This document shows, one piece after another, positions 1 to 64,000 of a DNA stretch of 64,000 nt (positions are counted from its first letter, which is position 1; each line of letters opens with the position of its first letter). Source of the stretch: Minisyncoccota bacterium. Its GTDB lineage: Bacteria > Patescibacteriota > Minisyncoccia > UBA9983. The notes under the pieces were generated by a model that saw only the letters and a program-made list of their open reading frames with translations, was not told the DNA's origin and did not search any database. The position numbers and the translations under genes are program-made. The stretch covers positions 31,173-95,172 of the forward strand of contig JBAZPC010000001.1 in NCBI GenBank assembly GCA_041648395.1, written 5' to 3'.

Positions 1-1
1 T

Positions 2-889
2 GGTAAACATGTAATTATTTCTAAAATAGAACATCTTTCTGTGTCTTCAAGTGCTGAATTTCTCACCAAGCATGGATTTGAATTAACAAAAATATCAGTA
101 GATAAAAAATGTAATTTAAATCTTAAAGAACTAGAATCATCAATAAAAGACGACACTATATTGATCTCAGTGATGTTGGTTAATAATGAAATAGGCACAA
201 TTCAACCAATTTCAGAAATTAGTAAAATAATAAAAAAGAAAAACAAAGAGAGATTATTAAAAGGCGGATCGCCTATATATTTTCATATTGATGCGGAGGC
301 GGGAACGTTTTACTTAGATTGTAATGTAAAAAAATTAGAAATTGATTCATTGAGCATAAACGGGTCAAAAATGTATAGTCTAAAGGGATGTTCCGCTCTT
401 TTTATTAAAAAAGGAACACCTCTTGCAACGCAAATTCATGGTGGAGGCCAAGAAAGATATTTAAGAGGTGGCACAGAAAATATACCTGCCATAGTGGCTT
501 TAGGGGAGGCGGTTTCTTTGGCTGCTAAGGAAAGGACAAAAAATGTAAAGTATATAAATTATTTAAAAGAGAGGTTAATAAGAAAAATTTTAAAAGAGAT
601 ACCCAGTAGCCGGTTAAACACTCCATTAAACAGTATATCTAATATTGCCCATTTTACTTTTTTAAAAAATAAAAAAGATCTAGTAATAGGATTAAGTAAG
701 AAGGGGATAGCAATATCCAGGGGTTCCGCGTGTTCCGCTAAATCATTTTCTGTATCAGCAACTCTCGCAGACATGGGATTTTCAAAAGATGAAGCATTTT
801 CTAGCCTCCGATTTTCTTTGGGAAAATATAATACTGTGAGTGATATAGATACTGCAATAAAAAATTTGAAATCAATTATTAAAAAATAA
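2..889 (+). CDS. Cysteine desulfurase (NifS/IscS class V aminotransferase), C-terminal part; the 5' end lies outside the window
   Basis: The frame is open from base 2 (GKHVIISKIEHLSVSSS...). The translation has typical IscS C-terminal motifs (TENIPAIVALGEA, SRGSACSA) and ends with TAA at 887-889. Confidence 0.8.
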   Translation, partial: GKHVIISKIEHLSVSSSAEFLTKHGFELTKISVDKKCNLNLKELESSIKDDTILISVMLVNNEIGTIQPISEISKIIKKKNKERLLKGGSPIYFHIDAEAGTFYLDCNVKKLEIDSLSINGSKMYSLKGCSALFIKKGTPLATQIHGGGQERYLRGGTENIPAIVALGEAVSLAAKERTKNVKYINYLKERLIRKILKEIPSSRLNTPLNSISNIAHFTFLKNKKDLVIGLSKKGIAISRGSACSAKSFSVSATLADMGFSKDEAFSSLRFSLGKYNTVSDIDTAIKNLKSIIKK

Positions 890-891
890 AT

Positions 892-2583
892 ATGCCAGCA
901 ATTATTAAAATATTTGTATTAGGAACTATATTAGCTGGTTTTTCTAATCTTTTTTTTGGGTTGATAATATATTTTAAAAATAAAAAAGAAAAACAAAACA
1001 TTATTTTTCTTTTATTGGAGCTTTCTATAGTTTTATGGCTTTTTTCTTATGCAATATGGTTAGCCAAAGACAATGAAGTAAGCGCTCTTTTTTGGTCGCG
1101 TATGCTCAATTTAGGCGCCACCCTAATTCCCGTTCTGTTCTTACATTGGGTTGTTGCTTTTTTGGGGTTAGTGCGAAAAAAATTTTTAATATTCGCCTAT
1201 ATTTCAACAATAATTTTTTCTTTTTTTAGTTTCTCTTCTTTTTATATACAAAAAGTAAAGGAAGTGTCAATTTTTTCTTATTGGCCTCAAGCTGGGTGGT
1301 TGTATTCTATATTTTTAGCAACTTTTGTAATTTATTTTGGTTATGGTTTTATACTTTTATACGGATTTATTAAAGATAAATCTAATAATAAGGAAAGAAT
1401 TCTTCAGATAAAGTATATTTTTTTAGGGTCTATAATTAGTGCCATTGGCGGAATTTTTAATTTTCCCTTAATGTACGGGGTTCCGCTTATGCCTTTAACA
1501 TTGACAACTATTTTTCATCCTATCTTTTGGGCTTATGGAATTTTAAAACATAATTTATTCAACATAAAAGTAGTTGCTACGGAATTTTTAGTAATATTCT
1601 TGTTGGTTATCTTCCTTGTAAATATATTTTTCTACACAAGTATTTTTGAATTAAGTTTTAAAATATTTATTTTTATTGCATCTACTTTTCTTGGTATTTT
1701 TATTATCCGCTCCGTTCTCAAGGAGGTTAAAACCCGCGAGGAGATGGAGGGGCTGGCATGGAAGTTGGAACAGGCGAATATCAAATTGCAGGAGTTGGAT
1801 AAAGCCAAGTCGGATTTTGTGACTATCGCTTCACACCAATTAAGGACGCCCATCACCGCCATCAAGGGCTACGCCTCCATGGTTCTGGAGGGCTCGTTCG
1901 GCGCGGTGCCGGAAAAAGCGAAGGTTGCCGTAAGCAAGATATTTGAATCAAGCAACCGGCTGGTGGCGCTCATCAATGATTTTCTTAATTTAAGCAGGAT
2001 AGAGAGAGGAAAGATGGAATACGCGTTTGCGAAAGTGAATTTGAAAGAAATGATTGAGACAATTTTTGACGAATTCAAGACAATTAATGTAAAAAAGAAG
2101 ACACCATTAGATTTGAGTTTAAAAATTAACGATGGCGACTTCAGCACGAGCGCCGATTCGGACAAGATACGACAGACAATTTATAATTTGATAGACAACG
2201 CCGTAAAATACACTCAAAAAGGATTCGTGAAAATTTCCCTTTATAAAGACGATGGCGAGGGCGAAATAATCATGAAAGTTGAGGACTCGGGCAAGGGAAT
2301 GTCAAAAGAAACACTAGATAACATTTTTGAGAAATTCGCCCGCGCCAAGGGCGACGGCGAAAAATACCAAGTGGAAGGCACCGGTCTCGGGCTTTACGTG
2401 GCGCGGGAGATCGCCAAGGCGCACGGCGGAGACGTTTGGGCGGAAAGCGGGGGGCTGGATAAGGGAAGCGCTTTTATTTTGAAACTGCCTATGGATTTTA
2501 TTACTCCGGAAGAGCGCAGGAAAAAAGAGGAAGAAGAAAAAGCAAAAAAAGAGAAGGTGGAACAATTTATAAAAAAGATATAG
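892..2583 (+). CDS. Sensor histidine kinase with N-terminal polytopic (7TM-type) membrane domain, HisKA and HATPase_c domains, and a K/E-rich C-terminal tail
   Basis: The N-terminus has multiple hydrophobic helices. The H-box is SHQLRTPITAIKGYASMV, the N-box is IDNAVKYT, and the G2 box is GTGLGLYVAREIAKAHGG. The ATG at 892 lies directly after the upstream stop. Confidence 0.85.
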   Translation: MPAIIKIFVLGTILAGFSNLFFGLIIYFKNKKEKQNIIFLLLELSIVLWLFSYAIWLAKDNEVSALFWSRMLNLGATLIPVLFLHWVVAFLGLVRKKFLIFAYISTIIFSFFSFSSFYIQKVKEVSIFSYWPQAGWLYSIFLATFVIYFGYGFILLYGFIKDKSNNKERILQIKYIFLGSIISAIGGIFNFPLMYGVPLMPLTLTTIFHPIFWAYGILKHNLFNIKVVATEFLVIFLLVIFLVNIFFYTSIFELSFKIFIFIASTFLGIFIIRSVLKEVKTREEMEGLAWKLEQANIKLQELDKAKSDFVTIASHQLRTPITAIKGYASMVLEGSFGAVPEKAKVAVSKIFESSNRLVALINDFLNLSRIERGKMEYAFAKVNLKEMIETIFDEFKTINVKKKTPLDLSLKINDGDFSTSADSDKIRQTIYNLIDNAVKYTQKGFVKISLYKDDGEGEIIMKVEDSGKGMSKETLDNIFEKFARAKGDGEKYQVEGTGLGLYVAREIAKAHGGDVWAESGGLDKGSAFILKLPMDFITPEERRKKEEEEKAKKEKVEQFIKKI

Positions 2584-2595
2584 AATATAAATATT

Positions 2596-3288
2596 ATGAT
2601 ATCTATAGCGCTTCATTTTATTATAGCCATAATATTTTTAGTTTCCTCGGTTGTTCTTTATATTTTATGGAAGAAACAAGGTTCTCCAAAGAATTATATT
2701 ATGGATTACTTTTTCTTTTTAAGTTTTTTTTCACTGTATCATCTTGCGCTTTCGTTGCCATATATAATTTTTGGAGAGAACTTAACATTAATGGCATGGG
2801 GATATATTTTGGCCATGATATCATTGTTATTTTTATTTCCGCGCGTCTATAAAATTACATTAAAAATTTGGGGTGTTTCAGAACAAAAAATCAAATTAGT
2901 GATATATCTGACAACACTTCTTATTCTTACGACTATAATTATATACATATATGATTTTCGCACACCTTATATCGTTAATCCGGGATTCATTATTTGGAAT
3001 GGAAATATTATAGGCAGTATAATAATTTTTTTACTAGGATTAGAAGCAGGTGTTTTCTGGGCTATAACATTTTTAAAGAATATACCAAAGGATTTAATTT
3101 TTATTTATAAATTAAAAACGTACCTTTATATTGCGGCTGCGGTATTGGTAGCTATTTCGTCTATTTATTTTGTTTCCAGAACTGTATTATTGGTAATTAT
3201 CGCTTTTGTTTCCCATGGCCTTGCCAGTGTATTTTTTGTTATACCGGTATTATTACCTAAACCATCCCAAGAAAATATAAATGAATGA
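2596..3288 (+). CDS. Polytopic membrane protein of unknown function, resembling the N-terminal 7TM sensor domain of the adjacent kinase
   Basis: A 230-aa ORF with about 7 hydrophobic segments and no recognisable catalytic motif. Confidence 0.5.
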   Translation: MISIALHFIIAIIFLVSSVVLYILWKKQGSPKNYIMDYFFFLSFFSLYHLALSLPYIIFGENLTLMAWGYILAMISLLFLFPRVYKITLKIWGVSEQKIKLVIYLTTLLILTTIIIYIYDFRTPYIVNPGFIIWNGNIIGSIIIFLLGLEAGVFWAITFLKNIPKDLIFIYKLKTYLYIAAAVLVAISSIYFVSRTVLLVIIAFVSHGLASVFFVIPVLLPKPSQENINE

Positions 3289-3415
3289 AATTATTTTAAT
3301 TGTAATACTCGCGGCGGTTGTGGTTTGGCTTTTGGCGACGCGCAAAAAAGGGGAGAAGAGCCGAAAGCGCGGGGTTAGAAAAGGGTTCGGCTTTTTACAT
3401 GAAATTGCCGGTTAA
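3281..3415 (+). pseudogene. Chimeric gene fragment: a diverged copy of the rmuC 5' end (MNEIILIVILAAVVVWLLATRKK) fused out of frame to a copy of the 3' end of a histidine-kinase gene
   Basis: The 36 nt ggttgtggtttggcttttggcgacgcgcaaaaaag are nearly identical to rmuC 8966-9003. The segment ...gaaagcgcggggttagaaaagggttcggctttttacatgaaattgccggttaaa matches 6112-6165, the HK 3' copy. It carries a TATAAA box 9 nt before the next gene. Confidence 0.5.
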
Positions 3416-3435
3416 AGAGGTATAAATTTACGTTA

Positions 3436-4377
3436 ATGAAATACGAATATAAAAAATTTAATATAAGATATACAGCCAGTTTTACTTCAAAATATAAAAA
3501 TAATGATATTAAGGTTTGGTTTGCAAGACCGACTGATTCCGAATGTCAAAAAATAGAAAAAATAAAGATTTCACCAAAACCACACTCTGATTATAATGAC
3601 AAACAAGGAAATAAAATTTTATACTTTAATTTCGAGAACCAAAAAAGTATAAAAGTACAAATGGATATTAAGGTAATCCTGTGGAAAAATAAAATAAATT
3701 TGTTAAAAGAAAAAATATCATTACCGTCGTTTTCTTCAAAAATATTTCAAAAATATACAAAAAATGAAAAGTTTCTAGAACAAACTTTGACAATAAAAAA
3801 TTTAACTAATCAAATTACTAGAAATGACCAATTTATTTTAGATAAAATCTTTTCAATAACAAAATTTTTAGAAAAAAATTTTAAATATACTTACCCTATC
3901 AAAAATAGGGGGGTTAAAAATTTAGATATTAATAATCTAAAAGGCGATTGTGGTGAAGTGGGTGCTTTATTTGTAACAATGTGCAGAATTTTAGGTATTC
4001 CAGCCCGAAACAACACTGGCTTTGTAATATATCGCGATGAATTAAACAACATATACGAACATGGATGGGGAAGTATTTATTTAAAACCTTATGGGTGGAT
4101 AGATATTGATCCGTTGGCTAATAATATATCTGAAAAAATAAATAAAGAGTATTTATATCACCAAAAAAATTATTTTCTATCTTTTACAAAAGGATTTAAT
4201 ATAAAAATTAATCCAAAAATTCCGAATAAATTTAAAATAGATTATTGGAATAATTTAGGACTACCTTTAACAAATGCATCTGTTCAGGTTTTGCAGCCGT
4301 TAGTTTTTGCATCTAAAGAAAAAGTAGTGTTTTTAGACAGCATAAAATTACTTCCCAATATAAAGAGCCCCAACTAA
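3436..4377 (+). CDS. Transglutaminase-like (Transglut_core) cysteine protease-fold protein
   Basis: Cys/His/Asp signature: GDCGEVGALFVTMCRILGIPARNNTGF ... EHGWGSIYLKPYGWIDIDP. This is the classic transglutaminase-like pattern G-x-C...R..GIPAR...H.W...D. Confidence 0.7.
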   Translation: MKYEYKKFNIRYTASFTSKYKNNDIKVWFARPTDSECQKIEKIKISPKPHSDYNDKQGNKILYFNFENQKSIKVQMDIKVILWKNKINLLKEKISLPSFSSKIFQKYTKNEKFLEQTLTIKNLTNQITRNDQFILDKIFSITKFLEKNFKYTYPIKNRGVKNLDINNLKGDCGEVGALFVTMCRILGIPARNNTGFVIYRDELNNIYEHGWGSIYLKPYGWIDIDPLANNISEKINKEYLYHQKNYFLSFTKGFNIKINPKIPNKFKIDYWNNLGLPLTNASVQVLQPLVFASKEKVVFLDSIKLLPNIKSPN

Positions 4378-4409
4378 AGTTAATTAGTTGGGGCAAAAAA
4401 GGGGATTTC

Positions 4410-4532
4410 TTACCCTTTCTTTACTCGTGCCGAAGACGAAGAACAACTTTTATGAATCGCGCCAACGACAAGATTTTTTGTGTTACCTTTTGCTTCAGCT
4501 TTTGGAGGAACATATTGTTTCTCTTTCTTCAT
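4410..4532 (-). CDS. Small 40-aa peptide, a candidate RiPP precursor: MKKEKQYVPPKAEAKGNTKNLVVGAIHKSCSSSSARVKKG
   Basis: The ORF is immediately downstream of the radical-SAM gene on the same strand. A strong Shine-Dalgarno AAGGAGGTGA (overlapping the rSAM stop) lies 8 nt before the ATG. The N-terminus is Lys-rich and leader-like, and the C-terminal segment is Cys/Ser-rich. It was not in the ORF track because it is under 60 aa. Confidence 0.45.
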   Translation of the reverse strand: MKKEKQYVPPKAEAKGNTKNLVVGAIHKSCSSSSARVKKG

Positions 4533-4540
4533 TGTTTTTT

Positions 4541-5914
4541 TCACCTCCTTTCCTTATTATTTTGAATTAAATGGTTTAAGGTTGTTATCCGACAATTTTC
4601 TGGTGACGGGCCCAAAAGATCGCTTCCTTCTAGAAAGGCCAGCCCCGGACAACGAGCACAAGAAGTAAGCAGTTGACATTTTGAACACTTTGTTAATTTA
4701 CTGATAATTAAACTGCGTAGGTATTGGAGACCAAGAGAGTTGTGCCAAATTTCTGAAAAATTATCTCCTTTTAAATCACCGACTTCATAAAGAAGTTGGT
4801 TGCAGGGCAATACTTTGCCAGAGGGAGTGATGGCGCACGAATTAAATCCGCTATAACACGGAGGAGCATTTGAGATATCAGAAAGTCCGAGATAAAATTG
4901 ATGATCCTGAAACGGTTTTCGCCCAGCGTAGAGGGCTGAAAAATCTTCATCCGCAAGAAATTCTTCTATCTGCCTATCACTCAACCGCAAGTTAAACGTA
5001 TCTTGCGATCCATCGTTGCGCGCAGTAATAATCGGGCTAGGGGAGAGTACGCAATCTAATTCTTCCGTAAGTTTTTTTACTTTATAGCGCTCATTAAAAT
5101 TTATCTGCATCATCGGAAACGCTATTTCAACCTTAACCCCTGCTTTTCTAAGATTCTTAATGCCATCTAAGCTTTTTTGAAATGACCCCGAAAGGCGTGT
5201 AATAGAATCGTGGATTTCGGTGGTTGCCCCATAAAGGCTTACTTGCACCCTTCTTACAGAATACTTTGCTAGCGTGGTTGCTGTTTCTTCACTTATTAGT
5301 GTGCCATTACTTAGTATGTCGATAACAAAATGGAGACTGCTGGCATATTTTACGATATCAATCGCATCTTTGCGTATAAAGAATTCTCCACCAGTAAGCG
5401 ACAAAAAGAGACACCTTTCTTTAGCTAATTCGCCTAAAATCCTTTTGATCTCAGATAGTCTTAAGGAAGGCAAGTTTCTTTCCATATAGCAATGTATACA
5501 TTTTTCATTGCAGGTGTAAGTAGTTTCGAATGTAGCTGCAAAAGGAATAAGATGTTTAATCGCTTCCATTTCTATAGCCAATAACACGTTTTCTCCTTCT
5601 GTTTCTGTGCCTAGGGCATTATTATGCTTGTCAACTTGAAGATGCCGATTATCAAGTTTTAAAAATCCCATTTGCACTGCTTCCTGAAGAAAGGTGTCAA
5701 CATCTTTTTTTGCAATTTTTACACTGAGATCATATTCGGTTGATAGCCATTTAATAACCTGATCATACTTTTGTCCGGATACTAGCTTTTGCCAGATAAT
5801 TGATGCAGCTTCGTTCCAAATAACGATTTTTTGATTTTTGCAGTTAAAAGCAACAACGTTGTCGTTAATGAGTCGCCAGCCAATTCTTGAATTTATCTCA
5901 ATTATTTCCATCAT
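4541..5914 (-). CDS. Radical SAM/SPASM-domain enzyme with an N-terminal PqqD-like RiPP recognition element (RRE), likely a peptide-modifying maturase
   Basis: The N-terminal ~90 aa fit the PqqD/RRE pattern (NEAASIIWQKL...DVDTFLQEAVQMGFL). The radical SAM motif is CNEKCIHC (CX3CX2C). The C-terminus has a Cys-rich SPASM/twitch region (CYSGFNSCAITPSGKVLPCNQ...CSKCQLLTSCARCPG). An AGGAGG sits before the ATG. Confidence 0.85.
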   Translation of the reverse strand: MMEIIEINSRIGWRLINDNVVAFNCKNQKIVIWNEAASIIWQKLVSGQKYDQVIKWLSTEYDLSVKIAKKDVDTFLQEAVQMGFLKLDNRHLQVDKHNNALGTETEGENVLLAIEMEAIKHLIPFAATFETTYTCNEKCIHCYMERNLPSLRLSEIKRILGELAKERCLFLSLTGGEFFIRKDAIDIVKYASSLHFVIDILSNGTLISEETATTLAKYSVRRVQVSLYGATTEIHDSITRLSGSFQKSLDGIKNLRKAGVKVEIAFPMMQINFNERYKVKKLTEELDCVLSPSPIITARNDGSQDTFNLRLSDRQIEEFLADEDFSALYAGRKPFQDHQFYLGLSDISNAPPCYSGFNSCAITPSGKVLPCNQLLYEVGDLKGDNFSEIWHNSLGLQYLRSLIISKLTKCSKCQLLTSCARCPGLAFLEGSDLLGPSPENCRITTLNHLIQNNKERR

Positions 5915-6021
5915 TTTTTCCTCCTTTCTGTTTATTTTTTAAAGACCTGTGGTCTTGTTTTCTGCTTTTAACCCTATACTTTTAATAGCTTTTGTCAATT
6001 TAAAAATGTATAATAATTAAA

Positions 6022-6180
6022 ATGGACACGGCGCAGATAGTGGAAGGCACCGGCCTCGGGCTTTACGTGGCGCGCGAGATTGCCAAGGCGCACGGCGGTA
6101 ATGTTTGGGCGGAAAGCGGGGGGCTGGACAAGGGCTCGGCTTTCTACATGAAATTGCCGGTTAAAAATGTTATATCATAA
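6022..6180 (+). pseudogene. Chimeric 52-codon ORF: the first six codons of rmuC (MDTAQI) fused in frame to a ~140-nt copy of a histidine-kinase HATPase C-terminus (…VEGTGLGLYVAREIAKAHGGNVWAESGGLDKGSAFYMKLPVKNVIS)
   Basis: Bases 6004-6039 are identical to 8917-8952, which is the rmuC promoter plus start. Bases 6040-6150 are about 90% identical to HK 2374-2484. Its stop overlaps the ATG of the next gene (TAATG). Confidence 0.45.
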
Positions 6181-6896
6181 TGAAATCTAAAAAAGATAAT
6201 AAATCAAATATAGAACGTAAAATTATTCCTATTGGCGGTGGATTACTGCGTTTGGACGAAACAATTACCATAGATAAATTTATTGTCAAAGAAAGCGGCA
6301 AAAAAAATCCGAAAGTTTTATTTATACCCACCGCAAGCAAAGATTTACTGGCATACTCCAACGTCTTTCGCCGTGTGTACGAAAAATTAGGGTGCCAAGT
6401 AAAAATCTTGCGTTTATTTAATAAAAGAAAATTTTCTCAAACAACATTAGAAAAACTCATCACAAGTGCCGACATTATTTATGTCGGTGGCGGTGATTAT
6501 GATATTCTGCTTTCGATGTGGAGGAAACACAAAATTATTTCTCTCATACGGTTAGCATACCAACAAGGAACCATTCTCACCGGGTTAAGCGCGGGATGTG
6601 CCGTCTGGTATGAATATCTCATAGATAGCGATAAGGATAAAAAAACTCGCCTCAAAAAAGGGCTCGGCATACTTGAAGGTGTCGTAATTCCTCACTATAG
6701 AACCGAGGATCCACTTTCTCTCGAGATTCGCAAGACAAAAATCATCGTTACTGGCATTGAAGACAAATGTGCCGTGATATACACTAACGAGCACCTAAGA
6801 GGTTCTATACCAGCAAGTAAAGAAAAGGCCTTTACAATTCGCCCTCCTTATGTTAAAAAGAAGCAGGTAACTTTGTACTTTCACAAATCTCATTAA
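6180..6896 (+). CDS. Peptidase S51 family (peptidase E / cyanophycinase-like serine peptidase)
   Basis: IIYVGGGDYDILL...GTILTGLSAGCAV (the Ser nucleophile in SAG) and the downstream VIPHY histidine align with E. coli peptidase E (IIIVGGGNTFQLL...YIGWSAGANLA...NPHF). Confidence 0.75.
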   Translation: MKSKKDNKSNIERKIIPIGGGLLRLDETITIDKFIVKESGKKNPKVLFIPTASKDLLAYSNVFRRVYEKLGCQVKILRLFNKRKFSQTTLEKLITSADIIYVGGGDYDILLSMWRKHKIISLIRLAYQQGTILTGLSAGCAVWYEYLIDSDKDKKTRLKKGLGILEGVVIPHYRTEDPLSLEIRKTKIIVTGIEDKCAVIYTNEHLRGSIPASKEKAFTIRPPYVKKKQVTLYFHKSH

Positions 6897-6915
6897 ACTA
6901 AAAAGGAGGTGGCAG

Positions 6916-7986
6916 ATGATCTCGAAAATTCCACGCCCCCTCCAGTATGGAGATGGGGTAGCTTTGGTCAATCCGGCTGGCGTACTTCCGGAGCGGTTCA
7001 AAAACCAATACAGATATGTCAAGGCTCATCTTGAGGAACTTGGATTTACTGTCAGAGACTTCGTAATTGAAAGTGGTTGGGAGGACGCGCGAAGGCGTAG
7101 TGAAACATTGCAGGCGGCGTTTACCGACCCGCAAGTGAAAGCGATACTGCCTCTCTGTGGTGGCGCGAGAATCTACGACATTCTTCCGCTGATTGATTAC
7201 GATGTGTTAGCCAGTCATCCGAAGATTATTTGCGGTTCGAGCGAGCTTTCGGCTCTTGTGGTAACAATCGCTGAGCGGGCGGGTATGGTAACGTTCTTTG
7301 GTCCGCATCTCAACTTTCTTAACCCCAAGGCGTCAAAACTTGAGAACAGATTCACGGTGAGGAGCTTTTGGAATATGCTCCAGTGGGACTGGCACGGAAG
7401 AAACGGCCTAAGTAAAAACGAGGCGCATCACTTCTTTGTTGCTCCTCGAAAGCCAACTCTTCCGGTGGTAATTCATAACATTTACCGTGATCCGACACGT
7501 ATTACAAATAATCGCTACAGAGACAACTTCTACTACACTCCTATCTCGGATCAGAATGTAACCGGACAGCTCTTGATTGGGTCACTTGCGGTGCTAATAC
7601 GTCTTTGTGAGGAGGGATTGAACCCTGACATAACGGATAAGATTGTCATGCTTGATTCGTTGGATATGTCTCTTGGGACGGTTGCCGAATTACTCCAGCG
7701 TTTCAATGCTCACTGCGATCTTTCCCATGCCACGGCAGTCGTCTTTTCCTCGCTCGCCGAGAGAACGGATCGAGAGAATCTTTTGTATCCGGAATTACGA
7801 GACATGGATCGGGTGAAGGGATTCCTTCAGGAAGTTTCTGAATTGCTCGGAGGAAAACTGCCTCTCTTTTATGGTTTTCCTGTCGGACACTGTGCGTACA
7901 AGCTCACTTTGCCGATTGGGATTACCGCCTCCATCGTTGTTGAAACCGGCGACTTGCTACTCGTGGAGTCTCCGTACCAACAATAA
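6916..7986 (+). CDS. Peptidase S66 family (LD-carboxypeptidase LdcA / microcin C7 immunity MccF-like)
   Basis: ILPLCGGARIYDILPLIDYDVLASHPKIICGSSELSALVV...VTFFGPHL aligns with LdcA (LAVRGGYGASRLLADIDWQAL...LLICGHSDFTAIQ...ITFSGPML). The C-terminal GFPVGH provides the catalytic His. A GGAGGTGG SD sits before the ATG. Confidence 0.75.
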   Translation: MISKIPRPLQYGDGVALVNPAGVLPERFKNQYRYVKAHLEELGFTVRDFVIESGWEDARRRSETLQAAFTDPQVKAILPLCGGARIYDILPLIDYDVLASHPKIICGSSELSALVVTIAERAGMVTFFGPHLNFLNPKASKLENRFTVRSFWNMLQWDWHGRNGLSKNEAHHFFVAPRKPTLPVVIHNIYRDPTRITNNRYRDNFYYTPISDQNVTGQLLIGSLAVLIRLCEEGLNPDITDKIVMLDSLDMSLGTVAELLQRFNAHCDLSHATAVVFSSLAERTDRENLLYPELRDMDRVKGFLQEVSELLGGKLPLFYGFPVGHCAYKLTLPIGITASIVVETGDLLLVESPYQQ

Positions 7987-8018
7987 AGGCTGAATAGAAC
8001 AAGTTCTATTCAGCCTTT

Positions 8019-8795
8019 TTACTTCTCTGCAAGGAGTTTGTTGATGAGCTGAGCGTCTTTGTCCGCTATACCGTATTCGGAATTTAACACCGTGGCTTGA
8101 AGACGTTCCCGAAGTTCGACATCGTGACTCAACTGATCAGCAAACGTTACAAGTGCCTCCCTCGTTTCCTTCTTGTAGTTCTGGAGTTTGGTGTACACCA
8201 CGTTCCGAAAGAATATAACAAGATCAAGGTCAGAGGCGTTGAGGGAGTCAAACTTTGCTCGGTCAAGCTCGTAAGCGAGTTCGCGACGCATAGTAAACAT
8301 AAGTTCAAGATATGCCGATGAAGCTTCTTGAACCCGCCGTCCTCTTACCAACTCAACGAAACTTGATATTGCGGTACCTATCATGTCGCCCGAGAAGATT
8401 TTACAGCCGAACGATACGGTAACATTCTCGTCCGCGAGGTGAGTATTCTCCTTGATGAAGTTATTTACTTCATCTCCCAACATTAAGAAAAACTTGTTCA
8501 CGACCGATTGGTCAGTTGCTACTCCGATAGCAAAGATTTCTTCTCCCGAAGGAATCATGCAAAAGGATGGAATCGCTTTCGAGTGCCTCTTGATAAATCC
8601 GTACATGAACGCACCAATTAGGCGATTGTAGATGTCTACAAGATTCTCCGCCAATGGACGTCCATACCGCGAGACAAAGACCCCAAGGTTATCGAGGTCT
8701 CCAGTGACCCCGAACAGAAACATATCTTGGTCGCGGTCGTAGGTTTCAACAACTTTCAAAATTTTTCTGCTCCAAATACGCTGGTGCTTTTTCAT
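8019..8795 (-). CDS. Hypothetical protein, possibly a divergent GGDEF-like palm-domain (nucleotide cyclase-like) protein
   Basis: The ORF is 258 aa with a good SD (AAAGGAGATAAGTC). The segment FGVTGDLDNLGVFVSRYGRPLAENLV loosely aligns with the GGDEF metal-binding/beta1 region (LDxDxFKxxNDxxGHxxGDxxL). SGEEIFAIGVATD loosely aligns with R-Y-GGEEF-AVLLP. The assignment is tentative. Confidence 0.4.
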   Translation of the reverse strand: MKKHQRIWSRKILKVVETYDRDQDMFLFGVTGDLDNLGVFVSRYGRPLAENLVDIYNRLIGAFMYGFIKRHSKAIPSFCMIPSGEEIFAIGVATDQSVVNKFFLMLGDEVNNFIKENTHLADENVTVSFGCKIFSGDMIGTAISSFVELVRGRRVQEASSAYLELMFTMRRELAYELDRAKFDSLNASDLDLVIFFRNVVYTKLQNYKKETREALVTFADQLSHDVELRERLQATVLNSEYGIADKDAQLINKLLAEK

Positions 8796-8899
8796 GACTT
8801 ATCTCCTTTTTATGTATTATTTAATGTGCTATTTAAAAACCATCTCTAGAGTATATTATATTTTTTATTTCGTCAAATTATTCTAAAATAGATAAAATT

Positions 8900-8934
8900 T
8901 TGAAATTGCCGGTTAAAAATGTATAATAATTAAA
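8900..8934 (+). promoter_or_regulatory. Candidate sigma70-type promoter for rmuC (TTGAAA-16 nt-TATAAT) placing the transcription start at or just before the ATG, giving a leaderless or near-leaderless mRNA; it lies within a copy of the HK 3' end
   Basis: TTGAAA is at 8900-8905, TATAAT at 8922-8927 and the ATG at 8935. There is no SD. Confidence 0.4.
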
Positions 8935-9969
8935 ATGGACACGGCGCAGATAATTATAATTGCAGTGCTTGCGACGGTTGTCGTTTGGCTTTTGGCGACG
9001 CGCAAAAAAGAGGAGGAGGGCGACGGCAACGGCGCCATTTTGATGATGCAGGAACAGCTGAAGGAAATCAGGAATACCTTGGACACGAAAATGGGGGAGT
9101 CAACAAAGGCCGTTCAACATCAATTCAGTGAGAGCGCCAAAATTATCCGCGACGTCACGGAAAAACTCACAAAGCTTGACGAAACAAACAAGCAGGTTGT
9201 CGGCTTCGCCGATCAACTTCAAAATTTGCAGGATATTTTACAGAATCCGAAGCAGAGAGGAGTGCTGGGCGAATATTATTTGGAAACCGTGCTAAAAAAT
9301 GTCCTTCCGCCGGGCAGATTCCAAATGCAATATAAATTTTCTGATGGAGAAATCGTTGACGCCGTGATCTTTTTGGATAAAGATAAAATCTTGCCCATTG
9401 ATTCAAAGTTTTCTTTGGAAAATTATAATCGCATTCTGGGCGAGAGAAACGCAACTGAGCGGGAAAATTTTGAAAAAGCGTTCAAGCAGGATCTGAAAAA
9501 CAGAATTGACGAAACCTCAAAATACATCAGACCAAAAGAGGGGACGATGGATTTCGCTTTTATGTTTATTCCCTCGGAGGCGATTTATTACGACTTGCTA
9601 ATTAACCAAGTCGGCGCGGTAAAGACCAACACGCGCGATCTCATAGAATACGCGTTCCAGCAGAAGCATGTCATTATTGTTTCCCCCACGTCGTTTATGG
9701 CATATTTGCAGACAGTTTTGCAGGGATTGCGGGCGTTGCAGATAGAGGAATCGGCGAAAGAGATAAGGAAGAGAGTTGAGGAGCTCGGCAGGCATTTGGG
9801 CAACTATGAGCAGTTTATGAAAAAGCTTGGCGTGAATTTAACAACTACCGTCAACGCTTATAACGCGTCTTATAAAGAGCTGAATAAAATAGACAAAGAT
9901 GTCTTGCGCATCACCGGCGAAGCCGTCGGCATGGAACCAATGGCGCTTGACAAACCAGAGGAGGTTTGA
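8935..9969 (+). CDS. rmuC: DNA recombination protein RmuC
   Basis: N-terminal TM helix. The conserved RmuC core is QRGVLGEYYLETVLKNVLPPGRFQMQYKF...DAVIFLDKDKILPIDSKFSLENY...AFMFIPSEAIY. Confidence 0.85.
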   Translation: MDTAQIIIIAVLATVVVWLLATRKKEEEGDGNGAILMMQEQLKEIRNTLDTKMGESTKAVQHQFSESAKIIRDVTEKLTKLDETNKQVVGFADQLQNLQDILQNPKQRGVLGEYYLETVLKNVLPPGRFQMQYKFSDGEIVDAVIFLDKDKILPIDSKFSLENYNRILGERNATERENFEKAFKQDLKNRIDETSKYIRPKEGTMDFAFMFIPSEAIYYDLLINQVGAVKTNTRDLIEYAFQQKHVIIVSPTSFMAYLQTVLQGLRALQIEESAKEIRKRVEELGRHLGNYEQFMKKLGVNLTTTVNAYNASYKELNKIDKDVLRITGEAVGMEPMALDKPEEV

Positions 9970-10026
9970 TATACTATTTTTAGATTTAAAAATAAAAACT
10001 AAAACCAATTAAGAAGGAGGATTGAA

Positions 10027-10836
10027 ATGCTTATAAGATTATTTGGAGCAATCCAAAGGTATTTTGGAGCGCTGGCGCGGTTGCAGGAAGTTTTGTTGCC
10101 TTGTATAGTAAAGGCAATGGTGCACAAAAGAGAAAAATTGACCGCGAAAGAGGAACACGTACTGGATTTTTTTGCCCACTCCTCAATAGAAATGTTGACT
10201 AAGCGCCTTACTAAAAAAAGAGTGATGATTGCATTAGTGGGACTTGTGGGGTCTGGAAAAAGTTCAGTGGCACATGAACTTGCACCTGAAATAGGCGCAG
10301 CGGTGATTGAAGGAGACGCAATCCGCGTTTTTCTTCGCAAAGAAGGAGAAAGATATGATAAAGCAAGAAGAATAGCTGAAGATGCCGGTTTATATCTTCT
10401 GGGGCGCGGCGCCAACGTAATTTTTGACTCCGACCATATTGACCCTGCCAAGCGCGCGAGCTTGAAAGCCAAAGCGAAAGAAGTCGGCGCCGAGTTGATT
10501 TTTATCCGCACATTTACCGACAGCAACGACAATCCGCAAATTCCCGGCTATAATCTTGATGAGATGATAGGAAGGAATATGATTGCACCGCCCGATAAAT
10601 TTTTTAGTAAGGCATCGACGTCGTGGGAAGGGACTGCTCAGCAAAAAGGCTCCGTTGTTAAACTGCGCGAAATGATAAGGCGAATTCTTCACCATTATCG
10701 TTGGGTCAACGAAACTGGCGGCAGATTTATCCTCAGAAAACTTCCGTTCAAAATATTCGCGGAAATAAATACCATTAACCCAAAATGGGAGAAAGAGGTT
10801 AAAAAAATGGCCGAGAAAATTATTGAAAAGTTTTAG
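10027..10836 (+). CDS. P-loop NTPase / predicted kinase (AAA_33 or zeta-toxin-like fold)
   Basis: Walker A is GLVGSGKSS. SD AAGAAGGAGG lies 6 nt before the ATG. Confidence 0.6.
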   Translation: MLIRLFGAIQRYFGALARLQEVLLPCIVKAMVHKREKLTAKEEHVLDFFAHSSIEMLTKRLTKKRVMIALVGLVGSGKSSVAHELAPEIGAAVIEGDAIRVFLRKEGERYDKARRIAEDAGLYLLGRGANVIFDSDHIDPAKRASLKAKAKEVGAELIFIRTFTDSNDNPQIPGYNLDEMIGRNMIAPPDKFFSKASTSWEGTAQQKGSVVKLREMIRRILHHYRWVNETGGRFILRKLPFKIFAEINTINPKWEKEVKKMAEKIIEKF

Positions 10837-10847
10837 TTTATTTTTGT

Positions 10848-10884
10848 GAGGCAAGGTTGTTGCGAGATGACCTTGCCTTTTTTA
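10848..10884 (+). terminator. Rho-independent terminator
   Basis: Stem GAGGCAAGGT / ACCTTGCC followed by TTTTTT. Confidence 0.6.
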
Positions 10885-10910
10885 TTTTGTTCTGCTAAGA
10901 TATGAACATT

Positions 10911-11237
10911 ATGACAAAAATTGCGGTTATTATGACCGGCGGGAAGCAGTATGTGGTCAAGCCGGGGGATGTGTTAAATATTGAGAGAATTGCTGCCAAG
11001 AAAGACGGCAGTATTGATTTTGATAAAGTGCTTTTGACGGCCGACCCCGCCGATAGCGGGGCAAGTGGGATTAAAATCGGTACGCCGTTTGTTGCAGGAG
11101 CCAAGGTCTCCGCTAAAACGGAAGGCGAGATAAGAGGAAAGAAAACAATCGCCATGCGATATAAAGCAAAAACCCGCACCCAAACCAGAAAAGGCCATAG
11201 GCAAACCTATACCAGTATAAAAGTAGTTAGTATTTAG
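10911..11237 (+). CDS. rplU: 50S ribosomal protein L21
   Basis: MTKIAVIMTGGKQYVVKPGDVLNIERI matches the L21 N-terminus. The alternative start at 10902 is not excluded. Confidence 0.8.
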   Translation: MTKIAVIMTGGKQYVVKPGDVLNIERIAAKKDGSIDFDKVLLTADPADSGASGIKIGTPFVAGAKVSAKTEGEIRGKKTIAMRYKAKTRTQTRKGHRQTYTSIKVVSI

Positions 11238-11250
11238 TATCCAGTATTTT

Positions 11251-11880
11251 CTAACTCCTATTTTTTAGCGCGTTGTTTAATGTTTCGCTGTCTATGTATT
11301 CCAATTCGGTGCCAGTGGAAAGTCCGCGGCCGAGCTTTGATGTTTTTATTTCTTGTCCGCCTTTGGAGGATAATGGCTGTAAAATTTTCTCTATATAACG
11401 ACTAGTATTTTCGCCTTCTATTGTGGCGCTCAACGCCAAAATAATTTCCAGGGGCTCTCCCTGTACTGAGCTTTGTCGAAGCATTTCAAATAAGTCCTTG
11501 AAGCGCAACTCGCTGGCATTATTCTTTCCGTTCAATGAAATAGTTCCGCCCAAAATAAAATATTTTCCGTTGTAGACGCCTGTTTTTTCCAAATTATCTA
11601 AATCAACATTTTTTTCAACCACCATAAGCAGGGAAGAGTCGCGGTTCGGGCTTGAACATATACCGCATAACGGCGAACCGACGCCTGGCGTCAGTGATTC
11701 GTAAAAACGAAAACAGCTTGAACATTGCTTGGCGTTTTTTTTGATTTCCAAAATCGCCTCGGCAAGGGCGCTGGCGAAGTCCTTATTTTCGCCCGCTAAA
11801 AAATAAGCGAAACGCCTAGCTTGCCTCGGCCCAATGCCGGGAAATTTGAGAAAAAGTTCGGTCAGTTTTTCAAAAATCAT
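11251..11880 (-). CDS. recR: Recombination protein RecR
   Basis: HhH motif KFPGIGPRQARRFAYFL, C4 zinc finger CSSCFRFYESLTPGVGSPLCGICS, and a Toprim region. Confidence 0.9.
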   Translation of the reverse strand: MIFEKLTELFLKFPGIGPRQARRFAYFLAGENKDFASALAEAILEIKKNAKQCSSCFRFYESLTPGVGSPLCGICSSPNRDSSLLMVVEKNVDLDNLEKTGVYNGKYFILGGTISLNGKNNASELRFKDLFEMLRQSSVQGEPLEIILALSATIEGENTSRYIEKILQPLSSKGGQEIKTSKLGRGLSTGTELEYIDSETLNNALKNRS

Positions 11881-13235
11881 AAGTCGCCAAAGTCACCCTT
11901 TTCTATGTTCATAAAGCTGACTTTGTCAGGGTTGAAATAAAGCTGAAGTTTTCCTGTCGGTCCGTTTCTGTGTTTTTCAATAAGTATCTCGGCAATATTT
12001 TTCTTGTCTGAATTTTCATTATACATATCTTCTCTATAAATAAACATAACCACGTCCGCGTCTTGTTCAATACTTCCGGAATCCCGCAGGTCGTGGAGCT
12101 TTGGCCTTCTGTCGTGGCGCGATTCCACGGCTCTGGAAAGCTGCGAGATTGCTAAAATCGGCACGTCCAGTTCTTTTGCTAATCCCTTGAGCGAGCGGGA
12201 AATTTCCGTCATTTGCTGGACGAGGTTGTCTGTTTTTTGGCGGGGAACCATAAGGCCGAGATAATCCACAATCAAAAGCCCAAGCCCGTGCTCCGCTTGC
12301 ATTCTGCGCGCCATGGCGCGCATTTGCATAATGTTGTTGGATGCCTCGTCGTCAATAAAAAGAGGGATTTTGGAAAGCGTGTCCAAGGCATCGCTGATGC
12401 GTCGAAACTCATCATCCGTGGAGAGTCGGCCTGTGCGCAATTTCCATGAATCAACGTGCGCCTCCGCCGCCAAGAGGCGGTCAATGAGCTGTTGCGAGGA
12501 CATTTCCAAACTGAAGACGCCGACAGGGATGCCTTTTTTGGCGACATTTCTGGCAATATCCAAAGCCAAAGCGGTTTTTCCCATAGAAGGCCTGGCTGCC
12601 AAAATAATAAGGTCTGATTTTTGAAATCCAGCAAGCTTGTCATCAAGCTCGCGAAAACCGGACGGAATGCCGCGCATTTCTTCTTTTGATTTATGCAGGC
12701 GGTCAATTCTTTCCCACGCTTCCGTAAGAGCGGTTTTGATATTTTGAAATTTTTGTTTTATAGAATATCTGGCGATGCTGAATATCTTTTTTTCCGCCTC
12801 ATCAAGAAGGACTTCCACATCGTCTTCTTCCTGATAACCCAAATTTGAAATATGGCTTGAAGATTCTATTAAGTCCCTTAAAATTTTTTTCTTGCGCACA
12901 ATTTCCGCGTAATGTTTGGCGTTGGCGGAAGAAGGAGTGCTGTTCACGAGTTCGGTGAGATAGGAATTTCCTCCGATTTGCTTAAGTATCTTTTTTTCTT
13001 TTAGCCGAGAGGTGATAGAAAGAATATCTATGGGTTCCTTTTTTTTATAGAGGTCCAGCATGGCTTCGTAAATCTGCTCGTTTTTCTGGTCGTAAAAATC
13101 TTCCGCTTTTAAAATATCCACAATGACATTCATAATTTTGTGGTCAAGCATCAAAGAACCCAGAACCGAGCGTTCCATTTCAATATCCTGAGGCGGGATT
13201 CTAAGATTAGATTTAACGCTTTTCTCCGGCGACAT
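11877..13235 (-). CDS. dnaB: Replicative DNA helicase DnaB
   Basis: N-terminal PPQDIEMERSVLGSLML. Walker A is AARPSMGKTALALDIA. The RecA-like core is H1a-H4. The start was chosen at MSPEK; the track ORF extends to 13271. Confidence 0.9.
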   Translation of the reverse strand: MSPEKSVKSNLRIPPQDIEMERSVLGSLMLDHKIMNVIVDILKAEDFYDQKNEQIYEAMLDLYKKKEPIDILSITSRLKEKKILKQIGGNSYLTELVNSTPSSANAKHYAEIVRKKKILRDLIESSSHISNLGYQEEDDVEVLLDEAEKKIFSIARYSIKQKFQNIKTALTEAWERIDRLHKSKEEMRGIPSGFRELDDKLAGFQKSDLIILAARPSMGKTALALDIARNVAKKGIPVGVFSLEMSSQQLIDRLLAAEAHVDSWKLRTGRLSTDDEFRRISDALDTLSKIPLFIDDEASNNIMQMRAMARRMQAEHGLGLLIVDYLGLMVPRQKTDNLVQQMTEISRSLKGLAKELDVPILAISQLSRAVESRHDRRPKLHDLRDSGSIEQDADVVMFIYREDMYNENSDKKNIAEILIEKHRNGPTGKLQLYFNPDKVSFMNIEKGDFGDL

Positions 13236-14640
13236 ACGGGTATAATAACACACCTTTGGCGGTGTCTTCAACCTCGTAGCCCTTTTGCCTTATTTTCTCA
13301 CGGAGTTTATCCGCTTCAGCCCAGTTTTTGGCCTTTCGCGCTTGTTCGCGTTTTTCGGCGAGGGCTACAATTTCTTTTGGTGTTTTTGCTTGTTTTGTTT
13401 TTGATTTAAACGCGTCTTTTAATTTTAATCCTAAGACCTTGTCAAAATCTAAAATAGTAGTCAGTTTTGAGTAGTCAGTAGTCAGACGAGATTTTAATAA
13501 TTCCTGAACAATAGCCAACGCTTTGGGGGTATTCAGGTCGTCATTAATAGCGTCTAAAAATTTTTCTTTAAACTTTTTATCAACTTTTTTGTTAGCTGAA
13601 AGCTGAAAGCCCGCCTTGCCGTCGGGCAGGCTGAAAGCTGAAAGCTGGTTATATAAATTTTCCAGCCCCTTTTCCGCCGCCTCTAACGACTTCCATGTAA
13701 AATTTAATTTTGAGCGATAATGAGAAGTTAGAATAAGGTAACGAAAGGCAAGCAGATTTATTTTTTTGTTTTCCAAATCGCGGAGCGTAAAAATATTGCC
13801 GAGCGACTTTGACATTTTTTGCCCGTCAACCAAAAGATGCTCTCCATGAACCCAATATTTAGAAAATGTTTTTCCGGTCGCGCCTTCGGATTGGGCTATT
13901 TCGTTTTCGTGGTGGGGGAATATCAAATCAACCGCGCCAGCATGAATATCTAATGTCTTACCGAGATATTTCATGCTCATCGCCGAACATTCAATGTGCC
14001 AGCCCGGCCGGCCCTTGCCCCTAGGGTGACCCGGGCTAGTCCATGGACTTGGCCACGACGGCTCGTTTGGTTTTGCCGATTTCCATAAAACAAAGTCCCG
14101 CGCCTGTTTCTTATTGTATTCATCGGCGGATATTCTCGCGCCAATTTTTATCTCGCGTTTTTTAAGCTGCGACAGCTTTCCGTAATTCTTGAATTTTTTA
14201 ATGCTGAAATAAATTGACCCGTCTTCTCCTCGGTAGGCAATTCTTTTCGTGAGCAATTTCTTTGTTATATCAATCATTTCTTTGATATGTCCGGTGGCCT
14301 TGGGATAAAATTCCACTTTTTCTATGTTTAGTTTTTTCAGGTCTTCAAAAAATATTTTCGTATATGGTTTGGTGACAGTATATATATCCTTCCCTTCTGC
14401 TTGCGCTTTTTTAATAATTTTATCTTCTATATCTGTAATGTTCATGGCCTGCTTTACTTGATAGTCGTTGAATTTCAAAACACGGCGCAAAATATCTTCA
14501 AAAATGTAAGTGCGTAAATTGCCGATGTGCGCGAAATCATAAACAGTCGGCCCGCAAGTATACATGCCGACTTTGCCTTTTTTTATCGGCTTAAAAATTT
14601 CTTTTTTGAGAGAAAGTGTGTTGTATATTTTTACAGCCAT
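13213..14640 (-). CDS. cysS: Cysteinyl-tRNA synthetase
   Basis: MYTCGPTVYDFAHIGN (HIGH motif), KMSKSLGN, and a conserved class I CysRS N-terminus. Confidence 0.9.
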   Translation of the reverse strand: MAVKIYNTLSLKKEIFKPIKKGKVGMYTCGPTVYDFAHIGNLRTYIFEDILRRVLKFNDYQVKQAMNITDIEDKIIKKAQAEGKDIYTVTKPYTKIFFEDLKKLNIEKVEFYPKATGHIKEMIDITKKLLTKRIAYRGEDGSIYFSIKKFKNYGKLSQLKKREIKIGARISADEYNKKQARDFVLWKSAKPNEPSWPSPWTSPGHPRGKGRPGWHIECSAMSMKYLGKTLDIHAGAVDLIFPHHENEIAQSEGATGKTFSKYWVHGEHLLVDGQKMSKSLGNIFTLRDLENKKINLLAFRYLILTSHYRSKLNFTWKSLEAAEKGLENLYNQLSAFSLPDGKAGFQLSANKKVDKKFKEKFLDAINDDLNTPKALAIVQELLKSRLTTDYSKLTTILDFDKVLGLKLKDAFKSKTKQAKTPKEIVALAEKREQARKAKNWAEADKLREKIRQKGYEVEDTAKGVLLYPYVAGEKR

Positions 14641-15554
14641 CTTTTGCTTTTGAAAAAGAAAAACATAACCGTCGTTGCCATTGCCATAATTCCTATCACT
14701 ATCCAGAAGTCGCCAGGAGTTCCAACTATCGGCGTGAATTTGGTATCCATGCTAAAAAGTCCGGCAAAAAGCATGAGAGGAAAAGTGAGAAACGCCACGA
14801 TTGTAAAGGTCTTCATAATTTCGTTTGACCTATGCGAGAGAAGGGAGTCAACCGTTTCCTGCAGCGATTCAATTGTTTCTCTATATCCGCCAGCAATGTT
14901 CCAAATTTTGTAGTATTCTCCAATAATATTACTCAAATAATGGTCAAAGCCGTCTTTGAAAAAACTTTTGCAGGCGTGGTCAAGGGAGATAAAAACTTCC
15001 TTGTGAGGGTGAATAATTCTTCTGAAATCAAGAATATCCCTCCTTGTGTGAGAAATTTTTCTTACTAAATCGTATTGGGCACCTTTTCCTTTTTCAAACA
15101 TTCTTTGTTCAATGTCGGCAATTTTTGCCTGAACGGTATCTAATTGTTTCAAAGAAAAATCGTATAATTGCCTGACGATATAAAACATTAATATTCCGGT
15201 GTTTTTCGTCAGATATCTTTCACCTAGCATGGCGTCCGCTTCAAATATCTTTGTCATTTCATAAAGAGGCGGAATGGTTTTGTAATGAGTGGTGATGAGA
15301 AAGTTTTTCCCAACAACAAAATCAATCTCGCAATCGCTATAACTGCGCGTGGTGTTGTCAAAAATAGGGAAATGAATGACAAGATAAATAAATTCCTCAA
15401 AGACGTCTACTTTGGCCCTAAAAGTCGGCTTCAAAAGTTCGTTGGCCACGAGGGGATGAATTGAATATTTGTGCATTATCTGTTTAACCTCGTCGTTTGT
15501 CGGGTTTTCCAAATCAATCCAACTCAATTTTTTGTGTTTAAACGTGGAAATCAT
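14631..15554 (-). CDS. corA: CorA-family magnesium/cobalt transporter
   Basis: CorA N-terminal cytoplasmic domain. Two C-terminal TM helices carry a GMN-like loop (FSMDTKF). Confidence 0.75.
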   Translation of the reverse strand: MISTFKHKKLSWIDLENPTNDEVKQIMHKYSIHPLVANELLKPTFRAKVDVFEEFIYLVIHFPIFDNTTRSYSDCEIDFVVGKNFLITTHYKTIPPLYEMTKIFEADAMLGERYLTKNTGILMFYIVRQLYDFSLKQLDTVQAKIADIEQRMFEKGKGAQYDLVRKISHTRRDILDFRRIIHPHKEVFISLDHACKSFFKDGFDHYLSNIIGEYYKIWNIAGGYRETIESLQETVDSLLSHRSNEIMKTFTIVAFLTFPLMLFAGLFSMDTKFTPIVGTPGDFWIVIGIMAMATTVMFFFFKSKRWL

Positions 15555-15583
15555 AACGTTTTTATTATAGCATAGGACTGCAA

Positions 15584-16684
15584 ATGTTTGAAATTAAAAA
15601 AAGGCATAAAAAGGCGCGGCTGGGGATTTTAACGACGCCCCACGGCAAAATTCAGACGCCGAATCTGGCTTTTGTGGCAACTCACGGAAATATAAGGATT
15701 CTGGACAAAAAAGAACAAAAAACAGCCGGACCAGATTTGATAATAGCCAACACTTTTCATCTTTGGGTGAATAAAAAAGTCGGCGAAATAAAAAAGGCCG
15801 GAGGAATCCATAAATGGAACGGATTAAAAATTCCGACAATGACCGACAGCGGGGGTTTCCAGGTGTTTAGCTTGGGATGGGGGAAAACCCACAACATAGG
15901 AAAAGTTAAATCTAAAATCTCAAACATCAAAACTGACGGTAAATCGCAAGTGAAAATAAACAATAACGGCGTGGTTTTTGAATATGACGGCAAAAAATAC
16001 GAACTGACGCCGGAAAAATCAATCAAGCTTCAGCGCGACATCGGCGCCGATATTATTTTTGTTTTTGACGAATGCACTTCGCCTTTGCACGATTTTGCTT
16101 ACAATAAAAAATCTTTAAAGAGGACACACAGGTGGGCCAAGCAGTCGTTATCGGCGCATAAAAGATTTATGATTCATGATTCAAGATACAAGCAACAACT
16201 TTTCGGCATAGTGCAAGGGGGCGTTTATGAAAAATTAAGAAAGGAGTCGTCAAAATTTGTCGGCGCGCTTGATTTTGACGGCTTCGGTATCGGCGGTTCG
16301 TTCGGAGAAAAACAGATGGGAATGGTCTTGGAATGGGCGTTGAGCGGTTTGCCGGAGGAAAAACCGCGCCACCTGCTTGGCATTGGCAAAATAAAAGATA
16401 TTTTTATCGCAGTAGAAAAGGGGATAGACCTTTTTGACTGCGCCATTCCCACGCGCGAAGCAAGGCACGGGGCCATTTACACAAAAGACGGAAAAATAAA
16501 TTATAGGAAAAAAGGAATGAAATTTCACAACATTTACAAAAAAGACAAAATCAAAGCGATGAAACTCGCCACGATTCATAACATCAAATTTTACAAGGAA
16601 TTATTCAGCGAAATTCGCAAAACAATAAGAAAGGGCAAAAACCTAAGCGCCTTGAAAAAAGAATATAAAGGGTGTATCATTTAG
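15584..16684 (+). CDS. tgt: Queuine/archaeosine tRNA-guanine transglycosylase
   Basis: IIANTFHLW...PTMTDSGGFQVFSLG...DCAIPTREARHG matches the Tgt catalytic core. Confidence 0.85.
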   Translation: MFEIKKRHKKARLGILTTPHGKIQTPNLAFVATHGNIRILDKKEQKTAGPDLIIANTFHLWVNKKVGEIKKAGGIHKWNGLKIPTMTDSGGFQVFSLGWGKTHNIGKVKSKISNIKTDGKSQVKINNNGVVFEYDGKKYELTPEKSIKLQRDIGADIIFVFDECTSPLHDFAYNKKSLKRTHRWAKQSLSAHKRFMIHDSRYKQQLFGIVQGGVYEKLRKESSKFVGALDFDGFGIGGSFGEKQMGMVLEWALSGLPEEKPRHLLGIGKIKDIFIAVEKGIDLFDCAIPTREARHGAIYTKDGKINYRKKGMKFHNIYKKDKIKAMKLATIHNIKFYKELFSEIRKTIRKGKNLSALKKEYKGCII

Positions 16685-16725
16685 TTTAGGTTTTTGAATA
16701 TTAACAACAAAATAGGAGGTTGAAA

Positions 16726-17220
16726 ATGAGATTAATAGGAAACAAAATGAACAACGGAGAAGCAACTCTTTGTTATTGCCAGAGTTGCGGGAGTTGTTGC
16801 GGACAAGAATTCTTTACTCCCGGAAAAGATGGCCCGTTTTTTTCATCTCTATCGCCAGAAAGGATTTATAGTAGAGTTATTTTTGGAGTTCACCCCGAGG
16901 TCCACCAAAAACAGGTTGTACCTGTGTGTTTAGAGGTTGTATATTTTTGCAACTTCTGCGAGTGGCGTACAACAAACGGCCCCGATGAGGTGATGGAGAT
17001 AGTTATTAAACTAGCTGTTGTAAATGAAAAAATTGGGAGGGTAGAGCAGTGGAGAGCTGATTTTATTCCCGATTTGGGATGTTGGATTACTTTTTCTCGC
17101 GTGATAAGAGGAAAAGACAAGTGCAAATTTAACTATCAAATGAATGTTGCTCAGCTTGGTGACGTTTTGGTCGCGTTAAAAGAGCTGGAGGGTAATCCTT
17201 TCAAATTCAAATTTCAGTAA
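16726..17220 (+). CDS. Cys-rich hypothetical protein (N-terminal CYCQSCGSCCG cluster)
   Basis: SD TAGGAGG lies 5 nt before the ATG at 16726. The track ORF began at a TTG at 16720. The N-terminus is cysteine-rich. Confidence 0.5.
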   Translation: MRLIGNKMNNGEATLCYCQSCGSCCGQEFFTPGKDGPFFSSLSPERIYSRVIFGVHPEVHQKQVVPVCLEVVYFCNFCEWRTTNGPDEVMEIVIKLAVVNEKIGRVEQWRADFIPDLGCWITFSRVIRGKDKCKFNYQMNVAQLGDVLVALKELEGNPFKFKFQ

Positions 17221-17233
17221 AAAATACAAGAAA

Positions 17234-17262
17234 AACAGGTGCTTGCACCTGTTTTTATTTTT
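17234..17262 (+). terminator. Rho-independent terminator
   Basis: ACAGGTGC-TTGC-GCACCTGT followed by TTTTTATTTTT. Confidence 0.6.
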
Positions 17263-17276
17263 GCTAGAATAATTAA

Positions 17277-18494
17277 GTGAGTAAGTTAAAAAAATCTCTT
17301 TATTTTATTATTGTATTGGCGCTGTTTGGCGGGGTTTTTACCAGTGGCGCCATTTTTGGCTATTACAAACGGCCGGCGGTTGAAAAGGTTTATACGCTTT
17401 TCAATAAGGAGGCGACCAAACCGGCTGACATTGATTTTTCGCCGTTCTGGGTGGCATGGAGTACAATTGAACAAAAATACGTCTCAAAGGACACTGTGGA
17501 CAACCAAGCCATGGTCTGGGGCGCCATCCAAGGCATGGTAAAGGGGCTTGGCGACCCCTACACGACATTTTTCCCGCCCCAAGAGTCAAAGATATTCCAA
17601 GAGAACATTCGGGGTGATTTCGGAGGGGTCGGCATGGAAATAGGAATCAGAAAAGGCGTTCTCATAGTAATTTCTCCGCTTAAAAACACGCCGGCATACC
17701 GCGCGGGAATCAAAGCGGGGGATACAATCATAAAGATTGACGACACCATCACGACAGACATGACCGCCGATGAAGCGGCTAGTTTAATAAGAGGCGAGAA
17801 GGGAACGAAAGTGAAGCTGACCATATTAAGAAAAGACGCCGACGAACCTTTGGAATTTGAAATAACTAGAGACACAATAATTGTTCCGGTCTTGGACGCG
17901 GAAACGAAACCGGGTGGAATTTTCATTATCAAGCTTTATAATTTTTCCAACGGTTCCGCTGACGCATTCAGAGGCGCCTTGCGGGAATTCGTTCTTTCGG
18001 GACAAAACAATAAATTAATACTTGATTTGAGAAATAATCCCGGAGGATATTTGGAATCGGCGGTTGATATGGCGAGCTGGTTTTTACCCATCGGCGATGT
18101 TGTCGCCAGAGAAAAATTCGGCAGTGGCGAAGAAAATATTTTCAGAAGCAAGGGCTATGATATTTTCAATTCGCCAGCTGGCGAACTGCCTATGGTGATT
18201 TTGGTGAACGAGGGCAGCGCTTCCGCTTCGGAAATTTTGGCGGGAGCGTTGCAGGAGCACGGCATCGCCAAGCTGGTCGGCATAAAAACATTCGGTAAGG
18301 GCTCGGTGCAGGAACTGATTCAGATTACGCCAGATACTTCTTTAAAGCTTACTATCGCCAAATGGCTCACGCCGAACGGCAAATCACTTTCAGATAACGG
18401 GCTGGAACCGGATGTAAAAGTTGAAATGACAAAAAAAGACATAGACGCCAACAAAGACCCGCAGATGGATAAGGCGGTGGAATTATTAAAATGA
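17277..18494 (+). CDS. Carboxyl-terminal processing protease (peptidase S41, Ctp/Prc family) with PDZ domain
   Basis: PDZ is GMEIGIRKGVLIVISPLKNTPAYRAGIKAGDTII. S41 motifs are LILDLRNNPGGY and GSASASEILAGAL. GTG start. Confidence 0.85.
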   Translation: MSKLKKSLYFIIVLALFGGVFTSGAIFGYYKRPAVEKVYTLFNKEATKPADIDFSPFWVAWSTIEQKYVSKDTVDNQAMVWGAIQGMVKGLGDPYTTFFPPQESKIFQENIRGDFGGVGMEIGIRKGVLIVISPLKNTPAYRAGIKAGDTIIKIDDTITTDMTADEAASLIRGEKGTKVKLTILRKDADEPLEFEITRDTIIVPVLDAETKPGGIFIIKLYNFSNGSADAFRGALREFVLSGQNNKLILDLRNNPGGYLESAVDMASWFLPIGDVVAREKFGSGEENIFRSKGYDIFNSPAGELPMVILVNEGSASASEILAGALQEHGIAKLVGIKTFGKGSVQELIQITPDTSLKLTIAKWLTPNGKSLSDNGLEPDVKVEMTKKDIDANKDPQMDKAVELLK

Positions 18495-18916
18495 GAGTCA
18501 TTCTTCTTCACGACGTGCCAAATGTGGGCAAAAAATACGAAGTTAAAAACGTGAGCGACGGGTTTGCGCGAAATTTTCTCTTTGCCAAAAAGCTCGCTGA
18601 AGTTGCCACCACTCAGACAATCCAAAACATTGAAACAAAAAAGAAGCAAGACGAGCAAAAAAAGGAAGTAGATAAAAATATTTTGGGTAAAAATATCGCG
18701 GCGTTGGATGAAGTTAAAATTTCAATAAAGGAGAAGACAAACGAGAAAGGCCACCTTTTCGCGGCTATACACACCAAAGAAATAGCAAAAGCGCTGAAAG
18801 AGCAAAAGCAGATAGAAATCCCCGAAGAAATGATAGGGCTGGAAAAACCGATAAAAGAAAAAGGAGAGTATAAGATAAAAGTAAAAAACAAAGAGTTTAT
18901 TTTGGAAATTTTATGA
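18491..18916 (+). CDS. rplI: 50S ribosomal protein L9
   Basis: MRVILLHDVPNVGKKYEVKNVSDGFARNFL matches the L9 N-terminal domain. Confidence 0.85.
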   Translation: MRVILLHDVPNVGKKYEVKNVSDGFARNFLFAKKLAEVATTQTIQNIETKKKQDEQKKEVDKNILGKNIAALDEVKISIKEKTNEKGHLFAAIHTKEIAKALKEQKQIEIPEEMIGLEKPIKEKGEYKIKVKNKEFILEIL

Positions 18917-20553
18917 CAAAATATATTTTTGTAGTTGGAGGCGTGATGTCCGGAGTGGGGAAGGGCGTGGCCACTTCTTCTATCGGCCGAATTCTCCAAA
19001 ATTACGGCTACAAGGTCTCCGCCATGAAAATTGACCCGTATATAAACGTGGACGCCGGCACCATGAATCCCGTTGAACACGGGGAAGTGTTTGTGACGGA
19101 AGACGGCTTAGAAAGCGACCAGGACCTCGGCAACTATGAAAGATTTTTAAATGAAGACATGTACCGCGTTAATTACATGACGACGGGAATAATTTACGAA
19201 TCGGTTATCCACAAAGAGCGTAATTTGGAATTCAAAGGAAAGTGCGTGCAGGTCATTCCCCATGTGCCGGAGGAGGTTATACATCGCATTGAAAATTGCG
19301 CAAAAAAAACAAAAGCCGATTTCGTTTTGATAGAAATAGGAGGAACGGCGGGAGAATATGAAAATCTTATTTTTCTTGAAGCGGGCAGAATGATGAAATT
19401 GAAATATCCGGAAAAAGTTCTTTTTGTGATGGTGAGCTATTTGCCGATTCCGGACAAAATAGGGGAGATGAAAACGAAACCGACCCAGCACGCCGTACGC
19501 GCCCTCAATTCCGCCGGCATCCAGCCCAATATAATAATTGCTAGAGCGAGAGTCGCGGTGGACAAGCCAAGAAAAGCGAAGATGGCCGTTTTTTGCAACA
19601 TCAAAGAAGAAGACGTTATTTCCGCGCCGGACATAGAAAGCATTTACGAAGTGCCCGTCAATTTTGAAAAAGACAATCTGGGCGAGAGGATTCTGCAAAA
19701 GTTTGGCCTAAAAGCGAAAATAAATAAAAAAAGAGCGCAAGAATGGGAAGAGATGGTAAAAATAGTGAAGCAGGCAAACAAGGCGTCAAACAAAAAGAAA
19801 ATAAAAATCGCCATGATAGGAAAATATTTCGCCACCGGTGATTTTATTTTGAGCGATTCTTACATTTCCGTCATTGAAGCGATAAAGCACGCGTCTTGGC
19901 CGACGGGGTATAAGGCGGAAATTGACTGGATTGATTCGGAAATTTACGAAAAAAATCAAAAAAAATTGAACGACCTCGCGAAATACGACGGCGTCATAGT
20001 GCCGGGCGGATTCGGCTCCCGCGGCGTGGAAGGAAAAATTAAAGCCATCCAATTTGCGAGAGAAAACGACATTCCATATTTGGGATTATGCTACGGCATG
20101 CAGTTGGCCGTTATTGAAGTGGCGCGACATTTGGCGGGAATGAAAAACGCCAACACGACGGAAATAAATCCAAGCGCGCCGTTTCCAGTCATAGACATCA
20201 GCGAAGACCAGAAAGAAAACGTAAAAAATAACCGGTACGGCGGATCCATGCGGCTCGGCTCTTATCCTTGTGAATTAAAAAAAAATTCCTTAAGCATGAA
20301 GGCGTACAAAGAAAAAACCATTCTGGAAAGGCATAGGCACAGGTATGAATTAAATAACGACTATCGGGACAAATTGGAAAAGGCCGGCTTATTGATGGCG
20401 GGAATAAACAAAGAAAGAAATCTTGTGGAAATTATTGAATATAAAAATCATCCGTTTTTCGTGGGTGTTCAGTTCCATCCGGAATTCAAGTCGCGGCCGC
20501 TTCATCCCCATCCTTTATTCAGAGAATTTATTAAGGCCTGTTTGGCTAGATAA
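18913..20553 (+). CDS. pyrG: CTP synthase
   Basis: KYIFVVGGVMSGVGKGVATSSIG. The GATase domain is GLCYGMQL...HRYE. Confidence 0.95.
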   Translation: MTKYIFVVGGVMSGVGKGVATSSIGRILQNYGYKVSAMKIDPYINVDAGTMNPVEHGEVFVTEDGLESDQDLGNYERFLNEDMYRVNYMTTGIIYESVIHKERNLEFKGKCVQVIPHVPEEVIHRIENCAKKTKADFVLIEIGGTAGEYENLIFLEAGRMMKLKYPEKVLFVMVSYLPIPDKIGEMKTKPTQHAVRALNSAGIQPNIIIARARVAVDKPRKAKMAVFCNIKEEDVISAPDIESIYEVPVNFEKDNLGERILQKFGLKAKINKKRAQEWEEMVKIVKQANKASNKKKIKIAMIGKYFATGDFILSDSYISVIEAIKHASWPTGYKAEIDWIDSEIYEKNQKKLNDLAKYDGVIVPGGFGSRGVEGKIKAIQFARENDIPYLGLCYGMQLAVIEVARHLAGMKNANTTEINPSAPFPVIDISEDQKENVKNNRYGGSMRLGSYPCELKKNSLSMKAYKEKTILERHRHRYELNNDYRDKLEKAGLLMAGINKERNLVEIIEYKNHPFFVGVQFHPEFKSRPLHPHPLFREFIKACLAR

Positions 20554-20818
20554 TATTAACAACTTTGTATTTTTTAATTTGACCGTCGTATTTAGTTTTT
20601 TTCTGAACCCCATATTTAACCGTGCCTTTCTTGATGGAGTAGAGGGTGTGGTCTTTCCCAATCATGACGCTTTCACCGGCCAATATCCTGGTGCCTCTCT
20701 GGCGCACCAAAACAGAACCGGCTTGCGCTTTCTGCCCGTCGTAAAGTTTGATTCCCAGATATTTAGGATTGGAATCTTTTAAGTTTTTGGCTGTTCCTCC
20801 AGCTTTCCTATGCGCCAT
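20546..20818 (-). CDS. rpmA: 50S ribosomal protein L27
   Basis: MAHRKAGGTAKNLKDSNPKYLGIKLYDGQ matches the L27 N-terminus. It overlaps the pyrG 3' end convergently by 8 nt. Confidence 0.85.
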   Translation of the reverse strand: MAHRKAGGTAKNLKDSNPKYLGIKLYDGQKAQAGSVLVRQRGTRILAGESVMIGKDHTLYSIKKGTVKYGVQKKTKYDGQIKKYKVVNII

Positions 20819-20832
20819 AAATCAATGTTTAT

Positions 20833-21192
20833 ATGCTAGCAAAACTAAAAAATTTAATCAAGTTATATGAGAAAGACGTTATTCTTGCCGTTATTATTAT
20901 TTTGGTTGCCCTGATTAGTTTTGGTTTAGGGAGGTTGTCAAAAATAAAAGAGGGGAGAGTGCCGTTAATAATAGAAAATGCGCAAAATGATGCGAGTGCA
21001 CAAACCCCCTCTTTATCAGGTACAACTGCAGAGGGAGCAATTGTGGCTTCAAAAAACGGCACAAAATACCATTATCCGTGGTGTCCCGGCGCCGCGACAA
21101 TAAAAGAAGAGAATAAAATTACTTTTTCCACAATAGAAGAAGCCAGAAAGGCCGGCTATCAACCAGCTTCAAATTGCAAAGGATTAAAATAA
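20833..21192 (+). CDS. Membrane-anchored protein with a C-terminal H-x-P-x-C ... C putative metal-binding domain
   Basis: N-terminal TM helix. The C-terminal motif is GTKYHYPWCPGAATIKEENKITFSTIEEARKAGYQPASNCKG. Confidence 0.5.
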   Translation: MLAKLKNLIKLYEKDVILAVIIILVALISFGLGRLSKIKEGRVPLIIENAQNDASAQTPSLSGTTAEGAIVASKNGTKYHYPWCPGAATIKEENKITFSTIEEARKAGYQPASNCKGLK

Positions 21193-21194
21193 AA

Positions 21195-21240
21195 ATGTTA
21201 CCACTCCCAAGCGATCGCTGGTAAACGGTAACATTTTGTT
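21195..21240. repeat. Palindromic element copy 1 (GTTACC...AGCGATCGCT...GGTAAC), a terminator-like hairpin containing GCGATCGC
   Basis: aaatgttaccactcccaagcgatcgctggtaaacggtaacatttt. The second copy is at 29435-29478. Confidence 0.5.
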
Positions 21241-21362
21241 TACAAATTTTATTTACAAGTATCACCTATAGGTTGCTATAGCATTAGATAGGGGATAGTT
21301 GCAAAATTTGGCTTGAAATGCTACTTTAAAAATAGAATTTTGAACCTTGAAGGGAGATAATA

Positions 21363-21584
21363 ATGATTGAACCAAAAAACTTACCTAAATCACCTACGGC
21401 ACACAGATGGCTTGGTTTTGGCGCTTGTGGTTACTTAATGTTGAAATGCCAAACGTGCGGGATTATAGTAAATACAAAAGATGCTCTTGATGGTAAATAT
21501 CCTATCTGCCCCAAACCACATCCTAAGGGTTGTAATCTTTATAAATTTGAATCAGTAATAAAGGGGAGTTTAAATGGTAGTTGA
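21363..21584 (+). CDS. Small Cys-rich hypothetical protein (zinc-ribbon-like)
   Basis: SD GAAGGGAGATAATA then ATG. CGYLMLKCQTCG...CPKPHPKGC. Confidence 0.4.
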   Translation: MIEPKNLPKSPTAHRWLGFGACGYLMLKCQTCGIIVNTKDALDGKYPICPKPHPKGCNLYKFESVIKGSLNGS

Positions 21585-21601
21585 AACATACTGCCATTTT
21601 T

Positions 21602-22687
21602 TTATTTTTCCAAATCTTCTTGCACTTTCTTGTTTTTTGAAGCCGTGAGAGTGGTGAATTGCTTTTTGGTCATGAAATCGGCTATTTTTTTTCCTAAGGT
21701 TTCTTTTATTTTATCCATATCGTAAGAGGTTCGTTCCTGCGTTTTGCGGGTCAGATAACCTTCGGCGCCGAAAACCCTTTCCACTTTTTGGTTATCCATA
21801 AAGCCGTAAACAACCGCTTTTAATTCATCCAAGCGGTCGTCGTTTTTATCATTTTGCGCTTTCAAGCCAAAATATTCTTTTATAATTTCTTTTATTTCTT
21901 CTTCTGATTTTGAATTTTGCGCTTCGTACTTGCTGGCGTACAAATGTTTCCACATCGGACACATCTGCCGATAGCCGCACCAATCGCACAAAGGCGAGGG
22001 AGTGGGAGGGAAGTCGTTGTTTTTAATTCTCTCCTGAATATCTTTTATTGTTTCAAGCGCGTTATTCTTTGTATTTTCAAGCTGCTCTTTTGTGCGCGAA
22101 GTTGAAATTTTTTCTCCGTGCTTTAAAAAATACAAACTCAATTTTATTTTGGAAACATCCAGCTGCGGCCAGCGCTTCATTAAGCCCATATGATAAATAG
22201 ACATCTGCAAATCATTATCTAAAGTTTCTTGCGCCGGCATTCTTTTTGCCGTCTTGTAGTCAATTATTTCATAGGAGTCGTCATTCTTGTCAACACGGTC
22301 AATGATGCCGGCCAAGACATGCGTTTCTTTTTTTGCAGGATCTTCCAGCTCCGCCTCAAAACGCGATTCCAAATCAACCACATTAAAATTCCAAGGAGGA
22401 TTCTGTTTGTAAAATTTTTCCAGAATGGAAATTCCTTCTTTAAGGTACGCGTCCTTTTCTTCGTCCGAAAAATTTGCCTGACCCCAGACATCGCGGAAAA
22501 AGTCAATAATCTGGTCAAGGGTGGGGTAGAGGGGCGTCCTTTCAAACATAAATTTCAAAGTTGAATGGATTGCCGAACCAAAAACCATCTCCACGCCTTT
22601 CGGGACGCGAATTTTATCTATGTTCTGGAATTTATATTTGAGCGGACACGTTTTAAATGTGTCCAAATTTGAGTAGGAAGTACGCAT
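21602..22687 (-). CDS. PD-(D/E)XK nuclease family protein (Cas4/AddB-like Fe-S nuclease domain), stand-alone
   Basis: N-terminal Cys in KTCPLKYKF. D/E-x-K core is GIIDRVDKNDDSYEIIDYKT. C-terminal CDWCGYRQMC three-Cys cluster. Confidence 0.7.
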   Translation of the reverse strand: MRTSYSNLDTFKTCPLKYKFQNIDKIRVPKGVEMVFGSAIHSTLKFMFERTPLYPTLDQIIDFFRDVWGQANFSDEEKDAYLKEGISILEKFYKQNPPWNFNVVDLESRFEAELEDPAKKETHVLAGIIDRVDKNDDSYEIIDYKTAKRMPAQETLDNDLQMSIYHMGLMKRWPQLDVSKIKLSLYFLKHGEKISTSRTKEQLENTKNNALETIKDIQERIKNNDFPPTPSPLCDWCGYRQMCPMWKHLYASKYEAQNSKSEEEIKEIIKEYFGLKAQNDKNDDRLDELKAVVYGFMDNQKVERVFGAEGYLTRKTQERTSYDMDKIKETLGKKIADFMTKKQFTTLTASKNKKVQEDLEK

Positions 22688-22728
22688 GGGGGATTAAATA
22701 TACAATGTCGCACAATATACCTTCTCGG

Positions 22729-23043
22729 TCATTGTGATTGTTGCGGTAAGGCAGTTGGCCCGCTTTCAAACATCTTTGGATTTTGACCCGCTTTTATCCT
22801 TTTCATGCTGTCAATGAAAGAATTCCAAAGAAGATTAAGAAAAACATCATTCCATAAATATTTTGCTGGACTGGCAAGGTAAGTTCCCCACATGCTTTTG
22901 CACCAATTCCAAACGTAGCCAACATTTGACTTGGCTGTGTCGTTTTCCACAATAGATCTTATATTTATGCCGAAATAACCCAAAATGACAAGGAGGACGA
23001 CTATTAAAATAATTAATTTTATAAAACCGGCTTGATGCGCCAT
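22729..23043 (-). CDS. Hypothetical membrane protein
   Basis: N-terminal TM helix. A TATAAT lies 7 nt before the ATG. Confidence 0.45.
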   Translation of the reverse strand: MAHQAGFIKLIILIVVLLVILGYFGINIRSIVENDTAKSNVGYVWNWCKSMWGTYLASPAKYLWNDVFLNLLWNSFIDSMKRIKAGQNPKMFESGPTALPQQSQ

Positions 23044-23067
23044 ATTGCTTTAATTATACCTTATCTC

Positions 23068-23558
23068 TTATAAATATGACAATAGATTGTTCGGATGTTC
23101 TATAAGCACCCATTTTCCGTAGGAAACGCCATTACAATTTTTATCCGTATCGCCCACGCCTTTCACCACACCATCCTTCGCCGCCTTGATTGGAGCGCCG
23201 ACGGCAGCTCTGAAATCAATTCCATTGTGCCCTGCTCCATTATAGACCTGAGGGTTGGCGGTGGCAAAAGCCGTGTTGCCAAAATATTGGGTAATGAATA
23301 TTTTTCCGTCCAATGGCCATTTTAAAACTCCAGTTCCAATTTTTCAATATTAAGTTTTTTTGCATTTGCCTCTAAGCGGGTAATTTCGTTTTTTAGGGTT
23401 GTTTTTTCGCCGGAGATTTTATCAACCTGCGCCTGATATTCCGCGATTTCTTTTTCAATCTGCTCCATTTGCGCGCTTTTTTCGTCTATCTGTTTTTGCA
23501 AATCATCCAAGCGAGAAGCGCGAGCATTAGTAACCAGTAACGAGTAATAAAATCGCAA
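23068..23558 (-). pseudogene. Degraded peptidase M23 (LytM-like) gene: an N-terminal coiled-coil ORF (23322-23558) and a truncated M23 domain ORF (23068-23313) in different frames
   Basis: The first Zn motif HNGIDFRAAVGAPIKAAKDG is present. The ORF stops right after ...VLIEHPNNLLSYL, before the HxH motif. The upstream coiled-coil ORF is out of frame. Confidence 0.4.
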
Positions 23559-23577
23559 TTAAAATATTTTTTTATAT

Positions 23578-24888
23578 TTATATTTTTTTGATTGCATTTT
23601 TTAATCTTTTTATAGTTTCTTCTTTGCCTAAAATTTCCGCAACGATAAAAGGGTCTGGTGATTTATCCTCGCCAGTGAGCGCCATGCGAAACGGCCAAAG
23701 CACGTTCCCTCTCCCCTCTTTTTCCGCGTAATCGCGAATCGCTTTCTTGTCCCCTATTAACTCCGCGACTTTCTGAAGATGAATTTTTGTTTTGTTTAAA
23801 TTATCCTCATTTTTCCATAAAAGTTTTTCTTTCTCGTATTCCGGCTGTTCAAAAAAATAATCGATGTCTTCGCTTATGTCAGACAATTTATTCATCCTTT
23901 CCTTTTGTATTCCTATAATTTTTTTTATTTTTTCTTTTTCCAAATATGGCGCGCATAATTCCATCAACTTTTCCGTGTCCATCTTTTTTATATACTGACT
24001 GTTTATCCAGTTAAGTTTTTCAATATTAAAAATTGCGCCTGCTTTTTGTATTTTTTTAATATCAAATTCTTTTATTAATTCCTCCATGGAAAAAATCTCT
24101 TGGTCAGTGCCGGAATTCCAGCCTAAAAGCGCCAAAAAATTTACCATTGCTTCCGGCAAATATCCCAGCTTTTTGTAATAAGAAAGAGAAACATGTTCGC
24201 CATGCTTCCGCTTGGAAAGCTTGGACCTGTCAGGCGCCAAAACCAGCGGTAAATGGGCATAAACAGGCCTAGGAGCGCCGATTGCCTCCTGAATGAGGAT
24301 TTGCCTGGGAGTGTTGGAAATATGGTCTTCTCCGCGGATAATGTGCGTCACGCCCATTTCAAAATCGTCGGCAACCACCGCCAAATGATAAACCGGCTCA
24401 TCAAAACTTTTAGCTATGACAAAATCTTTCAGTTCCGTTGTGTCAAATTCTATCTCTCCACGAATCAAGTCGTTAAATTTTATTTTTTTGTTCGGATTTT
24501 TAAATCTTATTACTTGCCCTGCCTTCGTCCCGAGCTCAGGCCGAGGGGAGCTCCTCAAATGGGCTTCTTCAGCCATATAAGCATTGCCTTCGTTTATCAT
24601 TTTTTGAATATATTTTTTGTAAATTTCCGCGCGCTCCGATTGCCTGACCATGTTTGAAAAATTCAAATCAATACCGAGCCACTTCAAGCCGTTTATAATA
24701 TCGTCTTCGTATTCTTTTTTTGACCTTTCTTTGTCTGTGTCTTCAAGCCGGAATAAAAGTTTTCCGCCGTTTTGTTTCGTAAAGAGATAATTAAAAAGCG
24801 CGGTTCTGGCGTTGCCGACATGGAACGGCCCCGTGGGGCTCGGAGGAAAACGGGTAATTATTTTTTCTTTTGCAACCATACTTAACAT
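23578..24888 (-). CDS. gltX: Glutamyl-tRNA synthetase
   Basis: RFPPSPTGPFHVGNARTALFNYLF (HIGH motif) and KLSKR (KMSKS motif). Confidence 0.9.
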   Translation of the reverse strand: MLSMVAKEKIITRFPPSPTGPFHVGNARTALFNYLFTKQNGGKLLFRLEDTDKERSKKEYEDDIINGLKWLGIDLNFSNMVRQSERAEIYKKYIQKMINEGNAYMAEEAHLRSSPRPELGTKAGQVIRFKNPNKKIKFNDLIRGEIEFDTTELKDFVIAKSFDEPVYHLAVVADDFEMGVTHIIRGEDHISNTPRQILIQEAIGAPRPVYAHLPLVLAPDRSKLSKRKHGEHVSLSYYKKLGYLPEAMVNFLALLGWNSGTDQEIFSMEELIKEFDIKKIQKAGAIFNIEKLNWINSQYIKKMDTEKLMELCAPYLEKEKIKKIIGIQKERMNKLSDISEDIDYFFEQPEYEKEKLLWKNEDNLNKTKIHLQKVAELIGDKKAIRDYAEKEGRGNVLWPFRMALTGEDKSPDPFIVAEILGKEETIKRLKNAIKKI

Positions 24889-24941
24889 TATTTTATCATA
24901 AAATTACTAAACAAAAAAGGGCGGTTTCCCGCCCTTTGCGA

Positions 24942-25823
24942 TTATTTTGACCTCGCGTTTGACCTTGCGCAGGCCTTCATTTCCCAATCTTTTCTATTCT
25001 GCTCTTTGCTGTATCTTCTCGCCCACAAGGTTGGCAATACTGGGCCCCATGGTCTCTTGGGATGAATCATACTCACCGACCCAAAACTTATCGCTCTTGC
25101 GCCCATTGCTAATGTTTTTCCTATATCTTCATACTCCCAAATACTAGGGGCGATAATAGGAGTGGAAACGGTATCTGCTAGTTCTTTGAGAATCCGCCAA
25201 TTTATTTCCTGTGCTGTTTTACCAGACCTCGCTCCGCCTATTAGTGCAGGAACACTATTGATGCTTATTGCTTGCACTAGTCCTTCTGTTTTCTTTGCTA
25301 TTTTCATATAATGACTGTTCGCGTGTCCAACTTTAACAATAAGTGGAGTATTTACTAAAGATCTTATGGTCTCGCAATTTCTTATCGTTTCTTCCTCGCC
25401 GATTATTATGTCGTTCGGGCAAGATGCATTATATTCAAACGCAAGAATATTCGGTAAACGTGATTCTAACTCTATAAGCATCACCCTTAATTGTTCCTTT
25501 TCTTTGCCTGCTATAGATAAGATAAGATTTTTATCTTTATATATCTTTTTTTGATATTTGCTGATAAATTGCAAAAGACCCGTATTATCCAGCCCAAAAT
25601 TATTCCACCACCCATTTTTGATCGGCCTTATTTTTTTAGGCCCTTTCCGCGGATATCGCGTTATTGTTTTTGTGACTATCGCAAACAAATTGGGGTCATA
25701 CAAATTCAATAATTTTAATAAATCATAAAGAATTCTGTGCGCAATAGTCGCTCCCCTACCATCAAACCCCATCATGCCGGAAGAAAGAAAAAATTGATAA
25801 TTTTTGTCTCCTAATGTTATCAT
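24942..25823 (-). CDS. Dihydroorotate dehydrogenase-family TIM-barrel flavoprotein
   Basis: NNFGLDNTG matches the DHOD N-R-x-G-F-N-N-x-G box. EYNASCPN matches the DHOD/DHPD N-x-S-C-P-N motif. Confidence 0.6.
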   Translation of the reverse strand: MITLGDKNYQFFLSSGMMGFDGRGATIAHRILYDLLKLLNLYDPNLFAIVTKTITRYPRKGPKKIRPIKNGWWNNFGLDNTGLLQFISKYQKKIYKDKNLILSIAGKEKEQLRVMLIELESRLPNILAFEYNASCPNDIIIGEEETIRNCETIRSLVNTPLIVKVGHANSHYMKIAKKTEGLVQAISINSVPALIGGARSGKTAQEINWRILKELADTVSTPIIAPSIWEYEDIGKTLAMGARAISFGSVSMIHPKRPWGPVLPTLWARRYSKEQNRKDWEMKACARSNARSK

Positions 25824-25910
25824 GCAGCAATACCTCCCTTTTTTAAATTTTTAAACATCAAAAATCGTCTGATATCATCATATTATAAAAAGACCAAAGA
25901 GTCAAATTAA

Positions 25911-27146
25911 TTATTTCTCTTTCAATACTTCTTCAAAACGGATATGGGACGGATTTGTGGAAATTTTGCGCCACCAGAACGGTTTGAAAATTATTTCCGC
26001 TTGTTCAATAAGGGGATATTTCGCAAGAATTGACGCGTAATCGCTATTATCGGCAGAAATAAGATTATTCAACAGAGAAGTTTTGTCTATATTCCAGATA
26101 ATATGCGCCGCACCCTTAAGATTAAAAAATATTTTCCCGCTGTCACCAAAGTCGTTAATCAGCTTGAAATCAAGTTTTTCAAGATCCTCCATTCGCGCGT
26201 CGGGATTTTTTTCGCTGCTTAAATATCTTACGGTCACTTCTTTGGACAGATTGTCTTTTTTTATCAAATAACCCGTGGCTGCGCCTTTTTCTTTGAAGAT
26301 GAACTTTTTGTCTTGGGAATCAATTTTATCCCCCGTTTTTGGACCAGCTGGGTCGTCGGCAAAATCTATTTTAATCGCTCCGCCATAAAGAATATAACCC
26401 TCCGGTTTTTGCCTTACAATATTTTCTTTTAGATATTTTTCAATAATCGGTTTTAAATTATTTCTAGCACTATTCAAATCTCCTTCGGAAACCACATTCG
26501 CTTTGCCTAAAAAACCTCCTGTCATTTCCGTCTTTGACCGGCCATAAATTTTTTGGTAACTCGGCGCGCCTTTGAACCCCGGAATCGTAAAATCAACAAG
26601 CTTAATATTGTATTCCGGCCCTTGCTTATCGGCGTAAACCTTTGCTTCAATGGAGCCACTAGCTGGGACGATAATGGCCTCCTGAATTCGGTAAATTTTT
26701 CCATCCGGCGATTCAAAACGCGTTTGAACGATAAGTTTCTGTGATTTTGAAGGATAAGTATTATATATAGCAATTACCCCGCTCGCTTTTTGTCCGCCGT
26801 CCACCGAGCCGGTCGCCGTAACTTCCTGCGACTGCTCGTATTCCATCTGTATCGTCTCAAACGCCAAACCAGTTAAAGTTGCGGCGCTCTTATTTGCCTC
26901 CAAATTAAAATCAATATTTGTGAATCCCTGTTTCGGAGTTATTTTTACGGTGACCGAAGAAAAATACGATGAAAGCCATAAGAATAAAATAAAGAAAGCA
27001 ACAACGCCAATAATCCAATATAAAATTCTAATTCTACCCTTCCTACCCCGAGTGTGATTTTTTGCAGGCGCGGGCACAGGCGCCTTAACTTCCGGCGCTT
27101 TTATTATTTTCTTTTTTATAATGTCAGATAATATATATTTAGCCAC
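25911..27146 (-). CDS. Hypothetical membrane-anchored protein
   Basis: Single N-terminal TM helix. No recognisable motif. Confidence 0.5.
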   Translation of the reverse strand: MAKYILSDIIKKKIIKAPEVKAPVPAPAKNHTRGRKGRIRILYWIIGVVAFFILFLWLSSYFSSVTVKITPKQGFTNIDFNLEANKSAATLTGLAFETIQMEYEQSQEVTATGSVDGGQKASGVIAIYNTYPSKSQKLIVQTRFESPDGKIYRIQEAIIVPASGSIEAKVYADKQGPEYNIKLVDFTIPGFKGAPSYQKIYGRSKTEMTGGFLGKANVVSEGDLNSARNNLKPIIEKYLKENIVRQKPEGYILYGGAIKIDFADDPAGPKTGDKIDSQDKKFIFKEKGAATGYLIKKDNLSKEVTVRYLSSEKNPDARMEDLEKLDFKLINDFGDSGKIFFNLKGAAHIIWNIDKTSLLNNLISADNSDYASILAKYPLIEQAEIIFKPFWWRKISTNPSHIRFEEVLKEK

Positions 27147-27160
27147 AATATTATTATATC

Positions 27161-28648
27161 TTATTTTTGCCTTAATGTCGGGAATAATATTATTTCTCTG
27201 ATGTTATGCGTATCCGTTAAAAGCATTGCAAGGCGGTCTATGCCGATTCCCAGACCGGCCGCCGGCGGCATGCCGTATTCCATCGCCTCAAGATAATCCT
27301 CGTCGCTCGGAGACACCTCTTTCTCTCCCCTCTCTCGCGCCTTGTCCTGCTCTTTAAATCTCTGTTTTTGATCAAGCGGGTCGTTAAGTTCGGAAAAAGC
27401 GTTCACCGCTTCCACCCCGCCGATTATCAGCTGAAATCTGTCCAATAGGTCGGGGTTATCTGATTTTCTTTTTGCTAACGGCGACGAACCGGCCGGATAA
27501 TCAACGACAAAAGTCGGCTGGATTATTTTCGGACGGCAAAGTTTTTTGAAAATGTTGTCCGTTATTTTTTCCTTGTCCTCAAATTTTTCAACTTTGATGC
27601 CAAATTGCTGGGCCTTCAGGGCCATGTCGTCGCGCGTTTCTTTTTCCGAATTTATTATCAACGCGTATTTTTTTAAAATATCGTAATAAGAAACGATTTC
27701 AAATTTTTTGGCAAAAGATATTTTGTTGCCGTCAAATTGGAGTTCCGTTTTTCCGGTAATTTTTTTGACAATCGCCTTTAAAAATTTTTCCGTGAAATTT
27801 CTTAAATACTCAGCGTCTCTGTACGCTTCGTACATCTCAAGCATGCTGAATTCCGGATTGTGGGTAACATCAATGCCTTCGTTTCTGAAATTTCTTCCCA
27901 ACTCGTACACTTTTGAAAAACCGCCAATCAGTAATTTTTTAAGATAAAGTTCCGGCGCTATTCTCAAATACAAATCCGAATCAAGGGCGTTATGATGCGT
28001 CTTGAACGGCTCCGCCAAAGCCCCACCAGCAAGTAATTGGAGAATCGGCGTTTCCACTTCTAAAAAACCTTCTTTGTCCAAATAATTTCTAATTTCCGAA
28101 ATTATTTTTGAACGCAAGACAAATTTTTTCTTGATATCCTCGTTCGCCAGCAAATCCAAATATCTTTTCCTGAATCTTTCTTCCACATCCTGCAAGCCGT
28201 GCCATTTTTCCGGCAGAGGACGAAGTGATTTCGCCGCCATCTTCCAGCTTAAAACTTTTAATGTTTTTTCTTTTTTCTTAGTAAGAAAAAAGTTTCCTTT
28301 CAATTCCACAAAATCACCAATATCGGTTGTATCCCGAAATAAAGAAAATTGCTCGTCGCCAACCTCATCTTTTTTTATAAACGCCTGAATGGAGGACGAA
28401 CCACCTGTGGTGAGTGATGCCGAACCATCACTAATGTCAAAAAAAACCGCGCCTCCATGCCCGCGAACGGCCATAATCCGGCCGACAAGATACGATGGCT
28501 TCCTGCTTTTTACTAGCTTAGAAAAATTTTTCAGCGCCTCGGCAACAGAAAAATCCCGCTTTACCGAAGCCGGAAAAGGGTCAACGCCTTTCTCTTTTAA
28601 AATCTCCAATTTCCTAACCCGCTCGTTGCGAATGTCGTTTAAACTCAT
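27161..28648 (-). CDS. lysS: Lysyl-tRNA synthetase (class II)
   Basis: OB anticodon-binding domain. Class II motifs are FRNEGIDVTHNPEFSMLEMY and GIGIDRLAMLL. Confidence 0.9.
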   Translation of the reverse strand: MSLNDIRNERVRKLEILKEKGVDPFPASVKRDFSVAEALKNFSKLVKSRKPSYLVGRIMAVRGHGGAVFFDISDGSASLTTGGSSSIQAFIKKDEVGDEQFSLFRDTTDIGDFVELKGNFFLTKKKEKTLKVLSWKMAAKSLRPLPEKWHGLQDVEERFRKRYLDLLANEDIKKKFVLRSKIISEIRNYLDKEGFLEVETPILQLLAGGALAEPFKTHHNALDSDLYLRIAPELYLKKLLIGGFSKVYELGRNFRNEGIDVTHNPEFSMLEMYEAYRDAEYLRNFTEKFLKAIVKKITGKTELQFDGNKISFAKKFEIVSYYDILKKYALIINSEKETRDDMALKAQQFGIKVEKFEDKEKITDNIFKKLCRPKIIQPTFVVDYPAGSSPLAKRKSDNPDLLDRFQLIIGGVEAVNAFSELNDPLDQKQRFKEQDKARERGEKEVSPSDEDYLEAMEYGMPPAAGLGIGIDRLAMLLTDTHNIREIILFPTLRQK

Positions 28649-28689
28649 GGTTTAATTATATAAAATAAAAACTTTGTTGTAAATAAAAA

Positions 28690-28727
28690 AAGGGCTTTGG
28701 TTTTTGTGCCATAAGCCCTTTGAATTA
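28690..28727 (-). terminator. Rho-independent terminator for the 28738-29331 gene
   Basis: On the minus strand: AAAGGGCTT-loop-AAGCCCTTT followed by TTTTTT. Confidence 0.5.
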
Positions 28728-28737
28728 CAACTTTAGA

Positions 28738-29331
28738 TTAGATAAGCTGGATATTTTTTTCTTTGATGCGGATGCAATAAGTGGGTTTGAGTTGAACTGG
28801 CGCGTCGCCTGTCTTTTTACCCTTCTCGTCTTTTTGCCATTGCGTTATTGGCTGGCCATCGGGATAAAAAAGCGGTATCCGAACTTCGCAATTTATGCTG
28901 ATGTTGTTTTTGCCGACATCAGCGGGATTTACATACGCCCGCACTCTCCACATAGCCACTCTGCATATTTCGTGCAATTCTGTAACTATGTTAGAATTTA
29001 TCTCCTCGCCATCTTGACGAGAAAAAATGTACCTTACCGCATGATACTTTTTTCTTCTCGTGTGGTCGTTCGAGTCAACGCGTTCTTGATAAGACGCGTC
29101 AACTAACACATAACCTTCCAATTTAAGGTCCGAGAGAAAATCGGCAACAGAAACATTTTGAGTTTGCTGAATGAATTGTACGCCCCCATTTAACGTTTTT
29201 CTTTCCTTGTGTTGGCCATATTTTTCCACATTGCGGTGATACACCCACCTCGGAATCAATGCTGGGTTTGAAAAGCTTAACTGCAACATAATATTGCCAA
29301 CAGAATCATCCAGAACCATTATCTTCTCCAT
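28738..29331 (-). CDS. Hypothetical protein
   Basis: A 197-aa ORF with no recognisable motif. Confidence 0.5.
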   Translation of the reverse strand: MEKIMVLDDSVGNIMLQLSFSNPALIPRWVYHRNVEKYGQHKERKTLNGGVQFIQQTQNVSVADFLSDLKLEGYVLVDASYQERVDSNDHTRRKKYHAVRYIFSRQDGEEINSNIVTELHEICRVAMWRVRAYVNPADVGKNNISINCEVRIPLFYPDGQPITQWQKDEKGKKTGDAPVQLKPTYCIRIKEKNIQLI

Positions 29332-29434
29332 TACTACCTCCTTTCAAAAGTTTTTTATTTTTAAGGTTGTTTTACCCTTTTTCTAAGCCAATTTCATCCT
29401 AGCATATCTGCTATAATTTGTCAAATTTAAATCT

Positions 29435-29478
29435 TACCACTGGCAAGCGATCGCTTGGGAATGGTAACATTTTTATTA
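29435..29478. repeat. Palindromic element copy 2 (CTTACC...CAAGCGATCGCTTG...GGTAAC)
   Basis: cttaccactggcaagcgatcgcttgggaatggtaacattttt. It is homologous to 21195-21240. Confidence 0.5.
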
Positions 29479-29504
29479 TTTGATTTTATTCGTTTTATTT
29501 AATT

Positions 29505-31178
29505 TTATTTTAAATACTCCGGCGTATTCACACTCATCCAATCTAAAAGCTGGCGCATGACGGCAGGCGCGCCGACAAGATTGGCGTAAGGTCCTTTTTC
29601 CATGACCAGCGCAAAAGCGTATTTCGGATTATTGTAAGGCCAAAAACCGATAATCCACGAGTTAACATATTTCTTCGCCGCGCCGACCTCGGCTGTCCCC
29701 GTTTTCGCCGCGATATTGACGCCCCAAATATTCAACGCCGACGCTGTGCCCTCCGTCACTCCCATCCTCATCCCCTCGTGAACAACTTGAAAATAATTTT
29801 GAGGGATATTTAAGTCGCGAATTATTTGCAAATTATTTTTAGAATTGTCGCGAAGCAAGTGCGGTTGAATTATTTTTCCGCTATTCGCCACGGCCGCGGC
29901 ATAAACCGCCATTTCAATCGGCGTGACATGAAAATATCCCTGGCCGATGGACGCGTTATAGGTGTCGCCTATTCTCCATATTGGGTCCTCGGGACTGCTC
30001 TTCGCCTTAAGTTCCGCGTTCGGCACCGTCCCGTTTGTTTCGCCATTCAGGTCAATTTTTGTTTTTAAATCAAAACCGAATTTTTCCGCGTATTCTTCTA
30101 TTTTTTTTATACCCAACCCCTTCTGCCCTTCAAATCCTCCGCCGACTTCATAAAAATAAACATCCGAAGAAACGGCGAGAGCTCTTCTCATATCCACCCA
30201 GCCGTGCGCTTTCCAATCCTTAAATATACTTTTTTTGTCGGGGAAAAACGGATTAGGAAGAGAAATAAAGCCGGCGCTGAAAATTTGTTTTTCCGGCGTT
30301 ATAACCCCTTCATTTAAAGCGGCGATGGCGATAAGCGGTTTTATGATGGAACCGGGCGCGTATAAGCCGGAAATGGCGCGATTCAAAAACGGCTTGTTTG
30401 TATCACCGATAAATTCTTTTATTTTTTCTTTCTGCTCGCCTTTGGAGAGAATTTCGGAATTGTATTCGGGATAGCTTACCAAAGACAAAACTTCTCCATT
30501 GTTGGCGTCAAGGATAATGCCGGCGCCCCCCTTGAATCCCCTTTCTTCGGCTGTTGATTTTATGGAATTAAAAAGCTGCGCTTGTATTTTTGAATCAATC
30601 GTGAGAATCGCGTCCTTGCCTTGCTCCGGTTGTTTTTGCAAGCTTTCAGAAATGACATTGTTTTGAGAATCAACTTCGCTTATTTTCACTCCCGCTTCGC
30701 CGAAAAGCATTTTTTCGTAAATTTTTTCTATGCCGTTTTTACCGGTCACGGCTTCCCTAATTGCGTCTTTGTTGTTTGCTAAATCTTCTTCCGACGGAAG
30801 GCCTAAATATCCCAAAACATGGCCGAATCCGCCGGCCTCCGCGTATTTCCTTAAATCTATATCGTTCCACGCCAATTTTTCTTTATTGCGGTCGTAAATT
30901 ATGCCTCTGTTCGGAATAATAAAAATTTTCTTCAAGCTGTTGCTCTCGCTCCTCTTGGCATAATCCTCCCCGTGCACCGCCTGCAGAAAAAAAATCTTCG
31001 TCGCGAAAAGAAGCCCTATCGCCAAAAAAACGGAAACCGCGCCGTAAAAAGATCTCTTGCTTATCGGCCTCTCTATCTTCCCTTCCATTTGCTGAACGTC
31101 AAAGCCGGGAATATTTTTTGAATCCATGAATATCTCGTCGGGATAAATAGAGGGGTCTTTTTTTCTTTTCTTGAACAT
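29505..31178 (-). CDS. mrdA: Penicillin-binding protein 2 (class B transpeptidase)
   Basis: SxxK is SIIKPL, SxD is SSD, and the KTG motif is KTGTA. It lies downstream of mreBCD. Confidence 0.8.
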   Translation of the reverse strand: MFKKRKKDPSIYPDEIFMDSKNIPGFDVQQMEGKIERPISKRSFYGAVSVFLAIGLLFATKIFFLQAVHGEDYAKRSESNSLKKIFIIPNRGIIYDRNKEKLAWNDIDLRKYAEAGGFGHVLGYLGLPSEEDLANNKDAIREAVTGKNGIEKIYEKMLFGEAGVKISEVDSQNNVISESLQKQPEQGKDAILTIDSKIQAQLFNSIKSTAEERGFKGGAGIILDANNGEVLSLVSYPEYNSEILSKGEQKEKIKEFIGDTNKPFLNRAISGLYAPGSIIKPLIAIAALNEGVITPEKQIFSAGFISLPNPFFPDKKSIFKDWKAHGWVDMRRALAVSSDVYFYEVGGGFEGQKGLGIKKIEEYAEKFGFDLKTKIDLNGETNGTVPNAELKAKSSPEDPIWRIGDTYNASIGQGYFHVTPIEMAVYAAAVANSGKIIQPHLLRDNSKNNLQIIRDLNIPQNYFQVVHEGMRMGVTEGTASALNIWGVNIAAKTGTAEVGAAKKYVNSWIIGFWPYNNPKYAFALVMEKGPYANLVGAPAVMRQLLDWMSVNTPEYLK

Positions 31179-31179
31179 C

Positions 31180-31443
31180 TTAGGAAAATAATCTTATTTT
31201 TTTTCTTATTATTTTTGACACTAAAACCAAAACCAGCGCGGTTGCCGTAAAAATTCCGAATCGGCCGTAAATTTTTGCGCCGGGTATTGAGTATAATGAA
31301 TCAAAAATTAAACCGGCCAGCGCCGCTTCCCAAAAATTCCCGAATAAAATTATGAAAACAACCGCCAGAACCGCGGTCCATTGCCACGGCAAAATAAACA
31401 AGCAAGAAAAAAATATAACGTCGGCAATAATTCTTTTTATCAT
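31180..31443 (-). CDS. Small membrane protein, possibly MreD-like
   Basis: An 87-aa protein with 2-3 TM helices, positioned between mreC and PBP2. The function is assigned by position only. Confidence 0.35.
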   Translation of the reverse strand: MIKRIIADVIFFSCLFILPWQWTAVLAVVFIILFGNFWEAALAGLIFDSLYSIPGAKIYGRFGIFTATALVLVLVSKIIRKKIRLFS

Positions 31444-32222
31444 TTCTTTATTGCCACGTATTTAAGTTCCTGCAGATTGAACGGAAATCTGAAATACAGC
31501 TTTTGAAACGGGTCCGAAGGATTTATTTCTATTTTATCTATTATCCCTATAAGTATGGATTTAACATCAAATGTCACCACTTTTTCTCCCGCGTTAACCT
31601 CAATTGATTTCGGTATCTTTATTTCAAAATTACCGTCTCCTTTTCCCGCAGCGATTACCTGATTATTGGAAGAAAGCAAAACGGCATTCGTTTCGTCGCC
31701 CGGGAAAGAAATAAGTTTTATTTTGCTTGAATCGCTAAAAATCTCAAAAACATAACCGATTAAAATATTATCGTAGGCCCAAACCTGCATGCCGTTTTTT
31801 ATCCCCCTTTCGGAGCCAGCATCAACGATTAAAATGTCGTATGGCGATTTTGGCGGACGGCTTATCACGCGGGCGGCAAAAAATTCATTCTTATTCGACC
31901 AAGACATGATATCTTTTAATTCTTTGTTTTCTTTCTCTAAAATTTCATAGGCCAATAATTTCGTTTCCATTTCTGCCAACTTATCTTTTAAAACAAGATT
32001 TTCTTTTGAGAGCGTTTCTTTGCCGCTCAAAAGATAAGAATTGTTATCCGCCCAATTTACAATTGAACTGCCGAAATTCAAAAACGGCCGGAATACAGCA
32101 GTTCCTAAATTAACGGCAAAATTTCTTGCAGAACCGACAAATACCGCAAGCAAAAAAAGAATAAATAAAAAAAGCCCGACAAGAAACTTTTTATTTTGGC
32201 GGGATTTCATCATCATGGTCAA
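31440..32222 (-). CDS. mreC: Rod shape-determining protein MreC
   Basis: N-terminal TM helix, a coiled coil (KLAEMETKLLAYEILEKENKELK), and a C-terminal beta domain. It lies downstream of mreB. Confidence 0.75.
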   Translation of the reverse strand: MTMMMKSRQNKKFLVGLFLFILFLLAVFVGSARNFAVNLGTAVFRPFLNFGSSIVNWADNNSYLLSGKETLSKENLVLKDKLAEMETKLLAYEILEKENKELKDIMSWSNKNEFFAARVISRPPKSPYDILIVDAGSERGIKNGMQVWAYDNILIGYVFEIFSDSSKIKLISFPGDETNAVLLSSNNQVIAAGKGDGNFEIKIPKSIEVNAGEKVVTFDVKSILIGIIDKIEINPSDPFQKLYFRFPFNLQELKYVAIKK

Positions 32223-33243
32223 CTAAAACATTTCTAAATTTTTCCAAATCTTCAAGCACTATGCCCGTGCCTCTCACCACGGCAGTCATAGGGTCCTCCG
32301 GAACTTGAACTGGTACTTTTATTTCAGATTCAAAAAGCTGGGCTAGCCCTCTCAAAAACGACCCTCCTCCGACAAGAATAATACCCCTGTGCATTATGTC
32401 CGCCAAAAGTTCGGGAGGAGTGTCTTCTGCCACTTCTTTTGTCGCCTTAATCAAAGCGCGAACGGATTTTATGATGGCTTCGCGAATATCAACGTCCGTC
32501 ACTGCCACTTCCCTCGGCAAGCCGCTCACCAAGTCCCTGCCCCTGACAACGGTTTCCAGCCCTTCTCCATTTTTTGACACGGAACCGATGGCAATTTTCA
32601 CGTCTTCGGCCGTTTTTTCGCCGATTAAAATTTTAAATTCATCGCGCATATAATCAATAATATCTTGGTTAAATCTGTCTCCGGCAATACGTATATTTTT
32701 TGAAACAACAATGCCCCCGAGCGAAATAACGGCGATATCGGTTGTGCCTCCGCCGATATCAATAATAATATTTCCAATCGGCTCGTGAATAGGTAGACGA
32801 ACACCAATTGCCGCCGCCATCGGCTCTTCCACGATAAAAACTTCCCGAGCGCCGGCGTTTCTTGCCGCGTCCCTCACTGCCCTTATTTCCACGTTGGTTA
32901 TGCCCGAAGGAACGCCTATCACGACTCTTGGCCTCATAAAAAATTTTGACGAGCCCTGATGGACTTTTTTAATGAAATAAGAAAGCATTTCTTCAGTGAT
33001 TTCAAAATCAGAAATGACTCCTTCAACCAGTGGACGGACAACAGAAATGTGCGCTGGCGTCCTGCCGGCCATTTTTTTCGCTTCGTTTCCTATGGCCACC
33101 ACTTGGTCGGTTTTTTTATTGAACGCCACAATTGACGGCTCATTGATGACAATACCGCGCCCGCGCACATAAACAAGAGTATTGGCGGTGCCAAGGTCAA
33201 TTCCTATGTCGGTTGAAAATAATCCGTAAAATTTATTAAGCAT
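32191..33243 (-). CDS. mreB: Rod shape-determining protein MreB (actin homolog)
   Basis: DIGIDLGTANTLVYV and IIDIGGGTTDIAVIS. Confidence 0.95.
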   Translation of the reverse strand: MLNKFYGLFSTDIGIDLGTANTLVYVRGRGIVINEPSIVAFNKKTDQVVAIGNEAKKMAGRTPAHISVVRPLVEGVISDFEITEEMLSYFIKKVHQGSSKFFMRPRVVIGVPSGITNVEIRAVRDAARNAGAREVFIVEEPMAAAIGVRLPIHEPIGNIIIDIGGGTTDIAVISLGGIVVSKNIRIAGDRFNQDIIDYMRDEFKILIGEKTAEDVKIAIGSVSKNGEGLETVVRGRDLVSGLPREVAVTDVDIREAIIKSVRALIKATKEVAEDTPPELLADIMHRGIILVGGGSFLRGLAQLFESEIKVPVQVPEDPMTAVVRGTGIVLEDLEKFRNVLVDHDDEIPPK

Positions 33244-33262
33244 AATGCTAAAAATGCTAATT

Positions 33263-34510
33263 TTATGCGAATAACGCGAAAAACTTTTTTCTTGTAATTA
33301 ATTTAACCTTTTGCTCCCCTCTCTTTTTAAGTTCAACCATATCTTCTTTTATTGTTTTCTCACTCACTACCACCCTGTATGGAATGCCGATTAAGTCGGC
33401 GTCGGCGAATTTCTCGCCAGCCGTGATATCCTCTCTGTCATCATAAAGTACCTCAACACCAGTTTTTTGTAAATCTGCATAAAGTTTGTCGGCATAAGAT
33501 TTAAGGTTTGAGATTTGAGGTTTGAGATTAAGTAGGTGTACTGCGAACGGCGCCACCGATTCCGGCCAAATTATGCCTTTGTCGTCGTGATTTAATTCCG
33601 CAATAGCTCCCAGAAGCCGCGTCAGACCCATTCCGTAACAGCCCATGATAACGTTGTTTTGATTGCCATCTTTGTCTGTAAACTTTAAACCGAATGGATC
33701 TGAATATTTGGTCATTAACTTGAATATGTTTCCAACTTCAATGGCTTTTTCTTCCCGAAAATTCTTACCGCCACAAGTTGGGCAAACACTCTGTTCATTA
33801 AATATTTCTTTATTTATAGCTATCTTGCATTTTTCGCACAGAAAAATAGCGTCTTCGCCCGCCTCGCTCAACATTTGGAATTCGTGGGAATATTTTGAAA
33901 ATGTCCCGCCGGAGGCAAAAGTGAGATGGGTCTTATCGCCTATTCCGCATTTATCAAAAATATTTTTGTAATGCGTTTTCATTTTTTCGTAATAATTTTC
34001 AAGGTCTTTTTCGTCCGCATGGAAAGAATAAAGATCCTTCATCACAAATTCCCTGCCTCTTAAAATGCCTGATTTCGCGCGTTTTTCGTCCCTGAATTTC
34101 GTCTGAATTTGAAAAAGAGAGAACGGCAAATTTTTGTAAGAAAGTGAAAATTTTCCCGCCAACGGCGAGACAATTTCCTCGTGGGTCGGACCGAGAGCAA
34201 ATTCTATTTTTGAATAATGGCTCGTGAATCTAAAAAGAGAATCGAGTGAATCCCATCTGTCGGTTTTTATCCAGTTTTCTTTCGGCTGAAGCGCAGGCAT
34301 CAGAATTTCCTGTCCGCCGGCTTTGTTCATTTCCTCGCGGATAATGTTTTCAATTTTTTTGAGCGCGCGCAGACCGAGAGGCAAATAAGTGTAGACGCCG
34401 GCCATGAGTTTGTCCGTAAAACCGGCGCGCGCCAAAAGCATGGCATTCGCCGAAATTTCATCCTTCGGCGCCTCCTTTGCGGTTCTAGGGAAAAGTTTAG
34501 ATTGAAGCAT
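33263..34510 (-). CDS. proS: Prolyl-tRNA synthetase (short form lacking the editing insertion)
   Basis: The N-terminal ProRS catalytic core is LFPRTAKEAP...MLLARAGF. Class II motifs and a Zn-binding CEKC...CPTCGG are present. Confidence 0.85.
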   Translation of the reverse strand: MLQSKLFPRTAKEAPKDEISANAMLLARAGFTDKLMAGVYTYLPLGLRALKKIENIIREEMNKAGGQEILMPALQPKENWIKTDRWDSLDSLFRFTSHYSKIEFALGPTHEEIVSPLAGKFSLSYKNLPFSLFQIQTKFRDEKRAKSGILRGREFVMKDLYSFHADEKDLENYYEKMKTHYKNIFDKCGIGDKTHLTFASGGTFSKYSHEFQMLSEAGEDAIFLCEKCKIAINKEIFNEQSVCPTCGGKNFREEKAIEVGNIFKLMTKYSDPFGLKFTDKDGNQNNVIMGCYGMGLTRLLGAIAELNHDDKGIIWPESVAPFAVHLLNLKPQISNLKSYADKLYADLQKTGVEVLYDDREDITAGEKFADADLIGIPYRVVVSEKTIKEDMVELKKRGEQKVKLITRKKFFALFA

Positions 34511-34533
34511 ATTACCCCAATTCTAGCACCTTC

Positions 34534-35601
34534 CTATATTAACTTCAAAATGTCGCGGTAGGTAATCGCCAGCATAAGAATTAAGAGTAACGCCATGCCG
34601 ATACCGTGAGTTATGTTGCTGACTTTTGAGCTCACCGGCGAGCCTTTTATTTTTTCTATCAAAAGGAAAAGTAATCGCCCGCCGTCCAACGCCGGGAGCG
34701 GGAGAATATTTATCACCGCAAGATTAACCGAGAGCATAGCGATAAATCCGAGAATATAAGCGAAACCGAATTTTGCCGCCGTACTCGTGATGCCGATTAT
34801 GCCGACTGGTCCCATCACCTGGTCCAGTCCGCTTGTCCCTTTTATGGCGCCGTAGATAAAATAAAAAATTGACTGGGCCACGGCAATCAGCAAAAAATAA
34901 GTTGTCTTCAATCCTTCCCAAATTGATTTGTACCATGAAAACTTTATCGTTCCGATTTCATCCATAGCTATGCCTATCGCCCCTTGGCCGGCGGGCGGGT
35001 TCACTCTCGGTGTTATTTTTATAGAAGAAATTTTGTCTTCTCTTTTATAATTTATACCAGTTTCTTTTCCTTTATTCTCCAAAATAAATTTTTGCGCCTC
35101 TTCAACTGAATTAAAACCAACAAGTTCGTCTCCGGGCTGCAAGCCAGCCGTCCTTGCCGGTGAATTTTCTTGAACTTCTAAAATAATCACTTTTTTATCG
35201 TTTATTTCCGCGCCAGGCGGAACAGCTCCGACGCTGGTCGGCATTCCCGCCAGATACCCCACAGATATTAAAAACCACGCCAAAATAACATTAAAAATGA
35301 CACCCGCAATAATAACCAAAGCGCGAATGCCAACTGATTTTGACGCAAAACTTCTTTGGTCATTAACCTCTTGTGGTGAGCTTGTCGAACCATCCTCGCC
35401 GTAAATTTTTACGAATCCGCCGAAAGGAATAAGGTTGATTGAATAAATCGTCTCGCCTTTTTTAAAGCTGAAAAGCCGCGGAGGAAAGCCAAAACCAAAC
35501 TCGTCAACTCTAATTCCGCTTTTTTTGGCGACAATAAAATGCCCGAATTCATGGGATAAAACTAAAATAGCTAAAACCGCAAAAAATAAAATAAAAGACA
35601 T
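34534..35601 (-). CDS. rseP: RIP metalloprotease RseP (site-2 protease, peptidase M50) with PDZ domain
   Basis: HEFGHFIVAK is the HExxH motif. A PDZ domain and a C-terminal LDGG motif are present. Confidence 0.85.
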   Translation of the reverse strand: MSFILFFAVLAILVLSHEFGHFIVAKKSGIRVDEFGFGFPPRLFSFKKGETIYSINLIPFGGFVKIYGEDGSTSSPQEVNDQRSFASKSVGIRALVIIAGVIFNVILAWFLISVGYLAGMPTSVGAVPPGAEINDKKVIILEVQENSPARTAGLQPGDELVGFNSVEEAQKFILENKGKETGINYKREDKISSIKITPRVNPPAGQGAIGIAMDEIGTIKFSWYKSIWEGLKTTYFLLIAVAQSIFYFIYGAIKGTSGLDQVMGPVGIIGITSTAAKFGFAYILGFIAMLSVNLAVINILPLPALDGGRLLFLLIEKIKGSPVSSKVSNITHGIGMALLLILMLAITYRDILKLI

Positions 35602-35612
35602 TTAAAAAATTT

Positions 35613-36161
35613 CTAATTTCTAATTTCTAATTCTTTTCTCTCTATCATCTCTTCAATTTCTTTTGAAAATCCGTCAATGATTTTCTGTAATTCGTCTTTG
35701 AGCCGGAATTTGTCGTCTTCGGGAATTTCCCCGTTTCTTTCCTTTTCTTGGACGTCTTTCCAAACTTCTTCTCTTGCCAACTTCAAAGAAATTTTTGCTT
35801 CTTCTAATTTATCGTAAAGAATTTTTATAAGTGATTTTCTTCTTTCCTCGGTAAGTTCGGGCATCGTCACGCGCACCGATTGCTTGTCCGCGATCGGCTG
35901 AATGCCGAGATTAGAACTGATTATGGCGTGTTCAATATTTTTCAGCATTCCCGCGTCCCACGGCGTGACACGCAAAGTTCTCGCGTCTTCCGCGCTGATT
36001 GAAGCGACATGCTTCAACGGCACGCGCGAGCCGTAAGAATCGACAACAAGATTTTCCACCAGCGCCGGAGTCGCCCGGCCGGTGCGAAGAGAAGATGATT
36101 CCTTTTTCATCCATTCTTTTATTTCCTCTCCTTTCTTTTTTATTTGGGAAAAATCGTACAT
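35613..36161 (-). CDS. frr: Ribosome recycling factor
   Basis: LRTGRATPALVENLVVDSYGSRVPLKHVASIS. Confidence 0.9.
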   Translation of the reverse strand: MYDFSQIKKKGEEIKEWMKKESSSLRTGRATPALVENLVVDSYGSRVPLKHVASISAEDARTLRVTPWDAGMLKNIEHAIISSNLGIQPIADKQSVRVTMPELTEERRKSLIKILYDKLEEAKISLKLAREEVWKDVQEKERNGEIPEDDKFRLKDELQKIIDGFSKEIEEMIERKELEIRN

Positions 36162-36179
36162 AAGCTGACTGTTTTCATT

Positions 36180-36908
36180 CTATATCTTTGGCAGAGTTAA
36201 AGCAAGATATTCCATTATCATTTTTACCGATGGCGAACGGTCAAAAAGAAATTCCCGCGCTTTTTGTATTACTCCCAGCGCCAAGAAGTTCGGCTTCTTT
36301 AAAGAAGCCGAACTTCTTATTATCATTTCTAAACCATTCAAAAATTCAACTGCTTCCGTTTTGTCTTTAAAAAATTTTTCGGCTATTTTTACCCGTTTGG
36401 CGGGCAAGCTCCCCAAAAAATCAAGACAAACTTTTTTTGTTTCTTCAGTAATTTCTTTTTCCCCCCCCGATTCTTCTATAACCACAAAACGGGAACGAAG
36501 AGTCGGGATAACAGCATCGGCAGACGGCACGAGAATAAAAAAATGCGTTCCCTCAAACGGCTCTTCAAATGTTTTAAGCAGAGCGTTGGCCGATTCAACG
36601 CTGAAAGAAAAAACTTCCGCCACAAAAACTTTATTGCTCCCCAGCAACGGTCTTTGGCTGGCCCACAATAAAAGCTTTCTGCTTTCATCTACGCCGAAAA
36701 GATTGAATTTTTCATAAAAAAAATCTGGATGCGTCTCTAACCGACGCCCGGCGTCGGTGAAATCACCGACGCCGGGCGTCGGTTCCGTTTCCAGTAAAAC
36801 TTTTGCCGCTTCAAACGCCATCTTGCGCGAAGCATCATAATCCCCCGCCAACAAATAAGCGTGCTGGAACTCTTTTTTTTCTATGTGAGCTTTTAAAACG
36901 GGATTCAT
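36180..36908 (-). CDS. holB: DNA polymerase III delta-prime subunit (HolB-like clamp-loader subunit)
   Basis: ETHPDFFYE...GVDESRKLL...ANALLKTFEEPFEGTHFFILVPSADAVIPTLRSRF aligns with E. coli HolB (GTHPDYYTL...ANALLKTLEEPPAETWFFLATREPERLLATLRSRC). Confidence 0.7.
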   Translation of the reverse strand: MNPVLKAHIEKKEFQHAYLLAGDYDASRKMAFEAAKVLLETEPTPGVGDFTDAGRRLETHPDFFYEKFNLFGVDESRKLLLWASQRPLLGSNKVFVAEVFSFSVESANALLKTFEEPFEGTHFFILVPSADAVIPTLRSRFVVIEESGGEKEITEETKKVCLDFLGSLPAKRVKIAEKFFKDKTEAVEFLNGLEMIIRSSASLKKPNFLALGVIQKAREFLFDRSPSVKMIMEYLALTLPKI

Positions 36909-36911
36909 AAT

Positions 36912-36939
36912 TTGATAATACTGAAAAACATGTTAAAAT
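36912..36939 (+). promoter_or_regulatory. Candidate promoter for tRNA-Ala (TTGATA-16 nt-TAAAAT)
   Basis: TTGATA is at 36912-36917 and TAAAAT at 36934-36939. The tRNA starts 15 nt downstream. Confidence 0.4.
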
Positions 36940-36953
36940 TCAATCACAATTAA

Positions 36954-37024
36954 GGGCCTATAGTTTAGTGGCAGAACACCGCTTTTGCATAGCGGATACG
37001 CCAGTTCGATTCTGGCTAGGTCCA
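36954..37024 (+). tRNA. tRNA-Ala (anticodon UGC)
   Basis: Cloverleaf GGGCCTA/TAGGTCC acceptor stem with the G3:U70 Ala identity pair. Anticodon stem CCGCT/AGCGG, loop TTTGCAT. T-loop TTCGATT. CCA is not encoded. Confidence 0.85.
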
Positions 37025-37027
37025 AAA

Positions 37028-37942
37028 CTAATTTAAAGCAAGATTTATGAGGTGCTCCAGAAATTCGGAGTACGACGAGCCGACGGCTTTTATCGCCTTC
37101 GGCAGAAGCGACTCCGTCGTGAGCTCCGGCAAAGTGTTTATCTCCAAAATATAAATGTTTACCCCGTTCTTGGCGGGACCTTTAGGCGAAACAATAAAAT
37201 CAGCGTTGGAATAATGCCTGCAACCGACTGCTTGATGCGCCGTTATCGCCATTTTTTCTATTTCTTTCTTTATTTTCAAATCAAAATTTTCCAAAACCGG
37301 CAAAGAATAATGTTTTTGGTCTCTAAAATTTTCAATGACTCCGCAAGTCGCTTCCCTGCCTTTTATGTATTCTTCCGCCAATATTTTTGAATCAAAGGCG
37401 GATGCGATTTTAACCGCCTCAACTAGTTCGTCAAAATTATGCGCGATGGACACGCCGACGGAAGAGCCGGAAGAAACGGGCTTCACAACCCACGACGGCC
37501 CCATTGCCTTGAAAATTTTATCGGCCACTCCACTTAGGAGTTCAGCTTCTAAGTTAATGACGATGCCTTTTGGGATATTCAGGCCGGCTCTCGCGAATGC
37601 TTCCCGCGCCAATGCCTTATTCATTCCCAGCGCCGAACCAAAAATTCCCGAACCGGTGTACGGTATTTTGTATGTTTCCAACAACTGCTGAACTTTTCCA
37701 TCCTCCCCGTACTTTCCATGCAGGGCATTGAAAACAACATCAATGGAACGGAAAATTTTTTCCGGATGGGATAATTTCCCTTCAAAATACCAATCGCCTT
37801 CCCTGGAAAGAAAAATATCATAGCCGGTAAAATTTTCCGGCAGATTATCCAGCGCGCTTTTTCCCGTTTTCAGGGAAACGTCATGCTCGTCGGACGGCCC
37901 GCCGCGCAGGACGCCGACTTTTATTTTTCTTTTAGATTTCAT
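37028..37942 (-). CDS. ddl: D-alanine--D-alanine ligase
   Basis: KIKVGVLRGGPSDEHDVSLKTGKSAL and an ATP-grasp core. The start was chosen at MKSKRK. Confidence 0.85.
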   Translation of the reverse strand: MKSKRKIKVGVLRGGPSDEHDVSLKTGKSALDNLPENFTGYDIFLSREGDWYFEGKLSHPEKIFRSIDVVFNALHGKYGEDGKVQQLLETYKIPYTGSGIFGSALGMNKALAREAFARAGLNIPKGIVINLEAELLSGVADKIFKAMGPSWVVKPVSSGSSVGVSIAHNFDELVEAVKIASAFDSKILAEEYIKGREATCGVIENFRDQKHYSLPVLENFDLKIKKEIEKMAITAHQAVGCRHYSNADFIVSPKGPAKNGVNIYILEINTLPELTTESLLPKAIKAVGSSYSEFLEHLINLALN

Positions 37943-37987
37943 TTTAATTGTTGAACACTCGGTGTTCAACATACAAACAACATATCG

Positions 37988-40900
37988 TTATCTCTGTAAA
38001 TTTTTCAAGAAGCCGAAGGACTCCTGGAAGTTCTTAAAGATAACGTCAATTATTGATTCAGCCGAGCGCGGAGTGAGAATGGCGCGAACCGGAGAGCTCG
38101 CCTTGTTACCCGCCTCATCTTCGGAAACAACTTTAATTCTGTAAACCGTTGACGGCTTGAAATTGGCGATGATAACGGCGTGGTCGGTGGTATATTCTTT
38201 TTCATCTCCGGCTTTATTTGCCAAGTCCTCTTTATTGCTGATTCCTTCTTCATAATAGACAATGGAGTTGGCCGGCTCATTTGTTTTCCAGAATACTATC
38301 GTCTGCAATCGGTCCGTCCTGCCCGGCACCAATGCGTTGTCAACTTTTATTGAAGAAAGTTCCGGCGGAACAACGTCTTGCTTGGTTCTAATCGTTATTG
38401 TATTGCCTTCAACAATATTATTGTTGACGTCGTAGCCGAAGGCCTTAATTTCGTAGGAAGTGGCCGGCGTCAAATTGTCCAAGACGACGGAGTGGACTTT
38501 AGCCATGGCGTTGTCGCCCTTTTGGCCGACTTGCCTCGTAATCATATTTCTGTATTCCGCAAAAGAGCTAGTTTCGTCGCTGGTGGTCCATCTTATTTCT
38601 ATTTGAGTATTGCCCACCTTCGTCACTTCCGGCGCAATCTTGGAGGACTTGGTTATAAATTCAATATTTTTTGATTTGCCAACAACGCCCGGAATGGCAA
38701 ACGACTTCGTCTGCAAATGATATTTCGTGGACGGAGAAAGATTAGTCAGATTGACTTCGTGGCTCTTGGATTTTTCCTGCGTATCTGAAATCTCCGATTT
38801 GTACGGGTTCTCGTTTTTCCCGTCATAATCTTTATCCGCAACATAGGCCGCTGAACCGTATGATTTAATATTAGTCAACCACTTAATGACAGCTGAATTT
38901 TCAGTCACATCGGAAACCTCCACCTTGCTGATAAACGGCGGAGACAAACTAGGCATTATTGATTCTATTATTCCCTCCAATTGGGTCTGGAAACTTTCCG
39001 CGTTTTCCAGGGTGATTAAATTGTCCAGCGCCTCCGTGGCAAATTTTGTGGTGAATATTTTGTCCTCGGAATCGCTGAAGTTGCCGAATTTATCTTGCGC
39101 CTTCACTTTATAATGATATTCCGTTCCCAGCACGAGGCCCGACATTTTCACGCTATGGCTAGTTTTCAAATCGGGAGAAGCGGCGACATTGCCGTATGTT
39201 TTATCTTTCCCATACAGCGCGTAGCCAGTGGAAATTTCATTTGTGTCAAAAGTAACAGTCGCATCAAAGGCGTTTATGGAAGATGTTTTGATATTGGAAA
39301 TTGAAGGCGGAGTCGTGTCGCTTGCCGCCACACTTCCCCCTCCTCCCACATATTGGATAACGACATCTTTTGCCGAAGTTGTGGTAGCCGACTTATTGGA
39401 AGAGTAACCGATATTCCCCTGGGAGTCGGCGGACCTAATGCGATAATGATAAATTGTTTCAGAGGTAAGAGACGACAAAGTAAGAGCGTGGCCCATAGTG
39501 AGAGTGGGGTTAAGCGTGCCGGAATTGGTGTAGATGCCGTTTTCCAAACCGAAATCAACCTGGCTGTCAGCAAGTTCGTCCGTGTTCCAAAAAACAATCA
39601 AAGTATCGGCCGTCCTCACTGGCGTGGAAATATTTGAAATTACTGGCGGCTGATTATCGTAGGATGTGGTGAAAGTATAATAGTTGCTGCTGTTTTTGTC
39701 GGTGACAGTATCGCCGCCAGCTATTGATTTAACATAATAATAATATGTCGTTCTTGAAAGCAAATTAGGAAGAGTGACTTTGTGATAATACAAAGGCCCG
39801 CTTCCGCCAACTGCATCCGCGCTCCCCGCCGTGCTCACACCCGAATCGCTAGTCAAGTTGCTGGTGTTTGTGGAATAGATAACATATGAATTAGAATCGC
39901 TGTTTGTGTTCCAAGTAATTTCCGCGCTGTTGTTGGTGACGGAAGAAGTGACGACGTCAGTAATCGCCGGTCCGCTCGCAGTGGTAAACGGAATTCCGGC
40001 CGCTGCTCCCTCGTTCGCCATAATGTCTTTTGATTTTATTCGGAAAATATAATCAGTAGCTGGAGTTAAGCCGGTAACGGTAACGCTGTGGCTCGTCACA
40101 TAAGCGGTGCTGGAAGCATTGCTGGCATAATTTCCGGCCGCGGCCGTGGAAAATTCAACTTTTGAATCCGCCATCTCGTCCGTGGCCCAAGTGATTTTTG
40201 CCCAGGTTGCCTGTGTTTCCGCTATTGCCACCGCGGAAATAACCGGAGCCGTGAAATCGCTCCCGCCCTGGCCGTCCGGCAAGTCGTTTTGAGGAGTGGA
40301 ATAACTGGAAATATCGCCGCCCGTGTCCGTCACCCTCACCTTGTAATAATATGTCGTGGTTGAAGCGACAGTTGAATCGGTATAAGAGTTTGTGTTGATG
40401 TCGGAAATGGTGGTTAGTAAAGAATAATCCACGCCGTTGGTGGAACGGTATATTTTATAACTGCTAAAAGCGGCTGTGGTGGAAGCGGTATAAACTTCCC
40501 AACTCATCATTTCCTTATAGCTGTTAATCGCTGGATTGCTAATATCATAAAGCATAAAGTTCTGCGGCATGGAGGGGGCTGTAGCCGAAGTTGTGGCGGT
40601 ATTTCCGAAAGCGTCCTTTGTTGTTAAGTAAACGGTTTCAAAAGACGGCGTACCCGAAAAAGTCCACGCAAATGTCGTAGAGGTGGAAGTTCCCCCAACC
40701 GCCCGCCAGTCGCTTCCGGCGGAGTCGGCGTTATTGGAGACCTTGTATTCTATATTATTGTCATCGGAAAGATTTAAAATAATCGTGTCGGCGGCGGAGT
40801 CCAAAGTGAAGGCGGTCATTGTCACATTCTTCACATCCAAGGCGAAAGTTCCACCCGTTGCTGTTGCTGTGTTATTCGCGCCTTCGTTGTCGTTTACCGT

Positions 40901-43093
40901 TACCCTGATTTGCGCAGTGGCATAATATGTTTCCGGTATCTGCGTTTTCGCGTCCCAATAGGTGGTGTAAGTGAGGTAACTGCCGTTTAAGACCTTGTTG
41001 GTCGTATTTCCTCCGTAGGTACTAAATCCACCCCCCGTTGGGGCGTCACCCCAAGTGATATTGGCTGAATTAACAGCCACCCATCCGCCCCCAATATTAT
41101 ATTCAAAAGTGGGCGTAACATAATTCGGACTGTTTGTGCCAGTGGTCGTGTCGGTATCTTTTACGGCGTATTGAATTTGCGCCTTAGCAAAATTCGGGTC
41201 GCTTGAATTTGAAATCTGCGAAACGGAAACGCCGTTTGTGCCAAAAGTGGAATCAAACTGCGGTGTGGCATTAACAACATAAGTGGCGGTGACACTACTT
41301 AATGTCGGCGTGCTCGCGCCGTCGGAAGTTAAAAACGCTTTGTATTGAAAATATTTGTCATTATTGCCGGAAGTGAAAGTGGCTGGCATTGATTCCGTTC
41401 CGGCGGAATTTTCAAAATATGTTCCCGTCGTGCCGTCCGGCCCGAGCCAATTGGTCCAAGTGACGGTGTCGGGAGAAGTGCGGAGTTGAAATTTTATTCC
41501 CGCCGTGGTCGTGGTCGCGCCCGTCCATTGAATTTTGCTCATAAAATTAGTGGCGTCGGTGGTATTATAAATTGAAGAAGTCAAAGTTTGAACAGAAGCG
41601 GGATAATAATTGTAATTTATAGTGATGTCGTCCAGAGAGGGAGTGTAGGCGGTGTCGGAAGTGGAAAGATTAGCGCGATATTGGACATAACGGTTGCCGG
41701 TCAAGGAGGAAATACTTCCGCCTGTTGAAATATTTGTTTGCCATTCGGTCCATGTGCCGTCCGGCGTTGCCGTGTTGCCTGCCTTGATGTCAACTGTCAA
41801 AGTAGTGCTGGCGTTAGTGGTTTTGGTAAAACTCAATGTAGTTAGACCGCTTTTTTGCCCCAAATCAACGCTGGCCGAAGTATAAGTGCCGGAGGAGAGA
41901 GAAAGTAGGGGAAGTTTAGCAAAGTTATTGGTGTTATTTCCCCCTAAAACATAAAGATTACCCGGGTCTAATCCATCAGAGACAATGCCGCCACCAACCC
42001 AGCCAACATTAAATGGCGTAGGAGCAACGGAAGAAAGGTTGGTCCAAGCACCGGTGGAGATATTATATTTGGCAAAGTTGGTATTGTCCCATCCTGTCGC
42101 GTAGAGATTGCCCGCGCCGTCAGAGGTAATATCGCTGGGGCTAAATGGCACGGGAGCGGTGGAAGAAAGGTTGGTCCAAGCACCGGTGGAGATATTATAT
42201 TTGGCAAAGTTGGTATTGTTAAATGCTGTCGCGTAGAGATTGCCCGCGCCGTCAGAGGTAATGCTCATAGTACCAACTGGCACGGGAGCGGTGGAAGAAA
42301 GGTCTGTCCAACCAGTGGAGGTATTGTATTTGGCAAAATTGGTATAGGTATTATCTCTTATAAGATAAAAATTGCCATCGCCGCCATATGCAAGATTGTC
42401 ATTACCCCAAGTGAGAAACGGCAAGGGAGCGGTGGCGGTGAGGTCTGTCCAGCCGGTGGAGGTATTGTATTTGGCAAAACTGACCGTGCCATTTGACCCC
42501 GAAGCGTAAAAATTGCCCGCGCCGTCATAAGCAAGACCACCGTAGATGCCAGACGGCGCAGTAGTAAGGTTGGTCCAGGCGCCAGCGGAAGTATTATATT
42601 TGGCAAAATATCCGCTCTGATTGATCGCGTAAAAATTGCCCGCGCCGTCAGAATCAAAGCCGGAATAGTTTAAAAAATTAAATGGAGGAGGAACCGTTGC
42701 GGTGAGATTAGTCCAAGAAGTAGAATTTGTTTTCCCAAGCTTCACGCTCGCATTGCTTCCTGTTCCAGAAACTATTGTTGATGAAAGTGTTCCTCCCGAA
42801 AAATCGGTGTCGGTTGTATGCGTGGCCGAAGCAGCGGTTGCGGTTAAGCTCACGCTCGCGCCGGCGGTGATGTTCGCGTCTTTGGCGGAATATTTAGCCC
42901 AGCTTGATTGGTTGGTCGGATGGACGGCAGTATCAGCCGACTCTGTCGTCCAGCTATTCTGAACAAAAGTATAAGTGGCGCCCAAAACTTTGCCGGGACC
43001 AAAACTGTAAAAAACAAGGGATAACAAAACAACAACAGCCAAAAAACCGGAGATTACATCTTTGACTTTTATTTTTTTCCAAAAATTTTTCAC
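37988..43093 (-). CDS. Giant (1701-aa) membrane-anchored extracellular repeat protein: N-terminal signal anchor, ~47-aa beta-propeller-like repeats (DGAGNLYA...NFAKYNISTGAWTNLSS), multiple fibronectin-III-like domains
   Basis: A single long ORF with an N-terminal TM helix (ISGFLAVVVLLSLVFYSF). Repeats are visible at both protein and DNA level. FN3-like segments appear near the C-terminus. Confidence 0.8.
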   Translation of the reverse strand: MKNFWKKIKVKDVISGFLAVVVLLSLVFYSFGPGKVLGATYTFVQNSWTTESADTAVHPTNQSSWAKYSAKDANITAGASVSLTATAASATHTTDTDFSGGTLSSTIVSGTGSNASVKLGKTNSTSWTNLTATVPPPFNFLNYSGFDSDGAGNFYAINQSGYFAKYNTSAGAWTNLTTAPSGIYGGLAYDGAGNFYASGSNGTVSFAKYNTSTGWTDLTATAPLPFLTWGNDNLAYGGDGNFYLIRDNTYTNFAKYNTSTGWTDLSSTAPVPVGTMSITSDGAGNLYATAFNNTNFAKYNISTGAWTNLSSTAPVPFSPSDITSDGAGNLYATGWDNTNFAKYNISTGAWTNLSSVAPTPFNVGWVGGGIVSDGLDPGNLYVLGGNNTNNFAKLPLLSLSSGTYTSASVDLGQKSGLTTLSFTKTTNASTTLTVDIKAGNTATPDGTWTEWQTNISTGGSISSLTGNRYVQYRANLSTSDTAYTPSLDDITINYNYYPASVQTLTSSIYNTTDATNFMSKIQWTGATTTTAGIKFQLRTSPDTVTWTNWLGPDGTTGTYFENSAGTESMPATFTSGNNDKYFQYKAFLTSDGASTPTLSSVTATYVVNATPQFDSTFGTNGVSVSQISNSSDPNFAKAQIQYAVKDTDTTTGTNSPNYVTPTFEYNIGGGWVAVNSANITWGDAPTGGGFSTYGGNTTNKVLNGSYLTYTTYWDAKTQIPETYYATAQIRVTVNDNEGANNTATATGGTFALDVKNVTMTAFTLDSAADTIILNLSDDNNIEYKVSNNADSAGSDWRAVGGTSTSTTFAWTFSGTPSFETVYLTTKDAFGNTATTSATAPSMPQNFMLYDISNPAINSYKEMMSWEVYTASTTAAFSSYKIYRSTNGVDYSLLTTISDINTNSYTDSTVASTTTYYYKVRVTDTGGDISSYSTPQNDLPDGQGGSDFTAPVISAVAIAETQATWAKITWATDEMADSKVEFSTAAAGNYASNASSTAYVTSHSVTVTGLTPATDYIFRIKSKDIMANEGAAAGIPFTTASGPAITDVVTSSVTNNSAEITWNTNSDSNSYVIYSTNTSNLTSDSGVSTAGSADAVGGSGPLYYHKVTLPNLLSRTTYYYYVKSIAGGDTVTDKNSSNYYTFTTSYDNQPPVISNISTPVRTADTLIVFWNTDELADSQVDFGLENGIYTNSGTLNPTLTMGHALTLSSLTSETIYHYRIRSADSQGNIGYSSNKSATTTSAKDVVIQYVGGGGSVAASDTTPPSISNIKTSSINAFDATVTFDTNEISTGYALYGKDKTYGNVAASPDLKTSHSVKMSGLVLGTEYHYKVKAQDKFGNFSDSEDKIFTTKFATEALDNLITLENAESFQTQLEGIIESIMPSLSPPFISKVEVSDVTENSAVIKWLTNIKSYGSAAYVADKDYDGKNENPYKSEISDTQEKSKSHEVNLTNLSPSTKYHLQTKSFAIPGVVGKSKNIEFITKSSKIAPEVTKVGNTQIEIRWTTSDETSSFAEYRNMITRQVGQKGDNAMAKVHSVVLDNLTPATSYEIKAFGYDVNNNIVEGNTITIRTKQDVVPPELSSIKVDNALVPGRTDRLQTIVFWKTNEPANSIVYYEEGISNKEDLANKAGDEKEYTTDHAVIIANFKPSTVYRIKVVSEDEAGNKASSPVRAILTPRSAESIIDVIFKNFQESFGFLKNLQR

Positions 43094-43094
43094 T

Positions 43095-43463
43095 TTACGC
43101 TTTTTGCAAACTTTTTACCTGATTTTCCAAAAATTCCACTCTTTGCTTTAGGCTAAGGACATCGCCAACTATCGCATCCACATCCTCTTTTGAAGTTTGT
43201 GAAATTTTTTCAAGTTTTTGTTCTATTTCTTCTAATTTATTCCAAATCTGTTTTATCTCCGCTCTTATGTCTCTAATTTGTGATTCTATGGTGTCAAAAC
43301 GATTATTCATTTCTTGCTTTAAATCTCTAATTTCTTTATAAACATTGCCAAACTCCTTATATACTCCGTCAAATCCTTTCTTAACCATCACCGCCAAACC
43401 ATCAAATTTTTTATCAATTCGCTCTCCAAAACTTTCAAATTCCTGTTTTATCTCCTTATCCAT
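43095..43463 (-). CDS. Coiled-coil hypothetical protein
   Basis: A 122-aa K/E-rich ORF with heptad character. Confidence 0.5.
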   Translation of the reverse strand: MDKEIKQEFESFGERIDKKFDGLAVMVKKGFDGVYKEFGNVYKEIRDLKQEMNNRFDTIESQIRDIRAEIKQIWNKLEEIEQKLEKISQTSKEDVDAIVGDVLSLKQRVEFLENQVKSLQKA

Positions 43464-43526
43464 ATGCTTATTATTCTATCCTAAAATTAAAACTATTGCA
43501 TCTCCTGTGGATAACCAAATAGCAGC

Positions 43527-43952
43527 CTATTTTTTGGCTATTTCGTGTATGGCGCGGATGAGTTCGGTCGGCATGTATTCCCCTTTCACCAGGAATTTAT
43601 CCGCCCCGAGCTTTTCCGCTTTTTCTTTTATTTCCTTATCGCTGAAGCCGGAAAAAATTATAATTTTTATGCCCTTTGTTTTTTCCGCGCCTTTCAGCTC
43701 CTCCAAAAAATGAAAGCCCGCCTCCCTGTCCACCATTCCCCCTTCCTTGTCGGCCATCATGAGGTCCAGAAGAATTACATCCGGCCTGTTGGCGGGGTCG
43801 CTCAAAATTTCTCTGGCTTTTTTAAAGTCGCCCACAATGGAAAATTCAAAATTATCATCACCCTTCATGCCGTGAATCCAAAAAACATCCTTAAGAAAAA
43901 TTCTCATAAATTCGTCGTCTTCTATGGAAAGTATTTTGATTGACTTATTCAT
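43527..43952 (-). CDS. Single-domain response regulator (CheY-like receiver)
   Basis: KILSIEDDEFMR...DVILLDLMMADKEG...KIIIFSGF carries the receiver Asp/Lys signature. Confidence 0.8.
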   Translation of the reverse strand: MNKSIKILSIEDDEFMRIFLKDVFWIHGMKGDDNFEFSIVGDFKKAREILSDPANRPDVILLDLMMADKEGGMVDREAGFHFLEELKGAEKTKGIKIIIFSGFSDKEIKEKAEKLGADKFLVKGEYMPTELIRAIHEIAKK

Positions 43953-43989
43953 TAGTGTTCGCTAATAATGCTAATTTCTGCAAATAACG

Positions 43990-44433
43990 CTAATTATTAT
44001 TAATTTTTGAATTTAATACTCTACGATATTTAACGCCATCTTTTGTAAAATATATCAAAATTCCAAGTTTTATATTTGCATTTTTTAAATATTCCAAAAC
44101 CTGTTTGCAGTGAATGTAACCAAGCTTTGACACAACTTTTAATTCTAATAAAATTTTACCCTCAATAATGAAATCTGCAAAATAGTGGCCAATTTTTTCA
44201 TTTTTATATTCTAATGGAATAAATTTTTCTTTTTCGTAACGCAATCCTAAATCTGAAAATTCTTTTGCCAATGCTCTTTGATAATATTTTTCTTGCATTC
44301 CCCAATTTAATTTATTGAAAACATTGAATGTGGCTCCTATTATTTTAAAACTCAATTCCGGAAAAACAATCATTTTGTCATTGTCTTTTATCTGTATTAC
44401 TTTATTTTCGTTCACATTATTGGCAATTATCAT
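43990..44433 (-). CDS. GxxExxY family protein (PD-(D/E)XK-like)
   Basis: YQRALAKEFSDLGLRYEKE...GHYFADFIIEGKILLELK. Confidence 0.7.
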   Translation of the reverse strand: MIIANNVNENKVIQIKDNDKMIVFPELSFKIIGATFNVFNKLNWGMQEKYYQRALAKEFSDLGLRYEKEKFIPLEYKNEKIGHYFADFIIEGKILLELKVVSKLGYIHCKQVLEYLKNANIKLGILIYFTKDGVKYRRVLNSKINNN

Positions 44434-44487
44434 GTTTTTTAATCTTTAATATTCGCATTATTTAATTTTTATTCGCGTTATTTGTGA

Positions 44488-45747
44488 TTACTTCCTGATG
44501 AATGCCTGCTTCGGCGATAAGTTTGCCGCTCGGCGCGCCGGCCACGAGCCAGAAAGGACTCCGACCAGCGCCGAGATGACAACGATAAAAATAAGGAATT
44601 CCGGAGGATAAATAAACAAGTCAATCGGCTTCCCGCCCAGACGGCTAGCCAAAAAATTCAAACCGAGGTTAAACATCTCCCCGCCAAGAACACCGACGGT
44701 AATTCCTCCAATCCCGCCAAGCAATCCCATAATCAGCGATTCCATCAAAAACAAATTTCTTATGTCGGCCACCGAAGCGCCCAGTGATTTCATTATACCT
44801 ATTTCAAATATCCTTTCCAAAAATCCGATAATCATTGTGTTGAACATTCCGATGGCGGAAATGACCAGCGCCGCCACGCCAAAAATACCAAGCATGATGG
44901 TGATGGCCGTCATTATTTTTTTCGCCTGATTAACCAAGTCAATGCGCGCGGAAATCAGAAAGCCGTCGCCAAGAAGCTTGTCCTTTAACGGCTCAACGTT
45001 GTCTATGCCCTTCGCTTTCACAAAAATATGCTGGTAAAACGGCGGTTTTTCGGGAGTGGCGCTTAAAGGAATAAACACAAACGGCGGCTGCATATCGTCC
45101 ATCACGATGCCTTTGATGGTTAATGAGGACGGGATGTCAACAATTTTTATATTATTTCCGCTCTCATCCTGGTAAGTAATGTTTACCGCAATTTTTTGAT
45201 TTAGGGATTCTTCCGTTTCTTTCATATTAAGGAGACGAAGGGCAGTATTGGAAATGACGACCGAGTTTTCATTTTCCGTGAACGCCGAACCCAAATCCGG
45301 CTTCAAACCGGAAAGACGAAAATAATTCGGATTTATTATTTTTATTATAAGAAAACCGGATAAGGAATCCATTTTGGCTTCGCCGGAAAATTCCCCCACC
45401 GGACTTATTTCCTCCGCTTCGGGAATTGAAGCTATTTGTTCCGCTTTTTTTGAATCAATATTTTTTCCGCTTTCTGACGGATAAAAAGCGTCCAAGCTTA
45501 TGAGGGAATCCTCGGTCGCGGCCAGTTTGCCTATTAATATGTATTGGAGGCCGTATCCCAAAGAAACCAAAAAAAGAACGGTGCCGATGCCCAGAGAAAT
45601 GCCCAGAACAGTGAGAAACGTTCTCAACGGCCTAACCTTAAAAACCCTTAGAGACAACTTAAAAAGGTCCCTAAACTTAAGGCGATGCCCTTCTTCATTA
45701 AGAGCGACATACCTGGGCGTATAAATTTTTTCCGGATCAGGATTCAT
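44488..45747 (-). CDS. ABC transporter permease (FtsX/MacB-type)
   Basis: N-terminal TM helix, a large periplasmic domain, and a C-terminal FtsX 3-TM bundle. Confidence 0.8.
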   Translation of the reverse strand: MNPDPEKIYTPRYVALNEEGHRLKFRDLFKLSLRVFKVRPLRTFLTVLGISLGIGTVLFLVSLGYGLQYILIGKLAATEDSLISLDAFYPSESGKNIDSKKAEQIASIPEAEEISPVGEFSGEAKMDSLSGFLIIKIINPNYFRLSGLKPDLGSAFTENENSVVISNTALRLLNMKETEESLNQKIAVNITYQDESGNNIKIVDIPSSLTIKGIVMDDMQPPFVFIPLSATPEKPPFYQHIFVKAKGIDNVEPLKDKLLGDGFLISARIDLVNQAKKIMTAITIMLGIFGVAALVISAIGMFNTMIIGFLERIFEIGIMKSLGASVADIRNLFLMESLIMGLLGGIGGITVGVLGGEMFNLGLNFLASRLGGKPIDLFIYPPEFLIFIVVISALVGVLSGSWPARRAANLSPKQAFIRK

Positions 45748-47048
45748 GATTCATTTTTTTCTTCCGTATTATTATTGTCGCCGCCGATAATCGCTTCTAA
45801 TTTCTCGGCCATTTTGAAACTGCTTCTGATTTTGAGGCCCAGTCCCCCTTTTTCTTTCGGTAAATCAAGAATTTTCCTGAAATGGTCGGTGGTAATTATG
45901 TTTCTCACTCTCTCGCCTATTCCTTCATCCAGCCGCTCCAGTTGCAGAGGGGTCAAAGCGCCTTTGTATTCTTCCAGCACCCAGTTGCGCAAGTCCTCCA
46001 CATCTTTTGAAAACGGCGCCTCCGGCGTTTCTTTTATTTTTTGATAAAATAACCTGAGTTTCTTTTCTCCGTTTATCATATCTTCAACGTAATCCGTAAT
46101 TTTTTTCGCCTTTTGCCTCCACAAACCGACTCCGCCCTGCGCGTAGGGCTTGTCCAAGGCCAGCATTAATCCGTCTTTATCCAATTCTTCTTTCAGCCGC
46201 TGGAAGATAAATGACTCCAGTCGCCTCTGTTCCGGCTGGGAATATCCTCTCATTGCCATGGCGGCTATCATCTTGGCGCGATTTTCAATCGGAGGCAATT
46301 CCGGAAAAAGATTTTTATAATAATATCCCGTCCCGACTTTCTTGAACAAAGTCGGTTTTTCTTTTGATTCTATTCTGGTAATGGAGCCGTCGCGCATGTA
46401 AAAAATCTTTTTGACGTCGCGCAAACTCCACGCTTCGTGGGTCACCATTATGATGGTCTTGCCGTCTTTTTCATTCAATTCTTTTAATAAATCCAAAACA
46501 TTATTAGCGTTAACAGAATCAAGATTTCCGATCGGCTCGTCGGCGAGAATTATCGGCGGGTCGTTGGCGAGAGCGCGGGCGATGCCGAATCTCTGCTGTT
46601 GGCCGCCGGAAAGTTCGTGCGGATAGCGGTTGGCGAACTGGGCGATGCCCAGCCGTTCCAAAATTTCCATCGCCCTTTTTTGCCTTTTTTCCGCAGAGAT
46701 GCCGAGAAAGGCCATGGGTAGGGAAACATTATCTATGTTGCTGATGGACGGGATGAGATTGAAATTTTGAAAAACGATTCCGATGCCGATCTGGCGATAA
46801 ATGGCCAATTCTTTTTGCGAAAAGCCCATGATATCCTGGCCGTTGATAAAAACCTTTCCTTCGTCCGGCCGTTCAACGCCGGAAATAATGTAGAGAATAG
46901 TTGACTTTCCACAGCCGGAAGGGCCGAAGAAACTCACGAAATCTCCTTGTTTGATGTCCATGCTCACACTCTTAAGCGCCTGGACTTCCGAGTATTTGCC
47001 CTTGTCGTAAAAAAAACTTACGTCTTCTAGTTTAATGACTGGATCCAT
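45744..47048 (-). CDS. ABC transporter ATP-binding protein with a C-terminal extension
   Basis: Walker A is GPSGCGKST. Signature is LSGGQQQR. Walker B is ILADEP. Confidence 0.85.
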   Translation of the reverse strand: MDPVIKLEDVSFFYDKGKYSEVQALKSVSMDIKQGDFVSFFGPSGCGKSTILYIISGVERPDEGKVFINGQDIMGFSQKELAIYRQIGIGIVFQNFNLIPSISNIDNVSLPMAFLGISAEKRQKRAMEILERLGIAQFANRYPHELSGGQQQRFGIARALANDPPIILADEPIGNLDSVNANNVLDLLKELNEKDGKTIIMVTHEAWSLRDVKKIFYMRDGSITRIESKEKPTLFKKVGTGYYYKNLFPELPPIENRAKMIAAMAMRGYSQPEQRRLESFIFQRLKEELDKDGLMLALDKPYAQGGVGLWRQKAKKITDYVEDMINGEKKLRLFYQKIKETPEAPFSKDVEDLRNWVLEEYKGALTPLQLERLDEGIGERVRNIITTDHFRKILDLPKEKGGLGLKIRSSFKMAEKLEAIIGGDNNNTEEKNES

Positions 47049-47662
47049 AATATTATTTCATTTGCCAAAGACGGATTGCTGTCAAAAATATCCGTCCCAT
47101 GACCGGCGTTTTCTAAAACCTTGAGTTTCTTATTCTTTGATTTTAGCATATTAAATAATATTTTGGCGGTTTCTGTGGAATACTCGTCGCTCTCTCCGCC
47201 CGCCGCCAAAAACACGGCTTGGTTTTCGGTTATTTTTTCAGCCGCCGGTTCCGTTTGCATGCCTTGGTAATCAAGGCCAGGAGAAAGCAGAACACTCGCT
47301 TTAATTTCCAGATGCTCCGACTGGAACTGCAGAGCGAGATTGGCGCCTATGGAAGCGCCGCATAAAAAAATATTTTCAAGCAAAACGCCGTTAGAAACAA
47401 AAAAGTCAGCCGCCGCCTCAACGTCTTTTATGCTTGCTTGATAATTTCTATTCCCTTCCGATTCGCCGTGTCCGCGCAAATCAATGGCAAGGCACTGAAA
47501 GCTGGTATTGTTTAATTTCTCCGCAAAGTCCTTCCAGCTCTCTTTCGTCGCGGGCATCATATGGAGAAGAATAATCGCCGGCGCGTTTTTTTCTTTTGTT
47601 GGATAGTAATCGCCGGCAATATTGATATTATCGCTTGTTTTTAAATTAACTCTTTGTGGCAC
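47027..47662 (-). CDS. Alpha/beta hydrolase (dienelactone hydrolase-like)
   Basis: The nucleophile elbow is GASIG. AGHG and HG motifs are present. Confidence 0.7.
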   Translation of the reverse strand: MPQRVNLKTSDNINIAGDYYPTKEKNAPAIILLHMMPATKESWKDFAEKLNNTSFQCLAIDLRGHGESEGNRNYQASIKDVEAAADFFVSNGVLLENIFLCGASIGANLALQFQSEHLEIKASVLLSPGLDYQGMQTEPAAEKITENQAVFLAAGGESDEYSTETAKILFNMLKSKNKKLKVLENAGHGTDIFDSNPSLANEIILWIQSLN

Positions 47663-47700
47663 ATCCTAATTTTATCACAAAAAAATAAACACAATAAACC

Positions 47701-47738
47701 CACTACCTATTTAGTGCGATAGCATAGAATAGGTAGTA
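47701..47738. repeat. 38-bp hairpin-forming direct repeat, copy 1 (ACTACCTATTTAGTGCGATAGCATAGAATAGGTAGTA)
   Basis: Identical at 36 of 38 positions to 48358-48395. Its ends form an 8-bp stem (CTACCTAT/ATAGGTAG). Confidence 0.6.
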
Positions 47739-47740
47739 GA

Positions 47741-48325
47741 TTATAGATTATAAAATTGTTTAAGAAAATTATCTTGATTTATTTCTTTTACCAATAAAAA
47801 TCTGACAAATCGCCTCACGTTAAAAAATTCCGTAATAAAATCTATTTCATCATCGCATTCAAATGGACATACAAATACGCTTTTCTGCAGCGGATAAAAT
47901 TCCATTTCCTTTAATTTATTAGTGAGCGCGCTTCTGGCTTTTTTGTATTTTTCAGGAATATCAAAAACTATAACTCTCCAGTATCCATCCCATTTTTTTG
48001 GTCTTATTAATTCCAATTCGTCAAATTTGTACTTTAATATTTTTTTATTTCCTTTCTCGGTAATTTCCATCACCATATCATTCCCCTTTTTATAAATATC
48101 AATCAGTTTTTGGCTTTGAAGATTACGAAGCGCGCGATTTAATTTAAATTTCTCTTTGGAATTTTTTATCCCAAAAAAATTAAAAACCTGCGGCAGATTA
48201 GGTAAAGCGAAACTGGCGACAATTAAACCGCCAATAGCCAATCCTTTTAAAATATCTTTAGCTAATTCACCTTTTGCATATTTATCTCTTATTGATATTT
48301 TTGTTTTATTCTTAACTTTACTCAT
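47741..48325 (-). CDS. PaaX-like protein with N-terminal TM helix, wHTH and C-terminal Cas2-fold domain
   Basis: WRVIVFDIPEKYKKARSALTNKLKEMEFYPLQKSVFVC matches the Cas2/PaaX C-terminal pattern (v.YDi.....R..l...L...G...Q.SVF.c). Confidence 0.5.
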   Translation of the reverse strand: MSKVKNKTKISIRDKYAKGELAKDILKGLAIGGLIVASFALPNLPQVFNFFGIKNSKEKFKLNRALRNLQSQKLIDIYKKGNDMVMEITEKGNKKILKYKFDELELIRPKKWDGYWRVIVFDIPEKYKKARSALTNKLKEMEFYPLQKSVFVCPFECDDEIDFITEFFNVRRFVRFLLVKEINQDNFLKQFYNL

Positions 48326-48357
48326 ATTTTTCTTTTTTTATGCTAATTTAACTATAC

Positions 48358-48395
48358 TACCTATCTGGTGCGATAGCATAGAATAGGTAGTAAGT
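48358..48395. repeat. 38-bp hairpin-forming direct repeat, copy 2
   Basis: ACTACCTATCTGGTGCGATAGCATAGAATAGGTAGTA. Confidence 0.6.
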
Positions 48396-48410
48396 AATTT
48401 GTTATAATTA

Positions 48411-48998
48411 TTAGTTGTTTTTTTTGCCATTGTTATTAAAAATTTTTTTAGATAATCTAAAAACAAACCAAATAACTATTGCGGAAATTATCGCCACTTC
48501 AATAATGTGATAAATGCGTCTAGTGTCTTCAAAAAAACTGATAATGTCATAAGAAAACCTGTATCCCAAGAACATCAAAAGAGGAATATATAATATACTC
48601 GCGGCAATATCGTAAATTAAAAAATCAGAAAAACGTGAATCGGACATTCCGGCAGTAAAAAGAATCACCGGCCGGAAACCGGAAGTGAATCGCCCAATGA
48701 AAACGATTTTTTTGTTGTGGTCTCCGAAAATCTTATGGACTCGCTCCACTTTGTCCTGCGGCAGAAAAAAAGAAAAAAACTTCATTTTAAAAACTTTTCT
48801 TCCTATGTTTTTCCCGATCCAAAATATTACAGCGTCGCTTATGATAATGCCGATTAAAATAACAAAAAAAGCGGCTATCGAGTTGCCGACTTCTTGCTGA
48901 ACGCCTATGCCCGCGCTTAAGACAATTATATCTTCAGGAATAGGGAAAAGACCTACGCCGGTCAAAAGAAGAGCGATAAAAATGAAAACGTAAAACAT
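48411..48998 (-). CDS. DedA/SNARE-associated (VTT-domain) membrane protein
   Basis: FIGRFTSGFRPVILFTAGMS is the DedA motif. Multiple TM helices. Confidence 0.8.
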   Translation of the reverse strand: MFYVFIFIALLLTGVGLFPIPEDIIVLSAGIGVQQEVGNSIAAFFVILIGIIISDAVIFWIGKNIGRKVFKMKFFSFFLPQDKVERVHKIFGDHNKKIVFIGRFTSGFRPVILFTAGMSDSRFSDFLIYDIAASILYIPLLMFLGYRFSYDIISFFEDTRRIYHIIEVAIISAIVIWFVFRLSKKIFNNNGKKNN

Positions 48999-49015
48999 AA
49001 AATTTGAAACTTAAA

Positions 49016-49711
49016 TCATTTTCCGAACCTTCTCTTTCTGTTTTGGAATTCTTTTATCGCCGACATCAAATCTTTTTCGCTGAAATCCGGCCACATTTTT
49101 TCCGAAAAATAAAGTTCGCTGTAGACGGATTGCCACGGCAAAAACCCTGACAAGCGCATCTCTCCGCCTGTGCGGATCAGGAGGTCGGGGTCCGGCTGGC
49201 CAGCGGTATAAAGATGCTCTTCAAAATATTTTTCATTCATTTTATTCGGTGCCTTTTTTTCTTTCGCTATTTTCCCGACGGCATCTAAAATTTCCGCTCT
49301 TCCGCCATAACTCACCGCAAGATTTAAAACACCTCCTTTATTATTTTTTGTGTCGTTCATGGCTTCGGAAATAAGTTTCCGCAGATTATTCGGCAACCTT
49401 TCAATTTGCCCTATGGCGTTAAATTTTATTTTCTTATCTCTAAAAAAATTAAGTTCATTTTTTAGCACCTTTTCAAACAAGCCCATCAAAAAAGAAACTT
49501 CCGTTTTGCTTCTTTTCCAATTTTCCGTAGAAAAAGCGTAAATCGTTAAAATTTTTACCCCCATTTTATAGCAGGCCTCGGCATTTTTTTTGAAATTTTC
49601 ATAGCCTTTTCTGTGACCAAAAGACGCCGGCAAACCGCGCTTCTTCGCCCAGCGCCTGTTGCCGTCCATAATTATCGCGATATGATGCGGAATACCATCT
49701 TTGTAATTCAT
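49016..49711 (-). CDS. uppS: Undecaprenyl diphosphate synthase
   Basis: HIAIIMDGNRRWAKKRGL...LTIYAFSTENWKR. Confidence 0.9.
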   Translation of the reverse strand: MNYKDGIPHHIAIIMDGNRRWAKKRGLPASFGHRKGYENFKKNAEACYKMGVKILTIYAFSTENWKRSKTEVSFLMGLFEKVLKNELNFFRDKKIKFNAIGQIERLPNNLRKLISEAMNDTKNNKGGVLNLAVSYGGRAEILDAVGKIAKEKKAPNKMNEKYFEEHLYTAGQPDPDLLIRTGGEMRLSGFLPWQSVYSELYFSEKMWPDFSEKDLMSAIKEFQNRKRRFGK

Positions 49712-49720
49712 AAATAAAAA

Positions 49721-50491
49721 TTAATTTTGCCTGAAGAAAATTGAGATTAGAAATATTGCGGCGCTGGAAAGAACAGCAAAAGGCCCTGCGCCAAAACCGG
49801 CAATCTTAAAAATTATAACACCTAAAATGCAACTCACCGCTCCAATAAACATGCCTCCGTAAGAATATTGAAAAAGGTTTCGGCTGAAATTTCTGGAGGC
49901 GGCCGCCGGAATCACAACGAGGGCGCCGACCAAAAGCGAACCAACTATTTTTATTCCCAATGCCACTATTATTCCTATCGCCAAAAGATAAACGAGGTCG
50001 TATTTTCTCACATTTATTTTTAAAGATGATGCTAGGTCTTCTGATAATGTTGATAAAATCATTTCCGAAAAAATTTTCTTGATTGTAAAAAATACAGCAA
50101 TAACCAAAAGGATCGAAACAACGGCCTCGGTTAAATTTATCCGGGTTATATCGCCAATAAGCGCCGTTTCAATATCTTCACTGGGAATAATTAAAAATGC
50201 CAATGCCAAACTGACAGCAAAGACAACTCCTGTCAGGGTCTCCATGTAAATCTCAGTTTTTCCTTTAAACATCCATATCAAAACGATTCCGACAAAAAGA
50301 GACGCAAACGCGCCTGCCTCAACACTGAAATTGTAAATCAGAGCCAAGGCAATTCCCGGCAAAGCGACATGGCCAAGAGCGTCTCCGACAAGAGCCATCC
50401 TCTTCGTCACCATCAAAGTGCCAAGGTATCCCGCCGCTCCTCCCACAAAGATTGCCGTTATTAAGCTGTAAAAAAATTGGCTTTCAATCAT
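49721..50491 (-). CDS. Metal ABC transporter permease (ABC-3 / ZnuB-TroC type)
   Basis: 8-TM ABC-3 topology. The start overlaps the upstream ATPase gene. Confidence 0.8.
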   Translation of the reverse strand: MIESQFFYSLITAIFVGGAAGYLGTLMVTKRMALVGDALGHVALPGIALALIYNFSVEAGAFASLFVGIVLIWMFKGKTEIYMETLTGVVFAVSLALAFLIIPSEDIETALIGDITRINLTEAVVSILLVIAVFFTIKKIFSEMILSTLSEDLASSLKINVRKYDLVYLLAIGIIVALGIKIVGSLLVGALVVIPAAASRNFSRNLFQYSYGGMFIGAVSCILGVIIFKIAGFGAGPFAVLSSAAIFLISIFFRQN

Positions 50492-51176
50492 GTTTGTGTT
50501 GATAAAGTTTCATCTCTCCTCCGTAAAGTTTGCGTAAACTCTCCGAATTAAGCGCTTCTTGCGGAACGCCGTAGCAAACCGCTTTTTTATTGAGGCAAAG
50601 CACGCTGTCGGCAAATTTATAAACGATATTCAAGTCGTGGGTGATAAGAATCATCGTCAAATTTATTTTTTTTTCTATCTGACTCAAAAGATTGTAAATT
50701 GTCTCTTCCCCGCCGATGTCTATACCGGAGGTCGGCTCGTCAAAAAGCAGGATATGCGGCTCATCAACCAAGCTCCACGCAATCATCATTCTTTGAAATT
50801 GGCCCGCCGACAGAAGGCCGATTTTTTTACTCAAGACGGACAAGTCGTCAAGTCCGACTGCTTTGAGCGATTCTTCAATTTTATTTTGTGGCGCCTTTTT
50901 AAATTTAAAAAATTCCCTGACGCTCAAAGGAATTTCTTTGGCAGGAAAAAAATTCTGCGGGAAATAGCTGACCTTCAGTCCCTCCCGCCACTTTATTTCT
51001 CCGGAGAAGGGAATGATGCCGAGCAGCGCTTTCAGAAGGACGGACTTGCCGGCGCCGTTGGGCCCGACAATAATAAGGTTCTCCTTGTTTTTTAAATCAA
51101 AACTAAGGTCATCTATTATCTTGTCGCCATTAAAACTGACGGAAAGATTTTTGACCTTTAATATTAAATCGTCCAT
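50484..51176 (-). CDS. Metal ABC transporter ATP-binding protein (ZnuC-like)
   Basis: Walker A is GPNGAGKS. Signature is LSAGQFQR. Walker B is LLFDEP. Confidence 0.85.
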   Translation of the reverse strand: MDDLILKVKNLSVSFNGDKIIDDLSFDLKNKENLIIVGPNGAGKSVLLKALLGIIPFSGEIKWREGLKVSYFPQNFFPAKEIPLSVREFFKFKKAPQNKIEESLKAVGLDDLSVLSKKIGLLSAGQFQRMMIAWSLVDEPHILLFDEPTSGIDIGGEETIYNLLSQIEKKINLTMILITHDLNIVYKFADSVLCLNKKAVCYGVPQEALNSESLRKLYGGEMKLYQHKHD

Positions 51177-51210
51177 TTTTTATTTTTTACTGAATATGAA
51201 TATAAAATGA

Positions 51211-51822
51211 TTATACCTCAAACGTCATTTTTTTGTAAATGGCGCGGGTAACTTCCACGTCGGCATTGCAATAATCGTAAATTTCTTGCAGTTTGCCTTT
51301 TTTGTAATACTCATGCACTCTTGAGCCGTCCAATCCCCCTTCCTTTGATGATTTTATCCCGAACGCTTTTGCCATTTTATCCAAAGTGATTTTGTCCTGC
51401 ATGTTCCATTTTGACCATTCATACATGATGTCAAAGGTCGGATTATTCCTGTATCTGGCAAAACTCAAGTCCCTCGTCGGCCTCACTCCGAGAATCGCCG
51501 AGCGCTGGTAGATAAATCTTAAGTCAAAATCAAAAATAGTATGGCCGACGAACAAGTCCGCGTCTCTGGCGATATCCCAAAAGTTTTTTAAAATTTCTTT
51601 TTCTTCGCCGTAAAGGCATTTTACGGATTCGTCGTTTACTGCGACAGAAATGCAAAGAATCCTGCCAAAAGAGCCGTCAAAATTTGTCTTTTCAAGATAT
51701 TCATCAAAAGAGTCGCTTATTTTTTTGCCTTTCTCTTTTTTCTTTTCGTAAATGTCTTTCAAGATATGGTGTTTTGATTCCTCCACCGGCAATGTTTCTA
51801 TGTCCAAAAAAAGTTTTTTCAT
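51211..51822 (-). CDS. DEDDy-type 3'-5' exonuclease (DnaQ/PolB-exo-like)
   Basis: Exo I is LFLDIET, Exo II is GHTIFDFDLRFI, Exo III is YCNADVEVT. Confidence 0.7.
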   Translation of the reverse strand: MKKLFLDIETLPVEESKHHILKDIYEKKKEKGKKISDSFDEYLEKTNFDGSFGRILCISVAVNDESVKCLYGEEKEILKNFWDIARDADLFVGHTIFDFDLRFIYQRSAILGVRPTRDLSFARYRNNPTFDIMYEWSKWNMQDKITLDKMAKAFGIKSSKEGGLDGSRVHEYYKKGKLQEIYDYCNADVEVTRAIYKKMTFEV

Positions 51823-51886
51823 CCCGTCATTATATCAAAAAAGTAAAAAAGAAAAAAGCCACAGGTTATTCCCGTGGCGTTAAGGA

Positions 51887-51979
51887 TTAAGAAAGGGCGA
51901 TATAAAACAACACCGCCACTACAACCGCAAGAAACAAAACCGAAATTATGTTTGTTCCTCTTTTACCTATCACTATCAT
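51887..51979 (-). CDS. Small 30-aa hydrophobic peptide (MIVIGKRGTNIISVLFLAVVVAVLFYIALS)
   Basis: SD AAAGGAGG lies 6 nt before the ATG. A single predicted TM helix. It is under the 60-aa track cutoff. Confidence 0.35.
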   Translation of the reverse strand: MIVIGKRGTNIISVLFLAVVVAVLFYIALS

Positions 51980-52039
51980 TTTCGTCCTCCTTTTATTTTT
52001 AAAAACTCCATATCAATAATATAATGTTCGTAAACAAAA

Positions 52040-52075
52040 AACAACCCTGTTTTTAGCAGGGTTGTTTTTTGGGTT
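52040..52075. terminator. Bidirectional rho-independent terminator
   Basis: AACAACCCTG-TTTTTAG-CAGGGTTGTT flanked by A and T runs. Confidence 0.6.
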
Positions 52076-52082
52076 GCTTTTC

Positions 52083-53093
52083 TTAATCGTTACTTCCTTT
52101 ATTTCCGTTTTCTTTGTTTTCTTTCTGACCTTCCTTGGGAGTTGTCGTCGCGTTTCTATCGTTATTTTCGCCTTCCGACTCATCTTTTGCCTTTTCTATA
52201 TCTCTTTCAACATGCTTCAACGCGTCTTTTGCCTGTCTGGCATGCTGTCTTGCTTGCACATACTGACTCTTATCAAACGCCTCTTGCGCCTTGACAATAA
52301 AGTCGTCGTATTGCTTGAAGGAATCGGCTGAAATGGTTATGTTCTTTTCGTTCGCTTCATCAATTACTTCCTGCTTATCTTCTTTGGCCTCGCTTATCGC
52401 TTTCTCGGCTTCTTCTTTTGCGTCAAGCTGGCTCACGATGCGTTCGTGCTCGTTTTCAATTTCATCCAGTTTATTTTCTATCTCCCCGTCTTTGCCTTTT
52501 AACATTCTTTTAATATCATCTTTACTAACATCCAATTTGTTGCGAATTTCTTTTGCAAGATCTTTCACATCTTTGCCTTTGTTTTTTTCTCTCTCAATAA
52601 CGTCGGCGGCTTTTGCCACATTGTTTTTAAAATGACCAAGGGCAAGGGCAAGACCTTTTTCATTGGTGTCTTTCCCTTCAAGAATGGCCTTTATCTCGTC
52701 CGCCCTTTCAGCGGCAAACTCCACTTGAAGTATGGCTTTAGAACCGGGATTAATCGTTAAAGTATAACGCACATCCTCAGTGATTTGTTTGACTGGGTAA
52801 AGAATGCCTCCCGGTAAACTGTTCTGTGAAGCCGCTACTGCTCCACCTCCTCCGAGAGCCACGATTAAAGCGATAATTAATGGTATTGGCATAAGTTTTA
52901 ATTTGTTGATTAAAATAATAAAATTCGACCTTTCTTCCTGTTGTAATGTAAGACGCTCTGTCCCTTTTTTCATTACGATGCCAGAGTCCAAATGAGCCGT
53001 TAATTTGTTCCTTAAAGAAAGCAAAAACTGCCTACTTATCGGAGCATTCTTCAATCTTCTGATTTCTCTTTTGATTTTATAATTTTCAAACAT
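52083..53093 (-). CDS. Membrane-anchored putative anti-sigma factor (DUF5667-like), K/E-rich coiled-coil C-terminus
   Basis: It overlaps the ECF sigma gene by 8 nt. It has one TM helix (LMPIPLIIALIVAL) and a charged repetitive C-terminus. Confidence 0.5.
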   Translation of the reverse strand: MFENYKIKREIRRLKNAPISRQFLLSLRNKLTAHLDSGIVMKKGTERLTLQQEERSNFIILINKLKLMPIPLIIALIVALGGGGAVAASQNSLPGGILYPVKQITEDVRYTLTINPGSKAILQVEFAAERADEIKAILEGKDTNEKGLALALGHFKNNVAKAADVIEREKNKGKDVKDLAKEIRNKLDVSKDDIKRMLKGKDGEIENKLDEIENEHERIVSQLDAKEEAEKAISEAKEDKQEVIDEANEKNITISADSFKQYDDFIVKAQEAFDKSQYVQARQHARQAKDALKHVERDIEKAKDESEGENNDRNATTTPKEGQKENKENGNKGSND

Positions 53094-53589
53094 TTTTTAT
53101 TTTTTCCCTTAAAATTTTCATCGCCCGATGAACGCTCACTCTCACGTTATTCGGCGTCTTGCCGGTAATTTCGCTTATTTCTTCTATGCTCATTTCGTCA
53201 ACATATCTGCAATAAATTATTTCCCGCTGTTCTTTTTCAAGCCAAGATAAATATTTTCTCGCAAGAACCGCCGCGATTTTCTGCTCCGTTTCTTTTTCCT
53301 GTTGTGGCTCGTAACTTATTTCCTTTTGGCTTACATCATCCAAACTTATCGCGGCTCTCGGCTTCTGGCGGTAGTGGTCAATTATCAGATTGCCGGCGAC
53401 CGTATATAAAAATGTCTTGATATTTTTGATTTCCTTGCCGGCCGCGACATATTGCCATGTTTTAAAGAATGTTTCTTGCGTCAAATCCTCAGCAACATCC
53501 ATATCGCTCACTTTGAAATAAATGTGCCTTAAAATGGCGGCTGAATAGCTGTCATAGGCGGATAAAAAATTTCTTTCAACCTTGTTCAT
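53086..53589 (-). CDS. RNA polymerase sigma factor, ECF (sigma-70 group 4)
   Basis: Region 2 is DLTQETFFKTWQ...IIDHYRQK. Region 4 HTH is EISEITGKTPNNVRVSVHRAMKILRE. Confidence 0.85.
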   Translation of the reverse strand: MNKVERNFLSAYDSYSAAILRHIYFKVSDMDVAEDLTQETFFKTWQYVAAGKEIKNIKTFLYTVAGNLIIDHYRQKPRAAISLDDVSQKEISYEPQQEKETEQKIAAVLARKYLSWLEKEQREIIYCRYVDEMSIEEISEITGKTPNNVRVSVHRAMKILREKIKNV

Positions 53590-53617
53590 ATATATAGACG
53601 ATTATACTATAAAAAAA

Positions 53618-54394
53618 TTACTTTCTGTTTCGGGAAATAATTTTGAGAGAAAATTTTATCAAAACATACAATACCGCCGCGAACAGCAAATAAAACAATA
53701 TTTTATTGCTAAAAATAAAAGAGGCGGCAGAAAGCGCCAAAAGATATGACGATTTCAACGGCCTTTCCATTGTTTTTGAGTCAGCTGGAATTTCTTTTAT
53801 TTCCTGCTCTATTTCCGTTTTTTTCTCATCAATAATTTGTTTGCCGTTATCAGCCAGCTTGCTTGTTTTTTTGAGAACATATGTAATGGAATCAGTTGCA
53901 ATAACAGCCGACTTGTTTGTTATATTTGCGAGAGTAGAAACAATTTTTTCTTTCACAGGTAAGGGTGGCGGTAAGGCCTCAACAAAAATATCGCTGACAC
54001 CCGTCTGGCTATTTTCCAAAATTATGGCTTCCTCCTGGCCGTCGGCCATTCGTATTTTTGCTTCTATAATTTTCGCCGATATTTTATGCTGACCTTTGAC
54101 GGCAGTCCAATCTATCCCCACTTCTTTTATCTTCCCTTCCCCGCCTACATAAAATCCCGATTTGCCTATGGAAATTTCGTTGTCAAAAAACTCAACCGCG
54201 CCGAGAAGGTCATAGGCGCTGCTGTTAAACACAGCTGAATAAATTTTAATTTTATCCCCTTCTAAAAATTTATCAGTGGAATACCAAATTCCGTTTTGCG
54301 CAAAACCCAAACTACTGTAAGTCTTCGCCTCCGCCGTTGCGCCGTGGCACAAAATAATAATCCCAAAAATAATTGCAAATGTTTTTTTATTCAT
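53618..54394 (-). CDS. Secreted/membrane-anchored hypothetical protein
   Basis: Signal peptide MNKKTFAIIFGIIILCHGATA and a C-terminal TM helix. Confidence 0.5.
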   Translation of the reverse strand: MNKKTFAIIFGIIILCHGATAEAKTYSSLGFAQNGIWYSTDKFLEGDKIKIYSAVFNSSAYDLLGAVEFFDNEISIGKSGFYVGGEGKIKEVGIDWTAVKGQHKISAKIIEAKIRMADGQEEAIILENSQTGVSDIFVEALPPPLPVKEKIVSTLANITNKSAVIATDSITYVLKKTSKLADNGKQIIDEKKTEIEQEIKEIPADSKTMERPLKSSYLLALSAASFIFSNKILFYLLFAAVLYVLIKFSLKIISRNRK

Positions 54395-55625
54395 ATCTTA
54401 ACGCCTCTATCGGGCTTTTGCGCGACGCCTTGCGCGCCGGATAAATGCCAAAAATCAAACCGACGACGGCCGCCACGCCTATTCCCAAAAGCGCGGCCTG
54501 AACCGGAAAAGTGAACGGCCAGTTTAAATTAACGACATTCGTCAAAATTAGAGAGACCGCGAGCGACAACGCCGTTCCCAGCAAAATGCCGATGATTCCG
54601 CCAACAACCGTGAGCATCATCGCTTCCAAAAGAAATTGGGTGAGGATATTTTTCTCCGTCGCGCCGAGTGCTTTGCGGAGTCCGATTTCTCTCGTTCTTT
54701 CCGTCACGGAAACCAACATTATATTCATGATGCCGATACCGCCGACAAGCAGCGATATGGCGGCGACAGCCGCCAAAAACAAAGTCAAAATATTCATTAT
54801 GGTGCTCACTGTATTCAACGCGTCCGCCTGCGTCTCAACAAAAAAATCATCTTTGCTCGGGTCTTCAATATTGTGCGAGTTTCTCAAAGTTATTTTTATG
54901 TCTTCCACGGTTTTCGCGACATTATCCTCGCTGTCCGCTTCAACCGCAAAACGATTGAAATATTTAATGCCAAAAACGTAACGCTGGGCGCTGGTGTATG
55001 GAATCACCGCCGTATCGTCAAAATTCAAAAACGACGCCTGCCCTTTTGGCTTCATTATCCCGATGATTTTGAAATTCCTTCCCTTAATTTTTACTTTCTC
55101 GCCCACGGGGTCGCTGTTTCCAAAAAGTTCGTCTCTGACTTTCGTTCCAATGACAACCACGTCGGCGTATGACTTTATGTCTTCCTCATTTAACAAACGA
55201 CCGCTTCCAGCTGATAAATTATATATGTCGGAAAAACTTTCGTTCACTCCGAAAATGGTCGGCCGATAAGTGTCGTTTCCGTAGGCGATACTGTCGCTGC
55301 CGAAGACAATCGGCATTATTTTTGCCAAATGCGGAACGTTGCTTTTTTTCTGCAAGGCCTCAAGGTCTTTTTCTTTCAGAGAGTCGGTAAAAGTGGAAAA
55401 AACATCTGTCGGACCTTTGGGATGCCTGCCGGGCACGATGCCTATCGTTTTCGCTCCAATGCTTTGAATTTGAGAAAGGATGAGATTTTGCGCGCCCTGC
55501 CCTAAAGACATTACCATCATTATGGCGGTAATGCCAATGACAATTCCTAAAATAGTGAGAATAGACCGCGACTTTTGCGTCCTTAGCCCTTTTAACGCCG
55601 CTTTGAAATTGTTTGCTATCGTCAT
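54387..55625 (-). CDS. ABC transporter permease (FtsX/MacB-type)
   Basis: MacB-like topology with conserved C-terminal FtsX helices. Confidence 0.8.
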   Translation of the reverse strand: MTIANNFKAALKGLRTQKSRSILTILGIVIGITAIMMVMSLGQGAQNLILSQIQSIGAKTIGIVPGRHPKGPTDVFSTFTDSLKEKDLEALQKKSNVPHLAKIMPIVFGSDSIAYGNDTYRPTIFGVNESFSDIYNLSAGSGRLLNEEDIKSYADVVVIGTKVRDELFGNSDPVGEKVKIKGRNFKIIGIMKPKGQASFLNFDDTAVIPYTSAQRYVFGIKYFNRFAVEADSEDNVAKTVEDIKITLRNSHNIEDPSKDDFFVETQADALNTVSTIMNILTLFLAAVAAISLLVGGIGIMNIMLVSVTERTREIGLRKALGATEKNILTQFLLEAMMLTVVGGIIGILLGTALSLAVSLILTNVVNLNWPFTFPVQAALLGIGVAAVVGLIFGIYPARKASRKSPIEALRYE

Positions 55626-55656
55626 AAATCTTGAAACTTGAACCTTGAAACTTTTA

Positions 55657-56367
55657 TTATTTTACTCTATTTGATTTAATTTCCCGACCGCATTTCCACG
55701 CAGGCAAATCTAAAACACCAGGATATTGCGGATAAATTTCTTTGGCGAAATAAATTATTTCCTCATTACTGACATCTTTTCTTAAAAGTCCGTTTGCAAT
55801 AAAGCATTTCCTTACCTGCACATCAGGAGATATATCAATAGAAGAATAATCTTTCATTTTAATTTTGAAATCTCTTGCTAAAATATTAGTCGTCATGGTT
55901 GCTATTTTTATACCTACTCCTTTAAATTCTAAAAGCCTTCTCACTATCACGGCACTATTAAGATTTTCAGCCCATATTTTTGAAACATCGTCTTGGTATT
56001 TATTATGAATATCATTAATAGCTGAATAAAATATTTGTTCTGGGTTTTTTATTCTTGGGCGTAAATTTTTATTTTCCAGAAAAATTTTCTTTAGAGATAG
56101 TTTATTTAATTTTAAAAATTTTTTAAATTCAAATCCGCCTATTTTTTTACCTATTTTATATGGAATCAGCCACGCTTTACCTGCTTTTATCCTTCTTTGC
56201 ATAATACAACCAAAAAACAAAATGTGTGGGTATAATTCAATATTATTAAGTATTGATTCCGCTTCTTGTACGCCGGTTTCAAAAGAAATTTTTTCTCTTT
56301 GTTTTTCAAAAAGATATTGCCCGTCTTTTATTAGAGATTCAATAAATTTTCTTTGATTTAATTCCAT
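55657..56367 (-). CDS. HhH-GPD-like DNA glycosylase-fold protein (tentative)
   Basis: Helix-hairpin-helix LLEFKGVGIKIATMTTNILA is followed by a D-rich loop. The start was chosen at MELNQ, overlapping the upstream stop by 4 nt. Confidence 0.4.
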   Translation of the reverse strand: MELNQRKFIESLIKDGQYLFEKQREKISFETGVQEAESILNNIELYPHILFFGCIMQRRIKAGKAWLIPYKIGKKIGGFEFKKFLKLNKLSLKKIFLENKNLRPRIKNPEQIFYSAINDIHNKYQDDVSKIWAENLNSAVIVRRLLEFKGVGIKIATMTTNILARDFKIKMKDYSSIDISPDVQVRKCFIANGLLRKDVSNEEIIYFAKEIYPQYPGVLDLPAWKCGREIKSNRVK

Positions 56368-56371
56368 ATTT

Positions 56372-56722
56372 TTATGTTTCAAGCTTAGATATTGTACCCC
56401 ATAACATTGCTCCAATTTCATCAGCAAATTTGTTGACCTCATTATAATCATCTTTTGATATATAGTCCTCCTTTAATGCAAATTCCAGTAAATACTTTGA
56501 TTCTTGCAATGATCCATAGGCAATTTCAAGAAAATTTTTGTGTACCTTTTGTCTATTCCGCGCATATCCTTCAATATAATTAAGAGCTACCGATAATGCA
56601 GCTCTGCGTAATTGGGAAACCGACCCGTAAATTTCGTCTCTTGGAAATTTCTTGGTTAATCTATAAACTAGATGAACATACTTATCTATTTTATTTTTTA
56701 ATTGTTGATGAAATGTTTCCAT
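56372..56722 (-). CDS. Four-helix-bundle protein (the family often encoded in 23S rRNA intervening sequences)
   Basis: KFPRDEIYGSVSQLRRAALSVALNYIEGYAR...LEIAYGSLQESKYLLEFA is the typical TIGR02436-type pattern. Confidence 0.75.
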   Translation of the reverse strand: METFHQQLKNKIDKYVHLVYRLTKKFPRDEIYGSVSQLRRAALSVALNYIEGYARNRQKVHKNFLEIAYGSLQESKYLLEFALKEDYISKDDYNEVNKFADEIGAMLWGTISKLET

Positions 56723-56761
56723 AAGTTCTATGATTTAAGTTTCAAGATTCATGATTCAAGA

Positions 56762-57481
56762 TCACTTAACAAAATTATCTTTGTGAGTGTGGCGACGCTT
56801 GGTGACTTCTTTATCACTTTCAATTAAGCCATCCTTGAAAGTGATGATGCGCTGGGCGTATTCGGCGGTGTATGTTTCGTGGGTGATGAGAATTATGGTG
56901 TGGCCGTTGTCGTTTAATGTTTCTATTATTTCCATAATTTGCCCGCCTGATTTTGAATCAAGGTTGCCGGTCGGCTCATCGGCAAAAATAACGTTCGGAT
57001 TATTTATGAGTGCCCGAGCGATGGCCACTCTTTGCTTTTCTCCGCCGGAAAGTTTTGATACATCGTGGTTGATTCTGTGAGAGAGACCGACTTGCTCAAT
57101 GGCCTTCAGCGCCATTTCTTCCCAAAATGATTCTTTTACATCTGAATAAAGAAGAGGAAGTTTTACGTTTTCCAGCACCGAGGTGCGGCTAAGTAGATTA
57201 AACATCTGGAAAACAAATCCCATTTTTTTATTTCTCACTTGGGAAATTTCCTCTTTAGAGTAGTCCTTCAATTCCCTGCCTTCAAATTTATATTTTCCTC
57301 CTGTCGGCTCGTCCAAAAATCCGAGCATATGGAGAAGAGTTGACTTGCCGGAACCAGACGGCCCCATAATCGCCACGAACTCCCCTTTTTCAATATTAAA
57401 ACTGACGCCGCAAAGCGCCGGCGTTTTTACCTCCTCATCTCCGTAAATTTTCTCGAGGTTTTCTACCTCAATAAGCGACAT
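56762..57481 (-). CDS. ABC transporter ATP-binding protein (MacB/LolD-type)
   Basis: Walker A is GPSGSGKST. Signature is LSGGEKQR. Walker B is IFADEP. Confidence 0.85.
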
Positions 57482-57482
57482 A

Positions 57483-59030
57483 TTATTTCTCAAAGGTGAC
57501 GACCTTATCTCCCTCTTTGATTCCCTCAAGGATTTCAATGTTGCCGTCAGAACCGCGCAAGCCGGTTTTAACTTTTACCTCTGATGTTTCGCCTGTTTTT
57601 TTGTTCAGTAAAATTTTCACGATTTTATCCTGGTCCTTTGACGCCACCGCTCTTTGCGGAATGGAAATTACGTTTTCGCGTTTGTCTGTGAGAACATCTA
57701 TGTTGGCCGTCATGCCTGATTTTAAGCGCTCGTCTTTTTTAAGAAATTGCAAAGTGATTTTATAAGTCGCCACGCCTTCTATCATTGTTTCTGCCGGGTC
57801 AATTTTTGTCACTCTCGCTTCAAAAATCACGTCGTTGCCATAGGCGTCAAGCGTAACTTTGGCGCCGTCGCTTATTTTTATTTTGACGATATCCGCCTCC
57901 GGCACATTCGCCTCCATCTCAAATTGCGATTCGGAAATAAGAGAAACAATAACCGCGCCGACCGCCGTTATTTCTCCGACTTTCGCCTCCTGCTTGGTGA
58001 CAATTCCGTTTATCGGCGCGCGTAAAATCGTTTTCGCGACTTGCGCTTCGTAATTTTTTACGTTGGCTCTCGCCGCCTCCGTCTGTGCTTCCTGGCCGGC
58101 AATCTGCTCCGGCGTTGAACTGGCTTTTTTAAGAGCGAGGTCTTGTTGAGTCAAAGTCAAAGCCGATTGCGCGCTTGATAATCCGTCTTGCGCAGCGGTG
58201 AGGTTGGCAACGGCGGTATTCACATTGGCGCGCGCCGTGGAAACATCCGCCTTATATCCATCTATGATTATTTGAGTCAAAGCGGCGTTCGGTGTCAAAG
58301 AATTTATCGCCAGCGCGATATTATCCAAAAGCAACCTGATTTGGTTCAAATTATTTTTGGCGATGTTAATGTTGAAATCCAAATCGCTTGAAACAGTTAA
58401 AACGCTTAATGAAGAATTCCAAGAATTCAAAACGCTTTCTATTAAAAATCTTTTCCATTCTATATCTGTCTTCAATTGACCAGTCACACTGCTAAAAATA
58501 AACTGGGGATTGGATGTTCTCGGGTTGGTAAAAAATTGGTCTGCTTTGTTTCTTATAGCATCCTCTGATTTGGTGTAAGCGTCATTGATTTTATCAACAA
58601 CCGCTTTCTTCGCCTCGTTCAAAGACACAGCGGCGTTGTCCACTTTCGTCTGATAGACACTTATTTCTTCCGCCCTCGTTCCTTTTTTTAATTCATCCAA
58701 GCTTGCTTCTTGGACTTTCAAGCTCGCTTTCGCCTGGTCAAGTTGGGCAACCAAATCGGAATTGGAAAGCGCGACCAAAACCTGTCCTGCGACGACCTTA
58801 TCCCCGACATTCGCCTTGACCAAAGAAATTTTTCCTCCTTTCTCAAACGCCAAATCAACATCCTGGGCCGGCTTAACCGCACCCGTTACACTCACCTCCT
58901 GCACCACTTCTCCTTTTTGAGCCGAGACAAATTCATAAACAGGCGCCTTTTTTCCTCTAAAAAGAAAATAAGCGCCAACGGCTAGTAGGACAACAACGAC
59001 TGCGATAATAATAATTGTTCGTTTTCTCAT
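57483..59030 (-). CDS. Efflux periplasmic adaptor (HlyD/MacA-type membrane fusion protein)
   Basis: N-terminal TM helix, biotinyl/lipoyl-like half-motifs, a long coiled coil, and a beta-barrel C-terminus. Confidence 0.75.
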   Translation of the reverse strand: MRKRTIIIIAVVVVLLAVGAYFLFRGKKAPVYEFVSAQKGEVVQEVSVTGAVKPAQDVDLAFEKGGKISLVKANVGDKVVAGQVLVALSNSDLVAQLDQAKASLKVQEASLDELKKGTRAEEISVYQTKVDNAAVSLNEAKKAVVDKINDAYTKSEDAIRNKADQFFTNPRTSNPQFIFSSVTGQLKTDIEWKRFLIESVLNSWNSSLSVLTVSSDLDFNINIAKNNLNQIRLLLDNIALAINSLTPNAALTQIIIDGYKADVSTARANVNTAVANLTAAQDGLSSAQSALTLTQQDLALKKASSTPEQIAGQEAQTEAARANVKNYEAQVAKTILRAPINGIVTKQEAKVGEITAVGAVIVSLISESQFEMEANVPEADIVKIKISDGAKVTLDAYGNDVIFEARVTKIDPAETMIEGVATYKITLQFLKKDERLKSGMTANIDVLTDKRENVISIPQRAVASKDQDKIVKILLNKKTGETSEVKVKTGLRGSDGNIEILEGIKEGDKVVTFEK

Positions 59031-59620
59031 TTTTTTATTATTTCCACGGACTTGACTACGACAGGACTAACTGGTTTTGATAATTCTCCGGAATTGCTTT
59101 TTTCAACCGGCGCGCCAGCGATTTTATCAACAACTTCCATTCCGCTCACCACGCGTCCAAAGATAATATAATTTTTCGGCAGAGAATTATTTTGATGCAT
59201 GATGAAAAACTGGCTGCCGTTGGTGTTCGGTCCAGCATTGGCCATGGCCACGGCACCTCTGGTGTATTCTCCGGTAAACAGCTCGTCGTCAAATTTGTAT
59301 CCCGGTCCGCCGGTGCCGTCTCCTTTCGGGTCTCCGCCCTGAATCATAAACCCCTTGATGACACGATGAAAAATTGTGTTGTCATAAAAATTTTTACCGG
59401 CAAGCGAAATGAAATTTTCCACCGTCTTCGGCGTTTCGTTTTCATTCAACTGAATCGTGATATCACCCTCTGATGTTTTTAAAACGGCGAGATAGATTTT
59501 TTTATTATTAGTTTCATTACTCATATTATTGTTATTGCCAGATTTGTTATTTTTTAACCCGTAAATAACTATCGCGCCCAATATCAAGACCAGCGACAAA
59601 ATAAATATCATTTTTTTCAT
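59027..59620 (-). CDS. ppiB: Peptidyl-prolyl cis-trans isomerase, cyclophilin type, with signal/TM anchor
   Basis: FHRVIKGFMIQGGDP...GTGGPGY...GRVVSGMEVVDKI. Confidence 0.9.
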   Translation of the reverse strand: MKKMIFILSLVLILGAIVIYGLKNNKSGNNNNMSNETNNKKIYLAVLKTSEGDITIQLNENETPKTVENFISLAGKNFYDNTIFHRVIKGFMIQGGDPKGDGTGGPGYKFDDELFTGEYTRGAVAMANAGPNTNGSQFFIMHQNNSLPKNYIIFGRVVSGMEVVDKIAGAPVEKSNSGELSKPVSPVVVKSVEIIKK

Positions 59621-59627
59621 AAATTAA

Positions 59628-59894
59628 TTAAATTTGCGGCGCCGATGATTTTTTAGACAGGAGATTGTACAGCCATGCGACGGCAAACCCAAAAATGTAC
59701 CCATCAACAAATCCCCAAACCGCTCCGATGATTCCTCCCAAAATGGAAGCACCGTATCCGATATAAAAATCGCTGGCAATCATCACTGATCCCACCCCCC
59801 AATTGAGATATTTAGCAGTAAGCGCTATTAAAAACATGCACAGCGCAGAGATTATCCCGATTGCAAGACCCAAGGCATTTCTATTTAAATTCAT
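59628..59894 (-). CDS. Small Gly-rich membrane protein
   Basis: An 88-aa protein with 2-3 TM helices. Confidence 0.4.
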   Translation of the reverse strand: MNLNRNALGLAIGIISALCMFLIALTAKYLNWGVGSVMIASDFYIGYGASILGGIIGAVWGFVDGYIFGFAVAWLYNLLSKKSSAPQI

Positions 59895-60012
59895 AATAAT
59901 AAAATTTTAATTTTTTTGACCTGCTTGCGCAGGCAAGTTCGACCATTTCTATTATTTTACATAATAAACAACCCCGACACAAGGTCGGAGCCGTTTATTT
60001 ATATCTAATCTT

Positions 60013-60735
60013 CTATTTCTTGATATCTATCAGGATTGCCTGGATTTTGGCCAGCGCTTTGTTCCAAATTCCTCTCACGAGCAATTTGGTCCCAACCTGA
60101 ATATCGGCGAAAGCGGCGGTTGTTGTTCCTTTTGTTATCTTGGTGTCAGCCGTCACATTGACCGTCTGATTTCCGCGCTCTTCTGTTTTTAGAACGAAAC
60201 TGCTTGAAGAAGCGTTTACGCTTTCAACTGTTCCTTTAAACACTCCGTGCTTCGCCTGAATTGAAACGTTTCTCACTGTCTTGGCGTGGACAAGAAAATT
60301 ATTGCTTGCGTCCAAAGAACCAGCAACATTCACGACATCGCCAACGGAAAACTCCGTCACATTAGAAGTGCCCCAGAATTGTCGGACAATTTTCGCGCCT
60401 TTTGTGTCAATCGTGTAAGCGTAGCTGAACACGGATACTCCCAAAGTATCGGTGCCGACACTCGTCACCTTCGCGGCTTTGATTAAAACTTCCGTGGATG
60501 GTTTGTCAGTCGGACAATTGCCGACTTCCTGACAAATGACGCGTCCGACGATTTCCCTAATGGAAAGTTCCTGGCGCAAATCGTTCTTGGCGACATCCTT
60601 CACATTCGGTTTTACTTTCTCGGCCTTTTCTATTTTGTTATCGTTCTCGTTTTCGTTCGCTTTTGCTACTCCAGTCGCAATTGTCAACCCTGCCACCAAG
60701 GCAACAACTGCAAACGCAATTAAATATTTCTTCAT
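60013..60735 (-). CDS. Secreted hypothetical protein
   Basis: A signal peptide followed by a beta-rich repeat-like domain. Confidence 0.5.
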   Translation of the reverse strand: MKKYLIAFAVVALVAGLTIATGVAKANENENDNKIEKAEKVKPNVKDVAKNDLRQELSIREIVGRVICQEVGNCPTDKPSTEVLIKAAKVTSVGTDTLGVSVFSYAYTIDTKGAKIVRQFWGTSNVTEFSVGDVVNVAGSLDASNNFLVHAKTVRNVSIQAKHGVFKGTVESVNASSSSFVLKTEERGNQTVNVTADTKITKGTTTAAFADIQVGTKLLVRGIWNKALAKIQAILIDIKK

Positions 60736-60817
60736 ATTTTTTTTCAGATAATTATGTTGATAATATAACGACCTTTTGTTTCTTCTTTACATTATAGACG
60801 ATTTTCGCGCTAGTTCA

Positions 60818-61345
60818 TTACTTCCTCTTGCGTATCAGCCAATAAATGAGAATTATAGCGGAATAATTTAAAATAATAAACCACGGTTGGCCCCATGAGA
60901 AGCCGTCAAATTTCCATTCGGAAAACGGCCAGAGAAACGGCGTAGGGTAAAATTTGTAAGAGTGCGTGGGGATGTCTATGAGAATATGAATAAGCCATCC
61001 GCCCATTTCCCAAACGAATTTACGTTTGATTAAATAAATCAAAGCGAAGATGGCAAAAAACACCGCCACGCTGTGGCTGACGCTGTAAAGAACGGAAGTG
61101 AGCCGAAAAATTGGCAGAGTGTCGGGTGGCATCGGTTCACTGTGTTCCGGCCTTGGAAAATCGGAAAAATTCATGTTGCCGGAAATTAAATTGTACGCCA
61201 GCCAGACAAAAGGAATGGAAAATGAAAACAAATCAGGAAACATGCCCCAAAAAACGGCCGAGTAAACATTCAGCTGGTTTTTTATTTTTTTGTTTGCCGC
61301 TTTGTACGCCGCTCCCGCCCAAAGGCCATGCGAAAAAATATCCAT
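60818..61345 (-). CDS. Membrane-bound metal-dependent hydrolase (DUF457/YdjM-like)
   Basis: The N-terminal MDIFSHGLW motif and several TM helices. Confidence 0.55.
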   Translation of the reverse strand: MDIFSHGLWAGAAYKAANKKIKNQLNVYSAVFWGMFPDLFSFSIPFVWLAYNLISGNMNFSDFPRPEHSEPMPPDTLPIFRLTSVLYSVSHSVAVFFAIFALIYLIKRKFVWEMGGWLIHILIDIPTHSYKFYPTPFLWPFSEWKFDGFSWGQPWFIILNYSAIILIYWLIRKRK

Positions 61346-61476
61346 ATTTTATTTATTATAGCTTATCTGAATAATCTCATTGAAAGGTCATCTTTCATCA
61401 AGGCGATGTTAGCCGACTCAATGGCGGCGTCAAAACTTAAAAATTTTTTTACTTTTTTAATCATTTTCAAATTTAT

Positions 61477-63525
61477 TTATAATATCTTTTTTCTTAATAA
61501 CACCGCATTAAAAGCGACGATAACTGTTGACGCGCTCATAAGCGCCGCGGCAACGGCCGGCTGAAGAATAATCCCCTGCGAGGCCAGCGCGCCGGCGGCC
61601 AACGGCAACGCCACCAAGTTGTATCCGGTCGCCCAAAAAAGATTTTGAATCATTTTTGCGTAAGTGAGTTTTGAGAGTTTGATAATTTTCGGAATGTCGC
61701 GAGGGTCGTTTTTGACCAGAATAATTCCCGCCGATTCAATGGCGACGTTTGTTCCGGCGCCGATGGCAATGCCCAAATCCGCCTGCATAAGAGCCGGCGC
61801 GTCATTCACACCGTCGCCAACCATTGCAACCTTATAACCCTTTTGCTGAAGCGCTTTTACTTTTTCGGACTTTTCGTTGGGTAGCACTTTTGCAAAATAT
61901 TCATCAATGCCTAATTCTTTTGCTACCCATTCGGCAACATCTTCCGAGTCGCCGGTAATCATGGCGGTATGAATGCCGGCTTGCCGAAGCGAGGCAACGG
62001 CTTCCCTTGATTCCTCTCTGATAATGTCAGCCAGAGCGATGGCGCCAAGTAAACGATTACCGACAGCGACAAAATTAATGGTCTTGCCTTCTTTTGACAG
62101 CGCGTCAATTTTATTTTTTACATCATTAGAAATTGATATTTGCAAATCTTGCATAAGAGCGATGTTTCCGACGAATATCGTTTCTCTGTTCACTATTCCC
62201 TGCGCGCCTTTTCCGGGAATTCGTTTGAAATTTTTTACCTCGCGCAATAAAATTTTTCTCCTCTCTGCTTCTTTCATAATCGCTTTGGCAAGCGGATGTT
62301 CAGAGAGAGCGTTGACCGCCCCGGCCGCGGCAAGAATTTCTTCCTGATTGGCCGACGTCGCGGAAATAATTTCGCTAACGCCGAATTCTCCTTTTGTTAG
62401 CGTTCCTGTTTTATCAAACAATACGGTATTGATTGTCCGCGCCACCTCAAGTGACAAGCGCTGTTTAATCAAAAGCCCGTTTTTTGCCGCCATTGCCGTT
62501 GAAATGGAAGCAACGAGCGGCACTGCCAAACCGAGCGCATGCGGACAGGCGATGACAAGAACGGCAACCAGGCGCTCGGTGGCAAACACAACGCCAGCTT
62601 TAACTGACAGCCAAACAACAAAAGTGGCCGCGCCCGTTAAAACCGCAATGATTGTCAAATACAACGCCGCCCGGTCGGAAAGCATTTGAAGCCGCGACTT
62701 GGAAGCTTGGGCTTCAGCCACCAAGCGCATCACGCCGGCGAGAAATGTGGCTTCGCCTATTTTGTCCACTTGAACGGTAAGTCCTCCGTCTCCGTTGATT
62801 GATCCGGCAATGACGCGCTCGCCGATTTTTTTGCCTACCGGCTTTGATTCGCCGGTGATAATTGATTCGTTTAAATCGGACTGGCCTTCAACAATGACGC
62901 CGTCAGCCGGCACTTTGCTTCCCGGACGGATGAGTACCTTGTCTCCGGCTATCAATTCTGAAATTAGAATTGTTTGCGTCTTGCCTCCGCCAGCCGGCGG
63001 ACGAATTACATCTGCCGTGTCCGGCAGAAATTTTGCCAATTCTTTTAAGGCGCCTTGCGCTCCGGCAACCGCCTTCATTTCTATCCAATGGCCGAGGAGC
63101 ATCACGGCGATTAATGTTGAAAGTTCCCAAAAAAGCGTTTCCTTCCTGCCAGTCAATACCGAGAAGACGCTGAATGAATAGGCCGCTGTGATTGCGAGCG
63201 AAATAAGCGTCATCATGCCGGGCAGTTTTGTCCGAAGTTCGCGATACGCGCCTAGAATAAAAACCCAGCCGCCGTAAAAAAACACAATCGAGGCAAGAAA
63301 TAAAACGGCGTATTCGTATCCGGGAAAACGGGGAGCTTGCCAGCCAAATATTTTTTCAATAATCTCCGAATACGCAAGAATCGGAATTGTGAGCGCAAGT
63401 ACAACCCAAAATTTTTTTAGAAATGATTCGGTATGATGCCCGGCGTGCCTGCCCGCCGTTGGAGAGGGCTTGCCCACCACAATGGAGGGCTTATTTGACT
63501 CATGATGTTGGTGATTGTGATTCAT
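61477..63525 (-). CDS. Heavy-metal (Cu+/Ag+) translocating P1B-type ATPase
   Basis: CPH in ACPHALGL, DKTGTLT, and GDGVNDAPAL. His-rich N-terminus MNHNHQHHE. Confidence 0.9.
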   Translation of the reverse strand: MNHNHQHHESNKPSIVVGKPSPTAGRHAGHHTESFLKKFWVVLALTIPILAYSEIIEKIFGWQAPRFPGYEYAVLFLASIVFFYGGWVFILGAYRELRTKLPGMMTLISLAITAAYSFSVFSVLTGRKETLFWELSTLIAVMLLGHWIEMKAVAGAQGALKELAKFLPDTADVIRPPAGGGKTQTILISELIAGDKVLIRPGSKVPADGVIVEGQSDLNESIITGESKPVGKKIGERVIAGSINGDGGLTVQVDKIGEATFLAGVMRLVAEAQASKSRLQMLSDRAALYLTIIAVLTGAATFVVWLSVKAGVVFATERLVAVLVIACPHALGLAVPLVASISTAMAAKNGLLIKQRLSLEVARTINTVLFDKTGTLTKGEFGVSEIISATSANQEEILAAAGAVNALSEHPLAKAIMKEAERRKILLREVKNFKRIPGKGAQGIVNRETIFVGNIALMQDLQISISNDVKNKIDALSKEGKTINFVAVGNRLLGAIALADIIREESREAVASLRQAGIHTAMITGDSEDVAEWVAKELGIDEYFAKVLPNEKSEKVKALQQKGYKVAMVGDGVNDAPALMQADLGIAIGAGTNVAIESAGIILVKNDPRDIPKIIKLSKLTYAKMIQNLFWATGYNLVALPLAAGALASQGIILQPAVAAALMSASTVIVAFNAVLLRKKIL

Positions 63526-63662
63526 TTTACCACACTATTTAACATTCTCACATTCTTGCTTGCCCGCCCGCAGTTTTAACGGAGGAGGGAGAATGTTGGA
63601 GTGTTATTAATAGGCCTGATTTTTGACGCTAACGGCTCCGATGTTTTCATAGGAGGTTATTT

Positions 63663-64000
63663 TTAAGGGGAAATTATATCTTTCTCGGAAATGACTTTAA
63701 CTTCAATATCATCAAACAGAAATGCGGTGTCATCAGATGTTTCAAAATTTATCTTGCCTGACAAAAACGGGGATTGCGCATCTTTATATTTTATCAGCAG
63801 ATTTGCGTCGAGGTAGATGTTAAAAATATTATTATACGCTTTTATCTCCAATGTGTGCCAGCCGCCTTCAAACGAGGCGGGGCTGTCCGCCAACTCCTGG
63901 TATATTCCCTTGTTTTCATTAAGACCTTTGGCGAGGGAGATATGGTTGCCCCCTTCTTCTAATCTAAGTATATATCTGCGCGTTATCTCCGTTGGCATAA
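63663..64000 (-). CDS. Hypothetical protein, C-terminal part; the gene continues beyond the window end
   Basis: The ORF is open to the window edge. Confidence 0.35.
   Translation of the reverse strand, partial: MPTEITRRYILRLEEGGNHISLAKGLNENKGIYQELADSPASFEGGWHTLEIKAYNNIFNIYLDANLLIKYKDAQSPFLSGKINFETSDDTAFLFDDIEVKVISEKDIISP

Follow-up and report, generated by a model that had tools for sequence, protein, structure and literature searches.

A 2.7-kb mobile cassette combining a predicted palm-domain nucleotide synthase with an MccF-like S66 hydrolase and an S51 peptidase: a candidate nucleotide-based conflict module

We analysed a 64,000-nt stretch of contig JBAZPC010000001.1 from a Minisyncoccota bacterium (hereafter, the window), in which three genes make up a small cassette. 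The third of them encodes a protein that we call gg. The features considered at this locus were the following, with positions counted from the first nucleotide of the window:

6022-6180, plus strand: 52-aa chimeric remnant ORF, in which 6 codons from the start of rmuC are followed by 46 from the end of a histidine kinase gene
6149-6170, no strand assigned: left copy of the 22-nt direct repeat TGAAATTGCCGGTTAAAAATGT, marking the left cassette border
6180-6896, plus strand: peptidase S51 of 238 aa with a type 1 glutamine-amidotransferase-like fold, a predicted exopeptidase
6897-6915, plus strand: S51-S66 spacer of 19 nt with the Shine-Dalgarno sequence AAGGAGGTG for the S66 gene
6916-7986, plus strand: S66 serine hydrolase of 356 aa, from a distinct MccF-like clade, with putative triad S109/H325/D247
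7985-8018, no strand assigned: perfect 15-bp hairpin between the convergent S66 and gg genes, read as a bidirectional intrinsic terminator
8019-8795, minus strand: gg, 258 aa, founder of a new family, a predicted nucleotidyltransferase or cyclase
8796-8882, minus strand: promoter, 5′ UTR and Shine-Dalgarno sequence of gg, AAAGGAGA, conserved across the aligned cassettes
8901-8922, no strand assigned: right copy of the 22-nt direct repeat, 100% identical to 6149-6170

A preliminary description of this region had proposed the same three ORFs, and its assignment of the first two to families S51 and S66 was confirmed by the Pfam matches (Peptidase_S51, E = 1.5e-37; Peptidase_S66, E = 1.8e-21 for the N-domain and E = 2.7e-12 for the C-domain). 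It was also right in calling these two genes SD-coupled, since the 19-nt spacer separating them contains AAGGAGGTG. The gg gene has its own promoter, with -35 element TTGACG and an A/T-rich -10, followed by a 5′ UTR of ~45 nt. The hairpin that separates gg from the S66 gene has a folding energy of -20.4 kcal/mol (z = -6.5) and is kept in other copies of the cassette, with 91-94% identity in two of them (loci L005 and L023). As for the extent of the unit, the proposed span 6180-8795 stood for the trio itself, while the unit is slightly larger, ~6171-8900, with the gg promoter and 5′ UTR and the shared terminator.

The cassette, a small mobile unit of 2.7 kb, is present here in one complete copy and contains no recombinase gene. 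Its insertion site lies inside the rmuC promoter and is flanked by the 22-nt direct repeats. Precisely, the left copy corresponds to the 3′ end of the histidine kinase gene and also to the -35 element and spacer of the rmuC promoter, and the right copy, together with 8922-8927, forms the rmuC promoter TTGAAA-16-TATAAT, which matches the consensus at 11 of 12 positions. When repeats were compared within the window, 6000-6039 was identical to 8913-8952 and 6039-6158 was 86% identical to the histidine kinase 3′ end at 2370-2489. Judging from these matches, the 52-aa remnant ORF is a scar of cassette stacking that today acts as the putative leader for S51 and S66; 1 nt is shared by its stop codon and the S51 ATG.

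DNA homology with the cassettes of other genomes begins at 6168-6177 and ends in 8796-8882, i.e. in the promoter and 5′ UTR of gg, and the 2.7-kb block recurs with 81-86% DNA identity in unrelated genomes of the Candidate Phyla Radiation (CPR). The repeat borders and this recurrence bear out the earlier proposal that the trio had arrived together at the hotspot. Hosts of the cassette are CPR bacteria and metagenome-assembled genomes (MAGs) labelled either as Alpha- or Gammaproteobacteria or as archaea, and no copy was found in the phages, plasmids and viral contigs searched. As far as we could find, the cassette is undescribed. It sits in variable hotspots beside bacteriocin/RiPP-like cassettes (radical-SAM/SPASM in the window, M16/C39-like in locus L007).

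The gg protein was given as uncharacterised and GGDEF-like in the preliminary description, and both statements agree with our results. No Pfam or NCBIfam family matched it above threshold. Its AlphaFold model (pLDDT 94.7) has an order of secondary-structure elements that fits a beta-alpha-alpha-beta-beta-alpha-beta palm, and the best Foldseek matches of this model were GGDEF domains and Cas10/Csm1 palm domains (probability 1.0, E ~2e-4). In addition, 6 of 26 gg members matched weakly Pfam Cas10-Cmr2_palm2 (PF22335), with a best E of 2.2e-5; the one score seen, 16.6 bits for member P0323, is under the 27-bit gathering cutoff. The protein consists of an N-terminal GGDEF/Cas10-type palm (~residues 25-135) and a helical C-domain of ~120 aa. 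The palm motifs TGD33-x-D35 and PSGEE86 vary little or not at all across the family (D33, E85 and E86 invariant, D35 in at least 90% of members), and R170, D178, K181, R197, N198, Y207 and K208 are invariant in the C-domain. We predict that gg is a nucleotide synthase with a single palm, from the Cas10/GGDEF superfamily, and its putative catalytic residues are intact. The family is tiny, with 85 representatives in 1.84 billion proteins, and patchy, with 17 matches across 185,579 species genomes. In the search of the 1.84e9 proteins no ordinary GGDEF or Cas10 protein was retrieved at E <= 1e-3.

For the S66 hydrolase, we ran the MccF-versus-LdcA placement that had been suggested earlier. On the NCBIfam LdcA model NF008424 the protein scores 66.2 bits against a cutoff of 378, and in a neighbour-joining tree, built without bootstrap, all gg-linked S66 proteins form a clade apart from E. 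coli LdcA. The top 30 Foldseek matches were all MccF-clade structures (TM-score 0.70-0.75, compared with 0.64-0.69 for LdcA). With a clade HMM, E. coli MccF aligns over its whole length, lid included (85 bits), whereas LdcA aligns in two pieces, with the lid left out (54 bits). The triad S109, H325 and D/E247 is present in 63/63 sequences of the clade. An insertion of ~80 residues (136-215) aligns with the MccF lid region; E143, W152, N188 and Y190 are invariant there, and the aromatic residues W152, F174 and Y190 are invariant or nearly so, none of them being assignable as the equivalent of MccF W186. The MccF segment E243-D-S-R246-K247 aligns with D247-T-L-D250-M251 of the clade, with D250 found in 58/63 sequences. 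PDB entry 3tly names MccF K247, like N220, as an active-site residue that was mutated; K247 is not conserved in the clade, so the substrate probably differs from processed microcin C. From alignments and predicted structure, we consider the S66 protein as MccF-like in architecture, with the triad apparently kept, in a clade of its own. Housekeeping LdcA was rejected as its identity by the bit score, the separate clade and the MccF-clade structures as best matches.

In the S51 peptidase, at least 98% of 73 homologues keep S137 and H172, and the triad acid is probably D195, kept in at least 98%, or else E194, kept in at least 90%. The protein falls under both NCBIfam cutoffs (cyanophycinase, 60.4 against 126.6 bits; PepE, 38.5 against 156 bits), and its closest solved relative is the cyanophycinase 7uqv, at 35 bits. 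In the lineage labelled Alphaproteobacteria a prolyl-aminopeptidase-like S33 enzyme stands in place of S51; because of this replacement, an N-terminal exopeptidase step looks conserved.

We also surveyed the gene neighbourhoods of the homologues, as the preliminary description had advised, and the three genes do co-occur elsewhere. The gg, S66 and S51 families are adjacent in ~25 non-redundant loci, and gg lies beside the clade-specific S66 in three gene orders, that is convergent, gg->S66, and gg->S51->S66 with overlapping genes. When members of the S66 clade were picked independently of gg (P0109, P0120 and P0129, down to 30% identity), gg was adjacent in all of them, and in every locus examined the clade S66 adjoins either gg or a decayed gg copy. 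For the nearest S66 outside the clade (P0131), the neighbours were Amidase_3 and NAGPA genes and no gg was seen. On 10 contigs gg and S51 are fused into one protein, followed by an overlapping S66 gene, and such fusions occur in archaeal-labelled MAGs beside Archease-RtcB. The identities of gg and S66 to their window copies are correlated with r = 0.98 (n = 20). All three genes are under purifying selection, with dN/dS of 0.11-0.31. Since adjacency recurs in many unrelated genomes, it is far above chance, and the trio is a real unit that is co-inherited and mobile.

Decay was observed as well: gg is alone in L025, S66 was lost in L033, and gg carries a stop codon in L027. Either partner can be lost, so nothing points to their being tied together as toxin and antidote. 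No mcc-type gene (ThiF/MccB adenylyltransferase, MFS exporter, GNAT) was adjacent in any locus examined, no murein-recycling gene adjoined the gg-linked S66, whose neighbours are gg and S51, and neither a transporter nor a further biosynthetic gene was conserved beside the cassette. NUDIX hydrolase genes adjoin the cassette in two independent loci (L017 and L028).

Because the mobile unit is one in which gg always travels with an MccF-like S66 and a second peptidase, we considered it a candidate for a new nucleotide-based conflict or antibiotic-immunity system. The GGDEF-like protein, treated as a bystander in the preliminary description, is the anchor of the module, and the interpretation given there was partly supported. 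The role of the module is likely conflict-related: it could serve signalling of the defence type or keep a peptide-nucleotide toxin under control. Our tentatively preferred reading is a conflict module based on nucleotides, with the S66 hydrolase binding or cleaving what the gg synthase makes; we infer both the conflict role and this chemical link, the latter from co-occurrence. In this case, gg would turn NTPs into a small nucleotide product, which could be an oligonucleotide, cyclic or linear, or else a conjugate of a nucleotide with a nucleoside that carries an amino acid (as in Cas10 SAM-AMP). The S66 protein would recognise this product via its lid, with the product acting as regulator or substrate, and S66 and the exopeptidase would be the hydrolytic output, cutting a molecule of the aminoacyl- or peptidyl-nucleotide type. 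The exopeptidase may trim it from the N-terminus and S66 may cut the last amide, next to the nucleotide.

There are precedents for the single steps. Minimal Cas10-like cyclases occur in small defence operons (PMC12657218, PMC12657230), a Cas10 joins ATP to the amino-acid nucleoside SAM (PMC10600005), and MccF cleaves aminoacyl-nucleotide amides, with its lid residue W186 stacking on the substrate adenine (PMC8323819). Against the preferred reading, no recognised nucleotide-sensor domain (CARF, SAVED, S-2TM-beta) is present in the cassette. We also counted against it the lack of phage, plasmid and viral copies, the decay of either partner and the non-conservation of MccF K247. Furthermore, we know of no exopeptidase-type enzymes that are effectors of nucleotide signalling. 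A comparison of the three proteins with PADLOC-DB 2.0 gave no significant match, the only one being that of S66 to GajA (E = 0.021, 11.6 bits).

The main rival, possible in our view and rather doubtful, is immunity to, or detoxification of, peptide-nucleotide ("Trojan horse", microcin C-like) or aminoacyl-nucleoside antibiotics. Here the exopeptidase would trim the carrier peptide, S66 would cleave the toxic aminoacyl-nucleotide, and gg would inactivate the nucleotide moiety (e.g. by adding an NMP to the 3′-OH) or regulate the response. The greater closeness of S66 to MccF than to LdcA is consistent with it, as are a second hydrolase conserved as an N-terminal exopeptidase (S51 or S33), the variable hotspots with bacteriocin/RiPP-like cassettes alongside, and a horizontal movement like that of a resistance cassette. 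The three proteins also read as cytoplasmic, their translations showing by eye no N-terminal signal or hydrophobic stretch. Stand-alone MccF homologues protect against microcin C, and aminopeptidases process it (PMC8323819). Nevertheless, those homologues suffice for resistance on their own, and the immunity reading leaves unexplained why gg or its decayed copy always adjoins the clade S66 in the loci examined, and why gg is fused to S51. Moreover, MccF K247 is replaced and the position next to it is an invariant-like Asp, mcc-type neighbours are present in the E. coli mcc plasmid and absent from the loci examined, and an added aminopeptidase would activate a Trojan-horse compound unless tightly coupled to S66.

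An improbable alternative is a metabolic role unrelated to conflict, in which the module would make or turn over an endogenous amino-acid-nucleotide conjugate or a cofactor of this kind, with gg activating or joining the nucleotide and the two hydrolases releasing or trimming the amino-acid part. Tight coupling of three enzymes and gene fusion are typical of metabolic pathways, and the NUDIX hydrolase genes mentioned above would fit one. Campylobacter Cj1417, a type 1 glutamine-amidotransferase-like hydrolase, cleaves CDP-L-glutamine to yield a nucleotide phosphoramidate, which also favours a metabolic role. A family so extremely rare and patchy does not suit such a role, nor does a cassette that moves between unrelated genomes, decays readily and has no conserved transporter or extra biosynthetic neighbour.

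Still less probable is the salvage of peptidoglycan stem peptides, already put forward in the preliminary description and weakened by the present results, in which S66 would act as an LD-carboxypeptidase on murein tetrapeptide, S51 or S33 would remove the N-terminal L-Ala and gg would be a regulatory cyclase. It is true that S66 belongs to the LdcA family, with triad and fold in common, and that the hosts are auxotrophic, reduced-genome organisms that salvage would benefit. However, the 66 bits are far from the 378-bit equivalog cutoff, the clade lies apart from E. coli LdcA and has a lid that LdcA lacks, murein-recycling neighbours are absent, whereas the out-of-clade P0131 adjoins Amidase_3, and the obligate palm-domain partner is left unexplained. 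The fused members occur in archaeon-labelled MAGs, and archaea lack murein. Finally, that three unrelated genes are neighbours by chance, for which only the opposite strand and own promoter of gg speak, has practically no probability and was refuted by the neighbourhood survey, given the ~25 loci in three gene orders, the fusion of two of the three families, the correlated identities and the block common to genomes at the DNA level.

Among known systems, MccF, the serine carboxypeptidase for microcin C7 self-immunity, and the MccF-clade proteins of Bacillus anthracis and Listeria share with our S66 the two-domain fold, the Ser-His-acid triad and an inserted segment between the domains, which in our S66 aligns with the MccF lid region, and they are its best matches both in structure and among PDB sequences. 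Our S66 also reads as cytoplasmic and is sometimes convergent to its partner genes, like MccF in the mcc plasmid. MccF differs in that our S66 is 18-23% identical to it and forms a separate clade, with D250/M251 in place of R246/K247 and a longer insertion with invariants of its own, and is never found beside mcc genes and always beside the palm-domain gene. LdcA, the murein tetrapeptide LD-carboxypeptidase, has the same Pfam domains, fold and triad; it is without the lid segment, and our S66 lacks a murein-recycling context and has members in archaeal-labelled MAGs. PepE and cyanophycinase share with our S51 the Pfam domain, the conserved Ser and His and, as the probable third triad residue, Glu/Asp. 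In contrast to them, S51 reaches at most 35 bits with any solved S51 structure, stays below both equivalog cutoffs, is fused to the palm protein in some members and can be replaced by an S33 aminopeptidase-like enzyme.

The best PDB folds for gg are GGDEF domains such as those of DosC, DgcB and Thermotoga maritima (4urq/4urg), and with the GGDEF diguanylate cyclases it shares the D-x-D strand and the G-E-E hairpin. Pfam GGDEF (PF00990) gave no match to the 26 gg members even at E <= 10, and gg differs by its motif SGEE(I/V)F and by lacking both the RxxD I-site motif upstream of the hairpin and a sensory N-terminal domain. What we take to be the guanine-reading Asn position (PleD N335) is an invariant Val (V41) in the gg family. 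With the Cas10 palm of type III CRISPR gg shares the fold (Foldseek match to Csm1) and the weak Cas10-Cmr2_palm2 matches, and the SAM-AMP-forming Cas10 enzymes are a known case of a palm enzyme that couples a nucleotide to a nucleoside carrying an amino acid (PMC10600005); gg differs in that it has one palm only and lacks an HD domain, a zinc finger and a CRISPR context.

A further likeness is with mCpol/OptS of Panoptes, the minimal CRISPR polymerase, also a stand-alone single palm of the Cas10/GGDEF superfamily that is encoded beside a partner protein in a very small mobile operon (PMC12657218, PMC12657230). No sequence-level match between gg and mCpol was obtained, the gg family profile matching no PDB chain, and no OptS/mCpol entry was found among the best 50 Foldseek matches of gg. 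In gg the acidic hairpin lies 52 residues from the first catalytic Asp, compared with 51 in KpOptS (D6, D57; PMC12657218). At 258 aa, gg has an extra conserved helical domain of ~120 aa, compared with roughly 120 aa, by our estimate, for a minimal palm alone, and it retains the near-canonical SGEE(I/V)F hairpin, which is largely missing in mCpol. The partners of gg are S66, S51 or S33 hydrolases, whereas those of mCpol are S-2TM-beta, CARF-2TM or SAVED-2TM membrane effectors (PMC12657218).

The three open reading frames of the cassette were re-read, and their positions matched exactly those of the preliminary description. Together with a hairpin lying between the two convergent genes, they are as follows.

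6180-6896, + strand: Peptidase_S51 protein (S51), 238 aa; Pfam E = 1.5e-37
6916-7986, + strand: S66 protein, 356 aa, with both S66 domains; Pfam E = 1.8e-21 and 2.7e-12
8019-8795, - strand: palm protein (gg), 258 aa, matching no Pfam or NCBIfam family
7985-8018, both strands: perfect 15-bp hairpin between the convergent S66 and gg genes; -20.4 kcal/mol, z = -6.5

The SD-coupling proposed earlier for S51 and S66 agrees with the 19-nt gap between them, whose spacer carries AAGGAGGTG. The hairpin looks like a terminator serving both strands. Rfam detected zero RNA elements over 5800-9100, PADLOC returned no significant match on the trio, and no gene for a sensor, transporter, regulator or precursor is part of the unit. 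From translations read by eye, rather than by a predictor, S51, S66 and gg all look cytoplasmic.

We read the gene neighbourhoods from two starting lists, one of gg and, independently, one of S66 proteins. That the three genes form a unit, as had been suggested, is borne out by their recurrence in three architectures, by gg-S51 fusion and by co-variation of identity. Architecture A (gg-> <-S66 <-S51) was found in CPR genomes, in many unrelated contexts; architecture B (gg->S66, overlapping genes) in gut-sample MAGs labelled Alphaproteobacteria; and architecture C (gg->S51->S66, overlapping genes) in Microgenomates, Daviesbacteria and others. Even at no more than 30-42% identity to the window copy, S66 proteins had S51 upstream and a gg homologue downstream, and the first S66 outside their clade adjoins Amidase_3/NAGPA genes. 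Two representatives are gg-S51 fusions; one of them, of 488 aa, occurs on 10 contigs from several samples, with an overlapping S66 gene after it. The identities of gg and of S66 to the window copies were correlated with r = 0.98 over 20 non-redundant loci, and dN/dS was 0.11-0.31 for all three genes. For at least 16 further pairs of gg and S66 clusters the longest contig was equal in size, which is an indirect support for linkage.

Some loci are decayed. One retains gg alone, with D35N (L025), another gg and S51 beside a 24-codon remnant of S66 (L033), a third a gg with an in-frame stop codon (L027), and a fourth has lost S51 (L026); in L016 the S66 gene is split by a frameshift, possibly an assembly error. 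A toxin-antidote (addiction) reading was set aside, because the decayed loci drop either partner and no dependency of this kind is seen. As far as can be judged from gene content, the putative gg synthase and the lid-bearing MccF-like S66 are evolutionarily dependent on each other. The third enzyme would act as an N-terminal exopeptidase; some loci have S33 in the place of S51, some have the exopeptidase fused to gg, and in others it is missing. NUDIX hydrolase genes adjoin the trio or the pair in two independent loci (L017, 6470-7198; L028, 10126-10710), which may be a hint of nucleotide-linked chemistry or a coincidence.

An identical 258-aa gg is recorded in a MAG of Candidatus Paceibacterota (CPR), on a contig of 110 kb. 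A word-indexed search gave 58 gg clusters, all of about 250-260 aa and all without a Pfam domain; those with a source name are all from CPR (Paceibacterota, Tagabacteria, Roizmanbacteria, Peregrinibacteria). In an exhaustive HMMER search of 1.84 billion representatives with the family profile, the family amounted to 85 proteins, and no ordinary GGDEF or Cas10 protein was retrieved at E <= 1e-3. Invariant positions in the alignment are T31-G-D33, G38, G45-R46, A49-E-N-L-V53, N57 and G84-E-E86, and the C-terminal half conserves R170, D178, K181, R197, N198, Y207, K208 and Y241-G242. The AlphaFold model (pLDDT 94.7, pTM 0.87) has a beta-alpha-alpha-beta-beta-alpha-beta palm (about residues 25-135) and, after it, a domain made up of helices alone. 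Its best Foldseek matches in the PDB were GGDEF domains and Cas10/Csm1 (probability 1.0, E ~2e-4), the superposition being limited to the palm domain. Pfam Cas10-Cmr2_palm2 gave a weak match in 6 of 26 members (best E = 2.2e-5), and the sole match of the gg profile to PDB sequences was a chance one, to a ribosomal protein. The label "GGDEF-like" given earlier to this protein is hence right at the level of the fold, because of the model, the Foldseek matches and the weak Cas10-Cmr2_palm2 matches, and wrong if taken as membership of the GGDEF family by sequence. By these comparisons we consider gg as a new family of the Cas10/GGDEF superfamily, which by sequence belongs neither to the GGDEF nor to the mCpol family. 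Since the acidic residues required for two-metal nucleotidyl transfer are conserved, we infer that gg is an active nucleotidyltransferase or cyclase.

On the NCBIfam equivalog model of LdcA, which has a cutoff of 378 bits, the S66 protein reached 66 bits. Homologue scores drop from 159 bits for the last member of its own clade to 88 bits for all others, and in a neighbour-joining tree without bootstrap, including E. coli MccF (from the mcc plasmid) and E. coli LdcA as references, the gg-linked S66 proteins form a clade of their own. The best matches among PDB sequences were of the MccF clade (61-73 bits), whereas LdcA-type entries (muramoyl- or murein tetrapeptide carboxypeptidases) reached about 19-40 bits. 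Similarly, with the AlphaFold model (pLDDT 95.3) the first 30 Foldseek hits were MccF-clade structures (TM-score 0.70-0.75), with LdcA structures next (0.64-0.69). With the clade HMM, MccF aligned over its full length, the inserted lid region included, whereas LdcA was aligned in two pieces with the lid region skipped. The placement as MccF or LdcA called for in the preliminary description thus gave neither: by alignments and model, the protein belongs to a third subfamily with MccF-like architecture. The triad S109, H325 and acidic 247 (51 Asp, 12 Glu) is present in 63 of 63 sequences, and H131, E143, W152, N188, Y190, R283 and K329 are also invariant. Opposite R246/K247 of MccF, the second of which the title of PDB entry 3tly gives as an active-site residue, the clade has D250/M251 at the aligned positions; therefore any substrate must differ from processed microcin C.

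S51 retains S137 and H172; the third residue of its triad is likely E194 or D195. It scores under the equivalog cutoffs of both PepE and cyanophycinase, and it merges gradually with a wide range of stand-alone S51 proteins, whose hosts include CPR, DPANN-type archaea (Woesearchaeota, Pacearchaeota) and Bacillus/Clostridia genomes. Loci of architecture B are without S51 and have a prolyl-aminopeptidase-like S33 protein (TIGR01249, 197-221 bits, cutoff 260), convergent to the gg-S66 pair in L009-L012 and directly upstream in L030. Both S51 and S66 are new subfamilies of known peptidase families.

A pattern-based scan of 185,579 genomes, one per species, gave 17 gg-module loci, which is a lower bound, in CPR genomes and in MAGs labelled Alpha- or Gammaproteobacteria; all taxon labels are the depositors' own. 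One gg-S51 fusion (P0360) carries the NCBI name '[archaeon]'. Around the 488-aa fusion locus (L081, 6001-8485; also L082 and L083) lie Archease-RtcB genes, a lipoprotein bearing the zinc-protease motif HEFGH and a C-terminally anchored surface protein rich in Cys; these surface proteins look archaeal. No match was obtained with gg by tblastn against plasmids and phages or in a scan of viral contigs. The unit is transferred between distant lineages, apparently also across domains, and its sites are variable hotspots adjoining bacteriocin/RiPP-like cassettes. In the window, the hotspot is organised as follows.

892-2583: histidine kinase, left end of the hotspot
2584-8934: three stacked cassettes (a TM protein; transglutaminase and radical-SAM/SPASM-PqqD genes; the trio)
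3290-3361 and 3360-3421: chimeric joint 1, rmuC 5' and kinase 3' fragments
6000-6039 and 6039-6170: chimeric joint 2, rmuC 5' and kinase 3' fragments
6022-6180: 52-aa chimeric ORF from joint 2, MDTAQI (RmuC start) plus the last 46 kinase residues (G2 box to C-terminus)
6149-6170 and 8901-8922: exact 22-nt direct repeat TGAAATTGCCGGTTAAAAATGT, flanking the trio cassette
8935-9969: rmuC, right end of the hotspot

The arrival of the trio as a unit at this hotspot, claimed earlier, is upheld by a block bounded by direct repeats, which has 81-86% DNA identity to unrelated CPR genomes and whose similarity starts at 6168-6208 and ends at 8809-8882, depending on the genome. GC content was discarded as a sign of foreign origin for this cassette (43.5% in the trio cassette vs 41.7% in the rest of the window). 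The 22-nt repeat is at once the 3' end of the histidine-kinase gene and the -35 and spacer of the rmuC promoter (TTGAAA-16-TATAAT, 8900-8927 region, 11 of 12 consensus positions), and because of this the cassette is placed inside the rmuC promoter. Cassettes of other genomes carry a promoter at each end, both pointing inwards: a conserved TTGACG...TAtTAT for gg, and TTTACa-17-TATTGT for S51, about 8 nt before the ATG, so that the S51 transcript is probably leaderless there. The window copy has the kinase-end repeat in place of the -35 part of the S51 promoter, and the left junction (6148-6175) reads as a hybrid ATGAAA-16-TTATAT, with the S51 ATG 4-5 nt further. The TAA stop of the 52-aa ORF overlaps this ATG, so translation of S51 may be coupled to this scar ORF.

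The three copies of the kinase end in the window are only 63-91% identical, which suggests separate donors. The stacking could have arisen without an integrase, if [kinase-end - cassette - rmuC-start] segments were inserted repeatedly, each anchored by homology; these segments could have come in as circles or in linear form, the latter with one illegitimate joint. The trio unit includes no recombinase. An integron-type cassette was set aside, because the duplications of the host target vary in length (22 nt, at least 77 nt, 115 nt) and there is no integrase nearby. The kinase-end and rmuC-start repeats were not found in other trio loci, and a metagenome scan with the 18-mer ATGAAATTGCCGGTTAAA for empty or refilled kinase-rmuC sites gave 39 loci with 0 further window homology. 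Elsewhere, cassette copies are flanked by duplicated host sequence near tRNA genes: L024 has a 115-nt repeat (7664-7778, 10913-11027) with a tRNA 3' fragment, beside tRNA-Ile; L023, a 3,142-bp contig (1-3142) next to tRNA-His, has identical 77-nt ends and is either a circular form or a case of flanking repeats; and in L001 a tRNA-Gly gene (10703-10776) adjoins the cassette.

The neighbouring cassettes (2596-5914) are of low GC content, 31-33% vs 41% for the window. Their radical-SAM/SPASM enzyme has an N-terminal PqqD-like (RiPP recognition) domain and its PADLOC hits were confined to pVip models, matched through generic radical-SAM similarity (1e-17); precursor peptides could be encoded by short ORFs at 4388-4668. 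At its C-terminus the intact kinase has about 27 aa rich in Lys and Glu (…EERRKKEEEEKAKKEKVEQFIKKI), a tail which the kinase-end remnants, ending …MKLPVKNV or …MKLPVKEV, do not have. The 3' end of the present kinase may thus have been exchanged in its turn when cassettes were acquired. In CPR from Hainich groundwater (L007/L008, ~11000-15600) the trio is again downstream of a HisKA_7TM kinase, with a bacteriocin-like cassette in between (M16 peptidase, faint C39-like protein, 31-33-aa ORF), in parallel to the window.

As for function, we favour, tentatively, a coupled nucleotide-based conflict module, since simple antibiotic immunity misses the dependence between synthase and S66 and murein salvage fails. 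Precisely, gg would make a nucleotide product that S66 would bind or cleave through its lid, and S66 and the exopeptidase would hydrolyse a molecule of aminoacyl- or peptidyl-nucleotide type. A Campylobacter type 1 glutamine-amidotransferase-like hydrolase cleaves CDP-L-glutamine, which we consider as a lead. Three precedents make the coupled chemistry reasonable: minimal Cas10-like cyclases act in defence operons of two genes (PMC12657218, PMC12657230), Cas10 makes a conjugate of ATP with SAM, an amino-acid nucleoside (PMC10600005), and MccF cuts the amide next to a nucleotide (PMC8323819). Immunity to an antibiotic, which we judge rather unlikely, would fit the swapping and loss of the exopeptidase, the cytoplasmic proteins and the mobility to bacteriocin/RiPP hotspots; it leaves the mutual dependence of gg and S66 unexplained, because stand-alone homologues of MccF are enough to confer resistance to microcin C (PMC8323819). 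Metabolism of an endogenous conjugate is improbable. Still less credit is given to the salvage of peptidoglycan peptides, offered in the preliminary description, which fails on the placement of S66 outside the LdcA clade, on gene context and on archaeal-labelled members. Chance adjacency of the three genes is negligible, and a part of the probability is given to none of these readings.

The coupled module would belong to a kind of small mobile modules built round a minimal nucleotide synthase. In the literature on S51/S66/GGDEF combinations, Patescibacteria LD-carboxypeptidases, MccF and phage, no published description of the trio was found. A broader reading, which we consider less likely than not, takes gg as the founder of a hitherto unrecognised family of minimal Cas10/GGDEF-type nucleotide synthases whose obligate partners are exopeptidase-type serine hydrolases, with a lid-bearing MccF-like S66 plus S51 or S33 instead of CARF, SAVED or membrane effectors. 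It would be a new nucleotide-based class of immunity or toxin control, with a nucleotide conjugated to an amino acid or peptide as its signal or its target, and integrase-free cassettes might spread it among CPR and MAGs labelled as archaeal, Alpha- or Gammaproteobacteria. The module is present in CPR bacteria and in archaeal-labelled MAGs, and its stacking shows how variable islands could build up without obvious integrases, by duplicated targets and promoter insertion. The proteins are small and those modelled are confident (pLDDT 94.7 for gg, 95.3 for S66), which puts the hypothesis within reach of direct tests, in vitro as well as in E. coli. Minimal Cas10-like cyclases (mCpol/Panoptes) and amino-acid-nucleotide (SAM-AMP) signals have been recognised only recently. 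If the broader reading is true, the trio would be a third branch beside them, in which a palm synthase is paired with hydrolases of the family that destroys aminoacyl-nucleotide antibiotics, and it would link nucleotide immune signalling with Trojan-horse peptide-nucleotide antibiotics, two fields hitherto separate.
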